From the NCBI RefSeq assembly GCF_963506605.1, contig NC_083276.1, positions 43,276,001-43,340,000 of the forward strand: a stretch of DNA of 64,000 nt, in the 5' to 3' direction. The stretch comes from Zootoca vivipara. Taxonomy: Eukaryota. A model generated the notes under the pieces. It was not told the DNA's origin, made no database searches, and saw nothing but the letters and a program-made list of their open reading frames with translations. This document shows positions 1 to 64,000 of this stretch, one piece after another. Each line of letters starts with the position of its first letter. Position 1 is the stretch's first letter. Position numbers and translations under genes: made by a program.

Positions 1-133
1 GAGAAAATCAAGTATTTCAAAAGGAATACAGGGAATACAGGCACCATAATAATAGTTATATAACCAGTATAAAAAGATTCATGCACTGTGATTCAAAGCT
101 GCTTGTGTGTGCATTCCGATTTATGCACAGAAA

Positions 134-459
134 CATAGGTGCCAACTTCCAAATTGAAAAATCTGGGATCGGCAGCTGTGCGGAACCGGAAGTGACTTCC
201 GGCGCTGCAGCCATTTTGGAAATGGGCAGAGCAGTACCGGAAGTTGCTTCTACGCATGCTCTGCCCATTTGCAAAATGGCCGCAGCACCAGAAATCGCTT
301 CTGCGCATTTCCAGAGACTCCAGACATGTGCAGAAGGAGCCTCCCCGGGCCGGTAAGAATCCGGGGGATTTACGGGTTTTTTAAAAATCCGGGCTGCCAG
401 CGGGAAACGGTTGGAAAAACCGGGGTTTCCCAGGGAATACGGGAGACTTGGCTACTATG
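134..459. mobile_element. hAT-type non-autonomous element (CATAG...CTATG termini)
   Basis: 8-bp TSD CACAGAAA; CpG-rich internal repeats. Confidence 0.8.
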
Positions 460-554
460 CACAGAAATGCTCTCCACACAGCGGCTTCCATTCAGTTAAA
501 TAGGAACAGCTGACCACATGCAAACATGGCTCATTTGATATCTACCACCTAGAA

Positions 555-690
555 CAGGCATCCCCAAACTTCGGCCCTCCAGATGTTTTGGACTACAATT
601 CCCGTCATCCCTGACCACTGGTCCTGTTAGCTAGGGATCATGGGAGTTATAGGCCAAAACATCTGGAGGGCCGCAGTTTGGGGATGCCTG
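555..690. mobile_element. 136-bp palindromic hAT MITE (family A)
   Basis: TIR CAGGCATCCCCAAACT; 8-bp TSD ACCTAGAA. Confidence 0.9.
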
Positions 691-866
691 ACCTAGAACA
701 AAGAGCCAGTTCAGACTAATGAGCTACTAGCCTGCTTCTATAGTTTTGCAATTTGCAAAGAGAGACAGCCTTACATGTTGTTCATGTAGTCACTATACAT
801 TTACGTGTGTGTTAACTCTCTGAAGTCATGTCTGAAGAAGATCAGTAACCAGTTCAACTCGCCTAC

Positions 867-1063
867 CTCTCTGGGTTGTCACTTGTTGAGAGGCGGATTC
901 CTGTTTCCCTCAGCTTCTCCATTCTGGGCTTGAATCCTTCCAGGTCCAGCTTGGCAGCCTCCACTTTTCGGAGCAGTGCCTGAGTCGATTCTTCATTCCT
1001 CCCATAATCGGGGGTTTCCAGGAGCAGTCCTCTCTCTGCCACCCAGGATTCCACTTCCAAAAG
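867..1063 (-). CDS. SPTBN5: SPTBN5 exon e38
   Basis: [33 protein letters not shown]...DNPE; 197 nt, phase 0-2; gene continues off the left edge. Confidence 0.9.
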
Positions 1064-4000
1064 CTTAAAAGAAATGCAATGGTGATCAAACTTGAATGAG
1101 AAACAGGCCCTGGACTACAACCCGCCAAAACAAATCTGTATTTAACAGTGACATAAATCACTAATTAGACACTATGGGCTTGTACACACTTGTCCCGCTT
1201 GTCCCGTCACTTTCCCCCGGGAAAACTGCTCTTTACTGCTGAATCGCAGCAAACGTCAAAAGGTTTTTCCCTGGATAGATGTTTGGTCCAATTCAGTGGT
1301 AAAAGAATTTATATACTGCTCTCTCAAAAAATGTAAGCAACATAAGAACATTGAAAAGCAATATAAAGCAACCATGAAAACGAATGATTTGGATTAAATC
1401 TGCTGTTGGGAGATGGGAGGTTACATCCATTCTCATCCCAGACTACAGCCCCGATTTAAATTGTTTGTCTGAAACCTGTGGAGGAGGAAAAAGGACAGGT
1501 ATGGTACTGGGAAACATATCCCATCCAGCCAATGACTAATAGAAATATGAGGTTGATTTGTCAGGGAAATGGCAAATGGGGGCATTTCCTTACAAGAATT
1601 TCATATCGACTTACCCTGTTTCAAGCAACCAACCAACAATGAAACGAAATACAAATTATTAGAACAGGCAGAACAGTAAAATCTAGTAAGGTAATGGCTT
1701 CCATGTTTTAATTATGCTTCAAGCTCTAATAATTTATCAACCTATCAGAAAACCTTCAATCCTTTAAAAGGCATCAAATCCGAACATGAGATTCCAGTCC
1801 TATCTTACCTCAGTGAGGAAATGTTGAGCTTCATAAGACTGCATGAGCCTCTTTCTTCTCTCCTGAGCCTCACCCTTCAGATTGTCCAAGGAAACTTCCA
1901 GTTCTTTCACCTGTTCCATGATATCCCATGAGGCAGAGTGGCCTCCCTTCACCAGCTTCTGCCCAGTGCTGATCACCGCTTTAGTTAAGGCGTTGTGGCT
2001 GCTAATCTCATTTTCTAAATTCTGATAGGTACAACAAAATAAAGCATATTTTGAAAATGAATACGTTTTCTCTTTTATATAGGGTAAGGTCAAAACCATG
2101 CATCCACCAACACTCTTAAGAGATTCCAAAGGGCTCAAAGAATGAAGTAGAGGAATTTTGTCAAAGGCCCTCCCTCCATAAGAAGGAGCTGTTTGTTTCT
2201 TGTCTCTTTTATAGCGAAATAGAAGTGTTCATAACAAATGCACCTTTCTGAAGCACAGGGGGATGGGCAGGGGGGGGCAAACATGCTTGGCAGCAATACT
2301 TTAGCAAAAAGATACGGTTAAGGAACAGTGACGGATAGACTCTGTTTCCAATATTCCCTGCCCTTACTATAGAACCTTACCTGGTGCTTCTCTTGTAAGC
2401 TCTGAACAGTTGTAAGGGATTGGCCATAGTCTTTGGAGGATGCCAGGGAAAGTTTCTCATGAATCCAGGTCAACTCCTCACTGACATCCTGGACGAATTG
2501 GTACTGAAGTCTGCTGGCCTCCAAAACCCCCCGCCTCTCTTGCAGTGGCTCCCTAAGGCTTTTGTACCTGGAGAGTCAAAATGAAGCCTCAACTTCAGTA
2601 TTAAGGAAGGTTGTTGGTATCCGTCTGTCTCAAGAGACAATGGAGTGTGCCTCCAGGGGTGAAGTCAAGCCACTGTGTTAACAGCACTGAAGTGACCTCC
2701 CTGGGGCGCAAGCCTGGGCAGTGTGTATGGGGGTCCTGGGCTGCCCAGGTGACAAGACCCCCCCAAGCTTTGCTGATGTCGTCCAAAGGGAAGCTGAGCA
2801 ATACGTATGGCACCAACTTGGCTGCAGGAGTTGCCAGAAGGAGATGTACAAGGAAGATTACAGTCATACTTCGGTTTAAGTACGTCTCGGTTTGAGTATT
2901 TTCAGTTTAAGTACTCCACAGACCTGTCTGGAACGGATTAATCCACTTTCCATTACTTTCAATGGGAAAGTTTGCTTCATGTTAAGTACGCTTCAGGTTA
3001 AGTACGGACTTCCGGAACCAATTACACTCATACCTCGGGTTAAGTACGCTTCAGGTTGAGTACTCCGCAGACCCGCCTGGAACAGTTTAATCCACTTTCC
3101 ATTACTTTCAATGGGAAAGGTTTGCTTCATGTTAAGTACGCTTCAGGTTAAGTACAGACTTCCGGAACCAATTGTGTTTGTAAACCGAGGTACCACTGTA
3201 TAGGATAATAAACGTAAGTGCCAAGACGAGGAATGCAATAATAATAAAGAGTTGGAAAGCGGAGGGTGACAACAGAAAAAAAGTGACAATAGAAAGGAGA
3301 AAGAACATAGAGAGAAGGAAAGGAAAAATGAAAAACCATTCAAGCACCTGTGCACTGCATGGTCAACCCTCTCTTCTATCTCATCTGCCAGAAAATGCTT
3401 CTCTTGTTGAAATTCTTGCACTGCATTGATAAGGCCTTGCACCTGGTCTCTATAGCCGGCAAAGCTTTCTTCCAATTCATCCTGCTTCTTTAGGAGATCA
3501 TTCAGAACCAGTAAATTATTGCTGCCTTCTGGGGCTTTCATCTCGCTTTCTAGATCTCCCAACCATTTTTCCACACCATCCACAGTGCGTAGGAAACGTA
3601 AGGCCTGAATCCAGAGGAAAGAACCCAGATGTAAAATGACATTTAGAAGCCCCGGGGGGGGGGGGGAGAGAAACCAAATGAGGATTGGTCAGACCCCTTT
3701 TACGAGTGCAAGCATAGACGCCACACATTTGCTAAGTAATTCTTTCGTCTCTCCACCTTGCAAATAAAGAAAATCAAATCCGTCTTCTGTTGGCTCATCT
3801 TTCTGAACTTGGGAACACCTTTCTAACCAAATTCTTCAATATCAGCACCTTCAAGTGACCCTATCTTCCTTGTGAGTCATAATTATGTTCACATTATTTA
3901 TACTGCTGGTGGAAAATCCTTCCTCCGGCTAACCTTGACTTTTAAATTGGCAACCTGTCCACCAAACAAAGGTGAGGAATGTGCAGTCCTCCAGGTGGCA

Positions 4001-7000
4001 CTGATCTGCACCTCCCATCAACCTTGTGAGCATGGCCAAGGGTCAGAGATGTCGGGGGTTGTAGTCCAGGTTTATCTGGAAGTCGACTTCCAGCTGCACT
4101 ACTCTTTCTCTATTGTCACCCCGCCCCCAGGTGTTTTGCTTCACCTTGTAGGCATCTTGCATCTTCCTTCTCTTTTCATGGCAGTTTTGCAGCAACTCAT
4201 TCCAAAGCTCATCTATTTCCTGCAGCCTGGACTGGATGGCATCAGAGGCACCATGACCCTCCTGGATCATTTTCTCTCCTTCCTGCAAATAAAGAAAATC
4301 AAAATCTTTTCTCTTGTTAGCTCACCTTTCTGAATTGGGCAACATCTTTCTGAACTACATCCTTAAGTATCAACAGTTTCAAGCAATCTCATCTTCCTTG
4401 GGACTCATAATTAAGCTCAAGTAATTTTATTTCTGATGGCCAAGCATTCTTTTGGTCAGTGAACCAGACTTCTCTGGCAGCCCCTCTTCAGACTTACAGC
4501 TTTGATTCTATCTAGGTGGCTTCTGTTGGCCACAATCTCCGCCTGGAAAGTCTGCTGCTTTTGCAGTTTGGCCTGAAGGTTGCTTGGGTCTCTCCAGCTC
4601 TCATCCAGAGCAATGCTGTTTTTTTCATTCATCCAGGCAGCCACCTTTGGGGAGAAACAACAAGGAAGTGAAAAAGGCAAACAAGGCTGGCAGTGTCTTC
4701 TGTTCCTCCGTCAGGCTTCCCACTTTGAGCACTTCCAGGCTGACAATATTTACTGGGTGGGGCTCAATCACAGACCAGCAAATTCAGTTGCACAGCAGAA
4801 GCTGATTTGGAGCTCTTTCATAACAAGTGAGCTCCCCCCAAACAGCAGATTTTTTGTGATAATGAAAGTGATGGGAGAATGCAGTAGAGTGGAAGATGTG
4901 GGATGACACTTGCTTTGGACGCAACGTCATCTGGCTTCCTTGCAATCCAATCAGAGTGACTGCTCAATAACAAGTTGCCCTTAGGCAAAGGAGACTCACA
5001 AAGAAAATGTTGTAGGTCACACTCCAGCATTAATACCCAGGATGACTTACAGTTAAGAGATCCCGCAGAGTTCTTTCAGAACTATTCCTCTATTTGCTTT
5101 CCTCCAGGTATTTTAACTAATTAATGTGCAGAAATGGTTGATGGCAGGCTCCAGCCTTCTCCGTCTCCATATATACACTGAATGCCTGGAAGGAGCTCCC
5201 ACATGTAGAATTGTCAGAGAAAGGGCTCTGTCCACACAAGCAGGTTCCCAATCAGTAACAAGGCCCCTACTCTCATGGACAGATCTCCATTCAGGCATTC
5301 ATTCTGGCAGTGGCTTTCTGGAGTTTCAGACAGTGGTCTCTCCAGGAACAAACCCTCTGGAGATGCAAAGGATTGATCCTGAGTTCATTTGTATGCAATG
5401 CATTTGTATGTTTCCATAAGGGGTGAATTATCTCACTTGTTATCTACACTTCACAGAAAGGCTTTAAATTCAGCTGATGTTTGCAGAACCCATGAGGTGC
5501 CCTCCAAGGTATTCATGATTCGCTCCATTTTCTGTCTCCAGCATCCACACACATTACTTCATATCAGACAATGCTAACTGGATCTCACATCATGGCTTAA
5601 GTTAATCTCAGCAAATAAAATAGATTATACCTCAAAGGAATCCCGTAGAAATTTTTGTAGTAGCCACGACTGCTCCAGCAGACGTCTACGAGCTAAAACA
5701 ACTTCCAGAAGCCTCTCCTTTCTAAGAAGAAGAAGAAGAAGAAGAAACGTTGCTGGTGATAACTGAACTTTCTCACAATCTACTTCCAAATGAGTTCAAA
5801 ATACAGTGGTACCTCGGTTTAAGTACACAATTGGTTCTGGAAGTCTGTACTTAAGCGTACTTAACCTGAAGCAAACTTTCCCATTGAAAGTAATGGAAAG
5901 TGGATTAATCCGTTCCAGACAGGTCCGCAGAGTACTTAAACTGAAAGTACTCAAACCGAAGTGTACTTAAACCGAGGTATGACTGTATATGCTTAACTTT
6001 TGGGACAGATATTCTCACTAGAATCCAAGAACCACAGAACTGAGCAGGGCTGGCAAGAAGGCAGGAAGGTCACTAACAGAGTAGCATCCAAAAAATAGCA
6101 TATCTGAAGCACATATTCCCAGACATTCCTAGCGCTATGAACATCTGTAAATATTATGTACATTTCCCAAAGTGGGGCACTGGTAGCTGAGTAAGTGCAC
6201 TTTTATTTGAAAGAGCTTCTGATAAACTGGAATACCATAGGATGAGTGGTAAGTAATCAAGAAATGTTTTAAAAGATGGGTCTCTGTTTGAGGCATACAG
6301 CCTTTTTCAGACAGACAGCTATATTCCCCCATGGGGAACCTTCCAGGGGACACGTGCAAATATCAGGGGGCATTAGAGGCAAACATGAGCAGAGCAGCAG
6401 ATGTAACACACTTTCCACTCAAAAGTCAGAACACACCCCGACACACACATCTTCCCATCAACCATCCTTGTAGGCAAGAAGCATCAGCACAATTCAAGGC
6501 CACACTCCCACTGTGCAGAAGCACTCAAAAGGGGCTGGTGAGGGCAGTCTGGGGCCAGAGAGAGAAGGCTGAAGGGCCACAGTGGCTCCTCTGAGCCTGA
6601 GATTCTCTACTCTTGCTAGGAGAGATTTTGCAGATACCACAGGAGGAAAAGGTTAGGTGCTACCTCCTGAGAACTGCTTGGCACTTGTTCATGATGTTCT
6701 CGGAGTCATAATGCTGGCTGTCCCTCAGTTGCTGGGCACGTGAGGCCATCATGTCAATCTTCTCCAGCTGGGTTTCCAGGGCCTTTTCAAACTGCATGTG
6801 TTTTTGATGCAGGCTCTCCACGCTGGATACCGAATCCTGAAGAGGATGGCAAAAATCGGCAACATAGGAAACGACCTTGTATCAGTCCAGCCATTGGCCA
6901 TGTTTGCTGAAGTTGACAGGAGTTGTAGTTCAGCAGCTTCTGGAGGAGCAAGGGTTCACTTCACCTCATCTAGTCAGTGTCAGTAGATTTAATTGGATAT

Positions 7001-10000
7001 ACCCGGGGTGGAACTTGGCACCTTCTGCATACAAAGCAATTGTTCTTCCACTGAACTTAGAGTCCACTGTCTAAGCTGGGGGATGCTTTTATTTCAGGAT
7101 TCAAATGTCCATTGATCTAAAGTTTCCAGCGGGTCAGGAGAGTTTTGCTTGTTGAATACAAGACCACAGAATATGGGGGTATCATCAAAAGCTCTGGTTG
7201 ACTATGTGGCTTTGTAATTCATCAGTGTTTTCAGAGGCTGCCCTAATACATGTGCATTAGAAAGAATAGGCAGACTGGAGGATGGTGTTAGAGAGGAGAG
7301 AATGATGGAATAGGAAACTACTAAATAAAGCCAATGGTACCAGGAGACAATAGGTGAGGAATCCCGTGTGCCTTTTGGCAAAGAAAGCTAAAAGTAAGTT
7401 TTCCTAAGGGTGATTTTTTTTAAAAGGAGGTTTTTTTACACTTTCTACTCTGTGCCAACGTCTTCTCCCTCTAGTTGAAAATAGAAAACATGTAGCTCAT
7501 TTTTCTTACCCCCAAGTCTTTGTTTGCTAAGAAGGCCTCTTTGCTGCTAAGCCAGCTTTCATTCTGCTCCACATAACCTAAGAATGTCTGTCCAGGGGAG
7601 AGAGAAGGATGGTGAGTGCAAAATACAATGGGGCTTACTTGCAAGAAAATATGCTTAGGATAGGTACCGGTGGAAGATCCAACATTACTTATAAGCATCC
7701 AAGTCATTGCCAATATTAAAAAGCAGCACAGCAGACAGTTCCAGGATTCAGAGTCATTACTATATCCAGTGGTGACTGGATTTCCACCCCACCCCTTGCA
7801 CCAGGAATTAGGAAGTGGTCTTATGCCAGAGGGTGAGGGACCCAGGTGGCGCTGTGGTTAAACCACTGAGCCTAGGGCTTGCTGATCAGAAGGTCGGCGG
7901 TTCGAATCCCTGTGACGGGGTGAGCTCGTTGCTTGGTCCCAGCTCCTGCCAACCTAGCAGTTCGAAAGCACGTCAAAATGCAAGTAGATAAATAGGAACC
8001 GCTCCAGCTGGAAGGTTAACGGCGTTTCCGTGTGCTGCTCTGGTTTTCCAGAAGCGGCTTTGTCATGCTGGCCACATGACCTGGAAGCTATACGCCGGCT
8101 CCCTCGGCCAATAATGCGAGATGAGCGCGCAACCCCAGAGTCGGTCACGACTGGACCTAATGGTCAGGGGTCCATTTACCTTTACCTTATGCCAGAGGAT
8201 ATACCTGCTGAAACCAGTAATGTCTACTCTGACTGGCAGCTGCTCTCCAGGGTCTTAGGAAGAGGTCTTTCACATCTCCTGATATCTTATCATTTAGCTG
8301 GAGATGCCAGGGACTTTCTACATGCAATTCGAGTGCTCTGTCAATTATCTAAGTAAACCACTAATGAATGAAAGAGTGCTCTTCAATGGATGCTTTGTGC
8401 CATGGTCTTCTCAGTGAGAAACAGAAGCCATTTCCTACATATCTATGAATAGAGAAAATAGCTTCCATGTGAAAAGGCATAAACACGACTATTAGACCAA
8501 GATGAGTTCCAGTTATGCTCATTGATAAATCAAGCCATATCAACATATAAATATAAATATAAATCAAGCCTGGAAAAATATCTTTGTTTTATGCATTTTA
8601 GGGAAACACATAGACACACACTGCCCAAAATTGAAACAGGAGGATATATCTAAGCTAACTGATGGTTTCAGTTTGATCTGAAGATAAGTTTAGTGTAGGG
8701 ATGTAGGAGAATTGCACTCATTCACATTTTAATGCAAACCGACTTAATTTGCTTGCACTTTGGATAATAAATGAATCAAAACACAATTTTGCACTTTTCT
8801 GGATTTTGCAACACCATTCTCCAACAACAACAACAATGTGTGCACATTACATCAGAAGAAAGTGTACACAAAAATATGTGCATTGGTGAAAATTGTATGC
8901 AAAAATGAATTATATTTGAGAGGAAAGGCATTCAAAAAGGTGTATATTAAGAAAAGCGTAAAGAAAACTGTATATGAATTTTCACGTGGACATTAAAACA
9001 ACAACCATGCAGAAATGGGGAAAACTAAGATTAGAAAAAGAAGAAACTAACTGACATTCATTCATTTTTAATTTACTGAACCAAGACAAAAGCAGCAACA
9101 TATTGCAGTTCTTTAAGTGCATTCTTTCCTTCTTCCCCTTTGAGTCCATAATTCTAAGCCTACCACTTTCTCCATCTATCAACCAGGAACAGCTACTGAC
9201 AGATGTTTCCTCACAGCACTTGCTCTGGTCTTGGTTGGCTGTCTCAGACCATTTCCCCACCAACCTGCAAATCCATGGCTTGAAGCAGTTTCAGATTCTG
9301 TTCTTGCCAGATCTGGACCATTTCAGTCAAGGCCTGTTGAAGTCCAGTGAGAGAATGGTGGATCTCAGGGGTTGCATAATGACCGGAGTTGGCAAGTGTT
9401 TGACCGTAGCTGCTGAGCGCCCCGAACCTTTCCCCTCGTGCTTCAATTTCTTCCTAAAAAGATGTTGGGTAGATTGATGTCAAATGTTCATGCAGAAATA
9501 CAGCTACCCCAAAGTACAGGTCATTAGGGGACAAAAATAGGTTCCGTAGAGTACCTTCCAATACTAATATTTATATGGAAAGTGATTAGTCTTTGAGTTG
9601 TCACTGAAACTGCACAGGAAACTCTGAGAGCTAATAAATATAGAGAACAAATGATTCATTCTCTAGCCTGAGCATATAGTTGGTCCCTCTCCAAGTCAAT
9701 ATATTTTTGTTGTCATTGAAAAGTTTGCAATAAATGACAGAAGTTTTAATACTGTTGCTGGCATTCATCTGTCTCAAGAGGGTGAAGTCAAACTGCTATG
9801 TTATAAGTACCTAAGTAATCTCCCCTCCCCACAGAATGGTTCCTTGTGCTTGCTTCTGAGTAAGAAAAAAGCACAATATGTAGATGCAGGCTATGTGCTA
9901 AATCAGGCATCCCCAAACTGCGGCCCTCCAGATGTTTTGGCCTACAACACCCATGATCCCTAGCTAACAGGACCAGTGGTCAGGGATGATGGGAACTGGA

Positions 10001-13000
10001 GCCCAAAACATCTGTGCTAAATATGTAGCTTGATTCTGAATGAGGCAATGGAATCCATGAACAGGATGCCTATAGCCAGCTGATGTGATTCACACTTGCC
10101 TTTCTTTCCTGATGTTCTTCGATCATACTTTCTGCTTCAGCTAGACTTCTAGGAAGACCACCAGCCTCCATTCGACCTTTGACCTCTTGAATCCAGTCCA
10201 GGAGTTCCTTCATTTCAGAATTAAACTTCTGCAGCTGGTAAGAGGCCGCCAACTTCTCACCCCTGTCACACAAAGAACAATCTAGTAGCCGTTCTGACTG
10301 GACCTACCTGCAGCATTTCCCGGCAGTACTTTTCTTGCATGGAAACAATTCCTAAGCATATCTTTGCTGGAATAGAGCCAGGTTCAGTGAAAATAGAAAG
10401 CTTGCAAACTGAACTCAAGACAGCAAAGAAAACATATATTGTGCCATGTGTGGAGAGCCTTGCAAGTCCGTTACCTATAAAATTACACTTTCTCCCTTTC
10501 TCCTTTAGCGACATTCACACACACACACAGACACGGAAATATGACAGCACATTACACATACCTAGATGCAACTCAACTCATGTACCATCCAAGTTCTGCC
10601 CCTAACATCTTTTGTGGTGTAGACATATTATGGTACTCATGGTAGCAGGGCTAGAGTGGTACCCAATTTTTTCCTGAATCTGGAACCTGGATACCACCCC
10701 AAGTGGAGGCTATATGCCAGCAGTGGGACGGTCCAGAGGCAAATGTGAGCAGAATTCTACCTTGGTACAGTAGGCAAGTTTCTACATTGGGTTATTGCTT
10801 TTATTTTTATTTTATATATTGTGTTCTTTTCTGTGAACAGTCCTGAGACCGTCGGGTATAATGTGGTTAAATAAATAAACAAATAAACAAACAAACAAAC
10901 ACCAGACAAAGAAGAAACATTATGAAAAGTCCAAGGTCACATTCTAGACAGGGGGGGAAAACATTCAAGAGTGCAACTCAGAACTGGTAAGAAGTATGGC
11001 CTAGGGAGAGCCCCAAGGGCCAGACCGAGAGCTCTAGAGGACCACATTTGGCCCCTGAGCTGGAGGTTCCCCATTCTTGGGGTAACAATGTCTACAGGAT
11101 GGAGGTGGCCATGTTCTAAGTATTTTTACCTTTGCTTGGTCTGGCCCTGAAGTCGTAGCCAGTTGTTTTTCATTTCCTTTTGCTTCATAGTCAGCTTGTC
11201 GGTTATGGAGGATGGATTCCTCTTGCAAAGTGGAAAGGATTCTAGCTCCAGAGCCTGAAAAAAGCATAAGCACACAGTGTAATGGCCCCTTCTAAAAAAC
11301 AAACAAACACCTCTTTTGATTTTGGACATTTATGCCCTACTTTTCTGTTCACAAAATATAATACACAAAGAAAGACAAGAAAAATAATCTTAGTAATGAA
11401 ACCATCCATGGAAGATCACAAAGTAAACTACTGGGAACATAATATGGCAAAACTAGCCCCCCAAGACCCTCTTTACAACACCATGTTCCACTGTAAACTG
11501 ATGCGACATGATTACTGCATTAGCTTAAAATAGTATGCAGGACAAATGTCAATGGATGTGTCAATATAATATTTACCATTTGCATTTCAGGATATTAACT
11601 ATTTATTTATTTTTTTACCTCTATCTTGGATTGAATGACACCCGTTTCCCTCTCCATTTCTTCATGTTTTCGAATTAGGTTTTCTACACTTTCCATATCT
11701 TTCCCATAGTCCAGTGTTTGTATCAGTGCACTCTTAAGGAAATAAGACATTTGTGGGGTGGGGGTAGAGGGGAAGGAGAGAAAAAGATCACAGCTCAGTT
11801 CTTTTAAGCACCTTCAACTTCTTTCCTTCTTTCATTTCTAGACCATTTTCATTCAGAATCTCAAACTGGTTTAAAGAAAAAGCAGTAAAACAAAAAGTAT
11901 TATAAGACGTCATGGAATATGCACTTCATAGCATGGGCGTCCGTAAAAAGCTAGCATCAATGGTTTGCAAACGCCAGTGTAAAAAGGCCGGTTATTCATA
12001 AACAATGGAAACAAACCATCATTGGTGCCTGCCACATTGCAGGAAGAAGTTGACACTTTTTTCATGCCTTGAGTTCTCTTGGGGAAAAGGGAAGGGTACA
12101 AATAAACATATAATAACAGCAATAATTTTGGATCATTTTGCAGTATATACACGGTAAAGTTTACGGAACAAGTTCAATTTAAACTGAACCTACTTATGAC
12201 AAGATCTCTCTAGAGAATAGGCTATTTTGCTACTTCGTGGGCAACCCTAATCACAAAGAAGAGAAATACTGCAATAGCTGAAACGGCTTGATGGCATCTC
12301 AGCTTTCATTTTTGCACGTATTCCTATAAGAAAATGCCACCCCTGCATTTCTCAGTTTATTTGAGTCACTGGAATTTCAATCACTTTAGGGAACTCACCA
12401 AGGGGATATTAGGAATGGAAACTTGATAACAAAACAAATCACCTTTTCACTTATTCTTTCGGTGATATCATCCATTTCTCTGATCAAGCTATGGACCTCC
12501 AGAGCTCCTTCCAACTTCCTTCTATATGATTTGAGATCACCATGGAAAGTGTTCCACCTATTATTGAAACAATTCATTTTATTGGAGCAGATCATATTGT
12601 TCAAAGATGGGAGTCAGAAGCTACTTTCAAAACCTGCACTTTGGTTCATGAGACCTCTCAACCACTGCCCCGCTTTGCTTACATAGACATTTAAACAAAT
12701 GGAAATGAAGGTACATACCAGTATGTAAAAAGTGGTTAAGAGAAAAGTTGAAGAATACAGATTACACGTGGAGCTATTAATTAAATGGAGGTTGTCATTA
12801 TAATAATTTTTCTTGGTATGGGTGGCCTGGTGGCACAAGCTTAGTTTTTTCTAAGACAGAAGTTTCTAATATTAGCCATAGGAAAATGCAGAATAAAGCT
12901 ATAACTTTGCAGAATAAAGCTATTAAAATGTAAAGTTATAGCCGATTAGCCTAGTTATAGCCTATTAGAACTTCTCTATGGGAATTTTTTTTTGGTCTCT

Positions 13001-16000
13001 CCAAGCTGCAAGGTAATCTTAAATTGCATTCATGAATCCCAAGTTGCTCTGTGGGTTATCTTAGGCCATGGCTGGAAACTTGCCAGATGCAGAAAGGAGC
13101 TGTCTTAGAAACAGCTTGAGAAAGTTCATGGCTAGGAAGATATCATGCTGATTGATCTCCACTTATAAATTTGTTGCCTTTTGGTTCACCACGTATCTCT
13201 CTGCCAAGCTTGGCGGTACTGGCCTAGAGATTAGTCTAACCTAGTACTGACACCACTGGCATCAGCATACTAATTGGCTGCCAAGGTCAATTAGCAAGAC
13301 ATTATGGGTTGTGCTCAAAGCATAGCAGGGTGCTGTGAAAGACAGCTTTGGAAATGTTGTCATAAAGGAAGCCTCACCACTTGGGAGTTACTAGGTATGA
13401 CAGTGAACATTGATGACAACTGAAGATCATTTATCCTATGGAATAAACCTGGGTTTAAGAGATAAGAATGATGGTTGACTTCTCCTTTGGTGTACATCTT
13501 GTAGTTCGCCCCACAATTTTATTTTCTTGCATTCCCCCTTCCCTTCACTAAAAGCTGAAAACTAAATACAATTCCTGTGGAAAAAATGAAATATTTGGAC
13601 AGAGGAACTTGCCCAGTTGAACATCACATTTGTTATAACACATGGGTAGGCAAACTAAGGCCCACGGGCCAGATCAGGTCCAATTGCCTTCTGGATCCAT
13701 CCCACAGATGGTCTGGGAATCACTGCGTGGATCGCCAGCATGCACATTCTTTCCCTCTTCCTCCCTCTCCCTCACACGGTGGTGCTTTCTCCTCCTCCCT
13801 CCCTCCTCCTGGCTTCTCCCCGCCCTGCCTAGAGAAGGAAGGGGGCTGGGCTTTGTTGGTGGCAGCAGCAGCAGAGCTCAAGCGGTCGCCATTTTAAGCA
13901 GCCCCTCTCCAGAGCCCTTTCACGCACCGCTCATCATCACTCCTGCCGCTCGCAAGACACAGGTAAGCAGCCACCAGGGCTCATGGTGCTCTTGCATCGT
14001 CCCCCCCCCAATAGTCCAGCCCCCCCAAGGTCTTTTTCAGCCCCCTGCTGAAAAAGTTTGCTGACCCCTGTTCTAACGCCACCTGTCCATGATTCTATGA
14101 GAGTATGGTTATGATAGTGAGGAATGGTGAAAATACATATATGTTAAGATCACTCTTATCAGTTTAAATCATTGCAGGTGGGCACTACCAATTCCTCTTG
14201 GGCCCTGAAGCTGTCCAGTTTTGATTGTCCTATTCATCCCCCATGGTGGACATCATTATAGATTCACACACACACACCTCTCATTCAGCTGCTTTCGGCG
14301 CTGGTATATTGTTTTCATCTCTTCCTTATTCTCCCTCTCCAGCCTCACCGCAAGGGCATTGATGGCTTTGATGTGGGCATCGTCCACTGTCACTCCCTAC
14401 ATGACCAACATCAAAAAGAAACAGCCAGCTTATACGTAAACAGTTATTAAGTAAAAGTTATGTAATTCTGCCAGAGTATCTCAGTAATACAGCCTCTGCT
14501 GTTCTGCTCACATTGTCGAATGAATGTGACCCTTGACAAAAGGGACAAACTAGACATAACATCATAAGTCACTGTATGAATGGTGCCTGGTTTGTTTTAG
14601 CGTAAACAGCAGATGCGGCCACTGGCAATCAAGATCCCAGCAAAGGGCTGGGAGGCCTTAACCCTTTGAGCCCTGCTATAGTCCTATATTGATGCCTTCG
14701 CATTATTGCCATTTATTTTGTAATGAAAATTCCCATTGGGACCATTGCAAACAGCAAGCATAGGAAGAGGGGGAGAATGGTAATCCAGATAAGGATCATA
14801 GTGAGGGGTTGACGTCTCCTACTGGGGCCCTGATCTCAATTGGCCCCCAATGCCTGCAATTTGCTCTAAACAAAACATGTATGTAGTTGCTAAATGTGTG
14901 AATGGTGTTATGTCTTCTTTGGCCCAAAGGTGCAAAGAAGGAATCTAGCAGCATTGCCATAACACGGAAGAAACCAACTCAATTCAAATTGCACAGCAGA
15001 CAGGCAACATAATTATTTTTTTTCTATTTTAGATTAGGCTGTGTAGTTTTGAGCCCTGTGAAACCACTTCAAGAGGAGGGCTGTAGGACTAGTTAGTGCC
15101 CACTCTTTTCTACATAGCTATTATTGCTTTACAGTGAAAAACAAACCAGATCATCTCCATGAATAATATTATTCAGAAACCACCACCTTCTGTCTGTTTC
15201 AATGCACACTGGAAATGAAAATATTTGCTCACAACACATCAAACACAGATTACATTGTGATGAACCTTTTCCTGGATCATGATCAATATCCAGTTCTGAA
15301 CAGTACATAGTTTCGAGGGCCAAACTGTTCCGTTGCGGCACTCAAATTTTCAACTTTGCAGTAAGTACAATAAACTCACACAAGGAGCAAGGAGACATTA
15401 ATCGTGGGTTTAGCAGAGCCTGTGTTAATGCTGAAAATAAAAAAAAGTATCCTTTTCTGACACTTCTGGGCAGGGCTGGCCAACTCATGAGACCACATGA
15501 GGTGATTGCCTCAGGCGGCAAAAACCACAGGGGCAACAAGTATTTTACTTTTAAAAGACAACTGAAGGCGGCCCTGTTTAGGGAAGTTTTTTAATGTTTG
15601 ATGCTGTATTGTTTTTAATATTCGGTTGGAAGCCGCCCAGAGTGGCTGGGGAAACCCAACCAGATGGGTGGGGTATAAATAAATAAGTAAATAAATAAAT
15701 AAATAATAATAATTAATATGGTGTGGAGGGATGGCAGCCACATTTGACCTTGCAGACATCACTTGTATTGTGTTTCAGGAAGATGTCTTGTATGTCCATT
15801 AATACCCTGCACCTACACCTAAAGGAAAACTCTGATATGTGAAATGGACCTCAGCAACAGAATCCAAGCTGAGAACCACCTTACTATGCAGAAGCTACTA
15901 CTGTACTTTCCAGAAGCTATTGGGAGCCATTTTTGTTTTGACAATCTTTTCCAGCTGGATGAAAAGGTCTCTGCCATCTCTTACTTTCTGCACTTACTTA

Positions 16001-19000
16001 TTTTGTACAGTTTTAAAAGTCAGTTGTTTTCCCCTTGCACTGTATTGAACATTCTTTTTAACTGATGTGAGTCACTATGAGATGCATGTAAAAGGTGAGC
16101 CATGAATAAATAGATAAATAAAATAGATAGATAGATAGATAAATAAATAAATAATAAAAGTCTGGTAGCCTTGTTCTAATTATGACATAAAACAAAAATG
16201 ATCTCCATCCTCATTCCTGTATCATTTTATCCCTGAGTGTCACGTGTTTTATCGTTCTGCTATAGCCAACAGGTTTCTGTTGAAGGCATAAGGGACCAAG
16301 AAATGTTTAGCCTTGCCTGGTCTAGCTCTGCTGATTTCCTGCAGTTGAAATGGGACAATTCTGGCATACTGCCCAGAACTGCCAGATGCATTTTCACTCC
16401 AATATTGTTGGGGAAGAGGGAAGCACTGTAGAAGAAAACCTAAGTTTGTCAAGATCCCAGCTTTCTAAGGGTTGTTATAGACACAATACAGATTTTCCTT
16501 CTGCCATTAGGAGCGAGAGACCCATAGTACAAAGATGCTTGGATAACAGGAAGAACTCTGAGTGAAGATGTAAAGAAGGGAAGACCCAGCAAACATAATC
16601 CAGCTTCAGATTGTTCCATTTGTTTCCAAACCCAGTTTGCCAGAAAACTGAGGCTCTTCCCAAACTTCCTGTTTCTTTCTGTCAAAACTGATGCCATGCA
16701 CTGGGGTTGTGAACTCTGTTTATGTCTGAAAGATGGCCACACATAGAAAATTGAAAGAGGCAGCTAACATGCCACTATCACCACACAGCAGCTGGCCACA
16801 AGTGCTCAACTCAGTTCAGTGCCAAAGTTAGCAAAGCCCCGGGGAGCTATAAGTCAAATGAGTTGTGATGACTCAGCACCAGGGATGGAGAAACTGAGAG
16901 GTCACAGCAGAGAAAGATGAAACAAGCAGCTGTCATGTCATGCTGCCTTTGCTCAAAGTGTTACTATGTTTTCCTAAAGGCTTGTATTGTTTTGAAAGCT
17001 GATCTTGCCAGGACCACATTATATTGCATTATATTATATTACATTAATTATACTATATAATCTCATGTGTAGAACACATAACCTGGTCTTGGCTCATCAG
17101 AGGTTGAACTTCAAGTTACAGGACATCTCTAACTTAGTTATGACCAACGTTTCACTTTGCAAACATGCGAAGTGTGGGTGATGCCTTTGCTGTGGTAAAT
17201 ACTGTTGTAATGTTGGTGTAACAAGTAGTTTTGCTGCACAAATGGTAGGACTTCCTATAAGTATCAAACAAAGCTAGAAAGTCCATATTTGCCTGATTTG
17301 GGCATATATCTCACTTTGAATTCTTGGTGGTCATACAGTTTCCTGCAGCTCAGGAAAGCTTTAATTCCTTGTTAGCCTCAATGTAACGGGACTGCAACTT
17401 AATGCCAAAATTCCAGTCAAATGCTCAGTGTTCCACCATACAACTAAACTTGAGTGTCTGGCTGGATACTTAGAATCATGTTTTCGTTTTCTTGTAGAAA
17501 ACATGTGATGGGCTTTCCAGATAAAGTTTACATTCAGCTTAAAATTTTAGCAAACATATGCTAGGCCCATAACTTTGTAGGTTGCTTCGTGTTACAGGAT
17601 AGCTGACTGGTGTTGTAAGAGACACTGACCTATGCCAAATGATCTTTATGGCAAAAATGTTGGATTCAACCTAAAACAGGTAGACATAAGAGCTACGCCA
17701 ACCAATCTAGCATTGTATTCACTCACACTTGCAGCAGCCAAATTGGTCTGAACAGCTCGCTGAAAAGTTAGATATTACCCAGCTGTGGAAGATGAATCTG
17801 GAAATGTATCTCTTACCCCTGATGCTCCTCGGAACTCATTCAGCTTTTTCATCAGCTGCAGACAGTGTTCATAGTCATTTCCCACATCACCAATATTAAT
17901 CATGACTTCCTGGGAAAAGAAAAAACAGTAAAATTTGCATTCCATTAATATTTCATGCACAATGCAGGTCCAGAGTATCAACAGATGACACCCATCACCT
18001 ATCACCAGGTATTTTCCCACTCTGTCCCCTATAAGTCATTCCCATTCTGAGAGTGGCAATATGCTTTTTACAGTATCAGGTAACATCATGTGTGCTGTGT
18101 TACATTCTGCTCTGGTAAAGGTATTATCAGAACCTGATCCTTGATGCAGATGCTAATACAAAGGAGGACAACTGAATTCCCACCGTCTCAGAAGCCATTT
18201 GGTTTATGAAGTCAAAACAATAGAAGTCTAAGCCACAGTTACGTATATGTGATGAAAGCTTTGTGCCTAAGGATTTCCATGCATGCTCTGGACTTATAGG
18301 AAGAGGTGCCATTTTCCATAACACAAATGAATTTCCAGCATGCCCCTGTAAGTAGCTGGCAAAAAGCTCCATATCCAACAGAAAATTCACATGACAGCTC
18401 TTTAGAGAAGGAAAATAGAGACCACTTCAAAACGGATCCTTTTTGATTTGTTAAAGAGATTTCCCATATCTTCATGATGACCATCATTCCGAATGTTCAA
18501 ATGTGTGCATTTTGCACTTTTGAAACATCACAGACATCATTCTGAATGTTCAAATGTGTGAATTTTGCACTTTTGAAATATCACAAACACAATTTTATGT
18601 TGCAGGAAAGCACAAATTACTGGGAGAAGAGCCCTGTCATAAAACATTGTATATCCACACCTAACACTAAGCCCATGGTCTGTTTAACAAGCCACGATTT
18701 GTTTCATGGATGAGCAAAGAAGCCATGGCTTGTCCTTCTAAAGTCTGGCTTGTTTTCCATTTTCTCTTGACTCATGCCTTGATGATGATCTACTGTGAGG
18801 TAGGCAAAGAAACCATGATTAAGCAAGGTTGTTAGGTTCAGGTACAACACCAAACCATGGTTAAAACAAGCCAACAACAAACAATGGCATTAATCATAGT
18901 TTGTTGGCAGAAAACAAACCATTAGTCTGCTGGGCTGGGCAGTTAGGTTACATAAACCATGGTTTAGGTTATGTGTGAAACAGGCCAGTATGTGTTTCAA

Positions 19001-22000
19001 AATGCATGTGCATGTTTGATGTGCATGCCATTCATACTTTATGCATTTGCTGTGGGAACACTGCAGAGAAAAGTTCAATAATAAATAAAACTATGTGACT
19101 CTTCTGTAGACTATTAGTATTAGTACAGTACTACCATTTTCATACGTTTATAGCTAACGGTTTCCTATAGTTTACAACTAGCCAGTAAAATTCACTGACC
19201 TTGTCTCTGATCCAGGCCTCTACATGGTCCACTTTCTGTAGAAATTCCAGGAAATCCCTACTGTCTTCAAGCATCTTTCCACGAGCAGCAACAGCAGATT
19301 TCAGTGTCTCCCACCGTTCTTGAAGCAAACGAGTCTTACGACGGATTTCCCCTGATTTAGGGTGATTCTGGCACAATAAGGCTTCTCCTTGCTTCATGTA
19401 ATTAGGAAATAATTAAATAATAAGAAAAGATGAAACACAGTATTTCCATTATGTTTCTAAGAAAAACTCAATGCCGGGGAGACACAGGGCCAAACTATCA
19501 AGGATATGGGCCTGTAATAGCAGGTTCCCTGCAGCAACAGGGGGTTGGACGACACAACCATTGCAGTTCCATATAGATTTATGACTCTGTGAAACTGGAT
19601 AGGGTTAAAAATGTGTGACCGCATTTTTTAAAACAAACAAACTGCTGATGAGAGAGCCATTATTATTTATGAATAATTTCCAGAGGCTTCCTTATAGCTG
19701 CTGCTTCTTGTCAAGGACAAGGTAGAACCAGGAATTTGTACTTATTTTTATTTTATTTTTTGCAGATAGGGAGAGAACTGGCCTCTCTCAACAGCAGTTA
19801 CCGACACTACTGTTTATCCATACAGGTTGTAACCAAGCATTTTCAGTACATGGAAACAGGTAATCTCCAGAGACCTGAAGAGATCTACACACTGGGGGAT
19901 AAAATAACTTTCATTTCAAGGCTCTTCAATCTTTTTCTTCTTCTTCTTCGGTAAAAGGTTTTAAGGCTACAGTATTCCATCTTTTAATCTGATTGTTGCA
20001 GAAGGCCCCTACAGGACCCATAGCTGCCAAGTACCCCGTATTTCCCGGGAAACCCCCGTTTTTCCTTAACGTTTCCCAGAGGTCTCCCGTTTCAGCTCCT
20101 CTCCCGTTAATCTCCCTTATTTTGGTTCCTGTCGGCGGCCATGTTTCTGGTGCCGTTTTGCTCATCTATGGACACCAGAAAATGGCTGGTGCCGGTGTCG
20201 GAAGTCACATCTACGCATGTCCGGAAGTGCATAGACGCAACTTCTGGTGTCGCTTTGCCCATCTATGGGCACCGAAAATGGCTGGCGCTGACACCGGAAG
20301 TTGCGTCTACGCACTTCTGGACATGCGTAGACGCGACTTCCGACACCAGCGCCGGCCATTTTCTGGTGCCCATAGATGTGTAAAGCGACACTGGTAGTTG
20401 TGTCTACGCACTTCCAGTGTCACGTGGCTGCTGATCCTGGATTTCTCCGTGAGAGACTTGGCAGGTATGACAGGACCTAAAGATCACAGCACCTCCATTC
20501 AATACTCACCATGTTAACAGTAGAAATTAGATCCTTGTGAGCCAGAATCTCAGCCTCAAATACTTGATGTTTCTGCAGAAGCTTCATTTTGTCACTCAGG
20601 TTGCTAAGATTTTGCAAAGATGGATCCTTCAGCTTTTGCATGCGCTCATCAATCCAGCTCTCTGCCTGTCACCAAAGAATAAGTGTGGTTAGTATTTCAC
20701 ACATATTGCTGTTGCCTTCTATGTAACACTGACATCCTTGTGTCTTAAGTCACATGAATTTAACACACTGGTTTCCCTATCAATCAGAACACATCTGAAG
20801 GACTAACAAAGACTGAGATCACCCTGGTCGTGTTCTGATAATCAAAGGGCATATTCAAAACAGGCTAAATTTAATGAAAAAGTAAAGTGAGAGTTGATCC
20901 TTGGTTGTGCTGACAAAGTACAGATTCTTTCAGAATGACAAGTTTTAACTTCTTCATATCTCTATGGCAAGAATGGGGAACCTGTGACATCCCCCCCGAC
21001 ATATTATTGGACTTCGAGATGCCAGAGAACTCTGATGAAAATAGAAACAGGAGCAGAAATTACTCGTCTGCTTATTTGTCTCATGTCCAGAACAGAAATC
21101 AATCCAGCAAATACAAGAGGTATTCACTGTCTTTTTTGCTTTCACATTTGCATTGTGTTTCCTTTACAGTGAAATTAACAGGGTGGAACAACACATTGAC
21201 CATGTAACTTACCTAATTAATAATATAAACTACCTAAGTTACATAATTTTGCCACACTGGTCACTGAGACAAATAACCCAGCTTCTTGTGTTAGATCAGG
21301 CAACCCCAAACTATGGCCCTCCAGATGTTTTGGCCTACAACTCCCATGATCCCTAGCTAACAGGACCAGTGGTCAGGGATGATGGGAATTGTAGTCCAAA
21401 ACATCTGGAGGGCTGAAGTTTGGGGATGCCTGTGTTAGATGAATGGCAGCTGGACAGAAATAGTGCTGCATGAAGGCAATACAGGGTAGAACAGAAAACA
21501 ATGCCTTGTTACATCCCTAGTTGGACTACAACTCCCATTATCCCTGGCCATTGGCCATGGGGGCTGGGGGAGATGTGCATAGCTTTTCCATACCTGTTCT
21601 ATGGACTTCTCAGACTACTGATACAGCTGGTCCACATAGCAAGCCATTGTATCAGAAAATACAGCAACCATTGGGTCAGGCATAGGCAACCTTGGCTCTC
21701 CAGATGTTTTGGAACTACATCTCCCATGATCCCTAGCTAACAGGGCCACTGGTCAGGGATCATGGGAGTTGTAGTTCCAAAACATCTGGAGAGCCAAGGT
21801 TGCCTATGCCTGCATTGGGTGATTGCTGTGAAATTATGTTCAGCCTCTTGCTTTTCATCCAAAGGGCCATAACCATCTGGGTAAGGCCAATTATGCGGAT
21901 GCAATTAATGGAATATACACCCCCAAACCCAGCTGGGTGGCTTTCTGTGTGATTGGCCCTCCCTATATTGTAATCACTCTTGAAATGTTACAGGAGCATC

Positions 22001-25000
22001 GTGGGATGACCACCCCCACCCCCAAAATACGGCTCTCATATGTACCACATTATTTGCACTACCATGGGTACATGATTAATAGAATTGGGGTTTATGGTAC
22101 TTGGGAATTACAAAATGTAATCTTGGCAATAGAATCATTCTCACCTCTGACAGATTTTGGTAGAAGAGAGCCAGCAGAAGGGCTACCTGCAGTTTTTCTT
22201 GCCTACTTTGAGAGAGATCTTTGATGCATCTTCTTCTCTCTAACATGGCATTGAGCTTGAGATCGATCTGTTTTCTTTCCAGTTCACTGTCCTGCTGCAG
22301 CCTTTTTGATTGTTCCTGAAGAGACAATTCCTGAGAAGGAAACAAGCCTAAAATCAAAGCTGTGTGTTCATGTGATATACATAATCAATCAAGGGTTCCT
22401 GTTCTGTTCACAAAGTATTATTATTTTTTCTACTGGAAGGAAATATAGACACAAAAGAGATCCTTTGAACTGCAAGTCTGAAGTTCAACCTAATGAAATT
22501 GGAGGGAATCAGAAATGCTGGATATTTGAAACTGCTGATTCTCTTTAGCCATCCTGGCTGCTGTGCCAGTAAAAATAATGTATTATATCAATGCTTTTTT
22601 TCAAGAAACATAGGTGCTGGAGCTCGCCATTAACTTCTCCCTTGTTCTTTTAGAATAGCAATGACGCCTACACCCGAGAGGTGTTGGAGCTGAGCTCTGG
22701 CTGAAAAAACACCTTTATTACTCTTCCCAACCCTAGGGCTATACCTGTTGAAATTATTTTGTCTTCCTTCAAAGTTTTCAGCTATTTTGCCTCAAGAACT
22801 TCCAAAGCCACTGAAAAAAACAACCTATCTCCCAAATGGTGGTGTGAGAATCAGCTCTTGCAGCCATGATTCTGGTTGATTTCACTTAGCACAGAAATTA
22901 TTCCAATTATCTTAACCAGTTCTTAAGTTCTTAACCAACTCTTAGGAACCAAACTGGGCATTTGCCTATAACCTAAATCAGGCATCCCCAAATTGTGGCC
23001 CTCCAGATGTTTTGGCCTACAACTCCCATGATCCCTAGCTAAAAGGACCAGTGGTCAGGGATGATGGGAATTGTAGTACAAAACATCTGGAGGGCCAAAG
23101 TTTGGGTTGCCTGACCTAAACACACCTTCCTTTAAGGTCAGGATCTTATAAGTGTTTACCTTTTCAACCTGAGAGGCCAGAAGCTTCTCAAAAGCCTCAT
23201 GTTTCTTTATCTGCTGCTCCACCTCATCCACTGTGCTCCCAAAGTCACTGCTTTTCAAATATGTCTGTGGATAATGAAAATCAATTTTGGTTAAGATTGT
23301 TATATTTGATCAAGGAGTTATTGGGACATATCCTGTTACTTCCCTGAAAGTGTGTCACCTAAGGCTAGGTGTTCAAAAGATTCCTGTAACCTCAGGTTAT
23401 ATCTTTTCTAAAGAACACACACAGTTTGTCAGATCCATTGAAAGAGTAGGGACATCTGAGCACTCCTTGAAAAAACCCACAACTAATCTTTTCCGAGACT
23501 ATTTAAAATGAGGGACAAGAAATGTCTCTCATTGCTCAGTGGAACACTGGCATGGAGAGGCATATTAATGTAAAGGCAAAATTCTTCAAATAAAACATGC
23601 AGTGGAATAGCAGTAGGTGGTAAAAGGGTTGTAAGATGGTAAGGGGTCACTGTACTATATTTTGTCTTTTGGCTAAAATATCTTCAAGGGATAAGGAATG
23701 TTGAGGAATGAGAAGCTATCAGGCTGTATTCATTAACAAACCTGAAAGCATATTTTAAAAATAAAATGAAGATTGCGGATGGTTATTGCACTATTAGTCA
23801 AATCAATCACTCAGACCATTTTAGCTGTGTTGCTTGCTCAGGGAAATTTGGATGTCTGGAAGTTACAGTAGCAGAATTCTTGTTTGAAAATGCTATTTAG
23901 CTGCTGCTATTTATCAAAGTCTACCTGCTTTCTTTTGTGATGGGACATGAAATTGCACTTGTATGGCTAAAAGGATGCATAATAGCACCTGTCTGAAGGT
24001 ATGAGTGATAGACGCAAAAGTATGGCAGTATGAAAGTGCCCTTTGGAGCCTGGTATTTTGTAGTTCTACATCCAAAACTCCAGTTGCATGTGGAAAAGTC
24101 AATTGCAGATGGACTGCTGGTCTAGTTAAGCAAAACTAAACTGCTAGCTGCTTTATACGTCTGTGGAATTTTAAATGTCACATTGAAAGCTGTCAAATCT
24201 CTGCTGTTACTAAACATTGCATGGCTTCTGCTTGACCACAATTGCGTCAAAACATGATGAGCTACATTAGCAGTAGTACAGTTTTATACAGCTTGTGGCC
24301 TGGCAAGTTGAACGCAGTCCATCAGCAATATATTATGCTCCTCTTGATACTGTCTCTGCTTTTTGCACTCCCTAACAGCATGCAATGTAAACAAGGGATC
24401 TATTGAATCCTTGGCAGCCAGCCATACATGGTTGGTGGGCTGCATTTGGCTTGATACAGACCACAGGTTGTGCAAGTCTGCAGTAATAAATCTAGCTAGG
24501 GTTGATGACATGCAGAAAAATGTATTTACTAAGTTGTCCTCAATAACAGGAACGGATTCAGCTAGATCCTGTGCATGCTCACTTGGAATCCAGTCCTGCT
24601 GATTTCACCGAGACTCAGGAGCTGTACACCAGATCTAGTATTATATCAGACTGAGGGTGGAATAAGGCACATATTGATTTTGTTAGATGCCTTTTAAAAA
24701 TGTAAACATGTGTGTTTTTATTACTATTATTATACAGCTTAGCCCCCAAATAGGCTTCTAAGCAGTTTGCTGAGCAGTTACACAAGCTTTGAAGTCTAAG
24801 CATCAAAACATTAAATTAAATTAAATTACAGAATAAAGCATTTCCATAAAACACTAAAATTTACTTCCACAACATATCCACATCAACATGTACCTATGAT
24901 CAAAGACTGCCTAACATTCTGCCATTTCCCTACACGGAAATAATATTTGCACCATAACTATCCAGCTGATGTGAAATGCAACAAATATTCACAGAGCAGT

Positions 25001-28000
25001 ACTTTACACAGTATTATAAATGGGATTTCTCATTCATCCCCCGCCCCCCACATTCATGGCCTTCAGATGCCACTTTATCTGAAGCTGAGTAAGATTATAA
25101 TAGAAAAAAATTCCTTCAGTAGCACCTTAAAGGCCAACTAAGGTTTTATTTTGGTATTTTGGTATGAGCTTTCGTGTGCATGCTTTAAGGTGCTACTGAA
25201 GGAATTTTTTTCTATTTTGCTTCGACTCAGACCAACATGGCTACCTACCTGTAACTAAGATTATAATGTGCTTGTCTGGAATACACATGTGCCCATTCCA
25301 AATAACGATGGGTGGTGACACAACACATGTATTGGTCCTGCGTGTCAGCCCTGCCCTAACACTCCACACACAGTGCCTGCAAGTGTATAAACTGTATGCA
25401 CATATGCTGTGGGCAGGGGGTTTATGCCCTTTTATTTTTTCAGGGTACAGACCACACATTGAAAGCCTACCTGCATAAAAGCTTGCATGCCTTTAGGGTC
25501 TCTGTGCAGAAAGTCATATGAATGTGTAGAGCAGGCATCCCCAAACTTCGGCCCTCCAGATGTTTTAGACTTCAATTCCCATCTCCCCCAACCACTGGTC
25601 CTGTTAGCTAGGGATCATGGGAGTTGTAGGCCAAAACATCTGGAGGGCCGCAGTTTGGGGATGCCTGGTGTAGAGCATTGGGACAGGGGTGGTGAATGAG
25701 ATTCTGCTTCCTTCCCGCTTTCCCTGCATCCATTCACGTAGCACAGCTGTTTGCCTCTGGCTATGGGGCAGGGCTTTCCCTGCTCCATTCCAGGGACCAC
25801 AACAACAGAATTAGGTTTTAATAAACACACCGAGTCACATTTTTCTGTCATCAAAAAAAACCATTTATTTATTTTTGAAACATCTCCCAGGAAAATGAAA
25901 TATTATGCAAGGTATGGCATGGTGGCAATGTCAAGATGCTTGCATCTTGAGCTTTTGTATAGAGATGTAGAATGCAGGGCCCCAGAATCATGACTTAAGA
26001 TTAAATTCTACCCTTTGCCTCTGTGCTAGTCTCACTACAAAAACATTATGGAAAAAGTAAGACATAAGAAAAATCAGGCGATTCCCCCCCTCAAAAAAAC
26101 AACCTTTTTCATAAGCAATGACAAACATAATGAGATTACAGAATGGACTATGGATGAGTAGAAACGTCTTTTGGTTTGGGGCTTTTCAACAGGTTTTAGA
26201 TCATTTCAGCTGAATCCATTTCAGCTGATCATTTCAGCTGAAATGTTATCTATTTTTAAATTCCAGCTCCCAACATGCTAGCTTATATGCAAGGAGTTGG
26301 GACACAGCAAGCAAAAGAAAATGGTGGTGTTCTTTTTAAAAATTTCATAATGACCCTCATCAACTAGGCTAGTAATGAGATTAGCATGATACCCACCACC
26401 ACCAATGATATAATGACCGGTTTTCAGGTCACACACCCCTTTCTTCAGCTGGCTGACAGGCTAATATAGCATGCACAGAAATAAAAAGAAAACTTCCCAA
26501 GCACTTTAGCTTTTAAAGCATCCAGACTTCTTTTCAATTATACCATTTAATGGGTATCTGGCAAAACCAGAAATTGATGGGATGAGAGACCCTGTCAGTA
26601 GCCAGCCAGCTTTCAAGCCACATTTTAGTCAGGGGAAATTCAGCCATATGAGTAGAGTTCTGACATACCCAAACACACACAAATATTTTTCACTTAAAAC
26701 TCATATTTTTGGGTCGTTCTTACAACTCACATTTGTTTTGTTCCTGGTGAAAGCTAGAAGAAGTAAAATTCGAGCAGCAATTGACAAGTTAGCATCTAAA
26801 ATTAGGAACACAGACAAACCTATCCAAAGAAAGGAGTGAATCTGTCCCCACAGTCTCGCTGTTCATAGGAAGAAACAAATAACTCAACTTTAGGGGGGGA
26901 AACAGAATTACATTGGGTGGCCTTCTTCACCACTACCAGAAAAAACAACAGCAACAAAGAACAACAGTTGAACAGATACTAAATTCAATTCAAACATAAA
27001 AAATCATGGTTATGCTTGTTTTTTATAAGTTTCTAAAATGGAATGGAAATCTTCACCACTCTCCGCCCAGCTCCAAAGGAAGCAATTTTTACAGAGATAG
27101 AGGGACACCATGCACTCTCACCAGTTCTGTGGGATGCTGTACGCGCCTGCATGTTTGTCGCAAGTGTATCTTGATCCGCATTTCTTATAGTGTTTGGCTC
27201 CTTGGAAGGGTTTGACTGTGAATTTGCATCATATTGTTGCAAAGGTTGGAATTCAGGACAGCAAACAGGGTTTATTGACAGTGAGAAGCCAGAGCCAATA
27301 TAATCAGTCTGGAACGCAGGAACACCTGTGTTTGAACCTGATGCTCTGATGAAGACCGAAGGAGCTGGGCTTTTTCTGAATTCCTTTATCACTTGAATAG
27401 GGAAGGATGTCCAAGGGGTGGCAAGTATCAGGGTTATTTTGGAAACCTTGTGGCAATCTGGAATTATCCTAGTGCTGGAGGTCCTCCCAAACTCTTTGCC
27501 AGTTGAATGACGGTTCTGAAAGACAACCAAGTCAGGATCTAAATGTGCATTTGCAACGGTCCTTTTGCCAACAGGATCATCTCTTTTAGACACCGTAGTT
27601 GGAGATAACCATATCTCTCTGGAAACTGCTTGCTGGGGAAGACCAGGACACTTAGCCATGGAGGTGACATGAAGCTGTGTAATCTGAAGATCTGCAGAGC
27701 TTCTTGAGGGGATGGCTTGATGGGTCACCTGAGGACCTGTTGCAAGACTGGAAGATGCTGACGACATGTTTTTTCGACGAGGTAAAAAGAGACTGGAATA
27801 ACCATGGCTGCTCACTTGAGAAGCAGTCCTAAATGGCTTTACTGCTATACTGCAAGTTGAAATATAAAGCTTTACTGAAGCATGGAGATCTGGAAGCTGA
27901 GCTTTGCATGGGCTGTAACCATGCCGTATTGGCAGCTCTGAACTACAAGGTGTCAGAGCTGTATGTAGTTTTTTGCTCTGAGATGGAATTGCACACAGAG

Positions 28001-31000
28001 AAACATCCAGACGTGATGTCCAACATGGTAGAGCTCTGGAAGCAGCAGCAGGTGGGAAAGGTACCGCAAACTGCATGGAACCAGTGTGATCAGGAGAAGA
28101 ATGACAAGCACTCCAGTCGCATCCTGAGCACTGCTTGCTGGAGATGAGCGACGACTGGGCACCAGCACTGCTGTAACCATTGTACTGAGGATCTCTGTGA
28201 AGTGCAGGACGCGCTGACTTGATGCCAGGAGGATTAACACAACTGTTGTCTTTCCCGAAACCATTCCCCTTATCTGTATGTGCCAAGACTATATCCAGCC
28301 TTGAGCTGTAAACCTCAGAAGATAGCGAGTGAGACGGTGAGATGTCATTTCCTGGCAAGGTATCTGCGGGTGATGAATGAGTTGGAAAATACCAGGCTGA
28401 GTCTGATAAAATTGCTGCTGGTGGCATCCTCTGGAAAGAGCTGCCCCAGGCAGCTGATTCGGGGGCCAGCGATGGGGTCATTTGACTGGAAGACAACATA
28501 ACTTCCACAGTTGAAATGTAGATGGGTGTGGTCGAAGTCTTGCTGCGATGGTCCGGGAATGACATCCTGCAGTTTTAATCCTAAACTCGGAAGACCAAAG
28601 CTGGAGACGCTTCTGTGCTCTGTATTTTAAAACACACTTTTCATCCTTTTTCTGTTGGCACTGGAAATTTCCATTCTCTCTTGGGTGTGAAGGAGAGGTG
28701 AAGAGCAAATAAATATTTCTCAAAAAAAAAGAGAGAGGAAGTGATACAGAATCTGCAACTGAATGGAGGAGGAGAAGCAGTATTCCTTCAGCACAACTGG
28801 CGGTATTTATCCTGTCTGCAGCATGTCAAAAGAGTGCAGGAAGCAGACAGAGAGATGAGCGAGAATGAGTCTCTAAACTAGTAGCGATGAGGCAGAAGTC
28901 AAACCAGAAATGCTATCCAAAGATGGATGCTGACCTTATTACAATTTCTCCAGATAAACGGATTAAGCGCCTAGCTCACCAGCACTTCCATTGCCTTGAG
29001 AACAGCAGATCGTAATGTGCTCTGCTGCGGTTAAAAGCAAGAGAGCTGTATTCCTCTCCCTCTCTCAGTCACTGCCTATCTGCACTCAGAATAGCAAGAT
29101 CTCTGTTTAACAGGTCTTAGAAGAATTTCCTACAACCGTTCCAAGTAATGGCACACCAGAAAGTCAGTAATAAAAAAGATAGATGTTTGCCTAATTTCCT
29201 CCATATGTGCTCTTATTTACTTTAGAACCAAGCACTCCTAGGCTAAACCTTGCTGAAATCCTTCGAAGGCTTAAGAAACTTGGATGTAACCTAAGATGCT
29301 GGCACACAGTCAACGCCATCACACTGGCACAGGGAACGAATGGGGGAAAGTTCTCATTCAGAATACTGCTGAATGCTTTTCACTATACACCACCGCAGGG
29401 GTAGCCTCTGTATCAAGGTATGCACAGCACAGCCCACGCGCAAAATGATGAACAGCTTGGGCTCTGCTTGTATCCACAGTGATTATAAAAAACAACAACA
29501 GCTATTCACATTCATGTGACTGTGTTTGTGACACCATCAACACCCCTCCTACCCAAAATACAGAGAATGATGAATTGCACACTGCCAAGACAGACTGTTT
29601 TTCAAAAAGAGGATCACTTGAGCCAACCAAAACTGTCAACCTTTCTGCTAAAAGTAACTAGGAATTTCCACCTGAAGCCTTTGTGGACGCAGTGAGAAAA
29701 TGCAAATATTTAAATGCAACTTGGTCCTTCTAATGTGGGGTGGGGCCGGGGCCGGGAGAGTCAAGGTCATATAACCAGGACTGGTTCCCCTTCCCCCAAT
29801 TTCAGTTGTGCAAGAACTTTTTTTTTACTACTTAGCAAATGTCTAGCATCCTGAGAATGCATTACCTAGTGAGGTCTCAATGGAGAGCAGTGTGAGACCA
29901 AGGTTAGGGCCTCATACCTTCTCATTGCTCCTCATCAGTTCCTTTCACCAGTCTTGGAGCATGTTATCTTTGCTTTGTGATGTAGCTAACCGCTGCTATC
30001 ACTTTAAAAAGCTGCTTCCATCCCAAAGTAAGTATCAGTTGGGGGATTCTTATCAGGAAGAAGAAGAAGAAGAAGAAGAAGAAGAAGAAGAAGAAGAAGA
30101 AGAAGAAGAAGAGGAGGAGGAGGAGGAGGAGGAGGAGTTTGGATTTGATATCCTGCTTTATCACTACCCAAAGGAGTCTCAAAGCGGCTAACGTTCTCCT
30201 TTCCCTTCCTCCCCCACAACAAACACTCTGTGAGGTCAGTGGGGCTGAGAGACTTCAGAGAGAAGTGTGACTAGCCCAAGGTCACCCAGCAGCTGCATGT
30301 GGAGGAGCAGAGACACGAACCCGGTTCCCCAGATTACAAGTCTACCACTCTTAACCACTAAAATAATAATCTCAGGGTGGCAAGGTCCCCATGAGAGAGA
30401 CGGGAAGCACAACTCAGCAAGTCTAATGACTATCATAGGGTTCTCTACAAAATGTAGCAAATAATAGCATTAGTATCGATCCAAAATGAAAATAAAATAA
30501 TAATCCTGACAGGCAGTGTTGCAGCTATCAAACCATCTTGTAAGGAGATCCTCACGATAAGACTAGACTGACCAGACTGATCTGGGTTATGATCCAAACT
30601 GAATCTGGTGAGTCCTCTTTAGAATCCATGTTCTATAAACTCCTCATCATTCCCTAGGGAGAGGTAGGGCTAATGGAAAAGTAGGGTTTTAAGTGATACA
30701 CCATGTGGCTTGTTGCATTTTGCAGCAAAGGTCCAGTATGGTGAGTTGTATTAACATGGCATCAATGGCATGAGTATGTTAAATACATTAGCAACAGAAT
30801 AAATAGATGAGAATGCGGAAAAAACATGGCATCAGTGAGCAAATGCACTATTACATCCTTAGTACGTAACTGTTTAGGAACTTTCCACAAAACGTTCCAC
30901 ATTTATAAGTCTGGAATGTGCAAAAGCTTCTCTAAGAAATGTTTCTTGTTTTATCAAAACTGTTTTGGCTTCCTCTGAAATTCCTCAGATGTTTTGCCCG

Positions 31001-34000
31001 AGGGGGAAACTTCACTTTGAACACAATGAAAACTTTTAAGTACAGATGTAATAGGTTTCAAAATCACCACCCACTGTGAATCATAAAAAGGTACATTTTA
31101 TCTAATAAACACTCTGCATTTGAAGGCAAGTTCTTGGCTAAGCCTGATCAAGTAAACGCCAAGGCACCATTAATATACAGTGTACCTCGCAAGACGAATG
31201 CCCTGCAAGACGAATGCATCTTGCGATCTGATGGTGACTCGCAAGACGTATTCATTTTGAGAAAAATTTGTCTTGTGAATCACGGATTACCATAGGAATG
31301 CATTGAAATTTAATTAATGCATTCCTATGGGCAAAAAAAGAAATTTCAATGCACTCCTATGGGAAACCGCGATTTGCAAGACGAATTTTTCGCAAAATTA
31401 AATTCGTCCTGCTAGGTACCACTGTATCTATTTTTATGCACACCTCTTAATATATGTATTTTTGTAAACATTGTTTGGTTGGTTGAAACATTTGGATAAA
31501 ATGTGGTCCTCCAGAGGTCGCTGGACTATAATGTGTGTTATCTCTGACCATTGGCCATGCTGGCTGGGATTGATGGGAACTGCACTCCAAAAACATTTGG
31601 AGGGCTACAGGCTCCGCATACCTTTACTAAGAAAAGGCAAGGAACAGTAGGGCTCGTGCAGCCCAACCAGAGGTGTCCGGTGAAACATGGGGAGTTTCCT
31701 ATTCTTTCACCCACTCCCTTCACTGGCAGAGCCCTGCAGCCACTGCTGGGCCACTTCCACTGCAGATGATGTGAGCTGGAAGCAACAGGATTCCCTCGGC
31801 AGCTTCAGCTGAAGCTTAGTCCTCTGAGGTTCCAGCTACTCCTCTGTTTCCGGGACAAGGGCTTGATTTCAGTGTATGCATAAGTTATGATGCTTAGGAA
31901 TTGGAACCTTGACCCATTCCTTCTAGGGACGGTGCTAAACTGGGTGAAGCAACTGCTCCCTGAACATTTCGAGAGCTGTAGTTGTGTTACGTTTCCTGTA
32001 TTGTTTTAAATGAGACCATCTTGGCTGTGAGCCCTGGAAGATCTGCACCCTGCCTTGATGGCCTTTTCCCATCTGGCCTGGGAGGGTGGAGTGCTGACTG
32101 ACCATAGCTGTCAAGTTTTCCTTTTTCTTGCGAGGAAGCCTATTCAGCATACCGTAAGGGAATTTCCCTTAAAAAAAGGGAGAACTTGACAGCTATGTGA
32201 CTGACTCCAGCCACAAAAGCTGAGGCTGTGGAACAGATTCTTGGGCTGGAGTATTGTTTACGGGGAGTTGGGAGAGCTTGTTGCTGTTATTGATATTATT
32301 GTTGTATCGTTAGTTTTAGATCTTATGATTTATGTGGAAATTGTTTCCATTTGGTTGTGTACTTTTTGATGTATTTTATTTATTTACGACTTCCTGTTAT
32401 GTTTGTAATTATGTAAATCTTGTCATGTTGTAAGCCGCCTTGAGCATAGTTTCAACTGTGGAAAGGTGGCATACAAATAAAATGATGATGATGACGACGA
32501 CTAGGCATTGATTATTATTGGTGCTCATGGTGCCTTGGTCAGTGGAGGTGCACTAGGGGTGGGGAACCTCTGGCCTGTGGGCCAAGCTGGGTCCACCAGG
32601 CCTCCCTTTTAGCCCACTAGGTTATTTAGGGCAAGTGATGATTGAAAGATGAGCAGCCCTGCCCACCTGCCAGGGGTGTGGAGATCTGACCGTCCGGCCA
32701 GAAGAGGTTCCCCACCTCTGAGGTAAACCATAGCCATTGTGGATGTAGCCATTGATAGCCTTATCCTTTTTTAAAGTCATCCAAGTTAGTGACCATCCCT
32801 ACTTCTCGAAGGATCAGATTCCATAGTTTAACTATGGATGCCACGAGATTCTGCTGTTTTATGTCCAACATTGCCACAACAAGCATGTGTGTGTATGTAT
32901 ATACAAGGGAGATGACAAGGCTTGCCCCATCCAGCTCTTCTTCGCTTCCCATCATACTACCACCATTTACCTACCTCTTGTGAGTTTGAGATATTTTCTA
33001 GGTGCTCGCAGTCCCTGTAAAACATCTGCAGAAGGTGGATCTTCTCCAGCCATTCCTTCTTCTCTGCCCACTTGCGGTACACACTGTCCTTTTCTTCCAA
33101 CAGTGCCTGCAATGTGCCTTGGATCTGATATAAGAAAACAACAGAAAATGTCCATGAGAATCCACAAAACAGTATGAGTGATGCTTGTTATGTGAGTGAT
33201 GACTTGGCTATGCTACTAGGGCTCAGGATTTTGGTGAAAAGGAAACAACTGTCTGTTTTCACAAACCTGGGTCTGGATATGTTTCAGTAACCCATTTTCC
33301 CTCTGAGGAACATCCAGTCATTATGATTGTATCTTTACTGCTCTTTAATTGCAGCACATACACAAAAGGAATAACTGGGTAGGAAGACAACTTCTAGAAA
33401 CACTGGTGAGCAATGTGTGTTGATGAGGAGTCCACATTATGCCTACGTACGTCTTTTGTTGGCATTTTCTGTTCCAGCAGCAGTTCTTGTCCCAGCTGTA
33501 GAACCCGTTCATACATGTCACCACGGGCCTCAATCTCTGCCAACAGCTGCTGGTGCTGAGTCAGCTCCAGATCACTAGTAGAGATGTCTCGAATTTTGTC
33601 CTTCATCATCATTTCTCTCATCATTTCTGATGCCCAGGAGGAATAGTCTCGTGCCTGAAAGCCAAGACAAAAATAAAAGATGACGGTCAAGGATTATGAA
33701 TGGCATCCACCTGTGCCATGCTCAGACCCACTGAAAACAATGGGCGTATCTGAAGTCCATTGGTTTCAACAGGTCTACTCCCAAGTAGGATTTAGTTGGA
33801 TTTAACCACTATAGCTTGGATTGGCAATGTTGAATTAATGCATGGCAAATGAAAATGACAGCTAGAATAAGCCGCCTGTGGCTGCTTGTGGCACTGATGA
33901 GAGTTTCATAGCCTGCTGCTGGGAACAGACATCCCTTTCTTTACATGGAACTTTTGTGGTCACTCTGTTTTGCTCTTGCAGTTTCTCTGAAGCCAGAACT

Positions 34001-37000
34001 CAGAAGGGGTGTCCCTATACTTATTGCAGATGGATTAACACCAGTGTTAATGTCATGACGTGCTGTTCCATAGAACAAACACCCTGGTAAACAATATGCA
34101 AGCAGTGCAACTCTGTATTTTTACAGTGATATTCTGGGATTTTCTGTTTGCAAATGGGAGAATAAATCATCCAGTTTTCTTTTCTGATCCACTTAAAGTT
34201 TCTAGGGGATGACTTTTCCTCTGTGAAAATTGTTTGTTCATCCGTCTCTTTCTCTGTATACATATGAATGTGTGTTCTCTACTGATTGCCACTGGTGTGC
34301 TACCTTTGACTCCCTGTCTAACACTTGCATGTCATTCTCAGAGGCCAAACACTGCATTTCCTTTGCTATACGGCATCACTAGTGCTTTTTAATTTTATTT
34401 TTAAGGAAAAAAAGTGGTGGTACTCACAAGGAAGTTGTTACAATAAGTGCCACAATTTTAACATTGGGGGGGGGGGGGAAGTGCCGTACTGCATATCCTT
34501 GAGTAACCCCAGGGGGAAAAAAGCACTGAGCATCATTGATATAAGCATGTACAGGCCTCATTATCTTCTCTGTCCCCTAAGCAACTCTTATATGACTCCT
34601 AATGCAGATTACTGCATTAGATATATTAATGCACCCACCAATTAACTCTGTGAAATTAGGGGTTTTTTGTGTGTGTAATTGAGAAGTGCAGAAAGAGTCT
34701 GATGAAAGATTGACTTCAATTTCTACCACACTGAAATGCTCACCTGTGTTTGAAAGTGGTACAGTCTGCAGGCTTGCTCCAACTGCTCCCTGCATTGCTC
34801 CACTTTGCACCTCAAGGACTCCCAGTTCTCTACCACTGCCTGCTGCTTCTCTTGTATCTCCTGCATTTGACTTTTGGAGCACCGGCAAAGCACGCCATCT
34901 GCAGCATCAATCAGTTCCTGCAGCTGCAAAAAAAGAATAAGGAGGATGCCATAGCACATGTCCAGGAAGGGAGAGCACCAGAGTCTCATACTCAGCCTTC
35001 TTGAAAAAAACCTAACCTAATAACACAGCTATCAAATTATATTGTGGAGAGGTGTGTAACTCCCCCCCCCAAAGTGTTTTTATTCTATTTTCACAACAGG
35101 AAATTCAATAAACTCAATGGTGGCAGGTCATATAAAAATGAAAAAGCAGTACTTTTGTCATGCAAATGGGAAGATTTGTTCTACAAATGCCTACTTATTG
35201 TTTTGGAATGCACCATCTTACAAGATAATGAGCAAATTATGAGATGCTAGAATGGGCTTTGGCTTCCAATTGCCACCTGCAAACTGCTATGTATCTTACC
35301 TGTTGCTCATTCCCAGACAGTTCATGCTCGAGGGTTGCAAGTTTGCGTAGCTGAGACTGTACGCCACCTAGGTCTCTAGCAATGTCATCAGGGATGGCCT
35401 TGGACTTCTCCTAATGAAATAATATGGGGAAGCTTGCTGTTAATGGGTTCATTATTTGAAACAAGGTGTAAATATATTATTATTATTATTACTACTACTA
35501 CTACTACTTCATTATAAATCACTTCCTATGAAGCATCTTGAAGCAATTTCAGAATACACTAGACACACATATAAAACAATTATATAGATAAAATCAATTC
35601 CAAATAGAATAGAGATACAGACTCAGATAAAAATCTGCACTTGTTGAAATCGGGAAATTCTTCAGCAGGTGCCAAAAAGACAATGGGAGTGAGTTCCGAA
35701 GGGGAAGGGCCATCAAACTAATTTATCATCCCTGCATTGTACAGATTGGGTCTCCTGATGAGATGGTGTCCAAAGGAGGCCCCCTCATGCAGTGTACATC
35801 AATCAGTTGGTATGTAAGTAGGGTTGCCAGACTCAATAGAGGACAGGACTTCTGTGCCTTTAATTGCTCTGCTCTCTTTTGAGTCTGGAAACCTTAAAGA
35901 GAAACCAGCAGACCCTTTGCTTGGAAATTAAACAAAGGGTCTGCTAGTTTCTCTTTAAGGTTTCCAGACTCAAAAGAGAGCAGGGGAATTAAAGGCACAG
36001 AAGTCCTGTCCTCTATTGAGTCTGGCAACCCTATAGGTAAGGGATGAGACAATCTTACAGGCATGCTGGTCCCAAATGGTATAGGGAAATGCAAGGCTAA
36101 GCTACAGTATATGTGTCAGAACAGCCAGATGTACTAATGTACATATTGTTCCCATTACCATATAATTGGAGGCTGGGTTGTGTGCCTGTTTTTTTCATAA
36201 AGGGAAGCACACTGATGAGGAGAGCTAAACTCTTCCCACCTTGCCTCACAGCACCCCATTGCATAAAATACTTTGTTCCCCAGCCCAGCCCTATTGCTGG
36301 AATTGAGTCAGTCTGAATGAGGTTAGGGAGGGGAGAGTTTATCACCTTCATCCAGGAAAACCAATTACCAAGCTTGGGATGTGCATGGAGCAAGTGTGTG
36401 AATGAATAGCTTATTTAAATTAATCAACTGCTGTTTTTCTGTTTTCTTTTGTTTTTACATGTTTATGGCCTATCTATCATCTATCTATCTATCTATCATC
36501 ATCATCTATCATCTATCAATCTATATCATACTGTAATTTTACATTTCATTGTTGTTACTGGCATGGCCTGGTTGGACGCAGAGGGAGGAACCAGATGGGG
36601 AACCATCAAGGGAAGAAAGCTCAGAGCCTGGGTAATGGTGGTGGGACAACAATGAGTGGTCAGAGGGAGAAGCCTGGGAAGAGGAGGTGTCAGAAGCTGA
36701 AGAGGTAACAGGGCTTAGTGAGCTGGGAGAGTCTGTGGCAGAGAGTAGCTCAGAATCAGAGGCAGAAGCTGAAGCCTGAGAGTGGGAGGCCAAGAGGCAG
36801 AGATGAATCAGGCTGCTGAAGAGCCACAGGTGCCTCTCCCTCCTGCTGTGACAAACTCCCCTCCATGCTTGTTTGCCAGAACAAGGAGGCATGAAAAGGG
36901 TGGAAAGGTTGGCTGCACAGTCTCCAATTGCTTGAAAAAAAGCCCTGGAGAAGAGGGGACTTAGACGGCCATGAAGAGATGGGGACTTTCAGTCTTGGTA

Positions 37001-40000
37001 AACTGATTTTCATGGAGGAAGACCACCAGGAATGATCTGCTCTGCTCATTAGGCCTGACACTCGTCCACGTCAGTGGAGATTGTGTTTTTGCTAATAAAG
37101 AGTTAACTGCATTTTTGAACTGTGTGATTTCTGACCAGCACACTCCTGTGACAGTTATCCATATAGGGTGCTAAGTATGGGAAAGCTGGGATAGATTATG
37201 TTAATGCATATGCATAACAATCTTCTCTTCACAGCTAATGTGGCCCTCAAAGGATTCAGTAGATGGGCAGAAACAAAATACCCAATCCATATATTTTCCA
37301 GCATGATTATAACCTCAGTATGGACAAGGGCTTCCATCAGGTCTTGCAGACACTTGTGTATTGACTCAGCATCTTGTAGTCGTTCACCTCGAAACTTTAT
37401 CATCTCCAGCAATTCATCCCAATTGTTCCTGATGAGGGAAACAGGTTGAAAAACGTGAAATGGAACCAGTGCTGGTTCTAGTTGTTTATGCATGCTGAAG
37501 GCATCTTTAGACAACTCAAAATATTGTCGATCCCAGGCTCATAGCTTAGCAGTCCAACAACAAACACATGCTATAATCCAGCGATGAGGGTCTGTCAGTG
37601 GGCCAGCTCCTTATCTCCTCTCCTCATAATTATATCAGGTGATATAATTACACCTTACATCATCATTGATCACTGAGACTTCACAGCAGCATGCAGGATT
37701 GCAAACAGACCTGCATGGTGCTTTGAAGTGCCACTGATTAGTAGACTTGAAGTCATCACCTATCAGGTGATGGGCGGTGACTTCAAGCCTGCTTTTTGCA
37801 AGGAATGACTACATGATCAGGTTCCTCATGGGGAACTCCACTGCACAGCTGATCCAGCCACATCTCTGCTTGCCTGACATATGATGTCAGGTGTTGGATA
37901 AATGGGTGTGGTTTGGGGAAAAACAGCCTCATGGGCCAAATTGGCCCATAGTCTGGAGGTTCTCGACTATGAACCATAAGACAAGCCTTGGTTAGTTACA
38001 GTTCATGTTTTGTCTGGAGATATTTAAACCATGAGCCTGAGTTTGAACGACATGTTAAGTGTCTAGGAATGACTAGGGAGGAAGAAAGCAGCCATGGTTT
38101 CCTCTCACCCACACCCATGTCCTGAGTGTTTCCTTTTTTCCTTGTTTGTGCTGAGCCACTGCTTGGCTTAGTGTTACATGAAAACTGGGCTGGTATGCAT
38201 AGTTTTGTAACTATTGCTTGCTTTTCCTCTAAAGAAGAAGTCCTAAACAATGCAACCTTTCTTCAAGGTAACACAGTTAGCTAGGAAAGGTCCAGCCTCC
38301 TACAACAGCTGTAGCTAGTTCTGTCCTCCTTTACCACTTCCTGTTCCTAGGCAATAAATGCATATGCATAAAGTGGTGCTGGGAAGAAGACTCCCTTTCC
38401 ACTGTTGTCTTAGGGGACAAGGCCAGTCCCCTATGCACACATCTCTAAAGGGTCAATGAAACAGTTCTTTGGAATGATCAACTCTGTCAGCTGATCAGTA
38501 TTTCACAAGTTAGTGATAAATAAGAAGGACCAGCTTTGTGTGTCAAAGAAACCATAATGAAGATCATTTCAGAAAGCTCTTGGTCTTTGAGATCTTTCTT
38601 ATATATTATTTAATTAGCACGGATCTGGCTGTGGCTATTTCCTATTTCCCTGCCAGAAGGTCTCCTCTTACCGCAACTGTTTCTGTTTCTTCCGAATCTC
38701 CCGGGAATCGAAATGGCCACGATCCACCATATCCTCTGCTAGCTGATAGGATGCAACAACTCTCTTGGCAGCAATTTCCATCTGGTGCTGGAGCGTTTCA
38801 TATTTGGCACAAAGATGCTTTCAGAGAAAACATTGAGTGAGAAGGCAGAAGAAATACGCACAGTTCACACACCTCCACACAATTAGCTATCAGCTAATGT
38901 TCCAAACATTCTGTTCCATTCTGTGTTGCTCTGACTTTTCATTCGAGTAAATCTAGCAATAGCTCAGCCTTCTTCAGGTGAGTTAGTATGGCTCCTATGG
39001 CTCAGATGCATGACTTGTCAGGAGCTGCGTGTTTAATATTGTGGCCACAATTTTATGGAAATCCCTCCCAGTTTAGGTCAGACTGGCCCCAATTACTACT
39101 ACTACTTCTTATTCTTCTTCCAGCAGACTTTTAACTTCAAAATGAACTCATTTTTAGTTTCATTGTACTGAGTCTCCTGGATACTGCTTAGAGACTGCTG
39201 TGATTCAGGGGCATAGCAATGGTTGAAAATAAGTAAATCTCACAATGTAAATTCAAAGTATGTGGGGGTTCAATGGGCTAGTCCAGACATGTTCAACTAG
39301 TCGACCACAATCGGCAGGTACCCTGGGTGATCCTGGTTAATTGTGGGATCCTTATTGATCGTGGGATTAAAAAAACTGGGGAATGAATGTCTCCCCCCAC
39401 CCCCCTCACTCTGTCCTTCTGTCACGTCACGTAGGAGTTCGTTTGGTGTCTGCTTTTGAGCTGCGTGCATTGGTTAGCGGCGGATTTTTTGTTGAGCGAT
39501 TTATGGCATTCCCCCTTTGAAAAAGCTCAACAACTCTGGGCACTCCTTCCTAGTAAAAGCTCAACAACTTTGGGCAATCCTCCCCTTGACCACCCACCCC
39601 ACTCATGCTCCTCCTTCTCCCAATGACAATGGGTAGATCACTGCCAGTTTTTTTAATACTGGGAGTAGAATGCAGTCTCTTGGGAGCTGGACATGCCTGG
39701 GCTAGTCTATAATGACTAGAACACTGCCTTTGACTTTTAAAGCTCTTCAGAGCTTGGGAATGGGATACCTGAAGGACCACTTGTCTCCACATGTCACTGC
39801 TTATCAACAAAGGCACTTTGTCAGGTGCCTCCATTATCTAAGGTGTGACAAGGGGTGGCTAAAGGGGGAAAGAACTCAGTTTCAGAACCCTGATTATGGA
39901 ATGCTATCTAGTGCAGGCATCCCCAAACTGCAGCCCTCCAGATGTTTTGGCCCAGAACTCCCATGATCCCTAGCTAACAGGACCAGTGGTCAGGGATGAT

Positions 40001-43000
40001 GGGAATTATAGTCCAAAACATCTGGAGGGACGAAGTTTGGGGATGCCTGATTTAGTGCCTTCCTTGATGTCATTTTTGTGCCAGGCAAAGACCACTTTTA
40101 TTTTCCCATGTGTTGTTTAGTCGTTTAGTCGTGTCCGACTCTTCGTGACCCCATGGACCATAGCACGCCAGGCACTCCTGTCTTCCACTGCCTCCCGCAG
40201 TTTGGTCAAACTCATGTTGGTAGCTTCGAGAACACTGTCCAACCATCTTGTCCTCTGACGTCCTCTTCTCCTAGTGCCCTCAATCTTTCCCAACATCAGG
40301 GTCTTTTCCAAGGATTCTTCTCTTCTCATGAGGTGGCCAAAGTATTGGAGCCTCAGCTTCACGATCTGTCCTTCCAGGGAGCACTCAGGGCTGATTTCTT
40401 TAAGAATGGATAGGTTTGATCTTCTAGCAGTCCATGGGACTCTCAAGAGTCTCCTCCAGCACCATAATTCAAAAGCATCAATTCTTCGGTGATCAGCCTT
40501 CTTTATGGTCCAGCTCTCACTTCCATACATCACTACTGGGAAAACCATAGCTTTAACTATACGGACCTTTGTCGGCAAGGTGATGTCTCTGCTTTTTATG
40601 ATGCTGTCTAGGTTTGTCATTGCTTTTCTCCCAAGAAGCAGGCGTCTTTTAATTTCGTGACTGCTGTCACCATCTGCAGTGATCAAGGAGCCCAAGAAGG
40701 TAAAATCTCTCACTGCCTCCATTTCTTCCCCTTCTATTTGCCAGGAGGTGATGGGACCAGTGGCCATGATCTTGGTTTTTTTGATGTTGAGCTTCAGACC
40801 ATAATTTGCGCTCTCCTCTTTCACCCTCATTAAAAGGTTCTTTAATTCCTCCTCGCTTTCTGCCATCAAGGTTGTGTCATCTGCATATCTGAGGTTGTTG
40901 ATATTTCTTCCGGCAATCTTAATTCCGGCTTGGGATTCATCTAGTCCAGCCTTTCGCATGATGAATTCTGCATATAAGTTAAATAAGCAGGGAGACAATA
41001 TACAACCTTGTCGTACTCCTTTCCCAATTTTGAACCACTCAGTTGTTCCATATCCAGTTCTAACTGTAGCTTCTTGTCCCACATAGAGATTTCTCAGGAG
41101 ACAGATGAGGTGATTAGGCACTCCCATTTCTTTAAGAACTTGCCATAGTTTGCTGTGGTCGACACAGTCAAAGGCTTTTGCATAGTCAATGAAGCAGAAG
41201 TAGACGTTTTTCTGGAACTCTCTAGCTTTCTCCATAATCCAGCGCATGTTTGCTATTTGGTCTCTGGTTCCTCTGCCCTTTTGAAATCCAGCTTGCACTT
41301 CTGGGAGTTCTCGGTCCACATACTGCCTAAGCCTGCCTTGTAGAATTTTAAGCATAACCTTACTAGCGTGTGAAATGAGCGCAATTGTGCGGTAGTTGGA
41401 GCATTCTTTGGCACTGCCCTTCTTTGGAATTGGGATGTAGACTGATCTTCTCCAATCCTCTGGCCATTGCTGAGTTTTCCAAACTTGCTGGCATATTGGG
41501 TGTAGCACCTTAACAGCATCATCTTTTAAAATTTTAAATAGTTCAGCTGGAATATCATCACTTCCACTGGCCTTGTTATTAGCAGTGCTTTCTAAGGCCC
41601 ATTTGACTTCACTCTCCAAGATGTCTGGCTCAAGGTCAGCAACCACACTACCTGAGGTGTACGAAACCTCCATGTCTTTCTGGTATAATTCCTCTGTGTA
41701 TTCTTGCCACCTCTTCTTGATGTCTTCTGCTTCTGTTAGGTCCTTACCACTTTTGTCCTTGATTATGGTAATCTTTGTACGAAATGTTCCTTTCATATCT
41801 CCAATTTTCTTGAACAGATCTCTGGTTTTCCCCATTCTATTGTTTTCCTCTATTTCTTTGCATTGCTCATTTAAGAAGACCCTCTTGTCTCTCCTTGCTG
41901 TTTTTTGGAAATCTGCATTCAGTTTCCTGTATCTTTCCCTATCTCCGTTGCATTTTGCTTGCCTCCTCTCCTCCGCTATTTGTAAGGCCTCGTTGGACAG
42001 CCATTTTGCTTTCTTGCATTTCCTTTTCCTTGGGATGGTTTTCGTTGCTGCCTCCTGTATAATGTTACGAGCCTCCATCCATAGTTCTTCAGGCACTCTG
42101 TCCACCAAATCTAAATCCTTAAACCTGTTCCTCACTTCCACTGTGTATTCATAAGGGATTTGATTCAGATTGTATCTTACTGGCCCAGTGGTTTTTCCTA
42201 CTTTCTTCAGTTTAAGCTGGAATTTTGCTATAAGAAGCTGATGATCTGAGTTACAGTCAGCTCCAGGTCTTGTTTTTGCTGATTGTATAGAGCTTCTCCA
42301 TCTTTGGCTGCAGAGAATATAATCAATCTGATTTCGATGCTGCCCATTTGGTGATATCCATGTGTAGAGTCGTCTCTTGTGTTGTTGGAAGAGAGTGTTT
42401 GTGATGACCAGCTTGTTCTCTTGACAGAACTCTATTAGCCTTTGCCCTGCTTCATTTTGAACTCCAAGGCCAAACTTGCCAGTTGTTCCTTTTATCTCTT
42501 GATTCCCTACTTTAGCATTCCAATCCCCTGTAATGAGAAGAACATCCTTCTTTGGTGTCATTTCTAGAAGGTGTTGTAGGTCTTCATAGAATTGGTCAAT
42601 TTCACTTTCTTCAGCACCGGTAGTTGGTGCATAAACTTGGATTACTGTGATGTTAAAAGGTCTGCCTTGGATTCGTATCGAGATCATTCTGTCATTTTTG
42701 AGATTGCATCCCATTACAGCTTTTGCCACTCTTTTGTTGACTATGAGGGCCACTCCATTTCTACTACGGGATTCTTGCCCACAGTAGTAGATACGATAGT
42801 CACCCGAACTGAATTCGCCCATTCCCTTCCATTTTAGTTCACTGATGCCCAGGATGTCTATATTTATTCTTGTCATCTCATTTTTGACCACATCCAGCTT
42901 ACCTCCACTCATGGTTCTTACATTCCAGGTTCCTATGCAATATTTTTCTTTACAGCATCAGACTTTCCTTTCGCTTCCAGGCATATCCGCAACTGAGCGT

Positions 43001-45355
43001 CCTTTCGGCTTTGGCCCAGCCGCTTCATCAGCTCTGAATCTACTTGTACTTGTCCTCCGCTCTTCCTCAGTAGCATGTTGGACGCCTTCCGACCTGAGGG
43101 GCTCATCTTCCAGCGTCATAACTTTTATATGCCTGTTGTCTTTGTCCATGGAGTTTTCTTGGCAGGGATACTGGAGTGGCTTGCCAGTTCCTTCTCCAGG
43201 TGGATCATGTTTAGTCAAAACTCTCCACTATGACCTGTCCATCTTGGGTGGCCCTGCATGGCATAGCTCATAGCTTCTCTGAGTTATTCAAGCCCCTTCG
43301 CCACGACAAGGCATTGATCCATTTTTCCCATAAAAAAATAATAATCTCTCTATATTGCTTTTATGCTGCTGTTGTCTTTTTTATTTTGGTAGATTGCTTT
43401 TATACTGCTTTTTTAGATTATGCTCATTTAATATTCCTGTTTTGATGTTTTTTAAAAAAATATTTACGTTATCCTGTGGAACTTTTCAAAGGTTAAACGT
43501 AGTACAAAAAGAGCAGTTGCTACTTTTCAACCTTGGCTAAACCACCCACCCGCAAATTACAAACGTTTGTTGGGAAACAAAAACAGAGTGTTTCAGAAAC
43601 GATTATCAACCAGGTTAATTATAACCCTTCAAGCTTATTTCACCCAGGTGTACTGTTTATACTTTTCTGATTGGCTTATTTAGTCATTTGAAAAAACATC
43701 CCTGAAATTATCGTATCATTTCTTCATTGACATCTTACAAAGGATTTGTCATAATGATTAAGCACAAGTTGGCCACAATGGTTTCACCACTTGCAAAATC
43801 CATCTTAAGTCTGCTACATTCCTAAATTGTCAGCTTGCTAAAGCTAACAAAACTAATTCACTTCTTGATATTACACCTAATCCTCTTTATGAAGGCTTAT
43901 CAGAGCTTGGTACGTAGTTGTTTCCATCCCAATATTTTGGTGTAACAAAACTTTGTTAAGCGTGGTGCATTTTAAAATATAATTTACCAGGACATAATTT
44001 TAATAAATTAAAAAAATTAAAAAGTAGTCTAGTAGCACCTTAGAGACCAACTAAGTTTGTTCTAGGCATGAGCTTTCGTGTGCATGCACACCTCTCCAGA
44101 TACTCTGAAACAGAAGTCACCAGACGCTTATATATAGTGGGAGGGTGGGATGGGGTATTTCTCATTATACCTTACCAGGACATGTTCATAACTGGTCCCA
44201 TAGCCATCAGAACTGGCTACCTGCTTCTGCTGACTGATCCAGTCTTCCAGATCCTCATATTCCCTCAGAAAGTCATGCAATGTAAGAGTCTCCTCCAGCC
44301 TTTTGCCCCTTTTTGGAGAGAGAAATAGATAATAGCAGCAGTGCTGTCAAGGCAGGACTTTTGCAGCAGATGTCCAAGGCTCCACTCAACAGAATGAACA
44401 GTTGGGCTGGCTGATCACATTTTGAAATAAGTGAACCATCTAAAGGGGCTGGAGGGAAATCCTAAGACCATTAAATCCAGTGTCTAAAGTTACCTGGGAA
44501 CTATACAAAATGCAGTTGAGATACGTACGTTCCCCAAAGCCTGTTGGGGATCTTGCATAATAGCTAGAGAATGTACTAAATTCAGTTGAGATATAGACTT
44601 TCTCCTAGGCCTGTTGGATTGTGCATATTGACTGGGAAATGTGCACAATTCCCTCTTCATGGGTGTATTATTTATACATTCTCCATGAGGTCTGGTGAAT
44701 GTGTACAGTGGCCAGTTGTTGATATGCTCTTTAACCCCAACTTGCACTGCATATATATCAATATCATAGGTATACTTAAGGAAATTCATTCCTTTGAATT
44801 TTCAAGAGAACTGACTTGACCTGTATATCCAAGACTAACGTATGAATCACAATGCAATTATATTGGTAGTTCTTATATTGTACCTTTTTAAAATACTTTT
44901 TCTGTAAGCCACTTTGAGATACGTAGTGAAAAATGGGGTATAATTTCCTGAAATAAACAAACACTGCAACCTCTGTCCAACAAAGTCCTGTTAGCACAAG
45001 GACTTTCATTTGTACAGTGGGACTTTCACTCCCTACACACACACCCCACCAATATTTTTTGGGAGTTCTGTCTGGAACAATGCCTCTTTCTGGAGATTTG
45101 ATGGAGGAGGAGTACATCCGCTGCCTTCTAAGAGTGCTTGCTATTTGTCTCCACTTGGTAAATAAAACAAAACATTATAGGTTTCCAATACTCTCTCATT
45201 CACAGGAAACCAACTCTGAGTAGTACGAATGATTCAGGGATTGTCCAATGTTCTGAGAAGTAGGAAGTGTGCAACAATATATATATGCATTCATCAACAT
45301 TATATTGTGAACCACCCTGTGATCCTTAGATGAAGGGTGGTATAGAAATTTTAGA

Positions 45356-45399
<44 letters not shown>

Positions 45400-48300
45400 G
45401 CATGGTCGATAGCTAGGGCCAGCTCAATATATTTGTGGCCCATGATGAATTATGAGATGTCCCCCCATTTCTAGAAGCTGACTGGACTGCCAGCTGAATC
45501 TTACTTCAACACTTGGTGTCAATGGGATGACATCTTCCAGCATACCCGAAGTCAGCAGGCTAGTTTAGGCGTATCTGATAGGCCAGTGGCACACATAGCT
45601 CTGATCTCCAACAGAGGGCAACATCTGAGTTGGCAGGGCTTGGGAGAAATTACTGCCCCCCAGCACCTGCTGCCTGAGGCAATGGCTTCACTCGGCCTAA
45701 TGGTAGGGCCAGCCCTGCCTAAAGCCTCTTGAAGGGATCAGAAGCTTTGCTATTGATTTTCATGTGGTTTGGCAGAAGATCAAAGCCCAACAAAAGACCA
45801 TACAAAGAAACAGGGACTGCTATTTTCTTACCTTGCTATGGCCATATTTTGCAACTCCTGAATCTGTGATTGAACTTGTTCCTGAGGTGTGTCAACTTCA
45901 TCATAGTGGATGGAGCCAGAGAGGGGCAGCGTTTTGGCAGTTTCGCCTAGTTCCATTACTAAATTCTGATAGATGTCGATTTCATGCTCCAGGGCCTGAC
46001 AGAAAGCAAAGTTCTAGCTGAAGTAAGAACTTAGGCGAGGCCAAACATACGAAGTTGAGAAGCGACAGCTAGGTGCCAATGTGAGGCTAAAACTTTTATT
46101 GATGCTATTACATCACACATGTTATATGTTATTTATTTATTTATTTATTTATTTATATATATACAGTTTATATTTGATTTGACAAGTGCTTCAACAAACA
46201 TCAAATAGATTGAGACTAAAACAAGGGTATTGAGGCCAGACATTTTCCAGCAGATTTATTCCTGGCAGAAGCAAACTGTCTGCGTATTTAATTTTTGCCA
46301 CCTTCAGGCAAACAGCAGGAGCCAATTAATATACCGAATATATGGATGACTCATTATTGGAAAGGCTAAGCTATTGCCAGAATAATTATAGCTGTTTTCC
46401 AACTAAGGAAAGGGCATTATCACTTCATGATTAAATCTTGCAGAACTGGTTCTGGGGGCAGAAATCTTACATATGGCAGTCCAGCAGGGCTCTAAAACAC
46501 AGGCCTGCAGCAAGGGTTCTCCTAGGACAAAGGGAGAGAGGGAGGGGGAGACTCTGGGGACCAGGGTACACATTGAAGGACCACATATAGTTGATTCACT
46601 GTGCTGGAATATTATATAACATACACCTGCTTTATGCATTTAGTGAAACTTCCCCCACCTTGTTCAAGACACAGCCATTTTAAGTTTAGCCTCCATAATG
46701 CGTGTGGCCATTGGACAGGCATCCTTAAGGGTAACCTCAGTCCAGGAAAGAAACTATTCAACCTCTCAATAATGCCTGCTACATTCATTGGGGCAGGGGT
46801 GGTGGGGGAAGAAGACTGTGCACAAAATTACCTTATGTTTCTTAATGAGTTTTTGAGTTGCAGCGCCATCTTTGCCACACTCTTTGCTGGTTACCAGTGG
46901 GAACTTCTCTGCTACCCAGCTCTCCAGGTCCAAGATATCTATTAAGTACTTTGTAATTTAAGATAAAATAAAATTAAATGGTTATTATTATTATTTTTCT
47001 CCTTAGGGAAACTTTTCCTGCAAAATCCTATTGTTACATGTGAAAAAGCAATAAATTCCCTAGGCAAAATGAGAAGCTTGTTGAAATACGCAATATAGGG
47101 GGTTGGAATCTCCTTGCAAATCTGAAATCTCTCCTTTCATCCTGCATGTGTTGTTTTGGGGGTTCTGACAACCCTCTAGGGCAGGCATCCCCAAACTTCG
47201 GCACTCCAGATGTTTTGGACTACAATTCCCACCATCCCAAACCACTGGTCCTGTTGACTAGGGATCGTGGGAGTTGTAGGGCAAAACATCTGGAGGGCCA
47301 CAGTTTGGGGATGCCTGCTCTAGAGCAAATTTGAGGGAGGTACAGGAATGCTATGGGATGGGAAGAAGCAGGGAAATCCCTCTGGCACAACCCCTTTTTC
47401 TCCATTCCAGATTGTAACTAAGCCTAAGAATATGCAATTGTAATCACACCGATTCTGTTCTGTTTACCCCTGCCTCCACTTTGCTTTTCCGTCACTGTCT
47501 CCCTTTTGTTAATTTTTTTTTAGATTGTAAGCTCATTTGAACAGGAATATGTCCTCTTGAACTTTATAAAGACAACAGTGGTAACCCCACATTTGCGAAC
47601 TGTTACTCAGTTGCAGCATACTCACAGAGTTCATTCAAATCCTATAGACATTTGGGCACCTTGTGCACTTAAAGTACGTGGCTTGCAAACCGAGTGAAAT
47701 CAATATATAGTGAAATATACCTGATGGAAGGCAACAGATTGCTGTAGCTGCTTGATTCTTTCCTCACATGCTTCCTCCAGCTCCTGCCAGCTTTTGCTCA
47801 GTTCCTGGCACTTTTCCTTTACTCTCTGAGATGGGACAGGCTTGCTATCTGTCATAGCTCTTCCCATCTCCAAAACCCTAGAGATCTGTTGCTTGTGCGC
47901 ATTCACTTCTACATGCAATTCCTAGTAGAAGAAAAACATGCAGAAATGCCATGGAAAGGTGAGAGGTAAAGGCTAAAAGTAGTAAAAAGAGACATTAATA
48001 ACAATTTAAAAGGTGTTTTGCATTTTTCAGAGCCACCAAGTTATTTTTGGAGTAAAACCCCCCAAAGTCTAAAAAGGTCAAATACTATTTTAAAAATAAG
48101 AATGTAGGTGTTGATCATCCAAATGAAATTCAAATGAAATCCAAATGAAATTTTTGGAAGGGGAATCTCCTTGCAAATTAATTTTGGAAAAGGAACTTAT
48201 TGTAGGGAGATATGGAAGGGAAAAACACACACATTTTGTAGGCTTGGAGTAATGTTATGGGAGTGCAGAAGGGAAATAAATTTGTAAACAGAAATATCTT

Positions 48301-51300
48301 TTCAGTATGTGTGGGAAAGAGGTGTGAAAATAATTTGCCTTGTAAGATAAGAACACAAGAAAAGCTCTAGTGGATCAGACTGAAGCCCGATCTACTCTTG
48401 ACCTATCTACATTGACCAATTGGGGTATGGGAGCAATAGCACTTCCTTTCCGTTGATCCCCAGCATTGAGAACATATTGTCTCTGATCAGCTTTCTGACT
48501 AGTAGCCATTGATAACTAGAAATAGACAAGTAACATTTGGCAGGATAAATTATTCTGGAAAGCTGAATGCTTGGTGGATTAAAGTTACTACCCTATTTCT
48601 TAACTTGTAACAAAGAATCAGTGGTTTTCTATTTGCTACATTGGCTTTATCCAGCAAAAAATATATATCAGGGAATATGTTTTTTGGTTTCTGAAATTTT
48701 AGAGAGGGGTTGCCATTCTGCATTGCCTTTTTCAACCATATGTGGTTTTTTTAAAAAAAAATTGCTGTCATGTTGAAGCATAAACTTTTTAAAAACTCCC
48801 TGTCACTAGTAACACCAGAGCTAAGTTTAAACATGTGTCTCATGTTCTGAATATTGTCAAGCTGAGGTGTTTCATTCTGACACTAATTTTCCACAGAAGA
48901 AAGTAAAAACAGATTATTCATGTAACTTCTAAAATATGCTGGCAAGATCACCCAGTCAAGTAGGAAGGGGGGAAATATCCATTATTTCATTCTTTATCGT
49001 GTCCTCCCTCAAAGAGGGCACGTGTTGAGGTGCAACCTGGCAACCAAACCCTGTGTTGTGGGTGGGTACGATTGGATAGTCACAACACCCGATTGGTAGG
49101 TCCCTTGTTGCTGGGTTGAATCAGGCCAATGGGACACTAGCCAAACCGATCAAGGGACCTTTATATGCCCATGCATGGGGCTCAGAGCTTCCTCTTTTGG
49201 TCAGTGCATCAGAAAACCCACCCACCTCTCCCTACTTTTAGGGCTTGCGCGCTTGACCTTGCTATGCCGTCATGTGTTGTCTGTCGTTGGGACAGGGGCA
49301 CGGCAGGAATTTCCCCACTTGGCTGGTGCCTCTTGGGTTTCGCCTGCCGCGTAGCAAATCATCACAACTTGTAAGGTTGCGGATAGGCTCTGGTTCAGGT
49401 GATAGGGATGGGGATGGGGATGGGGGAGCGCTCTCACCATCCCTATGTGAAGGGTATTCTGTTAAAGGAATCCAGGGACTCTATGGTTTGGTCAACCCTG
49501 TGAGGGGGTTGTGCCTAAATAAAGTTGTGGCCTAAATTCTGCCAAAAACCAAACCAAGATTTGTGTCTTGTCTGAATTTATTTAAGGAGGGAGGTTTAAA
49601 GGTCTAAACACGCAAATTACATCGATATGGAAGAATTCTAGGGAAACTGAGTAATGTCCTCAACTTGGACCCCTATACCTGAAGGGCCACCATTTCCCCA
49701 TTTGAAGTTGCCTGGATCTTGAGGTTGTCATGTGAGGCCCTTCCCTACATGACAGATCCAGGGTGTGGTGATTGAGGCCTTTTCTGTATGGAATGTTGTC
49801 TCCAAGAAGGCCTTCCATGTGCGAACATAAGAACAGAGCAAGAGCCTGATGTATCAGGCCAATGGTCCATCTAGTCCAGCAATCTGTGCTCACAGTGGCC
49901 AACAAGATGCTTGTGGGAAGCCCACAAGCAGGACCCAATGCAATAGCACTCTCCTCCCCTGTGGTATACAGAAGCATTAGTGTCTCTGACTTTGGAGGCT
50001 GAGATAGCCATCATGGCTGGTACCAATTATCCTCCATTGATTTGTCCAATCCTCTTTTAAAGCCATCCAAGTGGGTGCCCATCACTGGCTCCTGGGGAAG
50101 CGAGTTCCATAGTTTAATGAATCATAGAATCATAAGAATTGGAAGAGACCACAAGGGCCATCCAGTCCAACCCCCTGCCAAGCAGGAAACACCATCAAAG
50201 CATTCCTGACATATGGCCGCCAAGCCTTCGCTTAAAGACCTCCAAAGAAGGAGACTCCACCACACTCCTTGGCAGCAAATTCCACTGCCAAACAGCTCTT
50301 ACTGTCAGGAAGTTTAGGTGGAATCTTCTTTCTTGTAGTTTGAATCCATGGCTCCATGTCCGCTTCTCTGGAGCAGCAGAAAACAACCTTTCTCCCTCCT
50401 CTATATGGCATCCTTTTATATATTTGAACATGGCTATCATATCACCCTTTAACCTTCTCTTCTCCAGGCTAAACATACCCAGCTCCCTAAGCCGTTCCTC
50501 ATAAGGCTTCGTTTCCAGGCCCTTTGACCATTTTGGTTGCCCTCCCCTGGACACGTTCCAGCTTTTCAGTATCCTTCTTGAACTGTGGTGCCCAGAACTG
50601 GACACAGTACTCCAGGTGAGGTCTGACCAGAGCAGAATACTGTACAGTGGTACTATTACTTCCCTTGGTCTAGATCAGGCATGTCAAACATGCGGCCCTC
50701 CAGATGTTTTGGCCTACAACTCCCATGATCCCTAGCTAGCAGGACCAGTGGTTGGGGAAGATGGGAAATGTAGTCCAAAACATCTGGAGGGCCGCAGGTT
50801 TGACATGCCTGGTCTAGATGCTATACTCCTATTGATGCAGCCCAGAATTGCATTGGCTTTTTTAGCTGCTGCATCACACTGTTGACTCATGTCAAGTTTG
50901 TGGTCTACCAAGACTCCTAGATCCTTTCACATGTAGGTGTCCCCCATCCTGTATTTGTGCCTTTCATTCCCCCCCCCCAAGTGCAGTACTTTACATTTCT
51001 CCCTGTTAAAATTAATCTTGTTTGCTTTGGCCCAGTTGTCTAATCTGTTAAGGTCATTTTGAATGATTCACTGAATGAAGAAGCACTCTCTTTTATATGA
51101 CCTGAATCTTCCAACATTCATCTTCACAGAATGTCCAAGAGTTCTAGTCTTAGAGAGCAATAACTTTATCATCATTTAGGTGCCAGGCATTTTAGATTTC
51201 TTGGGCATTTTGGAAGCACCAAATGTTTGGATGTTTTAATTGTATGCTTTTAAAATGCTATATATTTTCATTACTGCCTTTTGTTCCTGTTGTAAATTGT

Positions 51301-54300
51301 TTCTGAAGTTTTTGTTGTGGAAAGTAATAGATAAAGTCAACAAACCTACCCAAAGGAAATTTGGTTTCTTTATTCTCCATTTCCACTGCAAATTCTGTGC
51401 TCGCTAATCTCTGTGCAGTCCAACTAGTAAATGATCCAACTTTCCAGTAAGCACATATTTGCAATATTTTCTTCATCCCCTGGAGCCATTTAAAATGAGT
51501 GTCTATCACAGCGGCATAAATGCCTGTAACCCTTGAGATTTTGTTGGACGCCATTAGCTCCAGGCCACATAACCAAATGTCACTGGTGATGAAATTTGTA
51601 GTCCAGCAACATCTGGGACGCCACAAGCTCCCTAATTCTGCTCTCTCTCTTTCAGTGGCTGGGCTGATTTGCCAAGAAATCCTGCTGTGAGGAAGTAAAT
51701 CCTCAGATGATTCTATGCGTTGGCATAGTACATTTGCTGTTCATCTGTATACAAAACACTGCTGTGGGGACACAGTCGTCCAGGCCAAAACCTGAATGTA
51801 AGCTCCTTTTAAAAGCATTCACCTGCACACAAAATTTCTTATGCTTTCAAGAGCAGTAACTTGCAACAAATGCATAAAACACTGATTAATGTAGTAATAT
51901 CCCATTACCCTCCAGTTACTGAAAACCAAACAATTAAAAACAATACTAAACATGCATACCGTAGCACTTCTGTAAGAATTTGTGGCTCATATTTTGATGA
52001 GTCTGCAGGAAAAGGGAATTCCAGAAACATAGGGAAACTGCCATTTTATATTCCAGGGCAATGTGATTCTGGCAAGCCCAGCTGCTATATTCAGGGTGGC
52101 TCTCTCTCTTTTCACAATTAATAGTTTTGATTATTCAAGGCAGAGGAAAAAATAACAAAAAGGCAACAGCCTTTCCAAACACCACTTCACTTATGTAATA
52201 TATATAAGAATATGAGAGAGGTGAAACAATCATGGAACAGCTACTATATGCCATCAGATAGCTCGAGGATATCCCTTTTTTGGAATGTGGCAGGCAGGAA
52301 AAATAATTCATTAAACCATATTTCTAGGTTGGAAGGTACCTTGTTCCTCTTTTTGCTAAGCACCAGGCTCTTGGCAGCTAGAGTTGCCCAGTGGTCTCCA
52401 GCTTCACTATGCTTTTGGGGGTCACATACTGCTAAAGTACACAACAATCAGGCAAGCATGTTGCCATGACATTAGGAGGGTGACACTTGTTTACCATTAC
52501 AGATCTCAACCCTACAGCTAGGGAAAGAAACAAACTCTCAGTACATGGCTCAAAGGATGGTAAGGGTTTTCTAGATCAGGACTAACACCTAGAATTGTAT
52601 CAATTAAAAAAATAGTGTTGGGGTGGGATTAGCCTTTGCTCCTGAAAAAATATTCCATCTGGTTGGAAAATCAGCTATTAACCTCAACATGAAATAGAAA
52701 ACATGCTGTAAACTTGTGATGGCAGCTGTCAGAATTGAGGAGTTACCTTGTGCTTCTGTAGAAAGCTTTGAGCCACATTCAAGGACTGGCCTCGGTTTGT
52801 GGAACTGGCCACTGACATCCGCTCACTAATCCACTTCATTTCCATGTCATGGTAATGGTAGAACTGGAACAATTCCACTCTGGCCTGAAGCAGCTGGCCT
52901 CTCTCAGCAAGAGGCTCCTGGAGAGAGGCAAACCTGTGAATCAGATGTTAAAAAATTGAGGTTCACACACCCAGCCTAAGAAAATGCAGAATCCCCTCAA
53001 TAAGCAAAATTTCTTATTAGATTAGTCAACGTAATTGGTGAGTCACAAAGAGAAGGTCAGTGATCCTGCTGTCAGTGAAATATCTTCCTCTCACTAATGA
53101 ATAGTTCTGAAATGTTGATTTTAATCTTGGGCACCCAACTTGCTTTCTACACCCACATTGCCAAAACTAATTAGACAAACCAGTGTAAAATTGTATGTTG
53201 AGAATGTTATGAATGATAGAGGCCAGCAGAGTCACTTCTCCAATCATACCTTGATGAAAATTATTTTTATGTGCTTGTGTCCTGCTAATAATCTGGTGAA
53301 GGAAGCAGGAAAGAATAGTGGCAAGCTAATAATATCAGGGAAGCTGATCAGCATTTTGCCATTGTAAAAAAGCCTGCGAGATACTTCAGGCTGAGGTAAT
53401 GATCTGGTCACCCCTTCATAGCAAAGTGGGGATTTGACTCTTAAGTTTTCCACCATATCCAAGCCCAGTACTCTTTTCATTGCACCATACTAGCTCTCCC
53501 TGCATCACCTGCTTATGTTATGTTAGGCTTTATTCCAGTGCTATATTTCTAGAAAAAGAGGTGCCAAAACTCACTATGAATTTCTCTCTCATTCTCTTAG
53601 AATGGCAATGGGGCCCACCTGAGAGGTGCCCCGAACTGAGTTCTGGCAAATTCCGGCTGAAAAAAAGGTCATGCTTTATTTTATTGTTAAAGTAGTTTTC
53701 AGAGTTCTGTGGAACAAGCAGTATCAAACTGTGCTTGGCTGAGAGATAAAAAGTAAATCCTTATGGACAGGAGAATAATGAACCCTTGTACAATGCACTA
53801 TGTTTAGAGATAGAGCAACCCACCATTCCAAATACTTCTGGGTCTCATCCAGAATCCTTTCACTGTCAAAATGATTTGTAGCCATTTTCTTGGCCTGCAG
53901 CACAATCGAGCTCATTTTCTCAGCCAATCCCTGCATCTCATTTTCCAGCTGACTGTGTTCCTTGAGCAAATTGCGACTAGAACGCATGTCATGGCCCATC
54001 TCTGCATCTCGAAGACTCTTCTCAACCTTCTCTATCTTCTCCTCAGCATCCTAAAGGGGAAATATTGACATGTGGATGATTCCCCCTTTTGCTCTCTTTC
54101 CTGTGGCATAAATTCTCTGCGGCGCTGATGGAATGGTGCAACCATTCAGCAAGTTCTGCACCTTGGTTTTTATTCCTTGGTGCAGAATCTGCCATGAGCA
54201 CTGCAAAAGCTTATTTTTGCTGTCATAGGAGGGGCAGAGGAAGCTACATTACATAGAGTCAGATCATTGATCCATCTATCTCAGGACTGTTGTCACTGAC

Positions 54301-57300
54301 TGGAAGAGGCTCCTCAGAGTTTCAGACAATGGACAATCCCAGCCCTGCCTGGGGACTGAACCTCGGGCCTTCTGCATGCGAAGCAGATGCTCAAGTATTC
54401 AGCTACTTTACATTTTCTTTACTAGTTTTAGAACCTAAAGTTATTCACTGGTTAAATACTTTAAAACAGGAAAAGGAAACCGTAGCCCTCCAGATGTTGG
54501 GTTTCAACTCCCATCTGCCCCAACCAGGTGGCCAAAGGTCTTTTAAAATTTATTAACAGTGGCAATGGCATCCACCCAGTTCAGCTCTAGCCTTCCCGGC
54601 AGAAAGGCACTTGCCCCTAACCTCAAGAAGTTCCATAAGTTGTTCTTGCTGTCCGGCCTGCCTCAGTTTGTCTCCTCGCTCTATCATCTTGCTGTACAGC
54701 TTCTCCCATTTCTTCTTCAGCTCCGACATTTTGTCTTGAATGGAATCTGCAGCATAGTGGTCATCCTGAACCAGCTGTTTTCCAGCCTGGAGAGAGACAG
54801 TGCATTTGGTCAAGAGCAAACTCCTGTAGCTCTGGTTACTTCTACCTGCCTCTGTTTATGTCAAATTCTTTGTATGCAGAAGAAGCCAGTATTCTAAAAA
54901 CTGCAAAGCGATGCTCACCAACCAGTCACTGAACAAACCAAAAATGCTGTACAACAACATTGGTGGCCCTGATTTCAGAAGGCTGAAAATCAAGCTGAAC
55001 TCTTTAATCGGAGTCTCGGACTGCAGGGTTCAGCAGAAAGGTGAGGAAAGCTATAAATCAATTACGGCCCCTCGCTAAAAAGCTGTTTTCTCGCTAAGTT
55101 CATAATCAGTTTGGAAGAAGAAGGTATATCCCGAGGCACTCAAGATGGCGCTGAGTTGTGGCGTATGTGAAAATTGATGGATAGTAGCAGCCAAACGGGA
55201 GTCTCGGAGTGCGGGGACCAGCTGAAGGACGAGGAAGGCTGTAAGTCAATCATAAGAGGTTATACATAATGTGAAACAGCTGTTCCACGCCAAAAGCTGG
55301 ACTCGTGCAAAATCTATAAGAAGTTTGGAAGAAGAGTGCATAGAATCCGAGATTCCTAAAATGGCGCTGGTTTGTGTCGGACTGTTGATGTGGCAAGATA
55401 GGCATACTGGACTAAGAGAGATTTATGGGGAGGTTGGACTGGATAAAAAATCCACACAGGAAAAATGGACAGTGTTAAATCTTGTTTGATGCTTATCTCA
55501 GAAGCTGCGACGAAAGATAAAAGGGAGAGGAAAACATCTAGAAGGATTATTGAAAAGATTGGGACTATGATGGATAACAGCAAGATTTTGACAACAGGAT
55601 TAGGATGGCAATGTTAACAGCTGCTTAAAATCCCAGGACTTTGGAGCATGGGGAGTCGAAAAAAAATTGTTTTAAGGATTTGGCATAATATTTGGCTTAA
55701 TTGATATGTATATGTATAATTGGATATAATTGAAATAATTGAATTGTTTCTTTTTAATTGGAAAATTTAATAAAAAAGTATTTATAAAAAAAAAGAAAAT
55801 CAAGCTGAACTTAAGGGCGGTGTGTTGTTTTCATCTGTTTTGCGGTAGGAAAACTCTGCTTCCCATCAGTCTTTTGCATGAACTTGGACATCTCTTAACA
55901 TCATATGATGGGAGAGTACATATATGCATACATACTTGCTTAGCAAAAATAAAAAAATTCCTTCAGTAGCACCTTAAAGACCAACTAAGTTTTTATTTTG
56001 GTATGAGCTTTCGTGTGCACGCACACTTCTTCAGATAGGTATCTGAAGAAGTGTGCATGCACACGAAAGCTCATACCAAATTAAAAACTTAGTTGGTCTT
56101 TAAGGTGCTACTGAAGGATTTTTTTTATTTTTGCTTCGACTCAGACTAACACGGCTACCTACCTGATACTTGCTTAGAACATTCTTCCTAATGCATAGCT
56201 GTAACTGTTGTGCTACTAGACACTCTTTCATTCTTAAAGTTCAATTTTAGTGTTATATGCAGGCATCCTAAGTGATATTACAAACAGCAAAGTTAGCAAT
56301 ATACTTGATAGGCACAGTTCTTTGAGGCTTTGTACTTTGCTTCCCTGAAAGCCTAGTTTTAGGCCAGGGGTCGAGCTGGACTGCCACAGCATGACGCCGA
56401 AAAGCGCGTCTGTGCATGCCCGCGGCGCTGGAAATAGCCCAGACGCCAAAAATCATGCCTGCACAGAAGCGATTTTCGGCATCTGGGCATGTGCAGATGC
56501 AATTTCCGGCGCCGTGGAAGAGAGTCTCCGTGCCATGCTGCACCGGTTTAGCACAGTGTGCTGGGACTCATTGAGCAGGTGGCTCGGTTCTGGAGTGCTC
56601 GTGGGCCGGTTAAGCGGCCTCCATGGGCTGCTTCCAGCCCACGGGCCACACGTTGCCGATCCCTTTTAGGCTTCTGCAGAAAGCACCAACATGTTTTCAG
56701 TTTTAACATTATAAATTAAATTTAAAAACAAAAATTAAATACAAGCTTTTCAGAAATGCAGAATTCCAGTTCTAGTGCTGTGTGCTGTGCATGTGAGGAC
56801 AGGCCTGGTTGTTTGCTATTAGAATCCAGAAATATGCACCGAACTGTTCTATTTAAATTTGAAATGTTCTAATCAAACAAGGAATTGTTGGCTATTCTGC
56901 CAGTCATCAATATGTCTCCATGAGACCAGCCTTACCACCATCAGCTCCACATAATGCTTCTTATTGGCCATCATTTCTTGTTCTGCAGCTTCATGCTTTT
57001 TGAGCTTCCGTAGTATGTTTGTTGGCTCACGGTAGGACTCATCTGATGCTATCTTGTATTTCTCTTCCATCCACATCAAGAGCTCAGCAGTGTCGTGAGT
57101 GAACTCCTACAATTGCATTAAATCTCTTTTTTCCCCATGTACATATTGATATATTGGAACATATATTTACAGATAGCACAATGAAAACAAAAATACATTA
57201 AACATAGTGTGTATTCAATTACAATGTTTAATGTCACATTATGGGATGTTCCTGTGAACTCAACCCATCGTAGTTACAGCACAGAAAAACATTATGGTTG

Positions 57301-60300
57301 ATTCTTATTTTGAACTTTCTCCTACAGCTGCATACTGGTCAAAATACTCTTTCTAGAGCAGGTTAGGTGAACCCCTCTCTTATCAGAAAGTTGGAATATA
57401 TGGTGCAGTGGGCATGAAAGGCAAATTTGGGCCAATCCCTCAAGAACTTGGTGTGATAATACGGTATGTCCCTGCTGATCCTCAATGCCGCTTATCCCTT
57501 ACATTTTAAAGTCTAACTAAGTTTATATTTTGGTATGAGCTTTCGTGTGCATGCACACTTCTTCAGATACACATGCACACGAAAAGCTCATACCAAAATA
57601 TAAACTTAGTTGGTCTTTAAGGTGCTACTGAAGGAATTTTTTTATTTTGCTTCGACTCAGACCAACACGGCTACCTACCTGTAACTAGAATTTTAAAGTC
57701 TGCTATAAACATCACCAGCATTTATTTCATACCAATGCAGAATACAAAGGTGGAACACTCCCAGCAAAGAAAGCTTAAGAACAATATAAAAAGGTAAAGG
57801 GACCGCTGACCATTAGGTCCAGTCGTGACCGACTCTGGAGTTGCAGCGCTCATCTCGTGTTATTGGCTGAGGGAGCCGGCGTGCAACTTCCAGGTCATGT
57901 GGCCAGCATGACAAAGCTGCTTCTGGTGAACCAGAGCAGCACACAGAAACACCATTTGCCTTCCCGCTGTAACGGTACCTATTTATCTACTTGCACTTTG
58001 ACATGCTTTCGAACTGCTAGGTTGGCAGGAGCTGGGACCAAGCAACGGGAGCTCACCCCGTCGTGGGGATTCAAACCACCAACCTTCTGATCGGCAAGCC
58101 CTAGGCTCTGTGGTTTAACCCACAGCGCCACCCGCGTCCCTAAGAACAATATACCCATCCTTTAAAACAGGCCCCAGGTGAACTCTTCAGGTTACACTTT
58201 AGAACACCAGTGAAAGGTCACAATACCTAATGTTCCCCTGAGTCAAAAAATGTTCTGCTGTGGAAAGCAAACATGTCAAAGAGCAGTATCCAGGCCTAGC
58301 CTTCTCCCTGATATGCTAGTGTCTACATGCAGGTCATTTTTTGTGTGGGGAAGCTTTTAAACATGTGTTATTCCATCCACATTCTAGGATAAACTATATG
58401 CTCTTTCTGAATATTATAATCAAGAGGTTTTTCAACATTTTTGAGTTCATGGCTCCCTTGACCAGCTACATTCTTTCTGTGGCACCCATGTGGGGCTTGG
58501 GAGCCCAATTATGTCACCCCTCGCCTGCAGAGCTTTTTGAACAACTTCCCTCGTGGAGTGTTCCCTCAGCCTCCTTGCCTCTCCCCTCTCGTTGGAAGCC
58601 CTCTGGGCAGCTGTTGTCGCTGCACCTGGTCCTTGAACTGTTCCCCCTGCCCCAAAGAGAGGTGCCTCCTCATACTGCCCCACAGGGCCAGGCCCAGAAG
58701 CACCATTCACCTGGGGAGCTTGTAGCCAGGGCCGCTGCAACAAACAGCTGTGCAAGCCTTGGGGAGGCAGAGATGCAAGGGGGCATCAGAGGAGGGAGGG
58801 AAGGAAGGAGGGACAGAGGCCAGTGTTGCCCGCAGCACCAACTGACCATCATTCAAAGCACCCCAGGGTGACACAACACACTGGTGGAAAACCACTGTAT
58901 AATCTGATGTTATGAACTACAGCTGCCATCACCCCTGACCTTGGCCATGACAGCTGGAGATTATAGGAGTTGTAGTCCAAAACAAAAGGAAGCCACCATG
59001 TTAGGTACCCCTGAACTGGAGAACACTCAACCTAGGTAGGTAAGCAAGCAAGCAAGCGAACAAGCGAACAAACTGCTTCCAACCTCTCTACATATGGTTT
59101 GTGATACACTGCCCTCTAACCTGTAATAGAAGAGAAGCTAGTAGCCTCTTCTTCCTCTGTTCATTATTATTAATTAGCAATTTCCATCTCTCTCGTAAGG
59201 CAGCCATTCTCTCCTCAATCCTGTAAATGAAATAAGAGGAGATTCAATTTCTCCAAAAGGTATTACATGGGTTGTGGGTGAGGAGCTCTATCAGAAATAA
59301 TTTGTAAAACATTTGGTAAAACATTTCATCTCTTTGAACCTTAGTAGACTGATCTACAGGGTGTTATGGCAGTTTAGGGTAGCTGAATATCTAACTCAAA
59401 TTAATCCACAGTTTACTCTGCTATTCAATATAAGACATTTGGATTTTTCTAGCTAAAGGAAGAAAGGCTAATGCTGTATAAATTCCTTTTACAAAGGAAT
59501 AAAAGCTAAAGGCATTAATACATGACACAAAAATGTAAAGGGCATTCTAATGTGTTTCTTAATATCATGCATGAATAGGCCTTGGTCTTTCCTGTCTTCC
59601 AGATCTAAATAAATGAAAAATGAAAATCAAACACGTACTTGTCAGAAGCAAAATGGTCCCTTTCCACCAGCTGATATCCATGCTCATTGACTGCATTTAC
59701 TCGCTTTTTCAGCACCAGTAGCACTCGTTCAAAATCCTCATGCCGCTTCAAGAGGCTCTGAATAGAACCAACGTGGTCCTGAAGATATGGAAAACAAGCA
59801 TGACCACACCTCCCACATTCACTGGGCCGTCAACCTCCAAATGAAGGTGTGATGAGCACTTCTGTGAACTTGGCAGATTCCCACAAAAATAAAAGCACTT
59901 TTGAGTGGGTGGAGTGTTTACAGATGGATGAGGTGGTCAGGTGATTTAGCATTCAGCAGTCAGTTTGCAAATGACGCTGAGAACGTTGATATGTGATGAT
60001 ATCAACTCTCCATGGAGATGGTCATCTTGTCCCACGTAAGATGTTCCCAGGAACTATGCTCCAACATCACAACATTCCCAGCACCATTCGGTTGGCAGCA
60101 GGTTGTTGAATGCAGCCGTTTGCCTTTCCTTGATGTTAAGGAGGCAGGGGAAATTGAAAGATTGCCCTCAACCTTCTCTTCTAATAGTAAACATCCTCTC
60201 ATTCTGAATTTTCACTTTCTCCTTCCCCTGCACTGCATGTCCATTGCATTCTCCTGATCTTTGGGTAGATTCCCAACCTCCCTAGAATCCAACCAAACAC

Positions 60301-63300
60301 TGAGAAGTCCAGGAGGTGGGGTTTGCATGTTCAGCAGATTAGCCTTAATCCCACATCATGGTGCAAGCATATTTATTCCTTCATTTATCATTTTTATCTA
60401 TTTCATAATACTGTACAGTGGAACCTCGGTTTATGAACACCTCGGTTTATGAATTTTCGGTTTACAAATGTCGCGGACCCATTTGGAATGGATTAATTCA
60501 CTTTCCATTACTTTCAGTGGGAAAGTTCGCTTTAGTTTATGAACGCTTCAGTTTATGAACAGACTTCCGGAACCAATTGTGTTCATAAACCGAGGTACCA
60601 TTGTATTTGATTGTGGAAAAAACCTCAAAACGGTTTACCAAAAGATTTTATTTAAAAAACCCATTAAAAATTGCAGCAATACTTTAAAACATACAGCAAT
60701 ACTTTAAAACATAAATTACTAAAACAGATTAAAATTCACAACTTCATTATTCTTACAGCAGTTTCGGAGGTGGCATCAGCTATGTTTTAAGTCATAATAA
60801 ACTACAGCTTATTATGGCAACAAACCAAGGAAAGTCTGGGGCTGAGGCATTCCATAGACTCCTCTCTTCCTCTGGCACAGCCATAAGCAGGAGACTAGAA
60901 GATTTCATTTTCTTTCTGATTAACTTAAATTCAGCATTATATTAAAAGCCTAAACTGTGGTTAATTTTAATCTTAGTTAACTTCAGAAACCATGGTTTAA
61001 AGTTTCAAAGAAACCATAATTAAGATTAACCACATTTTGTTGGGTTCAGAGCACATGACAAGCTGTGGTGAACCAAAAACAGAAGAAAAAGTTTCTGATC
61101 TCCTACTTTCAGTTGTGTCAGGAAAGGGAAGGGGAAGAGGGGTATACAGGGCCCAGTGCTGACCTAAATTCATTCTCACCACAATAAACCATTGCTTACA
61201 TGACGTTCAAACACAGCCACTACCTCTGGCATATCTTCTATCTCTGCCTTCTTCATTGTGCAAGCAAGCAGCCTTCACAATAAACTTGTCAGTGAACATG
61301 CCTAGGTTTTTCCAGGTAGAATAACCTAGGCTTTGCTAATGTCTCACTACAAGGTTTTCCATGATATCAGAACACGACATTCTTGAAAACAAGAAATTTT
61401 CTCTACTCATACAACTCATACGTGTATAAAAGACATATATAAAAATACATATATAAATGCTGTCTCAGTTTTCTGCAGAGGAGAACATTGAGGTTTTTTT
61501 TAGTGGGGGAGAATTAATAGCAGATATATGCAAGGTAAAGGTAAAGGGACCCCTGACCATTAGGTCCAGTTGTGACCGACTCTGGTGTTGCGGCGCTCAT
61601 CTTGCGTTATTGGCCGAGGGAGCCGGCGTACAGCTTTCAGGTCATGTGGCCAGCATGACAAAGCCGCTTCTGGCGAACCAGAGCAGCACACGGAAATGCC
61701 GTTTACCTTCCTGCTGTAGCGGTACCTATTTATCTACTTGCACTTTGACGTGCTTTCTAACTACTGGGTTGGCAGGAGCTGGGACCAGGCAACGGGAGCT
61801 CACAAGGATTTGTTGAGGTATTTTTATATCTCATCCTAACTCTATAAATATTGGATGAGATCCAATGTGGCCTGGAGGAGATATTTTTTTAAAAAAATTA
61901 TACCAAGAATTTATTACCTCAGACACAAATTACTAACTTCTACTCTGAATTTGTAGCCATAAGTATTTACCTCAAGATTATTAGTTCGGAGAAAGGCCTC
62001 ATGGCTCGAGAGAGCAGCATGGATGCCATTGATTTCTCTGTTGAATTTCTGAAGTTCAACATCTTCCTGGAGCTTCTTCCGCCGCTTTACCCACAATTCA
62101 TCTAACTCATTCCTTTGCTGAGCAAGCTTTTGCACAGACTCACAGATTTCCAAAGCCTTGGTGTTGAATGGGCCATCCATTATCTTCTGACCCAATTCTT
62201 GCAGCTGGTTAAACCTGTTAAAGTTCCACAAAAATGGCATGTATTATTGTCATAAGTGAAAACCACATCTTCATCAAGAAAATGCATATTTCCTTAAGAG
62301 GGTAGCTGGAAGTCGGGAGGGTTTCCTTCCATTCTGCAGTTTTAATCTGAAATCTTAGGCACCCTGCTGAGTCCAGAGCTCAGAAACTGCTCACACTAAT
62401 AAAATTCCCTGTTGCAAAATGCACCTAGAACAATGGGAGTTTCAAGCACTGATGCAAATCAATCAATCTTTATTGTGAAAAAATTCCTTCAGTAGCACCT
62501 TAAAGACCAACTAAGTTTTTATTTTGGTATGAGCTTTCGTGTGCATGCACACTTCTTCAGATACAGTGAAATGGAAGTTTCCAGGCACTTATGTAGAGAA
62601 GGGGTGGGGAGGGGTGGGGATGGGGAGGGGTGGGGATGGGGAGGGGTGGGGATGGGGAGTGGGGATGGGGAGGGGGTGACCAACACGGCTACCTACCTGT
62701 AACCAAATCTTTATTGTGGTCAAAGACCAGACAGCAAAATTAACAACAGCAGCATATGCCACATCTGGCTCAAGAAGTGGATGTAATTAAAAACTCTATA
62801 AATCTATTTACATTAAAATAGCACTCCTCCTGCTAACGTCTGTATTCCAGAGATTAAAATCATTACTCATTCGTGAGCCAAATAATAATAAACCTATGCA
62901 GTATGTGGTCTCTTTCTGTTCTAAGGGAAGTGGGGGACTTTGGAAGCAACTTTGAAGGGGTATTTTAAAGGTCTAACAGATTATATTTCCACACTTTACT
63001 TTGCTGCACGTTCTGTGATTTTAAATCTCTTTCACCAAAGAGTACTTGCCCCAAACCTGGATCTAGGCATCCAGCGAATTCTCATTTTTCATTATACCCA
63101 TATCTTTTTTTCCCTTTTACCAAACCAACATGATGGGAATTGTAGTTTAACGGAGGCAGTGAGAGATTTTACTTTCTTGGGTTCCATGATCACTGCAGAT
63201 GGTGACAGCAGTCACGGAATTAAAAGACTCCTGCTTCTTGGGAGAAAAGCAAGGGCAAACCTAGACAGCATCTTAAAAAGCAGAGACATCACCTTGCCAA

Positions 63301-64000
63301 CAAAGGTCCGTATAGTTAAAGCTATGGTTTTCCCAGTAGTGATGTATGGAAGTGAGAGCTGGACCATAAAGAAGGCTGATCGTCGAAGAATTGATGCTTT
63401 TGAATTATGGTGCTGGAGGAGACTCTTGAGAGTCCCATGGACTGCAAGAAGATCAAACCTATCCGTTCTGAAGGAAATCAGCCCTGAGTGCTCCCTGGAA
63501 GGACAGATCGTGAAGCTGAGGCTCCAATACTTTGGCCACCTCATGAGAAGAGAAGAATCCCTGGAAAAGACCCTGATGTTCGGAAAAATGGAGGGCACAA
63601 GGAGAAGGGGACGACAGAGGACGAGATGGTTGGACAGTGTTTTCGAAGCCACCAACATAAGTCTGACCAAACTGTGGGAGGCAGTAGAAGACAGGAGTGC
63701 CTGGCGTGCTCTGGTCCATGGGGTCACAAAGAGTTGGACACAACTGAACAACTAAACAACAACAAAATATACGTAGGCTACCCTAGTTCAGGGTCTTCTC
63801 CTTTCCAGACTTCTTTTATGCCTCTCTTGCAAAATATGACATTAGTACACACTCATACACTTTTGAAGGAGATCTTTACCTGTGGTTTTGACTGTGTATC
63901 TCTTTCAGCAAATCCTGGTGTCCCTTTAGCAGCAGCTCTGCAGAGGCCACATCTACCCCCATTTCCTCGCTGGCCATTTTCTCTCTCATGGCGTCTGCCC
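867..64000 (-). CDS. SPTBN5: Multi-exon spectrin beta chain, most likely beta-V spectrin (partial: 38 internal exons, gene extends past both ends)
   Basis: 38 exons join in one open frame (~5914 nt) of ~106-aa triple-helical spectrin repeats. More than 17 uninterrupted repeats with no SH3 insert and no CH/PH/EF-hand termini fits the 30-repeat beta-V/beta-heavy class. It does not fit conventional beta (17 repeats) or alpha (central SH3). Confidence 0.87.
1809..2021 (-). CDS. SPTBN5: SPTBN5 exon e37
   Basis: [28 protein letters not shown]...AQHFLTE; 213 nt, phase 0-0. Confidence 0.92.
2381..2567 (-). CDS. SPTBN5: SPTBN5 exon e36
   Basis: [38 protein letters not shown]...LQEKHQ; 187 nt, phase 2-0. 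Confidence 0.92.
2610..2855 (+). repeat. Interspersed repeat (resembles an RTE-clade 5' region); shorter copy at ~9754-9820
   Basis: Shared TCTGTCTCAAGAG...GGTGAAGTCAA with the 9.8 kb copy; family assignment from memory only. Confidence 0.4.
2861..3198. mobile_element. Tc1/mariner (Tigger-like) MITE, internal tandem dimer
   Basis: TA-CAGT...ACTG-TA; two ~165-bp units in tandem. Confidence 0.85.
3348..3604 (-). CDS. SPTBN5: SPTBN5 exon e35
   Basis: [22 protein letters not shown]...[16 protein letters not shown]; 257 nt, phase 0-2. Confidence 0.9.
4145..4282 (-). CDS. SPTBN5: SPTBN5 exon e34
   Basis: [46 protein letters not shown]; 138 nt, phase 0-0. Confidence 0.92.
4498..4644 (-). CDS. SPTBN5: SPTBN5 exon e33
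   Basis: [49 protein letters not shown]; 147 nt, phase 0-0. Confidence 0.92.
5631..5721 (-). CDS. SPTBN5: SPTBN5 exon e32
   Basis: [30 protein letters not shown]; polypyrimidine tract is a (CTT)n repeat, 91 nt, phase 2-0. Confidence 0.88.
5804..5985. mobile_element. Tc1/mariner (Tigger-like) MITE, inverted relative to 2861-3198
   Basis: TIR CAGTGGTACCTCGGTTT; TA TSD. Confidence 0.88.
6664..6836 (-). CDS. SPTBN5: SPTBN5 exon e31
   Basis: [28 protein letters not shown]...CQAVLR; 173 nt, phase 0-2. Confidence 0.9.
7510..7587 (-). CDS. SPTBN5: SPTBN5 exon e30
   Basis: [26 protein letters not shown]; 78 nt, phase 0-0. Confidence 0.9.
7833..8185 (+). mobile_element. Sauria SINE (full length)
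   Basis: tRNA-derived head GGGACCCAGGTGGCGCTGTGGTTAA with B-box GGTTCGAATCC; (TTTACC)n tail; TSD CTTATGCCAGAGG (7820-7832 / 8186-8198). Confidence 0.9.
9265..9453 (-). CDS. SPTBN5: SPTBN5 exon e29
   Basis: [31 protein letters not shown]...LLQAMDLQ; 189 nt, phase 0-0. Confidence 0.9.
9904..10014. mobile_element. hAT MITE family A, right TIR deleted
   Basis: Same sequence; TSD TGCTAAAT retained. Confidence 0.85.
10100..10262 (-). CDS. SPTBN5: SPTBN5 exon e28 (ends at a GC donor)
   Basis: [28 protein letters not shown]...EEHQERK; donor AAG|GCAAGT, 163 nt, phase 2-0. Confidence 0.87.
11130..11254 (-). CDS. SPTBN5: SPTBN5 exon e27
   Basis: [41 protein letters not shown]; 125 nt, phase 0-2. Confidence 0.9.
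11619..11732 (-). CDS. SPTBN5: SPTBN5 exon e26
   Basis: [38 protein letters not shown]; 114 nt, phase 0-0. Confidence 0.9.
12443..12557 (-). CDS. SPTBN5: SPTBN5 exon e25
   Basis: [38 protein letters not shown]; 115 nt, phase 2-0. Confidence 0.9.
13641..14070. mobile_element. hAT/Charlie-like non-autonomous element
   Basis: Termini CATGGGTAGGCAAACT / AGTTTGCTGACCCCTG; degenerate TSD TTATAACA/TTCTAACG. Confidence 0.7.
14278..14396 (-). CDS. SPTBN5: SPTBN5 exon e24
   Basis: [39 protein letters not shown]; donor runs into (GT)n, 119 nt, phase 0-2. Confidence 0.9.
15549..15714 (+). mobile_element. L2-like LINE 3' end with (TAAA)n tail
   Basis: GGAAGCCGCCCAGAG...GGGGTATAAAT followed by TAAA/TAA repeats. 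Confidence 0.6.
17817..17909 (-). CDS. SPTBN5: SPTBN5 exon e23
   Basis: [31 protein letters not shown]; 93 nt, phase 0-0. Confidence 0.9.
18482..18587. repeat. 53-bp tandem duplication
   Basis: CATCATTCCGAATGTTCAAATGTGTG...TCACAGA repeated with ~4 mismatches. Confidence 0.9.
19200..19391 (-). CDS. SPTBN5: SPTBN5 exon e22
   Basis: [19 protein letters not shown]...[28 protein letters not shown]; AAG acceptor chosen for phase 0, 192 nt. Confidence 0.85.
20019..20469. mobile_element. hAT-type non-autonomous element (CATAGCTGCCAAG terminus) with internal palindromic repeats
   Basis: 8-bp TSD ACAGGACC; related to 134-459. Confidence 0.85.
20510..20665 (-). CDS. SPTBN5: SPTBN5 exon e21
   Basis: [16 protein letters not shown]...[24 protein letters not shown]; 156 nt, phase 0-0. 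Confidence 0.92.
21297..21432. mobile_element. hAT MITE family A
   Basis: TSD TGTTAGAT. Confidence 0.9.
21677..21812. mobile_element. hAT MITE family A variant
   Basis: TIR CAGGCATAGGCAACC; TSD CATTGGGT. Confidence 0.9.
22145..22330 (-). CDS. SPTBN5: SPTBN5 exon e20
   Basis: [13 protein letters not shown]...[21 protein letters not shown]; 186 nt, phase 0-0. Confidence 0.9.
22979..23113. mobile_element. hAT MITE family A
   Basis: TSD ACCTAAAT/ACCTAAAC. Confidence 0.9.
23160..23264 (-). CDS. SPTBN5: SPTBN5 exon e19
   Basis: [35 protein letters not shown]; 105 nt, phase 0-0. Confidence 0.92.
25102..25255 (+). mobile_element. Penelope-like element terminal fragment with inverted 5' segment
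   Basis: GTAGCACCTTAA...ATGAGCTTTCGTG segment joined to its inverse; shared 3' end GGCTACCTACCTGTAAC; TSD TAAGATTATAAT. Confidence 0.75.
25532..25667. mobile_element. hAT MITE family A
   Basis: TSD GTGTAGAG. Confidence 0.9.
27033..28565 (-). CDS. Unknown 510-aa Ser/Pro/Thr-rich protein; candidate nested intronic gene with its ORF in a single exon
   Basis: Uninterrupted 510 codons. ATG has A at -3 (gcaggATG) and in-frame TAG/TAA just upstream; ends in TAG. No spectrin, RT, transposase or gag motifs recognised and no simple repeat. Internally repeated 9-mer motif. Confidence 0.62.
   Translation of the reverse strand: MSFPDHRSKTSTTPIYISTVEVMLSSSQMTPSLAPESAAWGSSFQRMPPAAILSDSAWYFPTHSSPADTLPGNDISPSHSLSSEVYSSRLDIVLAHTDKGNGFGKDNSCVNPPGIKSARPALHRDPQYNGYSSAGAQSSLISSKQCSGCDWSACHSSPDHTGSMQFAVPFPPAAASRALPCWTSRLDVSLCAIPSQSKKLHTALTPCSSELPIRHGYSPCKAQLPDLHASVKLYISTCSIAVKPFRTASQVSSHGYSSLFLPRRKNMSSASSSLATGPQVTHQAIPSRSSADLQITQLHVTSMAKCPGLPQQAVSREIWLSPTTVSKRDDPVGKRTVANAHLDPDLVVFQNRHSTGKEFGRTSSTRIIPDCHKVSKITLILATPWTSFPIQVIKEFRKSPAPSVFIRASGSNTGVPAFQTDYIGSGFSLSINPVCCPEFQPLQQYDANSQSNPSKEPNTIRNADQDTLATNMQARTASHRTGESAWCPSISVKIASFGAGRRVVKISIPF
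28980..29129 (-). other. Candidate alternative/5' exon in intron e18-e19
   Basis: Strong donor CTG|GTGAGC (GT at 28979-28978) preceded by gcaATGG AAGTGCTG (Met-Glu-Val-Leu, phase 0). Possible acceptor ttgtag at 29131-29130 with TACTGAC branch-like motif upstream. Confidence 0.35.
30056..30360 (-). mobile_element. tRNA-derived CORE/MIR-like SINE (Squam3-like) with expanded (CTT)n(CCT)n tail
   Basis: MIR-like core (GCCCAAGGTCACCCAGC...GAACCCGGTT) followed on the minus strand by the (GAA)n(GAG)n microsatellite 30056-30137. Confidence 0.7.
31178..31424. mobile_element. Tc1/mariner MITE (different subfamily)
   Basis: TA-CAGTGTACCTCGC...GGTACCACTG-TA. Confidence 0.8.
32103..32197. mobile_element. 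95-bp hAT MITE
   Basis: TIR CATAGCTGTCAAGTT; TSD TGACTGAC. Confidence 0.88.
32975..33124 (-). CDS. SPTBN5: SPTBN5 exon e18
   Basis: [50 protein letters not shown]; 150 nt, phase 0-0. Confidence 0.9.
33451..33654 (-). CDS. SPTBN5: SPTBN5 exon e17
   Basis: [16 protein letters not shown]...[11 protein letters not shown]...KMPTKD; donor GAC|GTACGT, 204 nt, phase 0-0. Confidence 0.88.
34744..34923 (-). CDS. SPTBN5: SPTBN5 exon e16
   Basis: [11 protein letters not shown]...VVENWESLR...RLYHFQTQ; 180 nt, phase 0-0. Confidence 0.9.
35300..35410 (-). CDS. SPTBN5: SPTBN5 exon e15
   Basis: [37 protein letters not shown]; 111 nt, phase 0-0. Confidence 0.9.
35819..36033. mobile_element. Near-perfect palindromic hAT MITE (TAGGGTTGCCAG termini)
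   Basis: ~100-bp inverted arms; TSD TATGTAAG/TAGGTAAG. Confidence 0.88.
36470..36527. repeat. Imperfect (CTAT)n microsatellite
   Basis: Seen directly. Confidence 0.85.
36553..37153 (+). mobile_element. Probable solo LTR
   Basis: TGTTAC...GTGACA termini, ~600 bp, purine-rich body, AATAAA 37094-37099; no clean TSD found. Confidence 0.55.
37314..37428 (-). CDS. SPTBN5: SPTBN5 exon e14
   Basis: [38 protein letters not shown]; 115 nt, phase 2-0. Confidence 0.88.
38672..38817 (-). CDS. SPTBN5: SPTBN5 exon e13
   Basis: [21 protein letters not shown]...[16 protein letters not shown]; 146 nt, phase 0-2. Confidence 0.88.
39284..39699. mobile_element. hAT/Charlie-like non-autonomous element
   Basis: Termini CAGACATGTTCAACT / AGCTGGACATGCCTG; TSD GGCTAGTC. 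Confidence 0.78.
39914..40049. mobile_element. hAT MITE family A
   Basis: TSD ATCTAGTG/ATTTAGTG. Confidence 0.9.
40110..43322 (-). mobile_element. Full-length Bov-B (RTE-clade) LINE, ~3.2 kb, with one in-frame stop
   Basis: ORF 40117-42912 has APE endonuclease (GDWNA, IDYI, SDH) and RT ([30 protein letters not shown]) motifs. The frame continues upstream to 43218 across one TGA at 42958-42960. TSD TTTTCCCAT (40101-40109 / 43323-43331). Confidence 0.95.
44021..44165. mobile_element. Penelope-like fragment (diverged subfamily) beside the e12 donor
   Basis: GTAGCACCTTAGAGACCAACTAAG...ATGAGCTTTCGTGTGCATGCACAC; hammerhead core mutated to CTGGAGAGG. Confidence 0.65.
44176..44308 (-). CDS. SPTBN5: SPTBN5 exon e12
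   Basis: [44 protein letters not shown]; 133 nt, phase 2-0. Confidence 0.9.
45357..45398. repeat. (TAA)n microsatellite
   Basis: Seen directly. Confidence 0.95.
45832..45995 (-). CDS. SPTBN5: SPTBN5 exon e11
   Basis: [21 protein letters not shown]...LQNMAIA; 164 nt, phase 0-2. Confidence 0.9.
46832..46948 (-). CDS. SPTBN5: SPTBN5 exon e10
   Basis: [39 protein letters not shown]; AAG acceptor, 117 nt, phase 0-0. Confidence 0.88.
47182..47317. mobile_element. hAT MITE family A
   Basis: TSD CTCTAGGG/CTCTAGAG. Confidence 0.9.
47721..47921 (-). CDS. SPTBN5: SPTBN5 exon e9
   Basis: [20 protein letters not shown]...QQSVAFHQ; 201 nt, phase 0-0. Confidence 0.92.
48998..49614 (+). mobile_element. 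LTR-like element of uncertain class
   Basis: GC-richer island with three CCAAT boxes, TATA-like 49160-49166 and AATAAA 49518-49523; boundaries approximate, no TSD found. Confidence 0.45.
50121..51063 (-). mobile_element. CR1 LINE 3' fragment (RT C-terminus plus tail), interrupted by a hAT MITE
   Basis: Translation [28 protein letters not shown]...WNLLP is typical of CR1 ORF2; (ATTCTATG)-type tail. Confidence 0.9.
50676..50811. mobile_element. hAT MITE family A variant nested in CR1
   Basis: TIR CAGGCATGTCAAAC; TSD GTCTAGAT. Confidence 0.9.
52747..52933 (-). CDS. SPTBN5: SPTBN5 exon e8
   Basis: [39 protein letters not shown]...FLQKHK; 187 nt, phase 2-0. Confidence 0.92.
53824..54050 (-). 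CDS. SPTBN5: SPTBN5 exon e7
   Basis: [32 protein letters not shown]...QKYLE; 227 nt, phase 0-2. Confidence 0.9.
54622..54786 (-). CDS. SPTBN5: SPTBN5 exon e6
   Basis: [30 protein letters not shown]...LMELLE; 165 nt, phase 0-0. Confidence 0.92.
55002..55794 (+). mobile_element. Short L1-like retroposon (5'UTR-like tandem monomers plus polyA tail)
   Basis: 17-bp TSD GAAAATCAAGCTGAACT (54985-55001 / 55795-55811); AATAAA 55769-55774 then an A-run; two diverged ~190-bp units each containing AA(G/A)ATGGCG. Confidence 0.72.
56000..56037 (-). ncRNA. Minimal hammerhead ribozyme motif (3-bp stem I)
   Basis: UAU CUGAAGAA GUGUGCGUGCACAC GAAAGCUC AUA on the minus strand. Confidence 0.6.
56038..56077 (+). 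ncRNA. Minimal type I hammerhead ribozyme motif
   Basis: Stem I GGUAU/AUACC, core CUGAAGA(A), palindromic stem II GUGUGCAUGCACAC, GAAA-GC-UC; predicted cut after C56072. Confidence 0.75.
56365..56663. mobile_element. hAT-like non-autonomous element, CpG-rich
   Basis: Starts CAGGGGTCG; flanked by TTTTAGGC duplication. Confidence 0.7.
56936..57106 (-). CDS. SPTBN5: SPTBN5 exon e5
   Basis: [57 protein letters not shown]; 171 nt, phase 0-0. Confidence 0.92.
57515..57689 (+). mobile_element. Penelope-like fragment with inverted 5' segment
   Basis: Same family; TSD ATTTTAAAGTCT (57503-57514 / 57690-57701). Confidence 0.8.
57533..57570 (-). ncRNA. Minimal hammerhead ribozyme motif
   Basis: GUAU CUGAAGAA GUGUGCAUGCACAC GAAAGCUC AUAC on the minus strand. 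Confidence 0.72.
57789..58140 (-). mobile_element. Sauria SINE (full length)
   Basis: Reverse-complement match to the 7.8 kb copy; TSD TAAGAACAATATA (57776-57788 / 58141-58153). Confidence 0.9.
58421..58897. mobile_element. Old hAT-like non-autonomous element
   Basis: Degenerate termini CAAGAGGTTTTTCAAC / GGTGGAAAACCACTG; TATAAT on both flanks. Confidence 0.55.
59121..59220 (-). CDS. SPTBN5: SPTBN5 exon e4
   Basis: [33 protein letters not shown]; 100 nt, phase 2-0. Confidence 0.9.
59639..59778 (-). CDS. SPTBN5: SPTBN5 exon e3
   Basis: [21 protein letters not shown]...ERDHFASD; 140 nt, phase 0-2. Confidence 0.9.
60416..60603. mobile_element. Tc1/mariner (Tigger-like) MITE
   Basis: TA-CAGTGGAACCTCGGTTT...GAGGTACCATTG-TA; same core as 2861 and 5804. 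Confidence 0.85.
61532..61803 (-). mobile_element. Sauria SINE, 5'-truncated
   Basis: Matches the 3' three-quarters of the other two copies, including the tail. Confidence 0.88.
61971..62214 (-). CDS. SPTBN5: SPTBN5 exon e2
   Basis: [10 protein letters not shown]...[11 protein letters not shown]; CAG acceptor, GTAAAT donor, 244 nt, phase 2-0. Confidence 0.9.
62478..62705 (+). mobile_element. Penelope-like fragment with inverted 5' segment and G-rich repeat
   Basis: Same family; TSD AATCTTTATTGTG (62465-62477 / 62706-62718). Confidence 0.8.
62527..62564 (-). ncRNA. Minimal hammerhead ribozyme motif
   Basis: GUAU CUGAAGAA GUGUGCAUGCACAC GAAAGCUC AUAC on the minus strand. Confidence 0.72.
63152..63764 (+). 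mobile_element. 5'-truncated Bov-B LINE
   Basis: [11 protein letters not shown]...VHGVTKS closely matches the C-terminus of the 40-43 kb copy; (CAA)n tail. Confidence 0.93.
63880..64000 (-). CDS. SPTBN5: SPTBN5 exon e1 (5' part outside window)
   Basis: [39 protein letters not shown]; donor AG|GTAAAG, phase 2. Confidence 0.88.

Follow-up and report, generated by a model that had tools for sequence, protein, structure and literature searches.

A 64-kb window of the Zootoca vivipara genome (the whole stretch of 64,000 nucleotides analysed here) carries exons of the spectrin gene SPTBN5, of which we mapped 37 blocks, and the longest gap between these exons holds a second coding sequence (Table 1). 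This is a 510-codon, single-exon open reading frame (ORF) on the minus strand, running from an ATG at 28565 to a TAG at 27033 and lying entirely within the host intron, as a sequence-only reading of the window had reported. Other details of that reading also hold, namely the A at −3 of the start codon, the upstream in-frame TAG at 28583 and TAA at 28577, the acceptor-like AG at 28681–28680, and ATTAAA (26551–26546) and AATAAA (25869–25864) beyond the stop. Its argument that the frame is too long to have survived by chance stands in substance, the longest open frames in simulated sequence (30 × 64 kb, order-3 Markov) being 146–246 codons, but its estimate of e^-24 was overstated. The locus is single copy in DNA- and protein-level searches of the genome; a second genomic match (E 0.027, four stops) was dismissed as noise.

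Table 1. Features of the nested locus and its host intron (window coordinates; all on the minus strand)
Feature	Position	Strand	Remarks
Upstream SPTBN5 exon	32975–33124	-	Ends ...NSQE
Host SPTBN5 intron	23265–32974	-	9,710 nt, phase 0
Upstream element	28627–28716	-	Conserved in a bird
TATA-like TATTTAT	28715–28709	-	Within upstream element
Pyrimidine tract with Inr-like TCACACC or acceptor AG	28690–28684 (TCACACC); 28681–28680 (AG)	-	
uORF	28674–28627	-	15 codons; within upstream element
Palindrome TGGAAATTTCCA	28673–28662	-	Within upstream element
Nested-gene ORF	27033–28565	-	510 codons, 510 aa, one exon
M1	28494–28520	-	YISTVEVML (frog YVSKLDLTL)
M2	28284–28310	-	YSSRLDIVL
M3	27996–28022	-	WTSRLDVSL
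M4	27834–27884	-	Double motif
M6 + M7	27600–27692	-	LQITQLHV (M6), SREIWLSP (M7)
M8–M10	27345–27452	-	Most conserved cluster
M11	27267–27299	-	
Phase-0 GC donor CAG/GCGCGT	27141–27149	-	After Q473; equivalent to Podarcis lilfordi P0032–P0034 junction
M12–M13	27036–27110	-	C-terminal; adjacent strand pair in both low-confidence models
Likely 3' UTR	25874–27032	-	About 1.2 kb; RNA contigs down to 25932
Likely poly(A) signal	25864–25873	-	Overlapping AATAAA pair (25873–25868, 25869–25864), then U/GU-rich
Downstream SPTBN5 exon	23160–23264	-	Starts TYLKSSDF; 0 RNA reads in 4/4 runs

Among 7,701 candidates we found 30 homologues (E ≤ 0.01, 45–65% identity) in lizards, geckos, snakes, turtles and birds, and in addition a single Xenopus laevis protein (P0079; E 3.5e-49, 29% identity) whose sole match, when searched back into the lizard genome, was this locus. 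The frame persists at full length from frog through reptiles to birds; protein homologue searches found none in mammals or fish. The orthologous start Met is used by 28 of the 32 aligned proteins and the C-terminus I/L/V-P-F is kept in 31 (exactly VVKISIPF in 26), and the protein tree mirrors the species tree, with squamates, turtles and birds grouped with strong support. Judging from database models that fuse the ORF to SPTBN5, it lies in the same intron in squamates and birds; stand-alone copies are annotated (RefSeq and other sets) in three turtles, a woodpecker, a macaw, a python and a horned lizard. Among 1.84 billion representatives, a profile scan picked out just three clusters, every one orthologous. 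A word-index search with the frog included in the alignment added no taxa and failed to recover even the frog protein, which marks the tool as weak for distant relatives. Metagenome contigs were scanned twice for DNA of orthologues, and none of the 86 and 54 pattern matches was confirmed. On these comparisons the gene is at least as old as the frog–amniote split, its conservation makes translation almost certain, and its loss in mammals is probable.

The ORF is also represented in RNA. Of the 11 bins between 25894 and 28445, RNA-seq runs X20, X21 and X22 have reads in 7, 8 and 7, and of 15 other unique bins in 0, 1 and 0; the depth over the ORF and 3' UTR is very low (an estimated 18–30 reads per run, from bin depths). 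The first mate is on the plus strand for nearly all of these reads, indicating minus-strand RNA if the libraries are of the usual stranded type, and some opposite-strand reads occur in two bins. In X1, RNA contigs span most of 25932–27984, and one of them starts within the final codons, crosses the stop and takes in 1 kb of 3' UTR. The transcript is covered piecemeal, no single RNA piece spanning its whole length: the 5' 120 codons and the upstream region have almost no reads, with none above 28445, and at the other end coverage stops just upstream of the AATAAA pair, a putative poly(A) signal. The next SPTBN5 exon (23160–23264), the sole host exon examined for coverage, has no reads in any of the four runs. 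RNA on the ORF and 3' UTR without this exon points to a stand-alone transcript, and together with the frog-to-bird orthologues and the single copy it supports the earlier proposal of a separate nested gene. The upstream element contains motifs that we take to be TATA-like and Inr-like, and both a promoter and a splice-acceptor reading fit its sequence; its translation corresponds to the N-terminal extension of bird protein P0020 (EWKFPVP.EKG), at a nearly equal distance from the ATG. We consider it likely that the nested gene has its own promoter.

The encoded protein had been described as largely disordered, and AlphaFold2 agrees, with a pLDDT of 26 for the whole protein, 36 for residues 340–510 and values below 50 at every residue. 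Serine, proline and threonine make up 30–32% of the protein, and hydrophobic segments are absent (maximum 19-residue mean 1.0–1.3). Pfam returned no family for the lizard protein (P0001) at E ≤ 10 and, for 31 homologues, scattered weak matches of one member each; a PDB profile search gave no matches, and the ESM Atlas held nothing usable for the lizard or frog protein. The description needs one correction, in that the protein is not featureless: its strong conservation is limited to about 13 short, β-strand-like blocks, four of which are copies of one motif, joined by linkers of 30–90 residues and variable length. Twelve of the blocks had been marked out before we knew of the frog protein, and identity to that protein is 77/160 inside the blocks vs 57/350 outside. 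The motif S-[RK]-[LVI]-[DENT]-[VILF]-x-[LIV], a pattern derived from these same sequences, occurs three to four times per protein vs about 0.01 times in shuffles, while RVxF, SxIP, LIR, SIM, IxI/V and TQT patterns show no enrichment in the protein.

On balance we favour the reading that the locus is a single-copy, same-strand nested gene, transcribed and encoding a disordered scaffold of β-strand motifs. An internal promoter and a poly(A) site of its own within the SPTBN5 intron would produce a stand-alone transcript, the product of which would carry some 13 conserved β-strand-type motifs, each docking on the edge of a partner's β-sheet; filamin-type Ig domains would be the leading guess among candidate partners. 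Docking by β-sheet addition is the mode towards which we lean. Multivalent disordered β-strand scaffolds include ASCIZ (LC8-binding TQT repeats), BAG3 (IPV motifs, small heat-shock proteins) and myozenin/FATZ, and the nested-gene protein resembles them in architecture, a long disordered chain rich in S, P and T along which a number of short conserved strands are set, although it has no homology to them and the TQT and IxI/V patterns are not enriched.

Filamin itself is a tentative prediction, which we hold to be more likely wrong than right. A pairing of a lizard filamin repeat, which we take to be Ig9 (class A), with residues 364–402 scored 0.02 in a complex prediction run without alignments, using a tool unproven for peptides, and this score weighs on neither side. 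Filamin ligands are β-strands with alternating hydrophobic residues, after which a proline often comes, and the nested-gene protein has β-strand-prone, alternating-hydrophobic segments within a disordered region, as do the CD-face ligands migfilin, integrin β tails, CFTR and LARP4, whose register M8 and M11 fit by eye. Those ligands, however, have one or two sites where this protein would have up to about a dozen, and they show no significant sequence similarity to it, sharing little sequence among themselves. The pattern S/T-x-H-x-H-x-H, picked after inspecting the sequences, occurs five times in the lizard protein (p 0.01) and five times in that of the frog (p 0.005), with a non-significant excess in two of eight proteins (both birds, p 0.11–0.13); plain H-x-H-x-H is enriched in none of the eight, and the cores of three published filamin ligands, compared by BLOSUM, show similarity at chance level in all 12 comparisons (p 0.17–0.94). 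A preprint describing a filamin screen reports hits without a clear consensus, and the alternating-hydrophobic pattern therefore discriminates poorly.

Other origins and functions have to be weighed against this scaffold. An origin of the ORF by chance, from a transposon or from an endogenous virus would agree with the missing domain match, the low expression and the mostly amino-acid-changing polymorphisms, but it is refuted by the conservation data: the ORF occurs once at both the DNA and the protein level, is intact in species between frog and birds and has a species-like tree, and the profile scan found orthologues alone. A transposon or viral match, which the sequence-only reading had named as refuting its gene, was not seen in the genome, in Pfam or in the profile scan. 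A stronger case can be made that the ORF serves SPTBN5 for the most part as a very large alternative exon, either a first exon or a cassette, yielding a spectrin isoform with its actin-binding head replaced or its rod interrupted by a disordered segment. The sequence-only reading had called an in-frame cassette impossible; the phase-0 join of the host exons is correct, but the conclusion was too strong, since phase-0 acceptor and donor candidates are used by database models. Nor is the phase-1 CTG/GTGAGA its best internal donor, as claimed, because the phase-0 GC donor CAG/GCGCGT at 27147/27146 scores higher (4.9 vs 4.3 on a rough matrix that gives the 36 host SPTBN5 donors a median of 4.1). 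Fused models exist in P. lilfordi (three isoforms), a gecko, two pigeons, a partridge and a gopher snake (RefSeq, full cassette); the lacertid junction coincides with this GC donor, the best-scoring phase-0 site at the locus, and one donor is common to three bird models. Yet in-frame splice sites to the spectrin exons are not conserved, the fused models using four different donors (after residues 391, 473, 491 and 502, lizard numbering), and the sites used in the birds, snake and gecko have low scores or seem weak when read in the lizard's genome. Every fused model, moreover, lacks the stop and some or all of the conserved C-terminal block, both of them retained by 31 of 32 stand-alone proteins. 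The RNA-seq runs have no junction reads at the GC donor after Q473 and none on the downstream exon in four of four runs, although SPTBN5 is not expressed in those runs, so that a fusion confined to certain tissues may have escaped them. We consider this exon reading unlikely.

Two further alternatives keep the nested gene and differ over what its motifs do. The strands might pair mutually, as a long-looped fold or a self-assembling fibre that binds no other protein; adjacent C-terminal strands in both AlphaFold2 runs and a repeated motif that could self-stack speak for this, but with pLDDT below 50 throughout and linkers of 30–90 residues and variable length we regard it as rather improbable. 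Slightly more doubtful still is a calcineurin-docking scaffold or regulator, in which loose PxIxIT blocks would combine with an NFAT/NF-κB-like upstream palindrome as in a feedback regulator. The palindrome TGGAAATTTCCA, which we take to resemble an NFAT/NF-κB site, sits in the bird-conserved upstream block, P-x-[ILVF]-x-[ILVF] has at least one match in 32 of 32 proteins (mean 3.3), and PALQIT occurs in turtles and birds, PTFQIT and PAIFIS in the frog. However, PxIxIT-type patterns are not enriched over shuffles (p 0.05–1.0), human proteins match the loose pattern 21,791 times although nearly all are non-binders, and the strict form PxIxI[TS], found without enrichment in 22 of the 32 proteins, is absent from that of this lizard. 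LxVP is present in just five of the 32, and the repeated SRLD-type motif is left unexplained. Far-fetched, in our view, is a protein that clamps filamin with many arms and has disappeared from mammals, and whose exon would also splice onto the C-terminal half of β-V spectrin, putting an array of filamin-docking strands in place of the actin-binding head; one locus would then provide two routes by which a force sensor is coupled to the membrane skeleton.

The nested gene is intact, yet it has no name or family, and in databases it appears solely as 'uncharacterized' or 'hypothetical' or fused into its host. Full-length orthologues are entered as LOC115650119 (Gopherus evgoodei), LOC128837431 (Malaclemys terrapin), XELAEV_18041097mg (Xenopus laevis), JD844_021301 (Phrynosoma) and PHA67_008307 (Liasis), all of them automatic predictions, whereas in other species the ORF is fused into SPTBN5. 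A search of the literature on the SPTBN5 intron or nested gene and on the locus identifiers found no published description. Nested intronic genes are a general class, whose members less often share the strand of their host. This one is likewise compact and wholly within one intron of a larger host, but unlike commoner examples it has the orientation of its host and has kept to one and the same intron in squamates and birds alike. Several genome annotations absorb it into SPTBN5, so that both genes are misreported. Direct study is possible in chicken and Xenopus, the dozen discrete motifs offer ready peptides for a partner search, and the apparent mammalian absence is a candidate lineage-specific loss. 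Poultry variants assigned to an 'SPTBN5 intron' may actually strike the nested gene. Among the within-species differences listed for the ORF, six of seven change an amino acid, five of these lying in linkers and one, I to V, adjoining M3; the single listed difference inside block M8 is silent.

The open frame in the longest SPTBN5 intron is a real, ancient and unnamed nested gene, whose product is most likely a stand-alone disordered scaffold. This agrees with the sequence-only reading, which had proposed a separate nested gene for a largely disordered protein: orthologues extend to the frog, its RNA comes without the next host exon, and AlphaFold2 pLDDT is below 50 along the whole protein. 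The frame runs for 510 codons without a stop, behind the two in-frame stops already noted, and its intron (9,710 nt) is, as claimed, the longest gap between the 37 exon blocks given by SPTBN5 proteins mapped on the window, with flanking exons joining at phase 0 (...NSQE|TYLKSS). The length claimed to be beyond chance is so, the longest frames in 30 simulated 64-kb sequences reaching 146–246 codons, and the remaining long frames in the window are exon read-through, of chance length, or what we take to be LINE-like, which upholds its standing as the sole long frame outside exons and transposable elements. The stretch is single copy by DNA in the 1.44-Gb genome and also by protein search, in which a second match was weak and held four stops; among named relatives, Podarcis lilfordi is nearest (94%).

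Coordinates of the open frame, its transcript and neighbouring elements (window positions)
Feature	Position	Strand
Open frame (ORF)	28565-27033	-
In-frame stops upstream	28583; 28577	-
Codons 1-3 (Phe at position 3)	28557-28565	-
Host intron	32974-23265	-
SPTBN5 exon without reads	23160-23264	
Interval mapped with sequencing runs	23110-30050	
The 11 bins over ORF and likely 3' UTR	25894-28445	
Repeat-swamped bins	24966-25893	
Contigs of run X1	25932-26053; 26024-27044; 27064-27609; 27598-27984	
Tandem AATAAA	25873-25864	-
ATTAAA	26551	-
(GAA)19 then (GAG)9 microsatellite	30057-30137	
MITE-like family, ~140 nt	21292-21432; 21672-21812; 22973-23106; 25527-25673; 39906-40000	
946-codon open frame	40117-42957	-
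Fragment of the same family as the 946-codon frame	62925-63755	+
CR1-like fragment	50195-50674	-

A protein-level search for homologues recovered 30 relatives among 7,701 candidates (45–65% identity, mostly whole-length) in squamates, turtles and birds, including horned lizard, gecko, python, tortoise, woodpecker and pigeon. Scanning 1.84 billion cluster representatives with a profile gave three clusters, the third being Xenopus laevis XELAEV_18041097mg (E 3.5e-49, 29% identity), whose sole match back in the Zootoca vivipara genome is the ORF locus. Among 32 aligned stand-alone proteins (fused models excluded, as was the truncated entry P0031), the orthologous Met is the start in 28 and [ILV]PF the C-terminal end in 31. 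In the tree, squamates (100/99), turtles (100/99) and birds (99/100) each come out as a group, and the frog branch is long. Neither the protein searches nor the profile scan gave a mammal or fish relative. Since mammals are closer than the frog, loss is the likely reading of the mammalian absence from these protein libraries, which may filter mammalian sequence; fish orthologues may simply lie out of search reach. Most orthologues (20 of 32, the frog included) begin Met-Ser-Cys, a possible N-terminal lipidation site, where Z. vivipara has Phe at position 3. P0031, from a bird, diverges from the family after REFRR and ends in YFAIF, which has no match to the next SPTBN5 exon, and may represent a different splice form or an artefact of assembly.

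In fused models from lacertid, gecko, snake, two pigeons and partridge, the exon that follows the ORF is always the same one of SPTBN5 (xYLKSSD/C), and in those of snake and one pigeon the ORF comes after the NSQE/HSQE exon, so the nesting is common to squamates and birds. Such models could also mean that the ORF is an in-frame SPTBN5 exon. The earlier claim that phase forbids this was too strong, because CAG|GCGCGT after Q473 is a phase-0 donor (the top-scoring site on a rough matrix), its equivalent forms the Podarcis lilfordi junction, and a snake RefSeq model uses the ORF as an in-frame cassette. However, the fused models use four donors among them, each cutting into or removing the conserved C-terminal block that stand-alone proteins retain to the stop; this combination looks more like stitching by gene finders than like a conserved splice. 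Because SPTBN5 is silent in the runs examined, we leave some chance to a minor lacertid or bird chimera. SPTBN5 models containing the ORF occur in six species (P0005, P0030, P0032-P0034, P0038, P0080, P0096), several of them beginning at the ORF ATG without the spectrin N-terminal half, and are probably annotation errors worth flagging.

Transcription of the nested gene was followed in four of 22 sequencing runs, three of them raw RNA runs sampled at about 6% each. In these three, reads fell at low depth in 7, 8 and 7 of 11 bins, versus 0, 1 and 0 of 15 unique bins outside (repeat-swamped bins, four in number, left out); the neighbouring SPTBN5 exon drew zero reads in any of the four runs. First mates lie nearly all on the plus strand over the ORF region, with some opposite reads in two bins, and the reads are minus-strand RNA if the library is of the usual stranded type. 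Run X1, taken as RNA by guess and silent elsewhere except at repeats, has contigs here. Coverage falls short of the transcript 5' end. Of the downstream hexamers noted previously, the tandem AATAAA is the likely poly(A) signal, coverage stopping just short of it; coverage continues beyond the ATTAAA. The MITE-like family is palindromic and very abundant in RNA reads originating elsewhere in the genome.

Some 110 nt upstream of the ATG, a 12-residue translation of the window resembles EEEWKFPVPKEKG, the extension of a bird entry whose frame stays open upstream. The distance to the ATG is 37 codons in one and 36 in the other, so the DNA there appears to be conserved between lizard and bird; the lizard frame has three stops. 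Within this block lie a TATA-like word, the palindrome TGGAAATTTCCA, a 15-codon uORF whose start context is strong, and a pyrimidine tract that can be read as a promoter initiator or as a splice acceptor. CAG|GATG stands immediately 5' of the ORF start, and one woodpecker protein with two RefSeq accessions suggests alternative untranslated exons. The microsatellite lies 1.5 kb 5' of the ORF in the same intron.

The protein has no match in Pfam, PDB or ESM Atlas, and S+P+T make up 30–32% of residues. Conservation is concentrated in about 13 blocks of 6–17 residues (identity to frog 77/160 within, 57/350 outside; most blocks had already been listed when the frog protein turned up, and three came later). 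Hydrophobic and polar residues alternate within the blocks, and one motif recurs in four copies, in blocks M1 (frog), M2, M3 and M8. We envisage a multivalent scaffold of short motifs, each of which would add a strand to a partner's sheet. Six of the seven listed polymorphisms change amino acids and five lie in linkers, which fits relaxed linkers and alone gives no support for selection.

Published work describes filamin ligands as adding a strand on the CD face, with alternating hydrophobic residues, then Pro (PMC4554727; PMC10164935; bioRxiv 10.1101/2025.05.02.651884). By eye, blocks M8 and M11 match the register of migfilin. The pattern S/T-x-H-x-H-x-H, picked after looking, is enriched in six of eight proteins (p 0.005–0.035); similarity to three published filamin ligand cores is at chance level, and filamin seems to us a rather unlikely partner. 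Calcineurin docking through PxIxIT (pattern from bioRxiv 10.1101/632547) suits PALQIT in birds and turtles, but PxIxIT shows no enrichment and its strict form is missing in the Z. vivipara protein. The parts of PMC13225219 and PMC9808056 consulted hold no further clue to a partner. Nested arrangements are already known as a kind; the literature searched on SPTBN5 nested or intronic genes holds no description of this family.

Elsewhere, the 946-codon frame, in another SPTBN5 intron, is presumably an intact RTE/BovB-type LINE ORF (endonuclease and reverse transcriptase), and the CR1-like fragment resembles, we assume, the C-terminus of CR1 LINE ORF2.

Follow-up and report, generated by a model that had tools for sequence, protein, structure and literature searches.

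An intron of the lizard SPTBN5 gene holds a long open reading frame with a recurring nine-residue pattern that resembles known filamin ligands, which raises two questions: is the frame a gene of its own, and what partner might its strands serve? All positions given here refer to the window, that is, the whole 64,000-nucleotide stretch of Zootoca vivipara DNA that was analysed.

Results

The frame is a single exon on the minus strand (27033..28565), on the same strand as SPTBN5, and encodes 510 amino acids plus a stop codon, starting with the ATG at 28565; it is thus slightly longer than the span 27084..28520 originally predicted. As proposed, it is encoded within a spectrin gene, in a phase-0 SPTBN5 intron of 9,710 nt (23265..32974, minus strand) between the exon ending in SNSQE and the exon beginning with TYLKSSDF. 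All eleven predicted 9-mers, six strong and five weak, lie in this one frame, the six strong ones at the residue numbers predicted when counted from this ATG. The product is Ser/Pro-rich (84 of 510 residues are Ser) and basic, with 47 Lys and Arg versus 32 Asp and Glu. No tandem array was found within the frame, and its only direct repeats belong to three short families (14–18 nt), none of them at a motif, in keeping with the predicted lack of obvious DNA repeats; no Rfam family was found across 23000–33200.

A candidate 3' splice site (28580..28603, minus strand) lies 15 nt 5' of the ATG and is followed by an in-frame TAA, so that it likely serves a 5' UTR intron. N-terminal extensions of bird models (LGLSFRM) agree with the same site; no read joint was seen there in the sparse stranded RNA runs. 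In two such runs, reads over 26311–28716 map to one strand only, sense to the frame (a few reads, drawn from 6% of the two runs), and continue past the stop codon into the 3' UTR. A likely polyadenylation signal, AATAAA, is located at 25864..25869 (minus strand), and the lowest listed X1 piece of the RNA read data ends at 25857. The sparse stranded reads and the AATAAA together agree with a separate transcript of about 3 kb. In these two sparse runs the nested gene is covered, while the flanking spectrin exons have no depth outside repeats, so that the suggested co-regulation with spectrin finds no support.

Five database models (P0005, P0030, P0065, P0091, P0250) fuse the frame to the spectrin exon that begins with YLKSSD, as would be expected if it were an alternative SPTBN5 exon, for example a first exon that places the motif array at the head of a short beta-V spectrin. 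The three bird models among them exit at one place, after PIQV, and the lizard frame contains two phase-0 donors (scoring 7 of 9) at aa251 and aa280. Across the five fused models, however, there are three distinct exits and as many entries; this lizard lacks a GT that corresponds to the bird exit, and the upstream spectrin exon spliced to the site preceding the ATG would run at once into the TAA. Moreover, the reads cross the stop codon, and none of the 15 of 47 joints listed connects the frame to a spectrin exon, with spectrin exons barely covered. As the end of the frame is conserved, the whole frame is translated, and we regard the spectrin-exon reading as highly improbable.

Thirty relatives with 45–65% identity cover 77–100% of the length, and orthologues are present in Xenopus as well as in squamates, turtles and birds, with the start and the end of the frame both conserved. 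The C-terminal VKI[SC][ILV]PF ends 103 of 115 relatives in a redundant set, and the start motif is found in 104 of them. Standalone RefSeq models exist for three turtles, one woodpecker and one sparrow. Among the orthologues are RefSeq LOC115650119, LOC128837431 and LOC106629516 as well as Xenopus XELAEV_18041097 and XELAEV_18039856, all annotated as uncharacterised or hypothetical; the Xenopus laevis proteins are OCT64858 and OCT68554. The frame is best read as a gene of its own that lies inside an SPTBN5 intron and has been kept from frogs to birds.

No mammalian or fish match was found. Pfam yielded no family at E 1 for the lizard, turtle and bird proteins and none at E 0.1 for two frog proteins, and the lizard genome contains no paralogue, its one weak match (E 0.03) being interrupted by stops. 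Against the PDB, a six-motif profile of low power gave no match at E 10, and a family profile, searched by sequence, a single chance match (E 1.4). In the ESM Atlas, the lizard protein matched one unnamed cluster at 0.75 and the Xenopus protein none, and none of 205 pattern matches in metagenome contigs was confirmed as orthologous DNA. By title and abstract, no paper on the nested gene appeared among the matches listed when the literature on SPTBN5 or multivalent filamin ligands was searched by topic.

The six strong 9-mers, all on the minus strand, are M1 (YISTVEVML, aa16–24, 28494..28520; YVSKLDLTL in frogs), M2 (YSSRLDIVL, aa86–94, 28284..28310; frog identity 0.67), M3 (WTSRLDVSL, aa182–190, 27996..28022; frog identity 0.89), M4 (YISTCSIAV followed by KP, aa234–244, 27840..27866; position 11 is Pro, which integrin beta7 shares), M5 (KVSKITLIL followed by ATP, aa373–381, 27423..27449; conservation 0.95, similar to the migfilin peptide) and M6 (IGSGFSLSI followed by NP, aa423–433, 27273..27299), the weakest of the six, in which birds and turtles mostly have Ala instead of Ser3. 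The pattern x-x-S-x-h-x-h-x-h (h = VILMFYW), which was derived from the lizard sequence itself and which YISTCSIAV fits only if Cys is counted as hydrophobic, occurs 5 times in the lizard frame versus 1.34 expected (p 0.009, 5000 shuffles). It is also enriched in all five relatives tested, two amphibian-type proteins having 6 copies each (p < 0.001).

The predicted conservation peak is likewise present for the six strong motifs. Their column conservation is 0.88, compared to 0.69 for the rest (28 sequences), and none of 20000 random placements scored as high; lizard–frog identity is 0.61 within and 0.18 outside the motifs (p 5e-5). With clades weighted, Ser3 is kept at 0.91, and hydrophobic residues occupy positions 5, 7 and 9 at 0.99–1.00 versus 0.00–0.05 at positions 4 and 6; Pro is found inside the motifs at no more than 0.01 and at position 11 at 0.33. 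Position 8 is free to vary (I, S, T, A, M, D), and the order and spacing of the motifs are the same from frog to bird. A chance frame or chance motifs might have been suspected, given that the pattern was defined after inspection of a Ser-rich protein. Intact orthologues from Xenopus to birds, among them the relatives of 45–65% identity, conservation that is highest on the motifs, and enrichment of the pattern in distant orthologues refute this explanation and support the coding selection that had been claimed.

The ligands invoked by the original prediction, GPIb-alpha, migfilin and integrin beta7, are all confirmed in print. They share with the beta2 tail and the lizard motifs a common register, with an aromatic or aliphatic residue at position 1, Ser at 3, hydrophobic residues at 5, 7 and 9, and often a Pro just after; a Pro following the strand is also described for solved ligands. 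At the level of sequence, the six sites thus have the features of filamin class-A CD-face ligands: Ser/Thr3, alternating hydrophobic residues at 5/7/9 and no internal Pro. With a profile built only from four published ligands, two of them related integrins, M1, M4, M2, M5 and M3 rank 1 to 5 and M6 ranks 7 among 502 windows. The top-6 sum reaches 36.3, whereas shuffled columns give 13.7 (p 0.0002) and permuted profiles 22.0 (p 0.028); when any single ligand is left out, 5 or 6 of the motifs stay in the top 6, with a marginal permuted-profile p of 0.02–0.07. Applied to the lizard sequence by itself, the profile does not reach significance (p 0.22 and 0.07). The motifs, which differ from the known ligands by Arg/Lys at position 4 and Asp/Glu at position 6, score 3.7–8.5, below held-out true ligands (8.7–15.3), and look-alike strands in the Refilin exons of this genome score 5.8–11.8. 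Of the predicted filamin-binding array, the six strong motifs match published ligands in register, as judged by this sequence profile, whereas the five weak motifs are not filamin-like.

As a set, the weak motifs show borderline conservation (p 0.05 and 0.27 in 28 sequences; 0.07 between lizard and frog). The four blocks scored reach at most 0.8 on the filamin profile, and HTGSMQFAV, with a frog identity of 0.15, is not conserved and lies outside the filamin-profile top ten; we rejected all five as filamin sites. Three of them are instead top matches to the calcineurin PxIxIT motif. A profile from PRIEIT, PVIVIT, IAIIIT and PKIIIT, an idea that arose after the alignment had been inspected, places four minus-strand sites first, consisting of these three and one new site. 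They are ADLQIT (aa291–296, 27678..27695, rank 1), PSVFIR (aa402–407, 27345..27362, rank 2; PTIFIK or PAIFIS in others; wide pattern in 32/38), PDLVVF (aa344–349, 27519..27536, rank 3; loose pattern in 31/38) and PSISVK (aa488–493, 27087..27104, rank 4; PSIAVN in birds; wide pattern in 34/38), the last with its register broken in the three frogs. The profile differs from shuffled columns at p 0.0002 and from permuted profiles at p 0.044, and the four sites score 7.6–10.7, compared to 10.7–17.7 for held-out ligands. At aa291, the published filter P-x-x-x-[IV]-[TDH] (PMC5156906) is passed by 28 of 38 orthologues, drawn from frogs, turtles and birds, where the site reads PALQIT or PTLQIT; the Pro is absent in 9/9 squamates, and no site of the lizard protein passes the filter. 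Overall, there are 40 matches in the 38 orthologues versus 28 expected. The LxVP pattern [NQDESRTH]-[YTDFILV]-L-x-[VPL]-[PK] has 0 matches in 38 sequences, with 7 expected. Tentatively, we propose that calcineurin would dock at the four P-x-h-x-h sites of the C-terminal half, in the way it does on myozenins.

Conservation like that of the strong motifs is also seen in parts absent from the first list, namely blocks comprising 18 residues and the terminal RVVKISIPF. By conservation and frog comparison, the most conserved block (19 residues, aa378–396, 27378..27434, minus strand) extends M5 and includes PIQV. A conserved C-terminal strand of 11 residues (27036..27068, minus strand) forms a low-confidence predicted hairpin with aa491–497. 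AlphaFold2 gave a mean pLDDT of 31.6 (pTM 0.30) for the full-length protein and 42.4 (pTM 0.20) for a C-terminal model, a verdict weakened by the shallow 38-sequence alignment. The composition fits likely disordered linkers, as does a predicted pLDDT below 70 throughout. The full-length model draws twelve short strands, and the terminal hairpin recurs in both models, as one might expect if the strands paired among themselves, in a loose sheet within one chain or in homo-oligomers or filaments, without need of an outside partner; unbound Refilins, too, are described as rich in beta structure and prone to aggregate (PMC3384578). However, pLDDT stays below 70 at every residue of both models, and of the strands only the hairpin survives in the C-terminal model, so that we consider self-pairing improbable, again with the alignment depth in mind.

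Among other short-motif readings, a PDZ ligand at the C-terminus is not kept in frogs. LC8 clients are anchored by TQT and the RHIM core is [IV]Q[IVLC]G; the lizard frame contains neither, and no LIR is found at the motifs. There is an SxIP match at aa209.

Discussion

Taken together, the profile and conservation data suggest, with a probability of roughly 0.55, that the likely disordered product of the nested gene binds several filamin class-A repeats at once via its six strands, in a manner similar to Refilins and myozenins. Within a filamin Ig repeat (4, 9, 12, 17, 19, 21 or 23), strand C would be the pairing partner of each motif, whose positions 5, 7 and 9 would point towards the C-D groove as in GPIb-alpha, migfilin and integrin tails. 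With linkers of about 45–140 residues, a single chain could span repeats that belong to one or more filamin molecules, and multivalent strands joined by such long linkers would be expected to cluster filamin. The product would also compete with integrin tails and, like Refilin, prefer the force-opened repeats 19 and 21.

An alternating strand with Ser is a generic signature for beta-augmentation, and the strands may serve another partner of this kind (a small heat-shock protein groove, SUMO, the HP1 chromoshadow domain, LIM or other Ig domains) or calcineurin alone. IxI/V occurs 9 times, there are 4 SIM-type cores including PIQVI and the conserved terminal KISIP, and the P-x-h-x-h class is conserved as well as the six-strand class; the calcineurin groove, furthermore, is described to take non-consensus hydrophobic strands (bioRxiv 2021.05.23.445342). 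Against calcineurin alone, M1–M6 score only 0.9–5.3 on the PxIxIT profile, compared to 7.6–10.7 for the second class. The variable position 8 next to constantly hydrophobic positions 5, 7 and 9, and the basic chain, are unlike SIM arrays. The lack of TQT, RHIM and LIR at the motifs also speaks against such partners, which would leave the conserved Ser3 and the aromatic position 1 without explanation; on balance, we find them rather doubtful.

The filamin reading has its closest parallel in Refilin A/B (FAM101, Cfm1/2), small, Pro-rich and helix-free proteins described to turn filamin into an actin bundler through the binding segments BD1–BD4 (PMC5087682, PMC3384578). By sequence and model, the lizard protein similarly has several filamin-type strands in one helix-free chain, and FASSVQLEL and YRTTLNYSL in the Refilin exons of this genome follow the same pattern. 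However, the frame has no match to PF15068, whereas Refilin exons from the same genome hit it at 5e-49 and 3e-51, and profile comparison gives a probability of 0.05%. The Refilin family model has 209 positions rather than 510 residues, its strands lie about 15 residues apart rather than 45–140, and no DSG of the N-terminal Refilin degron DSG(X)2-4S was found by eye in the lizard translation. Refilins are encoded at their own loci with introns, in contrast to this single-exon frame inside SPTBN5. FATZ/myozenin/calsarcin proteins are described as hubs without canonical domains that bind filamin-C and calcineurin (PMC8163081), as is proposed here. The frame nevertheless has no calsarcin Pfam match, neither an alpha-actinin site nor a class III PDZ end was identified, and the C-terminus differs in frogs; as judged by these searches, the product belongs to neither family. 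The calcineurin anchor AKAP5 (AKAP79), likewise a disordered scaffold, is described as having a main PxIxIT-groove site besides several weaker ones (bioRxiv 2021.05.23.445342), comparable to those proposed here; the lizard protein has no PKA helix and no site passing the filter, and homology is not expected.

GPIb-alpha, migfilin and the integrin tails each present a single site, located on a receptor tail or a LIM adaptor, and the structurally characterised ligands considered here likewise have one site each; the lizard chain has six putative ones and no other domain. Refilin, with four segments, was described in 2011 as the sole partner switching filamin to bundling (PMC3384578). Six widely spaced sites, if true, would offer a natural probe of avidity over seven class-A repeats and of force-gated binding, and the calcineurin motif class, if true, would connect filamin tension directly to a phosphatase. 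In a wider and unlikely scenario, this unnamed tetrapod family would be a purely motif-built adaptor, in which six filamin strands read force-opened repeats and four PxIxIT strands retain calcineurin, so that calcium-dependent dephosphorylation would be coupled to actin tension; the family would have stayed inside the beta-V spectrin gene and been lost, or become unrecognisable, in mammals. Several SPTBN5 models have swallowed the nested gene, which calls for a correction of their annotation.

Identity of the nested gene

The 510-aa open reading frame (ORF; minus strand, ATG at 28565, stop at 27033) is nested, as the original prediction had it, within the beta-V spectrin gene SPTBN5, which has about 37 exons on the minus strand of the window. 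Its host is a phase-0 intron (32974-23265) of the same orientation. Since the SPTBN5 models of pigeon and snake have the ORF between the same two spectrin exons as in the lizard, this nesting is common to sauropsids. Five SPTBN5 database models (P0005, P0030, P0065, P0091 and P0250; from a gecko, two pigeons, a partridge and a snake) fuse spectrin exons with part of the ORF gene, taken as an exon. The junctions of such fusion models are mutually inconsistent, and this inclusion is likely a mis-annotation. Moreover, a candidate acceptor 15 nt upstream of the ATG cannot join spectrin to the ORF, because an in-frame TAA follows it. The orthologue is annotated as a standalone uncharacterised RefSeq gene in three turtles, a woodpecker and a sparrow. 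The ORF is a real gene, single-copy in its own genome, and likely an independent one.

A single-sequence search yielded 30 relatives among 7,701 candidates, the nearest being lizard proteins, and a profile run against 1.84 billion representatives matched three clusters, one of them Xenopus laevis OCT64858 (E 7.5e-49). A second profile gave 39 matches among 7,999 scored, in which a further copy from X. laevis and an amphibian-like protein without a name were new. Proteins from mammals or fish did not turn up in these searches, the index-free profile being built without frog sequences. In a redundant set of 115 relatives, fragments included, 104 carry the start motif and 103 the C-terminal end VKI[SC][ILV]PF; the 12 exceptions are the five spectrin fusions, two truncated records and five frog-type proteins with short extensions. 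No published description of the gene was found in the literature searched, which took in only a minority of subscription papers.

Transcript evidence

Read evidence came from four of the 22 sequencing runs listed, with the raw runs X20 and X22 read to about 6%. In these two, a depth of 0-3.7 across 26311-28716 was confined to one mate direction, which corresponds to minus-strand RNA in most stranded libraries, and the flanking spectrin exon bins (32727-33900 and 21900-22701) had no depth. Bins 29118-29919 and 23504-23904 were without reads in all four runs. Contig pieces from runs X1 and X2, whose RNA status is a guess, cover 25857-29084 with gaps between them; one (28503-28755) spans the ATG unspliced. 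An AATAAA lies at 25869-25864 (minus). Counter to a clean separate transcript are, however, the very low depth, the 3' bias of X22, some depth of X1 and X2 in spectrin-exon bins, and two X2 pieces at 24338-24680. The listing of read joints covers 15 of 47, leaving 32.

Upstream of the ATG, donor-like sites (7/9) occur at 28979 and 28934 (minus), either of which could delimit a 5' UTR intron ending at the acceptor at 28580. The stretch 28991-28644 contains four short upstream ORFs, each 5-15 codons long. The 3' UTR holds a 13-nt three-copy tandem (26200-26242) and the intron also a (GAA)n/(GAG)n tract (30057-30137).

Candidate filamin-type strands

The spaced motif array reported from the sequence was confirmed. 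The proposed pattern, x-x-S-x-h-x-h-x-h (h, hydrophobic), recurs 3-5 fold above shuffles in all six proteins examined, and its six strong examples, YISTVEVML (M1), YSSRLDIVL (M2), WTSRLDVSL (M3), YISTCSIAV (M4), KVSKITLIL (M5) and IGSGFSLSI (M6), proved to be the conserved islands of the ORF. In a clade-weighted alignment of 38 sequences (3 frog, 9 squamate, 3 turtle-like and 23 bird, with some of the grouping based on identity), position 3 of these motifs is Ser at 0.91, positions 5, 7 and 9 are hydrophobic at 0.99-1.00, and positions 4 and 6 are polar.

As circularity was to be avoided, we limited the filamin profile to four published ligand peptides: GPIb-alpha (PMC5484675), migfilin (PMC4554727), integrin beta7 (PMC1948075) and beta2 (PMC5882645). 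Among 502 windows, M1, M4, M2, M5 and M3 ranked 1-5 and M6 seventh, behind FRKSPAPSV (p 0.0002 versus shuffled columns, 0.028 versus permuted profiles). On the lizard sequence alone p was 0.22, and M1-M6 scored below held-out true ligands. Beta-augmentation at the filamin C-D face, the masking of repeats 19 and 21 and a list of similar repeats are described in PMC4554727, PMC1948075, PMC10164935, PMC10889191, PMC13020024 and PMC3143143. Sequence comparison lends the proposed filamin reading of the six motifs independent support, and we put the probability of that reading at slightly better than even (roughly 0.55).

As a positive control, both genes of Refilin (FAM101), a known filamin partner, were located in the same genome; the top three strands of each last exon score 5.8-11.8 on the filamin profile, overlapping the range of the ORF motifs. 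Homology to Refilin was rejected by Pfam searches and profile comparison. Refilin biology is described in PMC5087682 and PMC3384578. We infer that the product would work like Refilin or myozenin; it is a member of neither. In AlphaFold2 models of the whole chain and of aa360-510, mean pLDDT was 31.6 and 42.4, respectively, and every residue stayed below 70, which fits a disordered product; the shallow alignment may also explain it.

PxIxIT-like sites

While tabulating conserved blocks, we spotted P-x-h-x-h sites at aa291, 344, 402 and 488, three of which overlap weaker motifs of the original prediction. A profile of four peptides carrying the calcineurin docking motif PxIxIT, taken from PMC6728138 and bioRxiv 2021.05.23.445342, returned exactly these sites as its top four (p 0.0002 and 0.044), although the calcineurin idea was formed post hoc, with the data already seen. 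The filamin and PxIxIT profiles split the conserved blocks into two separate sets. By the published filter of PMC5156906, 28 of the 38 sequences have a match at aa291; no squamate does, this lizard included. Myozenins provide a precedent for linking filamin and calcineurin (PMC8163081). The aa488 site is out of register in frogs, and the calcineurin-substrate motif LxVP occurs in 0/38 sequences. The P-x-h-x-h sites are equally compatible with a PxVxL reading of the HP1 type and with the IxI/V reading of small heat-shock proteins.

Two further conserved blocks, LL[MLV]P and [RK][EDQ]IW[LM]SP, at aa257-262 and aa315-322 (about 27600-27800), match neither profile. The latter, whose last residue is an invariant Pro, could be a site of proline-directed phosphorylation.

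Other elements in the window

Another SPTBN5 intron contains an uninterrupted 946-codon endonuclease and reverse transcriptase frame (40117-42957, minus; Pfam RVT_1, 1.5e-40, and Exo_endo_phos), which resembles an RTE/BovB-type LINE. A similar, shorter piece lies at 62925-63755 (plus), and a 159-codon frame at 50195-50674 (minus) resembles the terminal part of a reverse transcriptase of the CR1 type.
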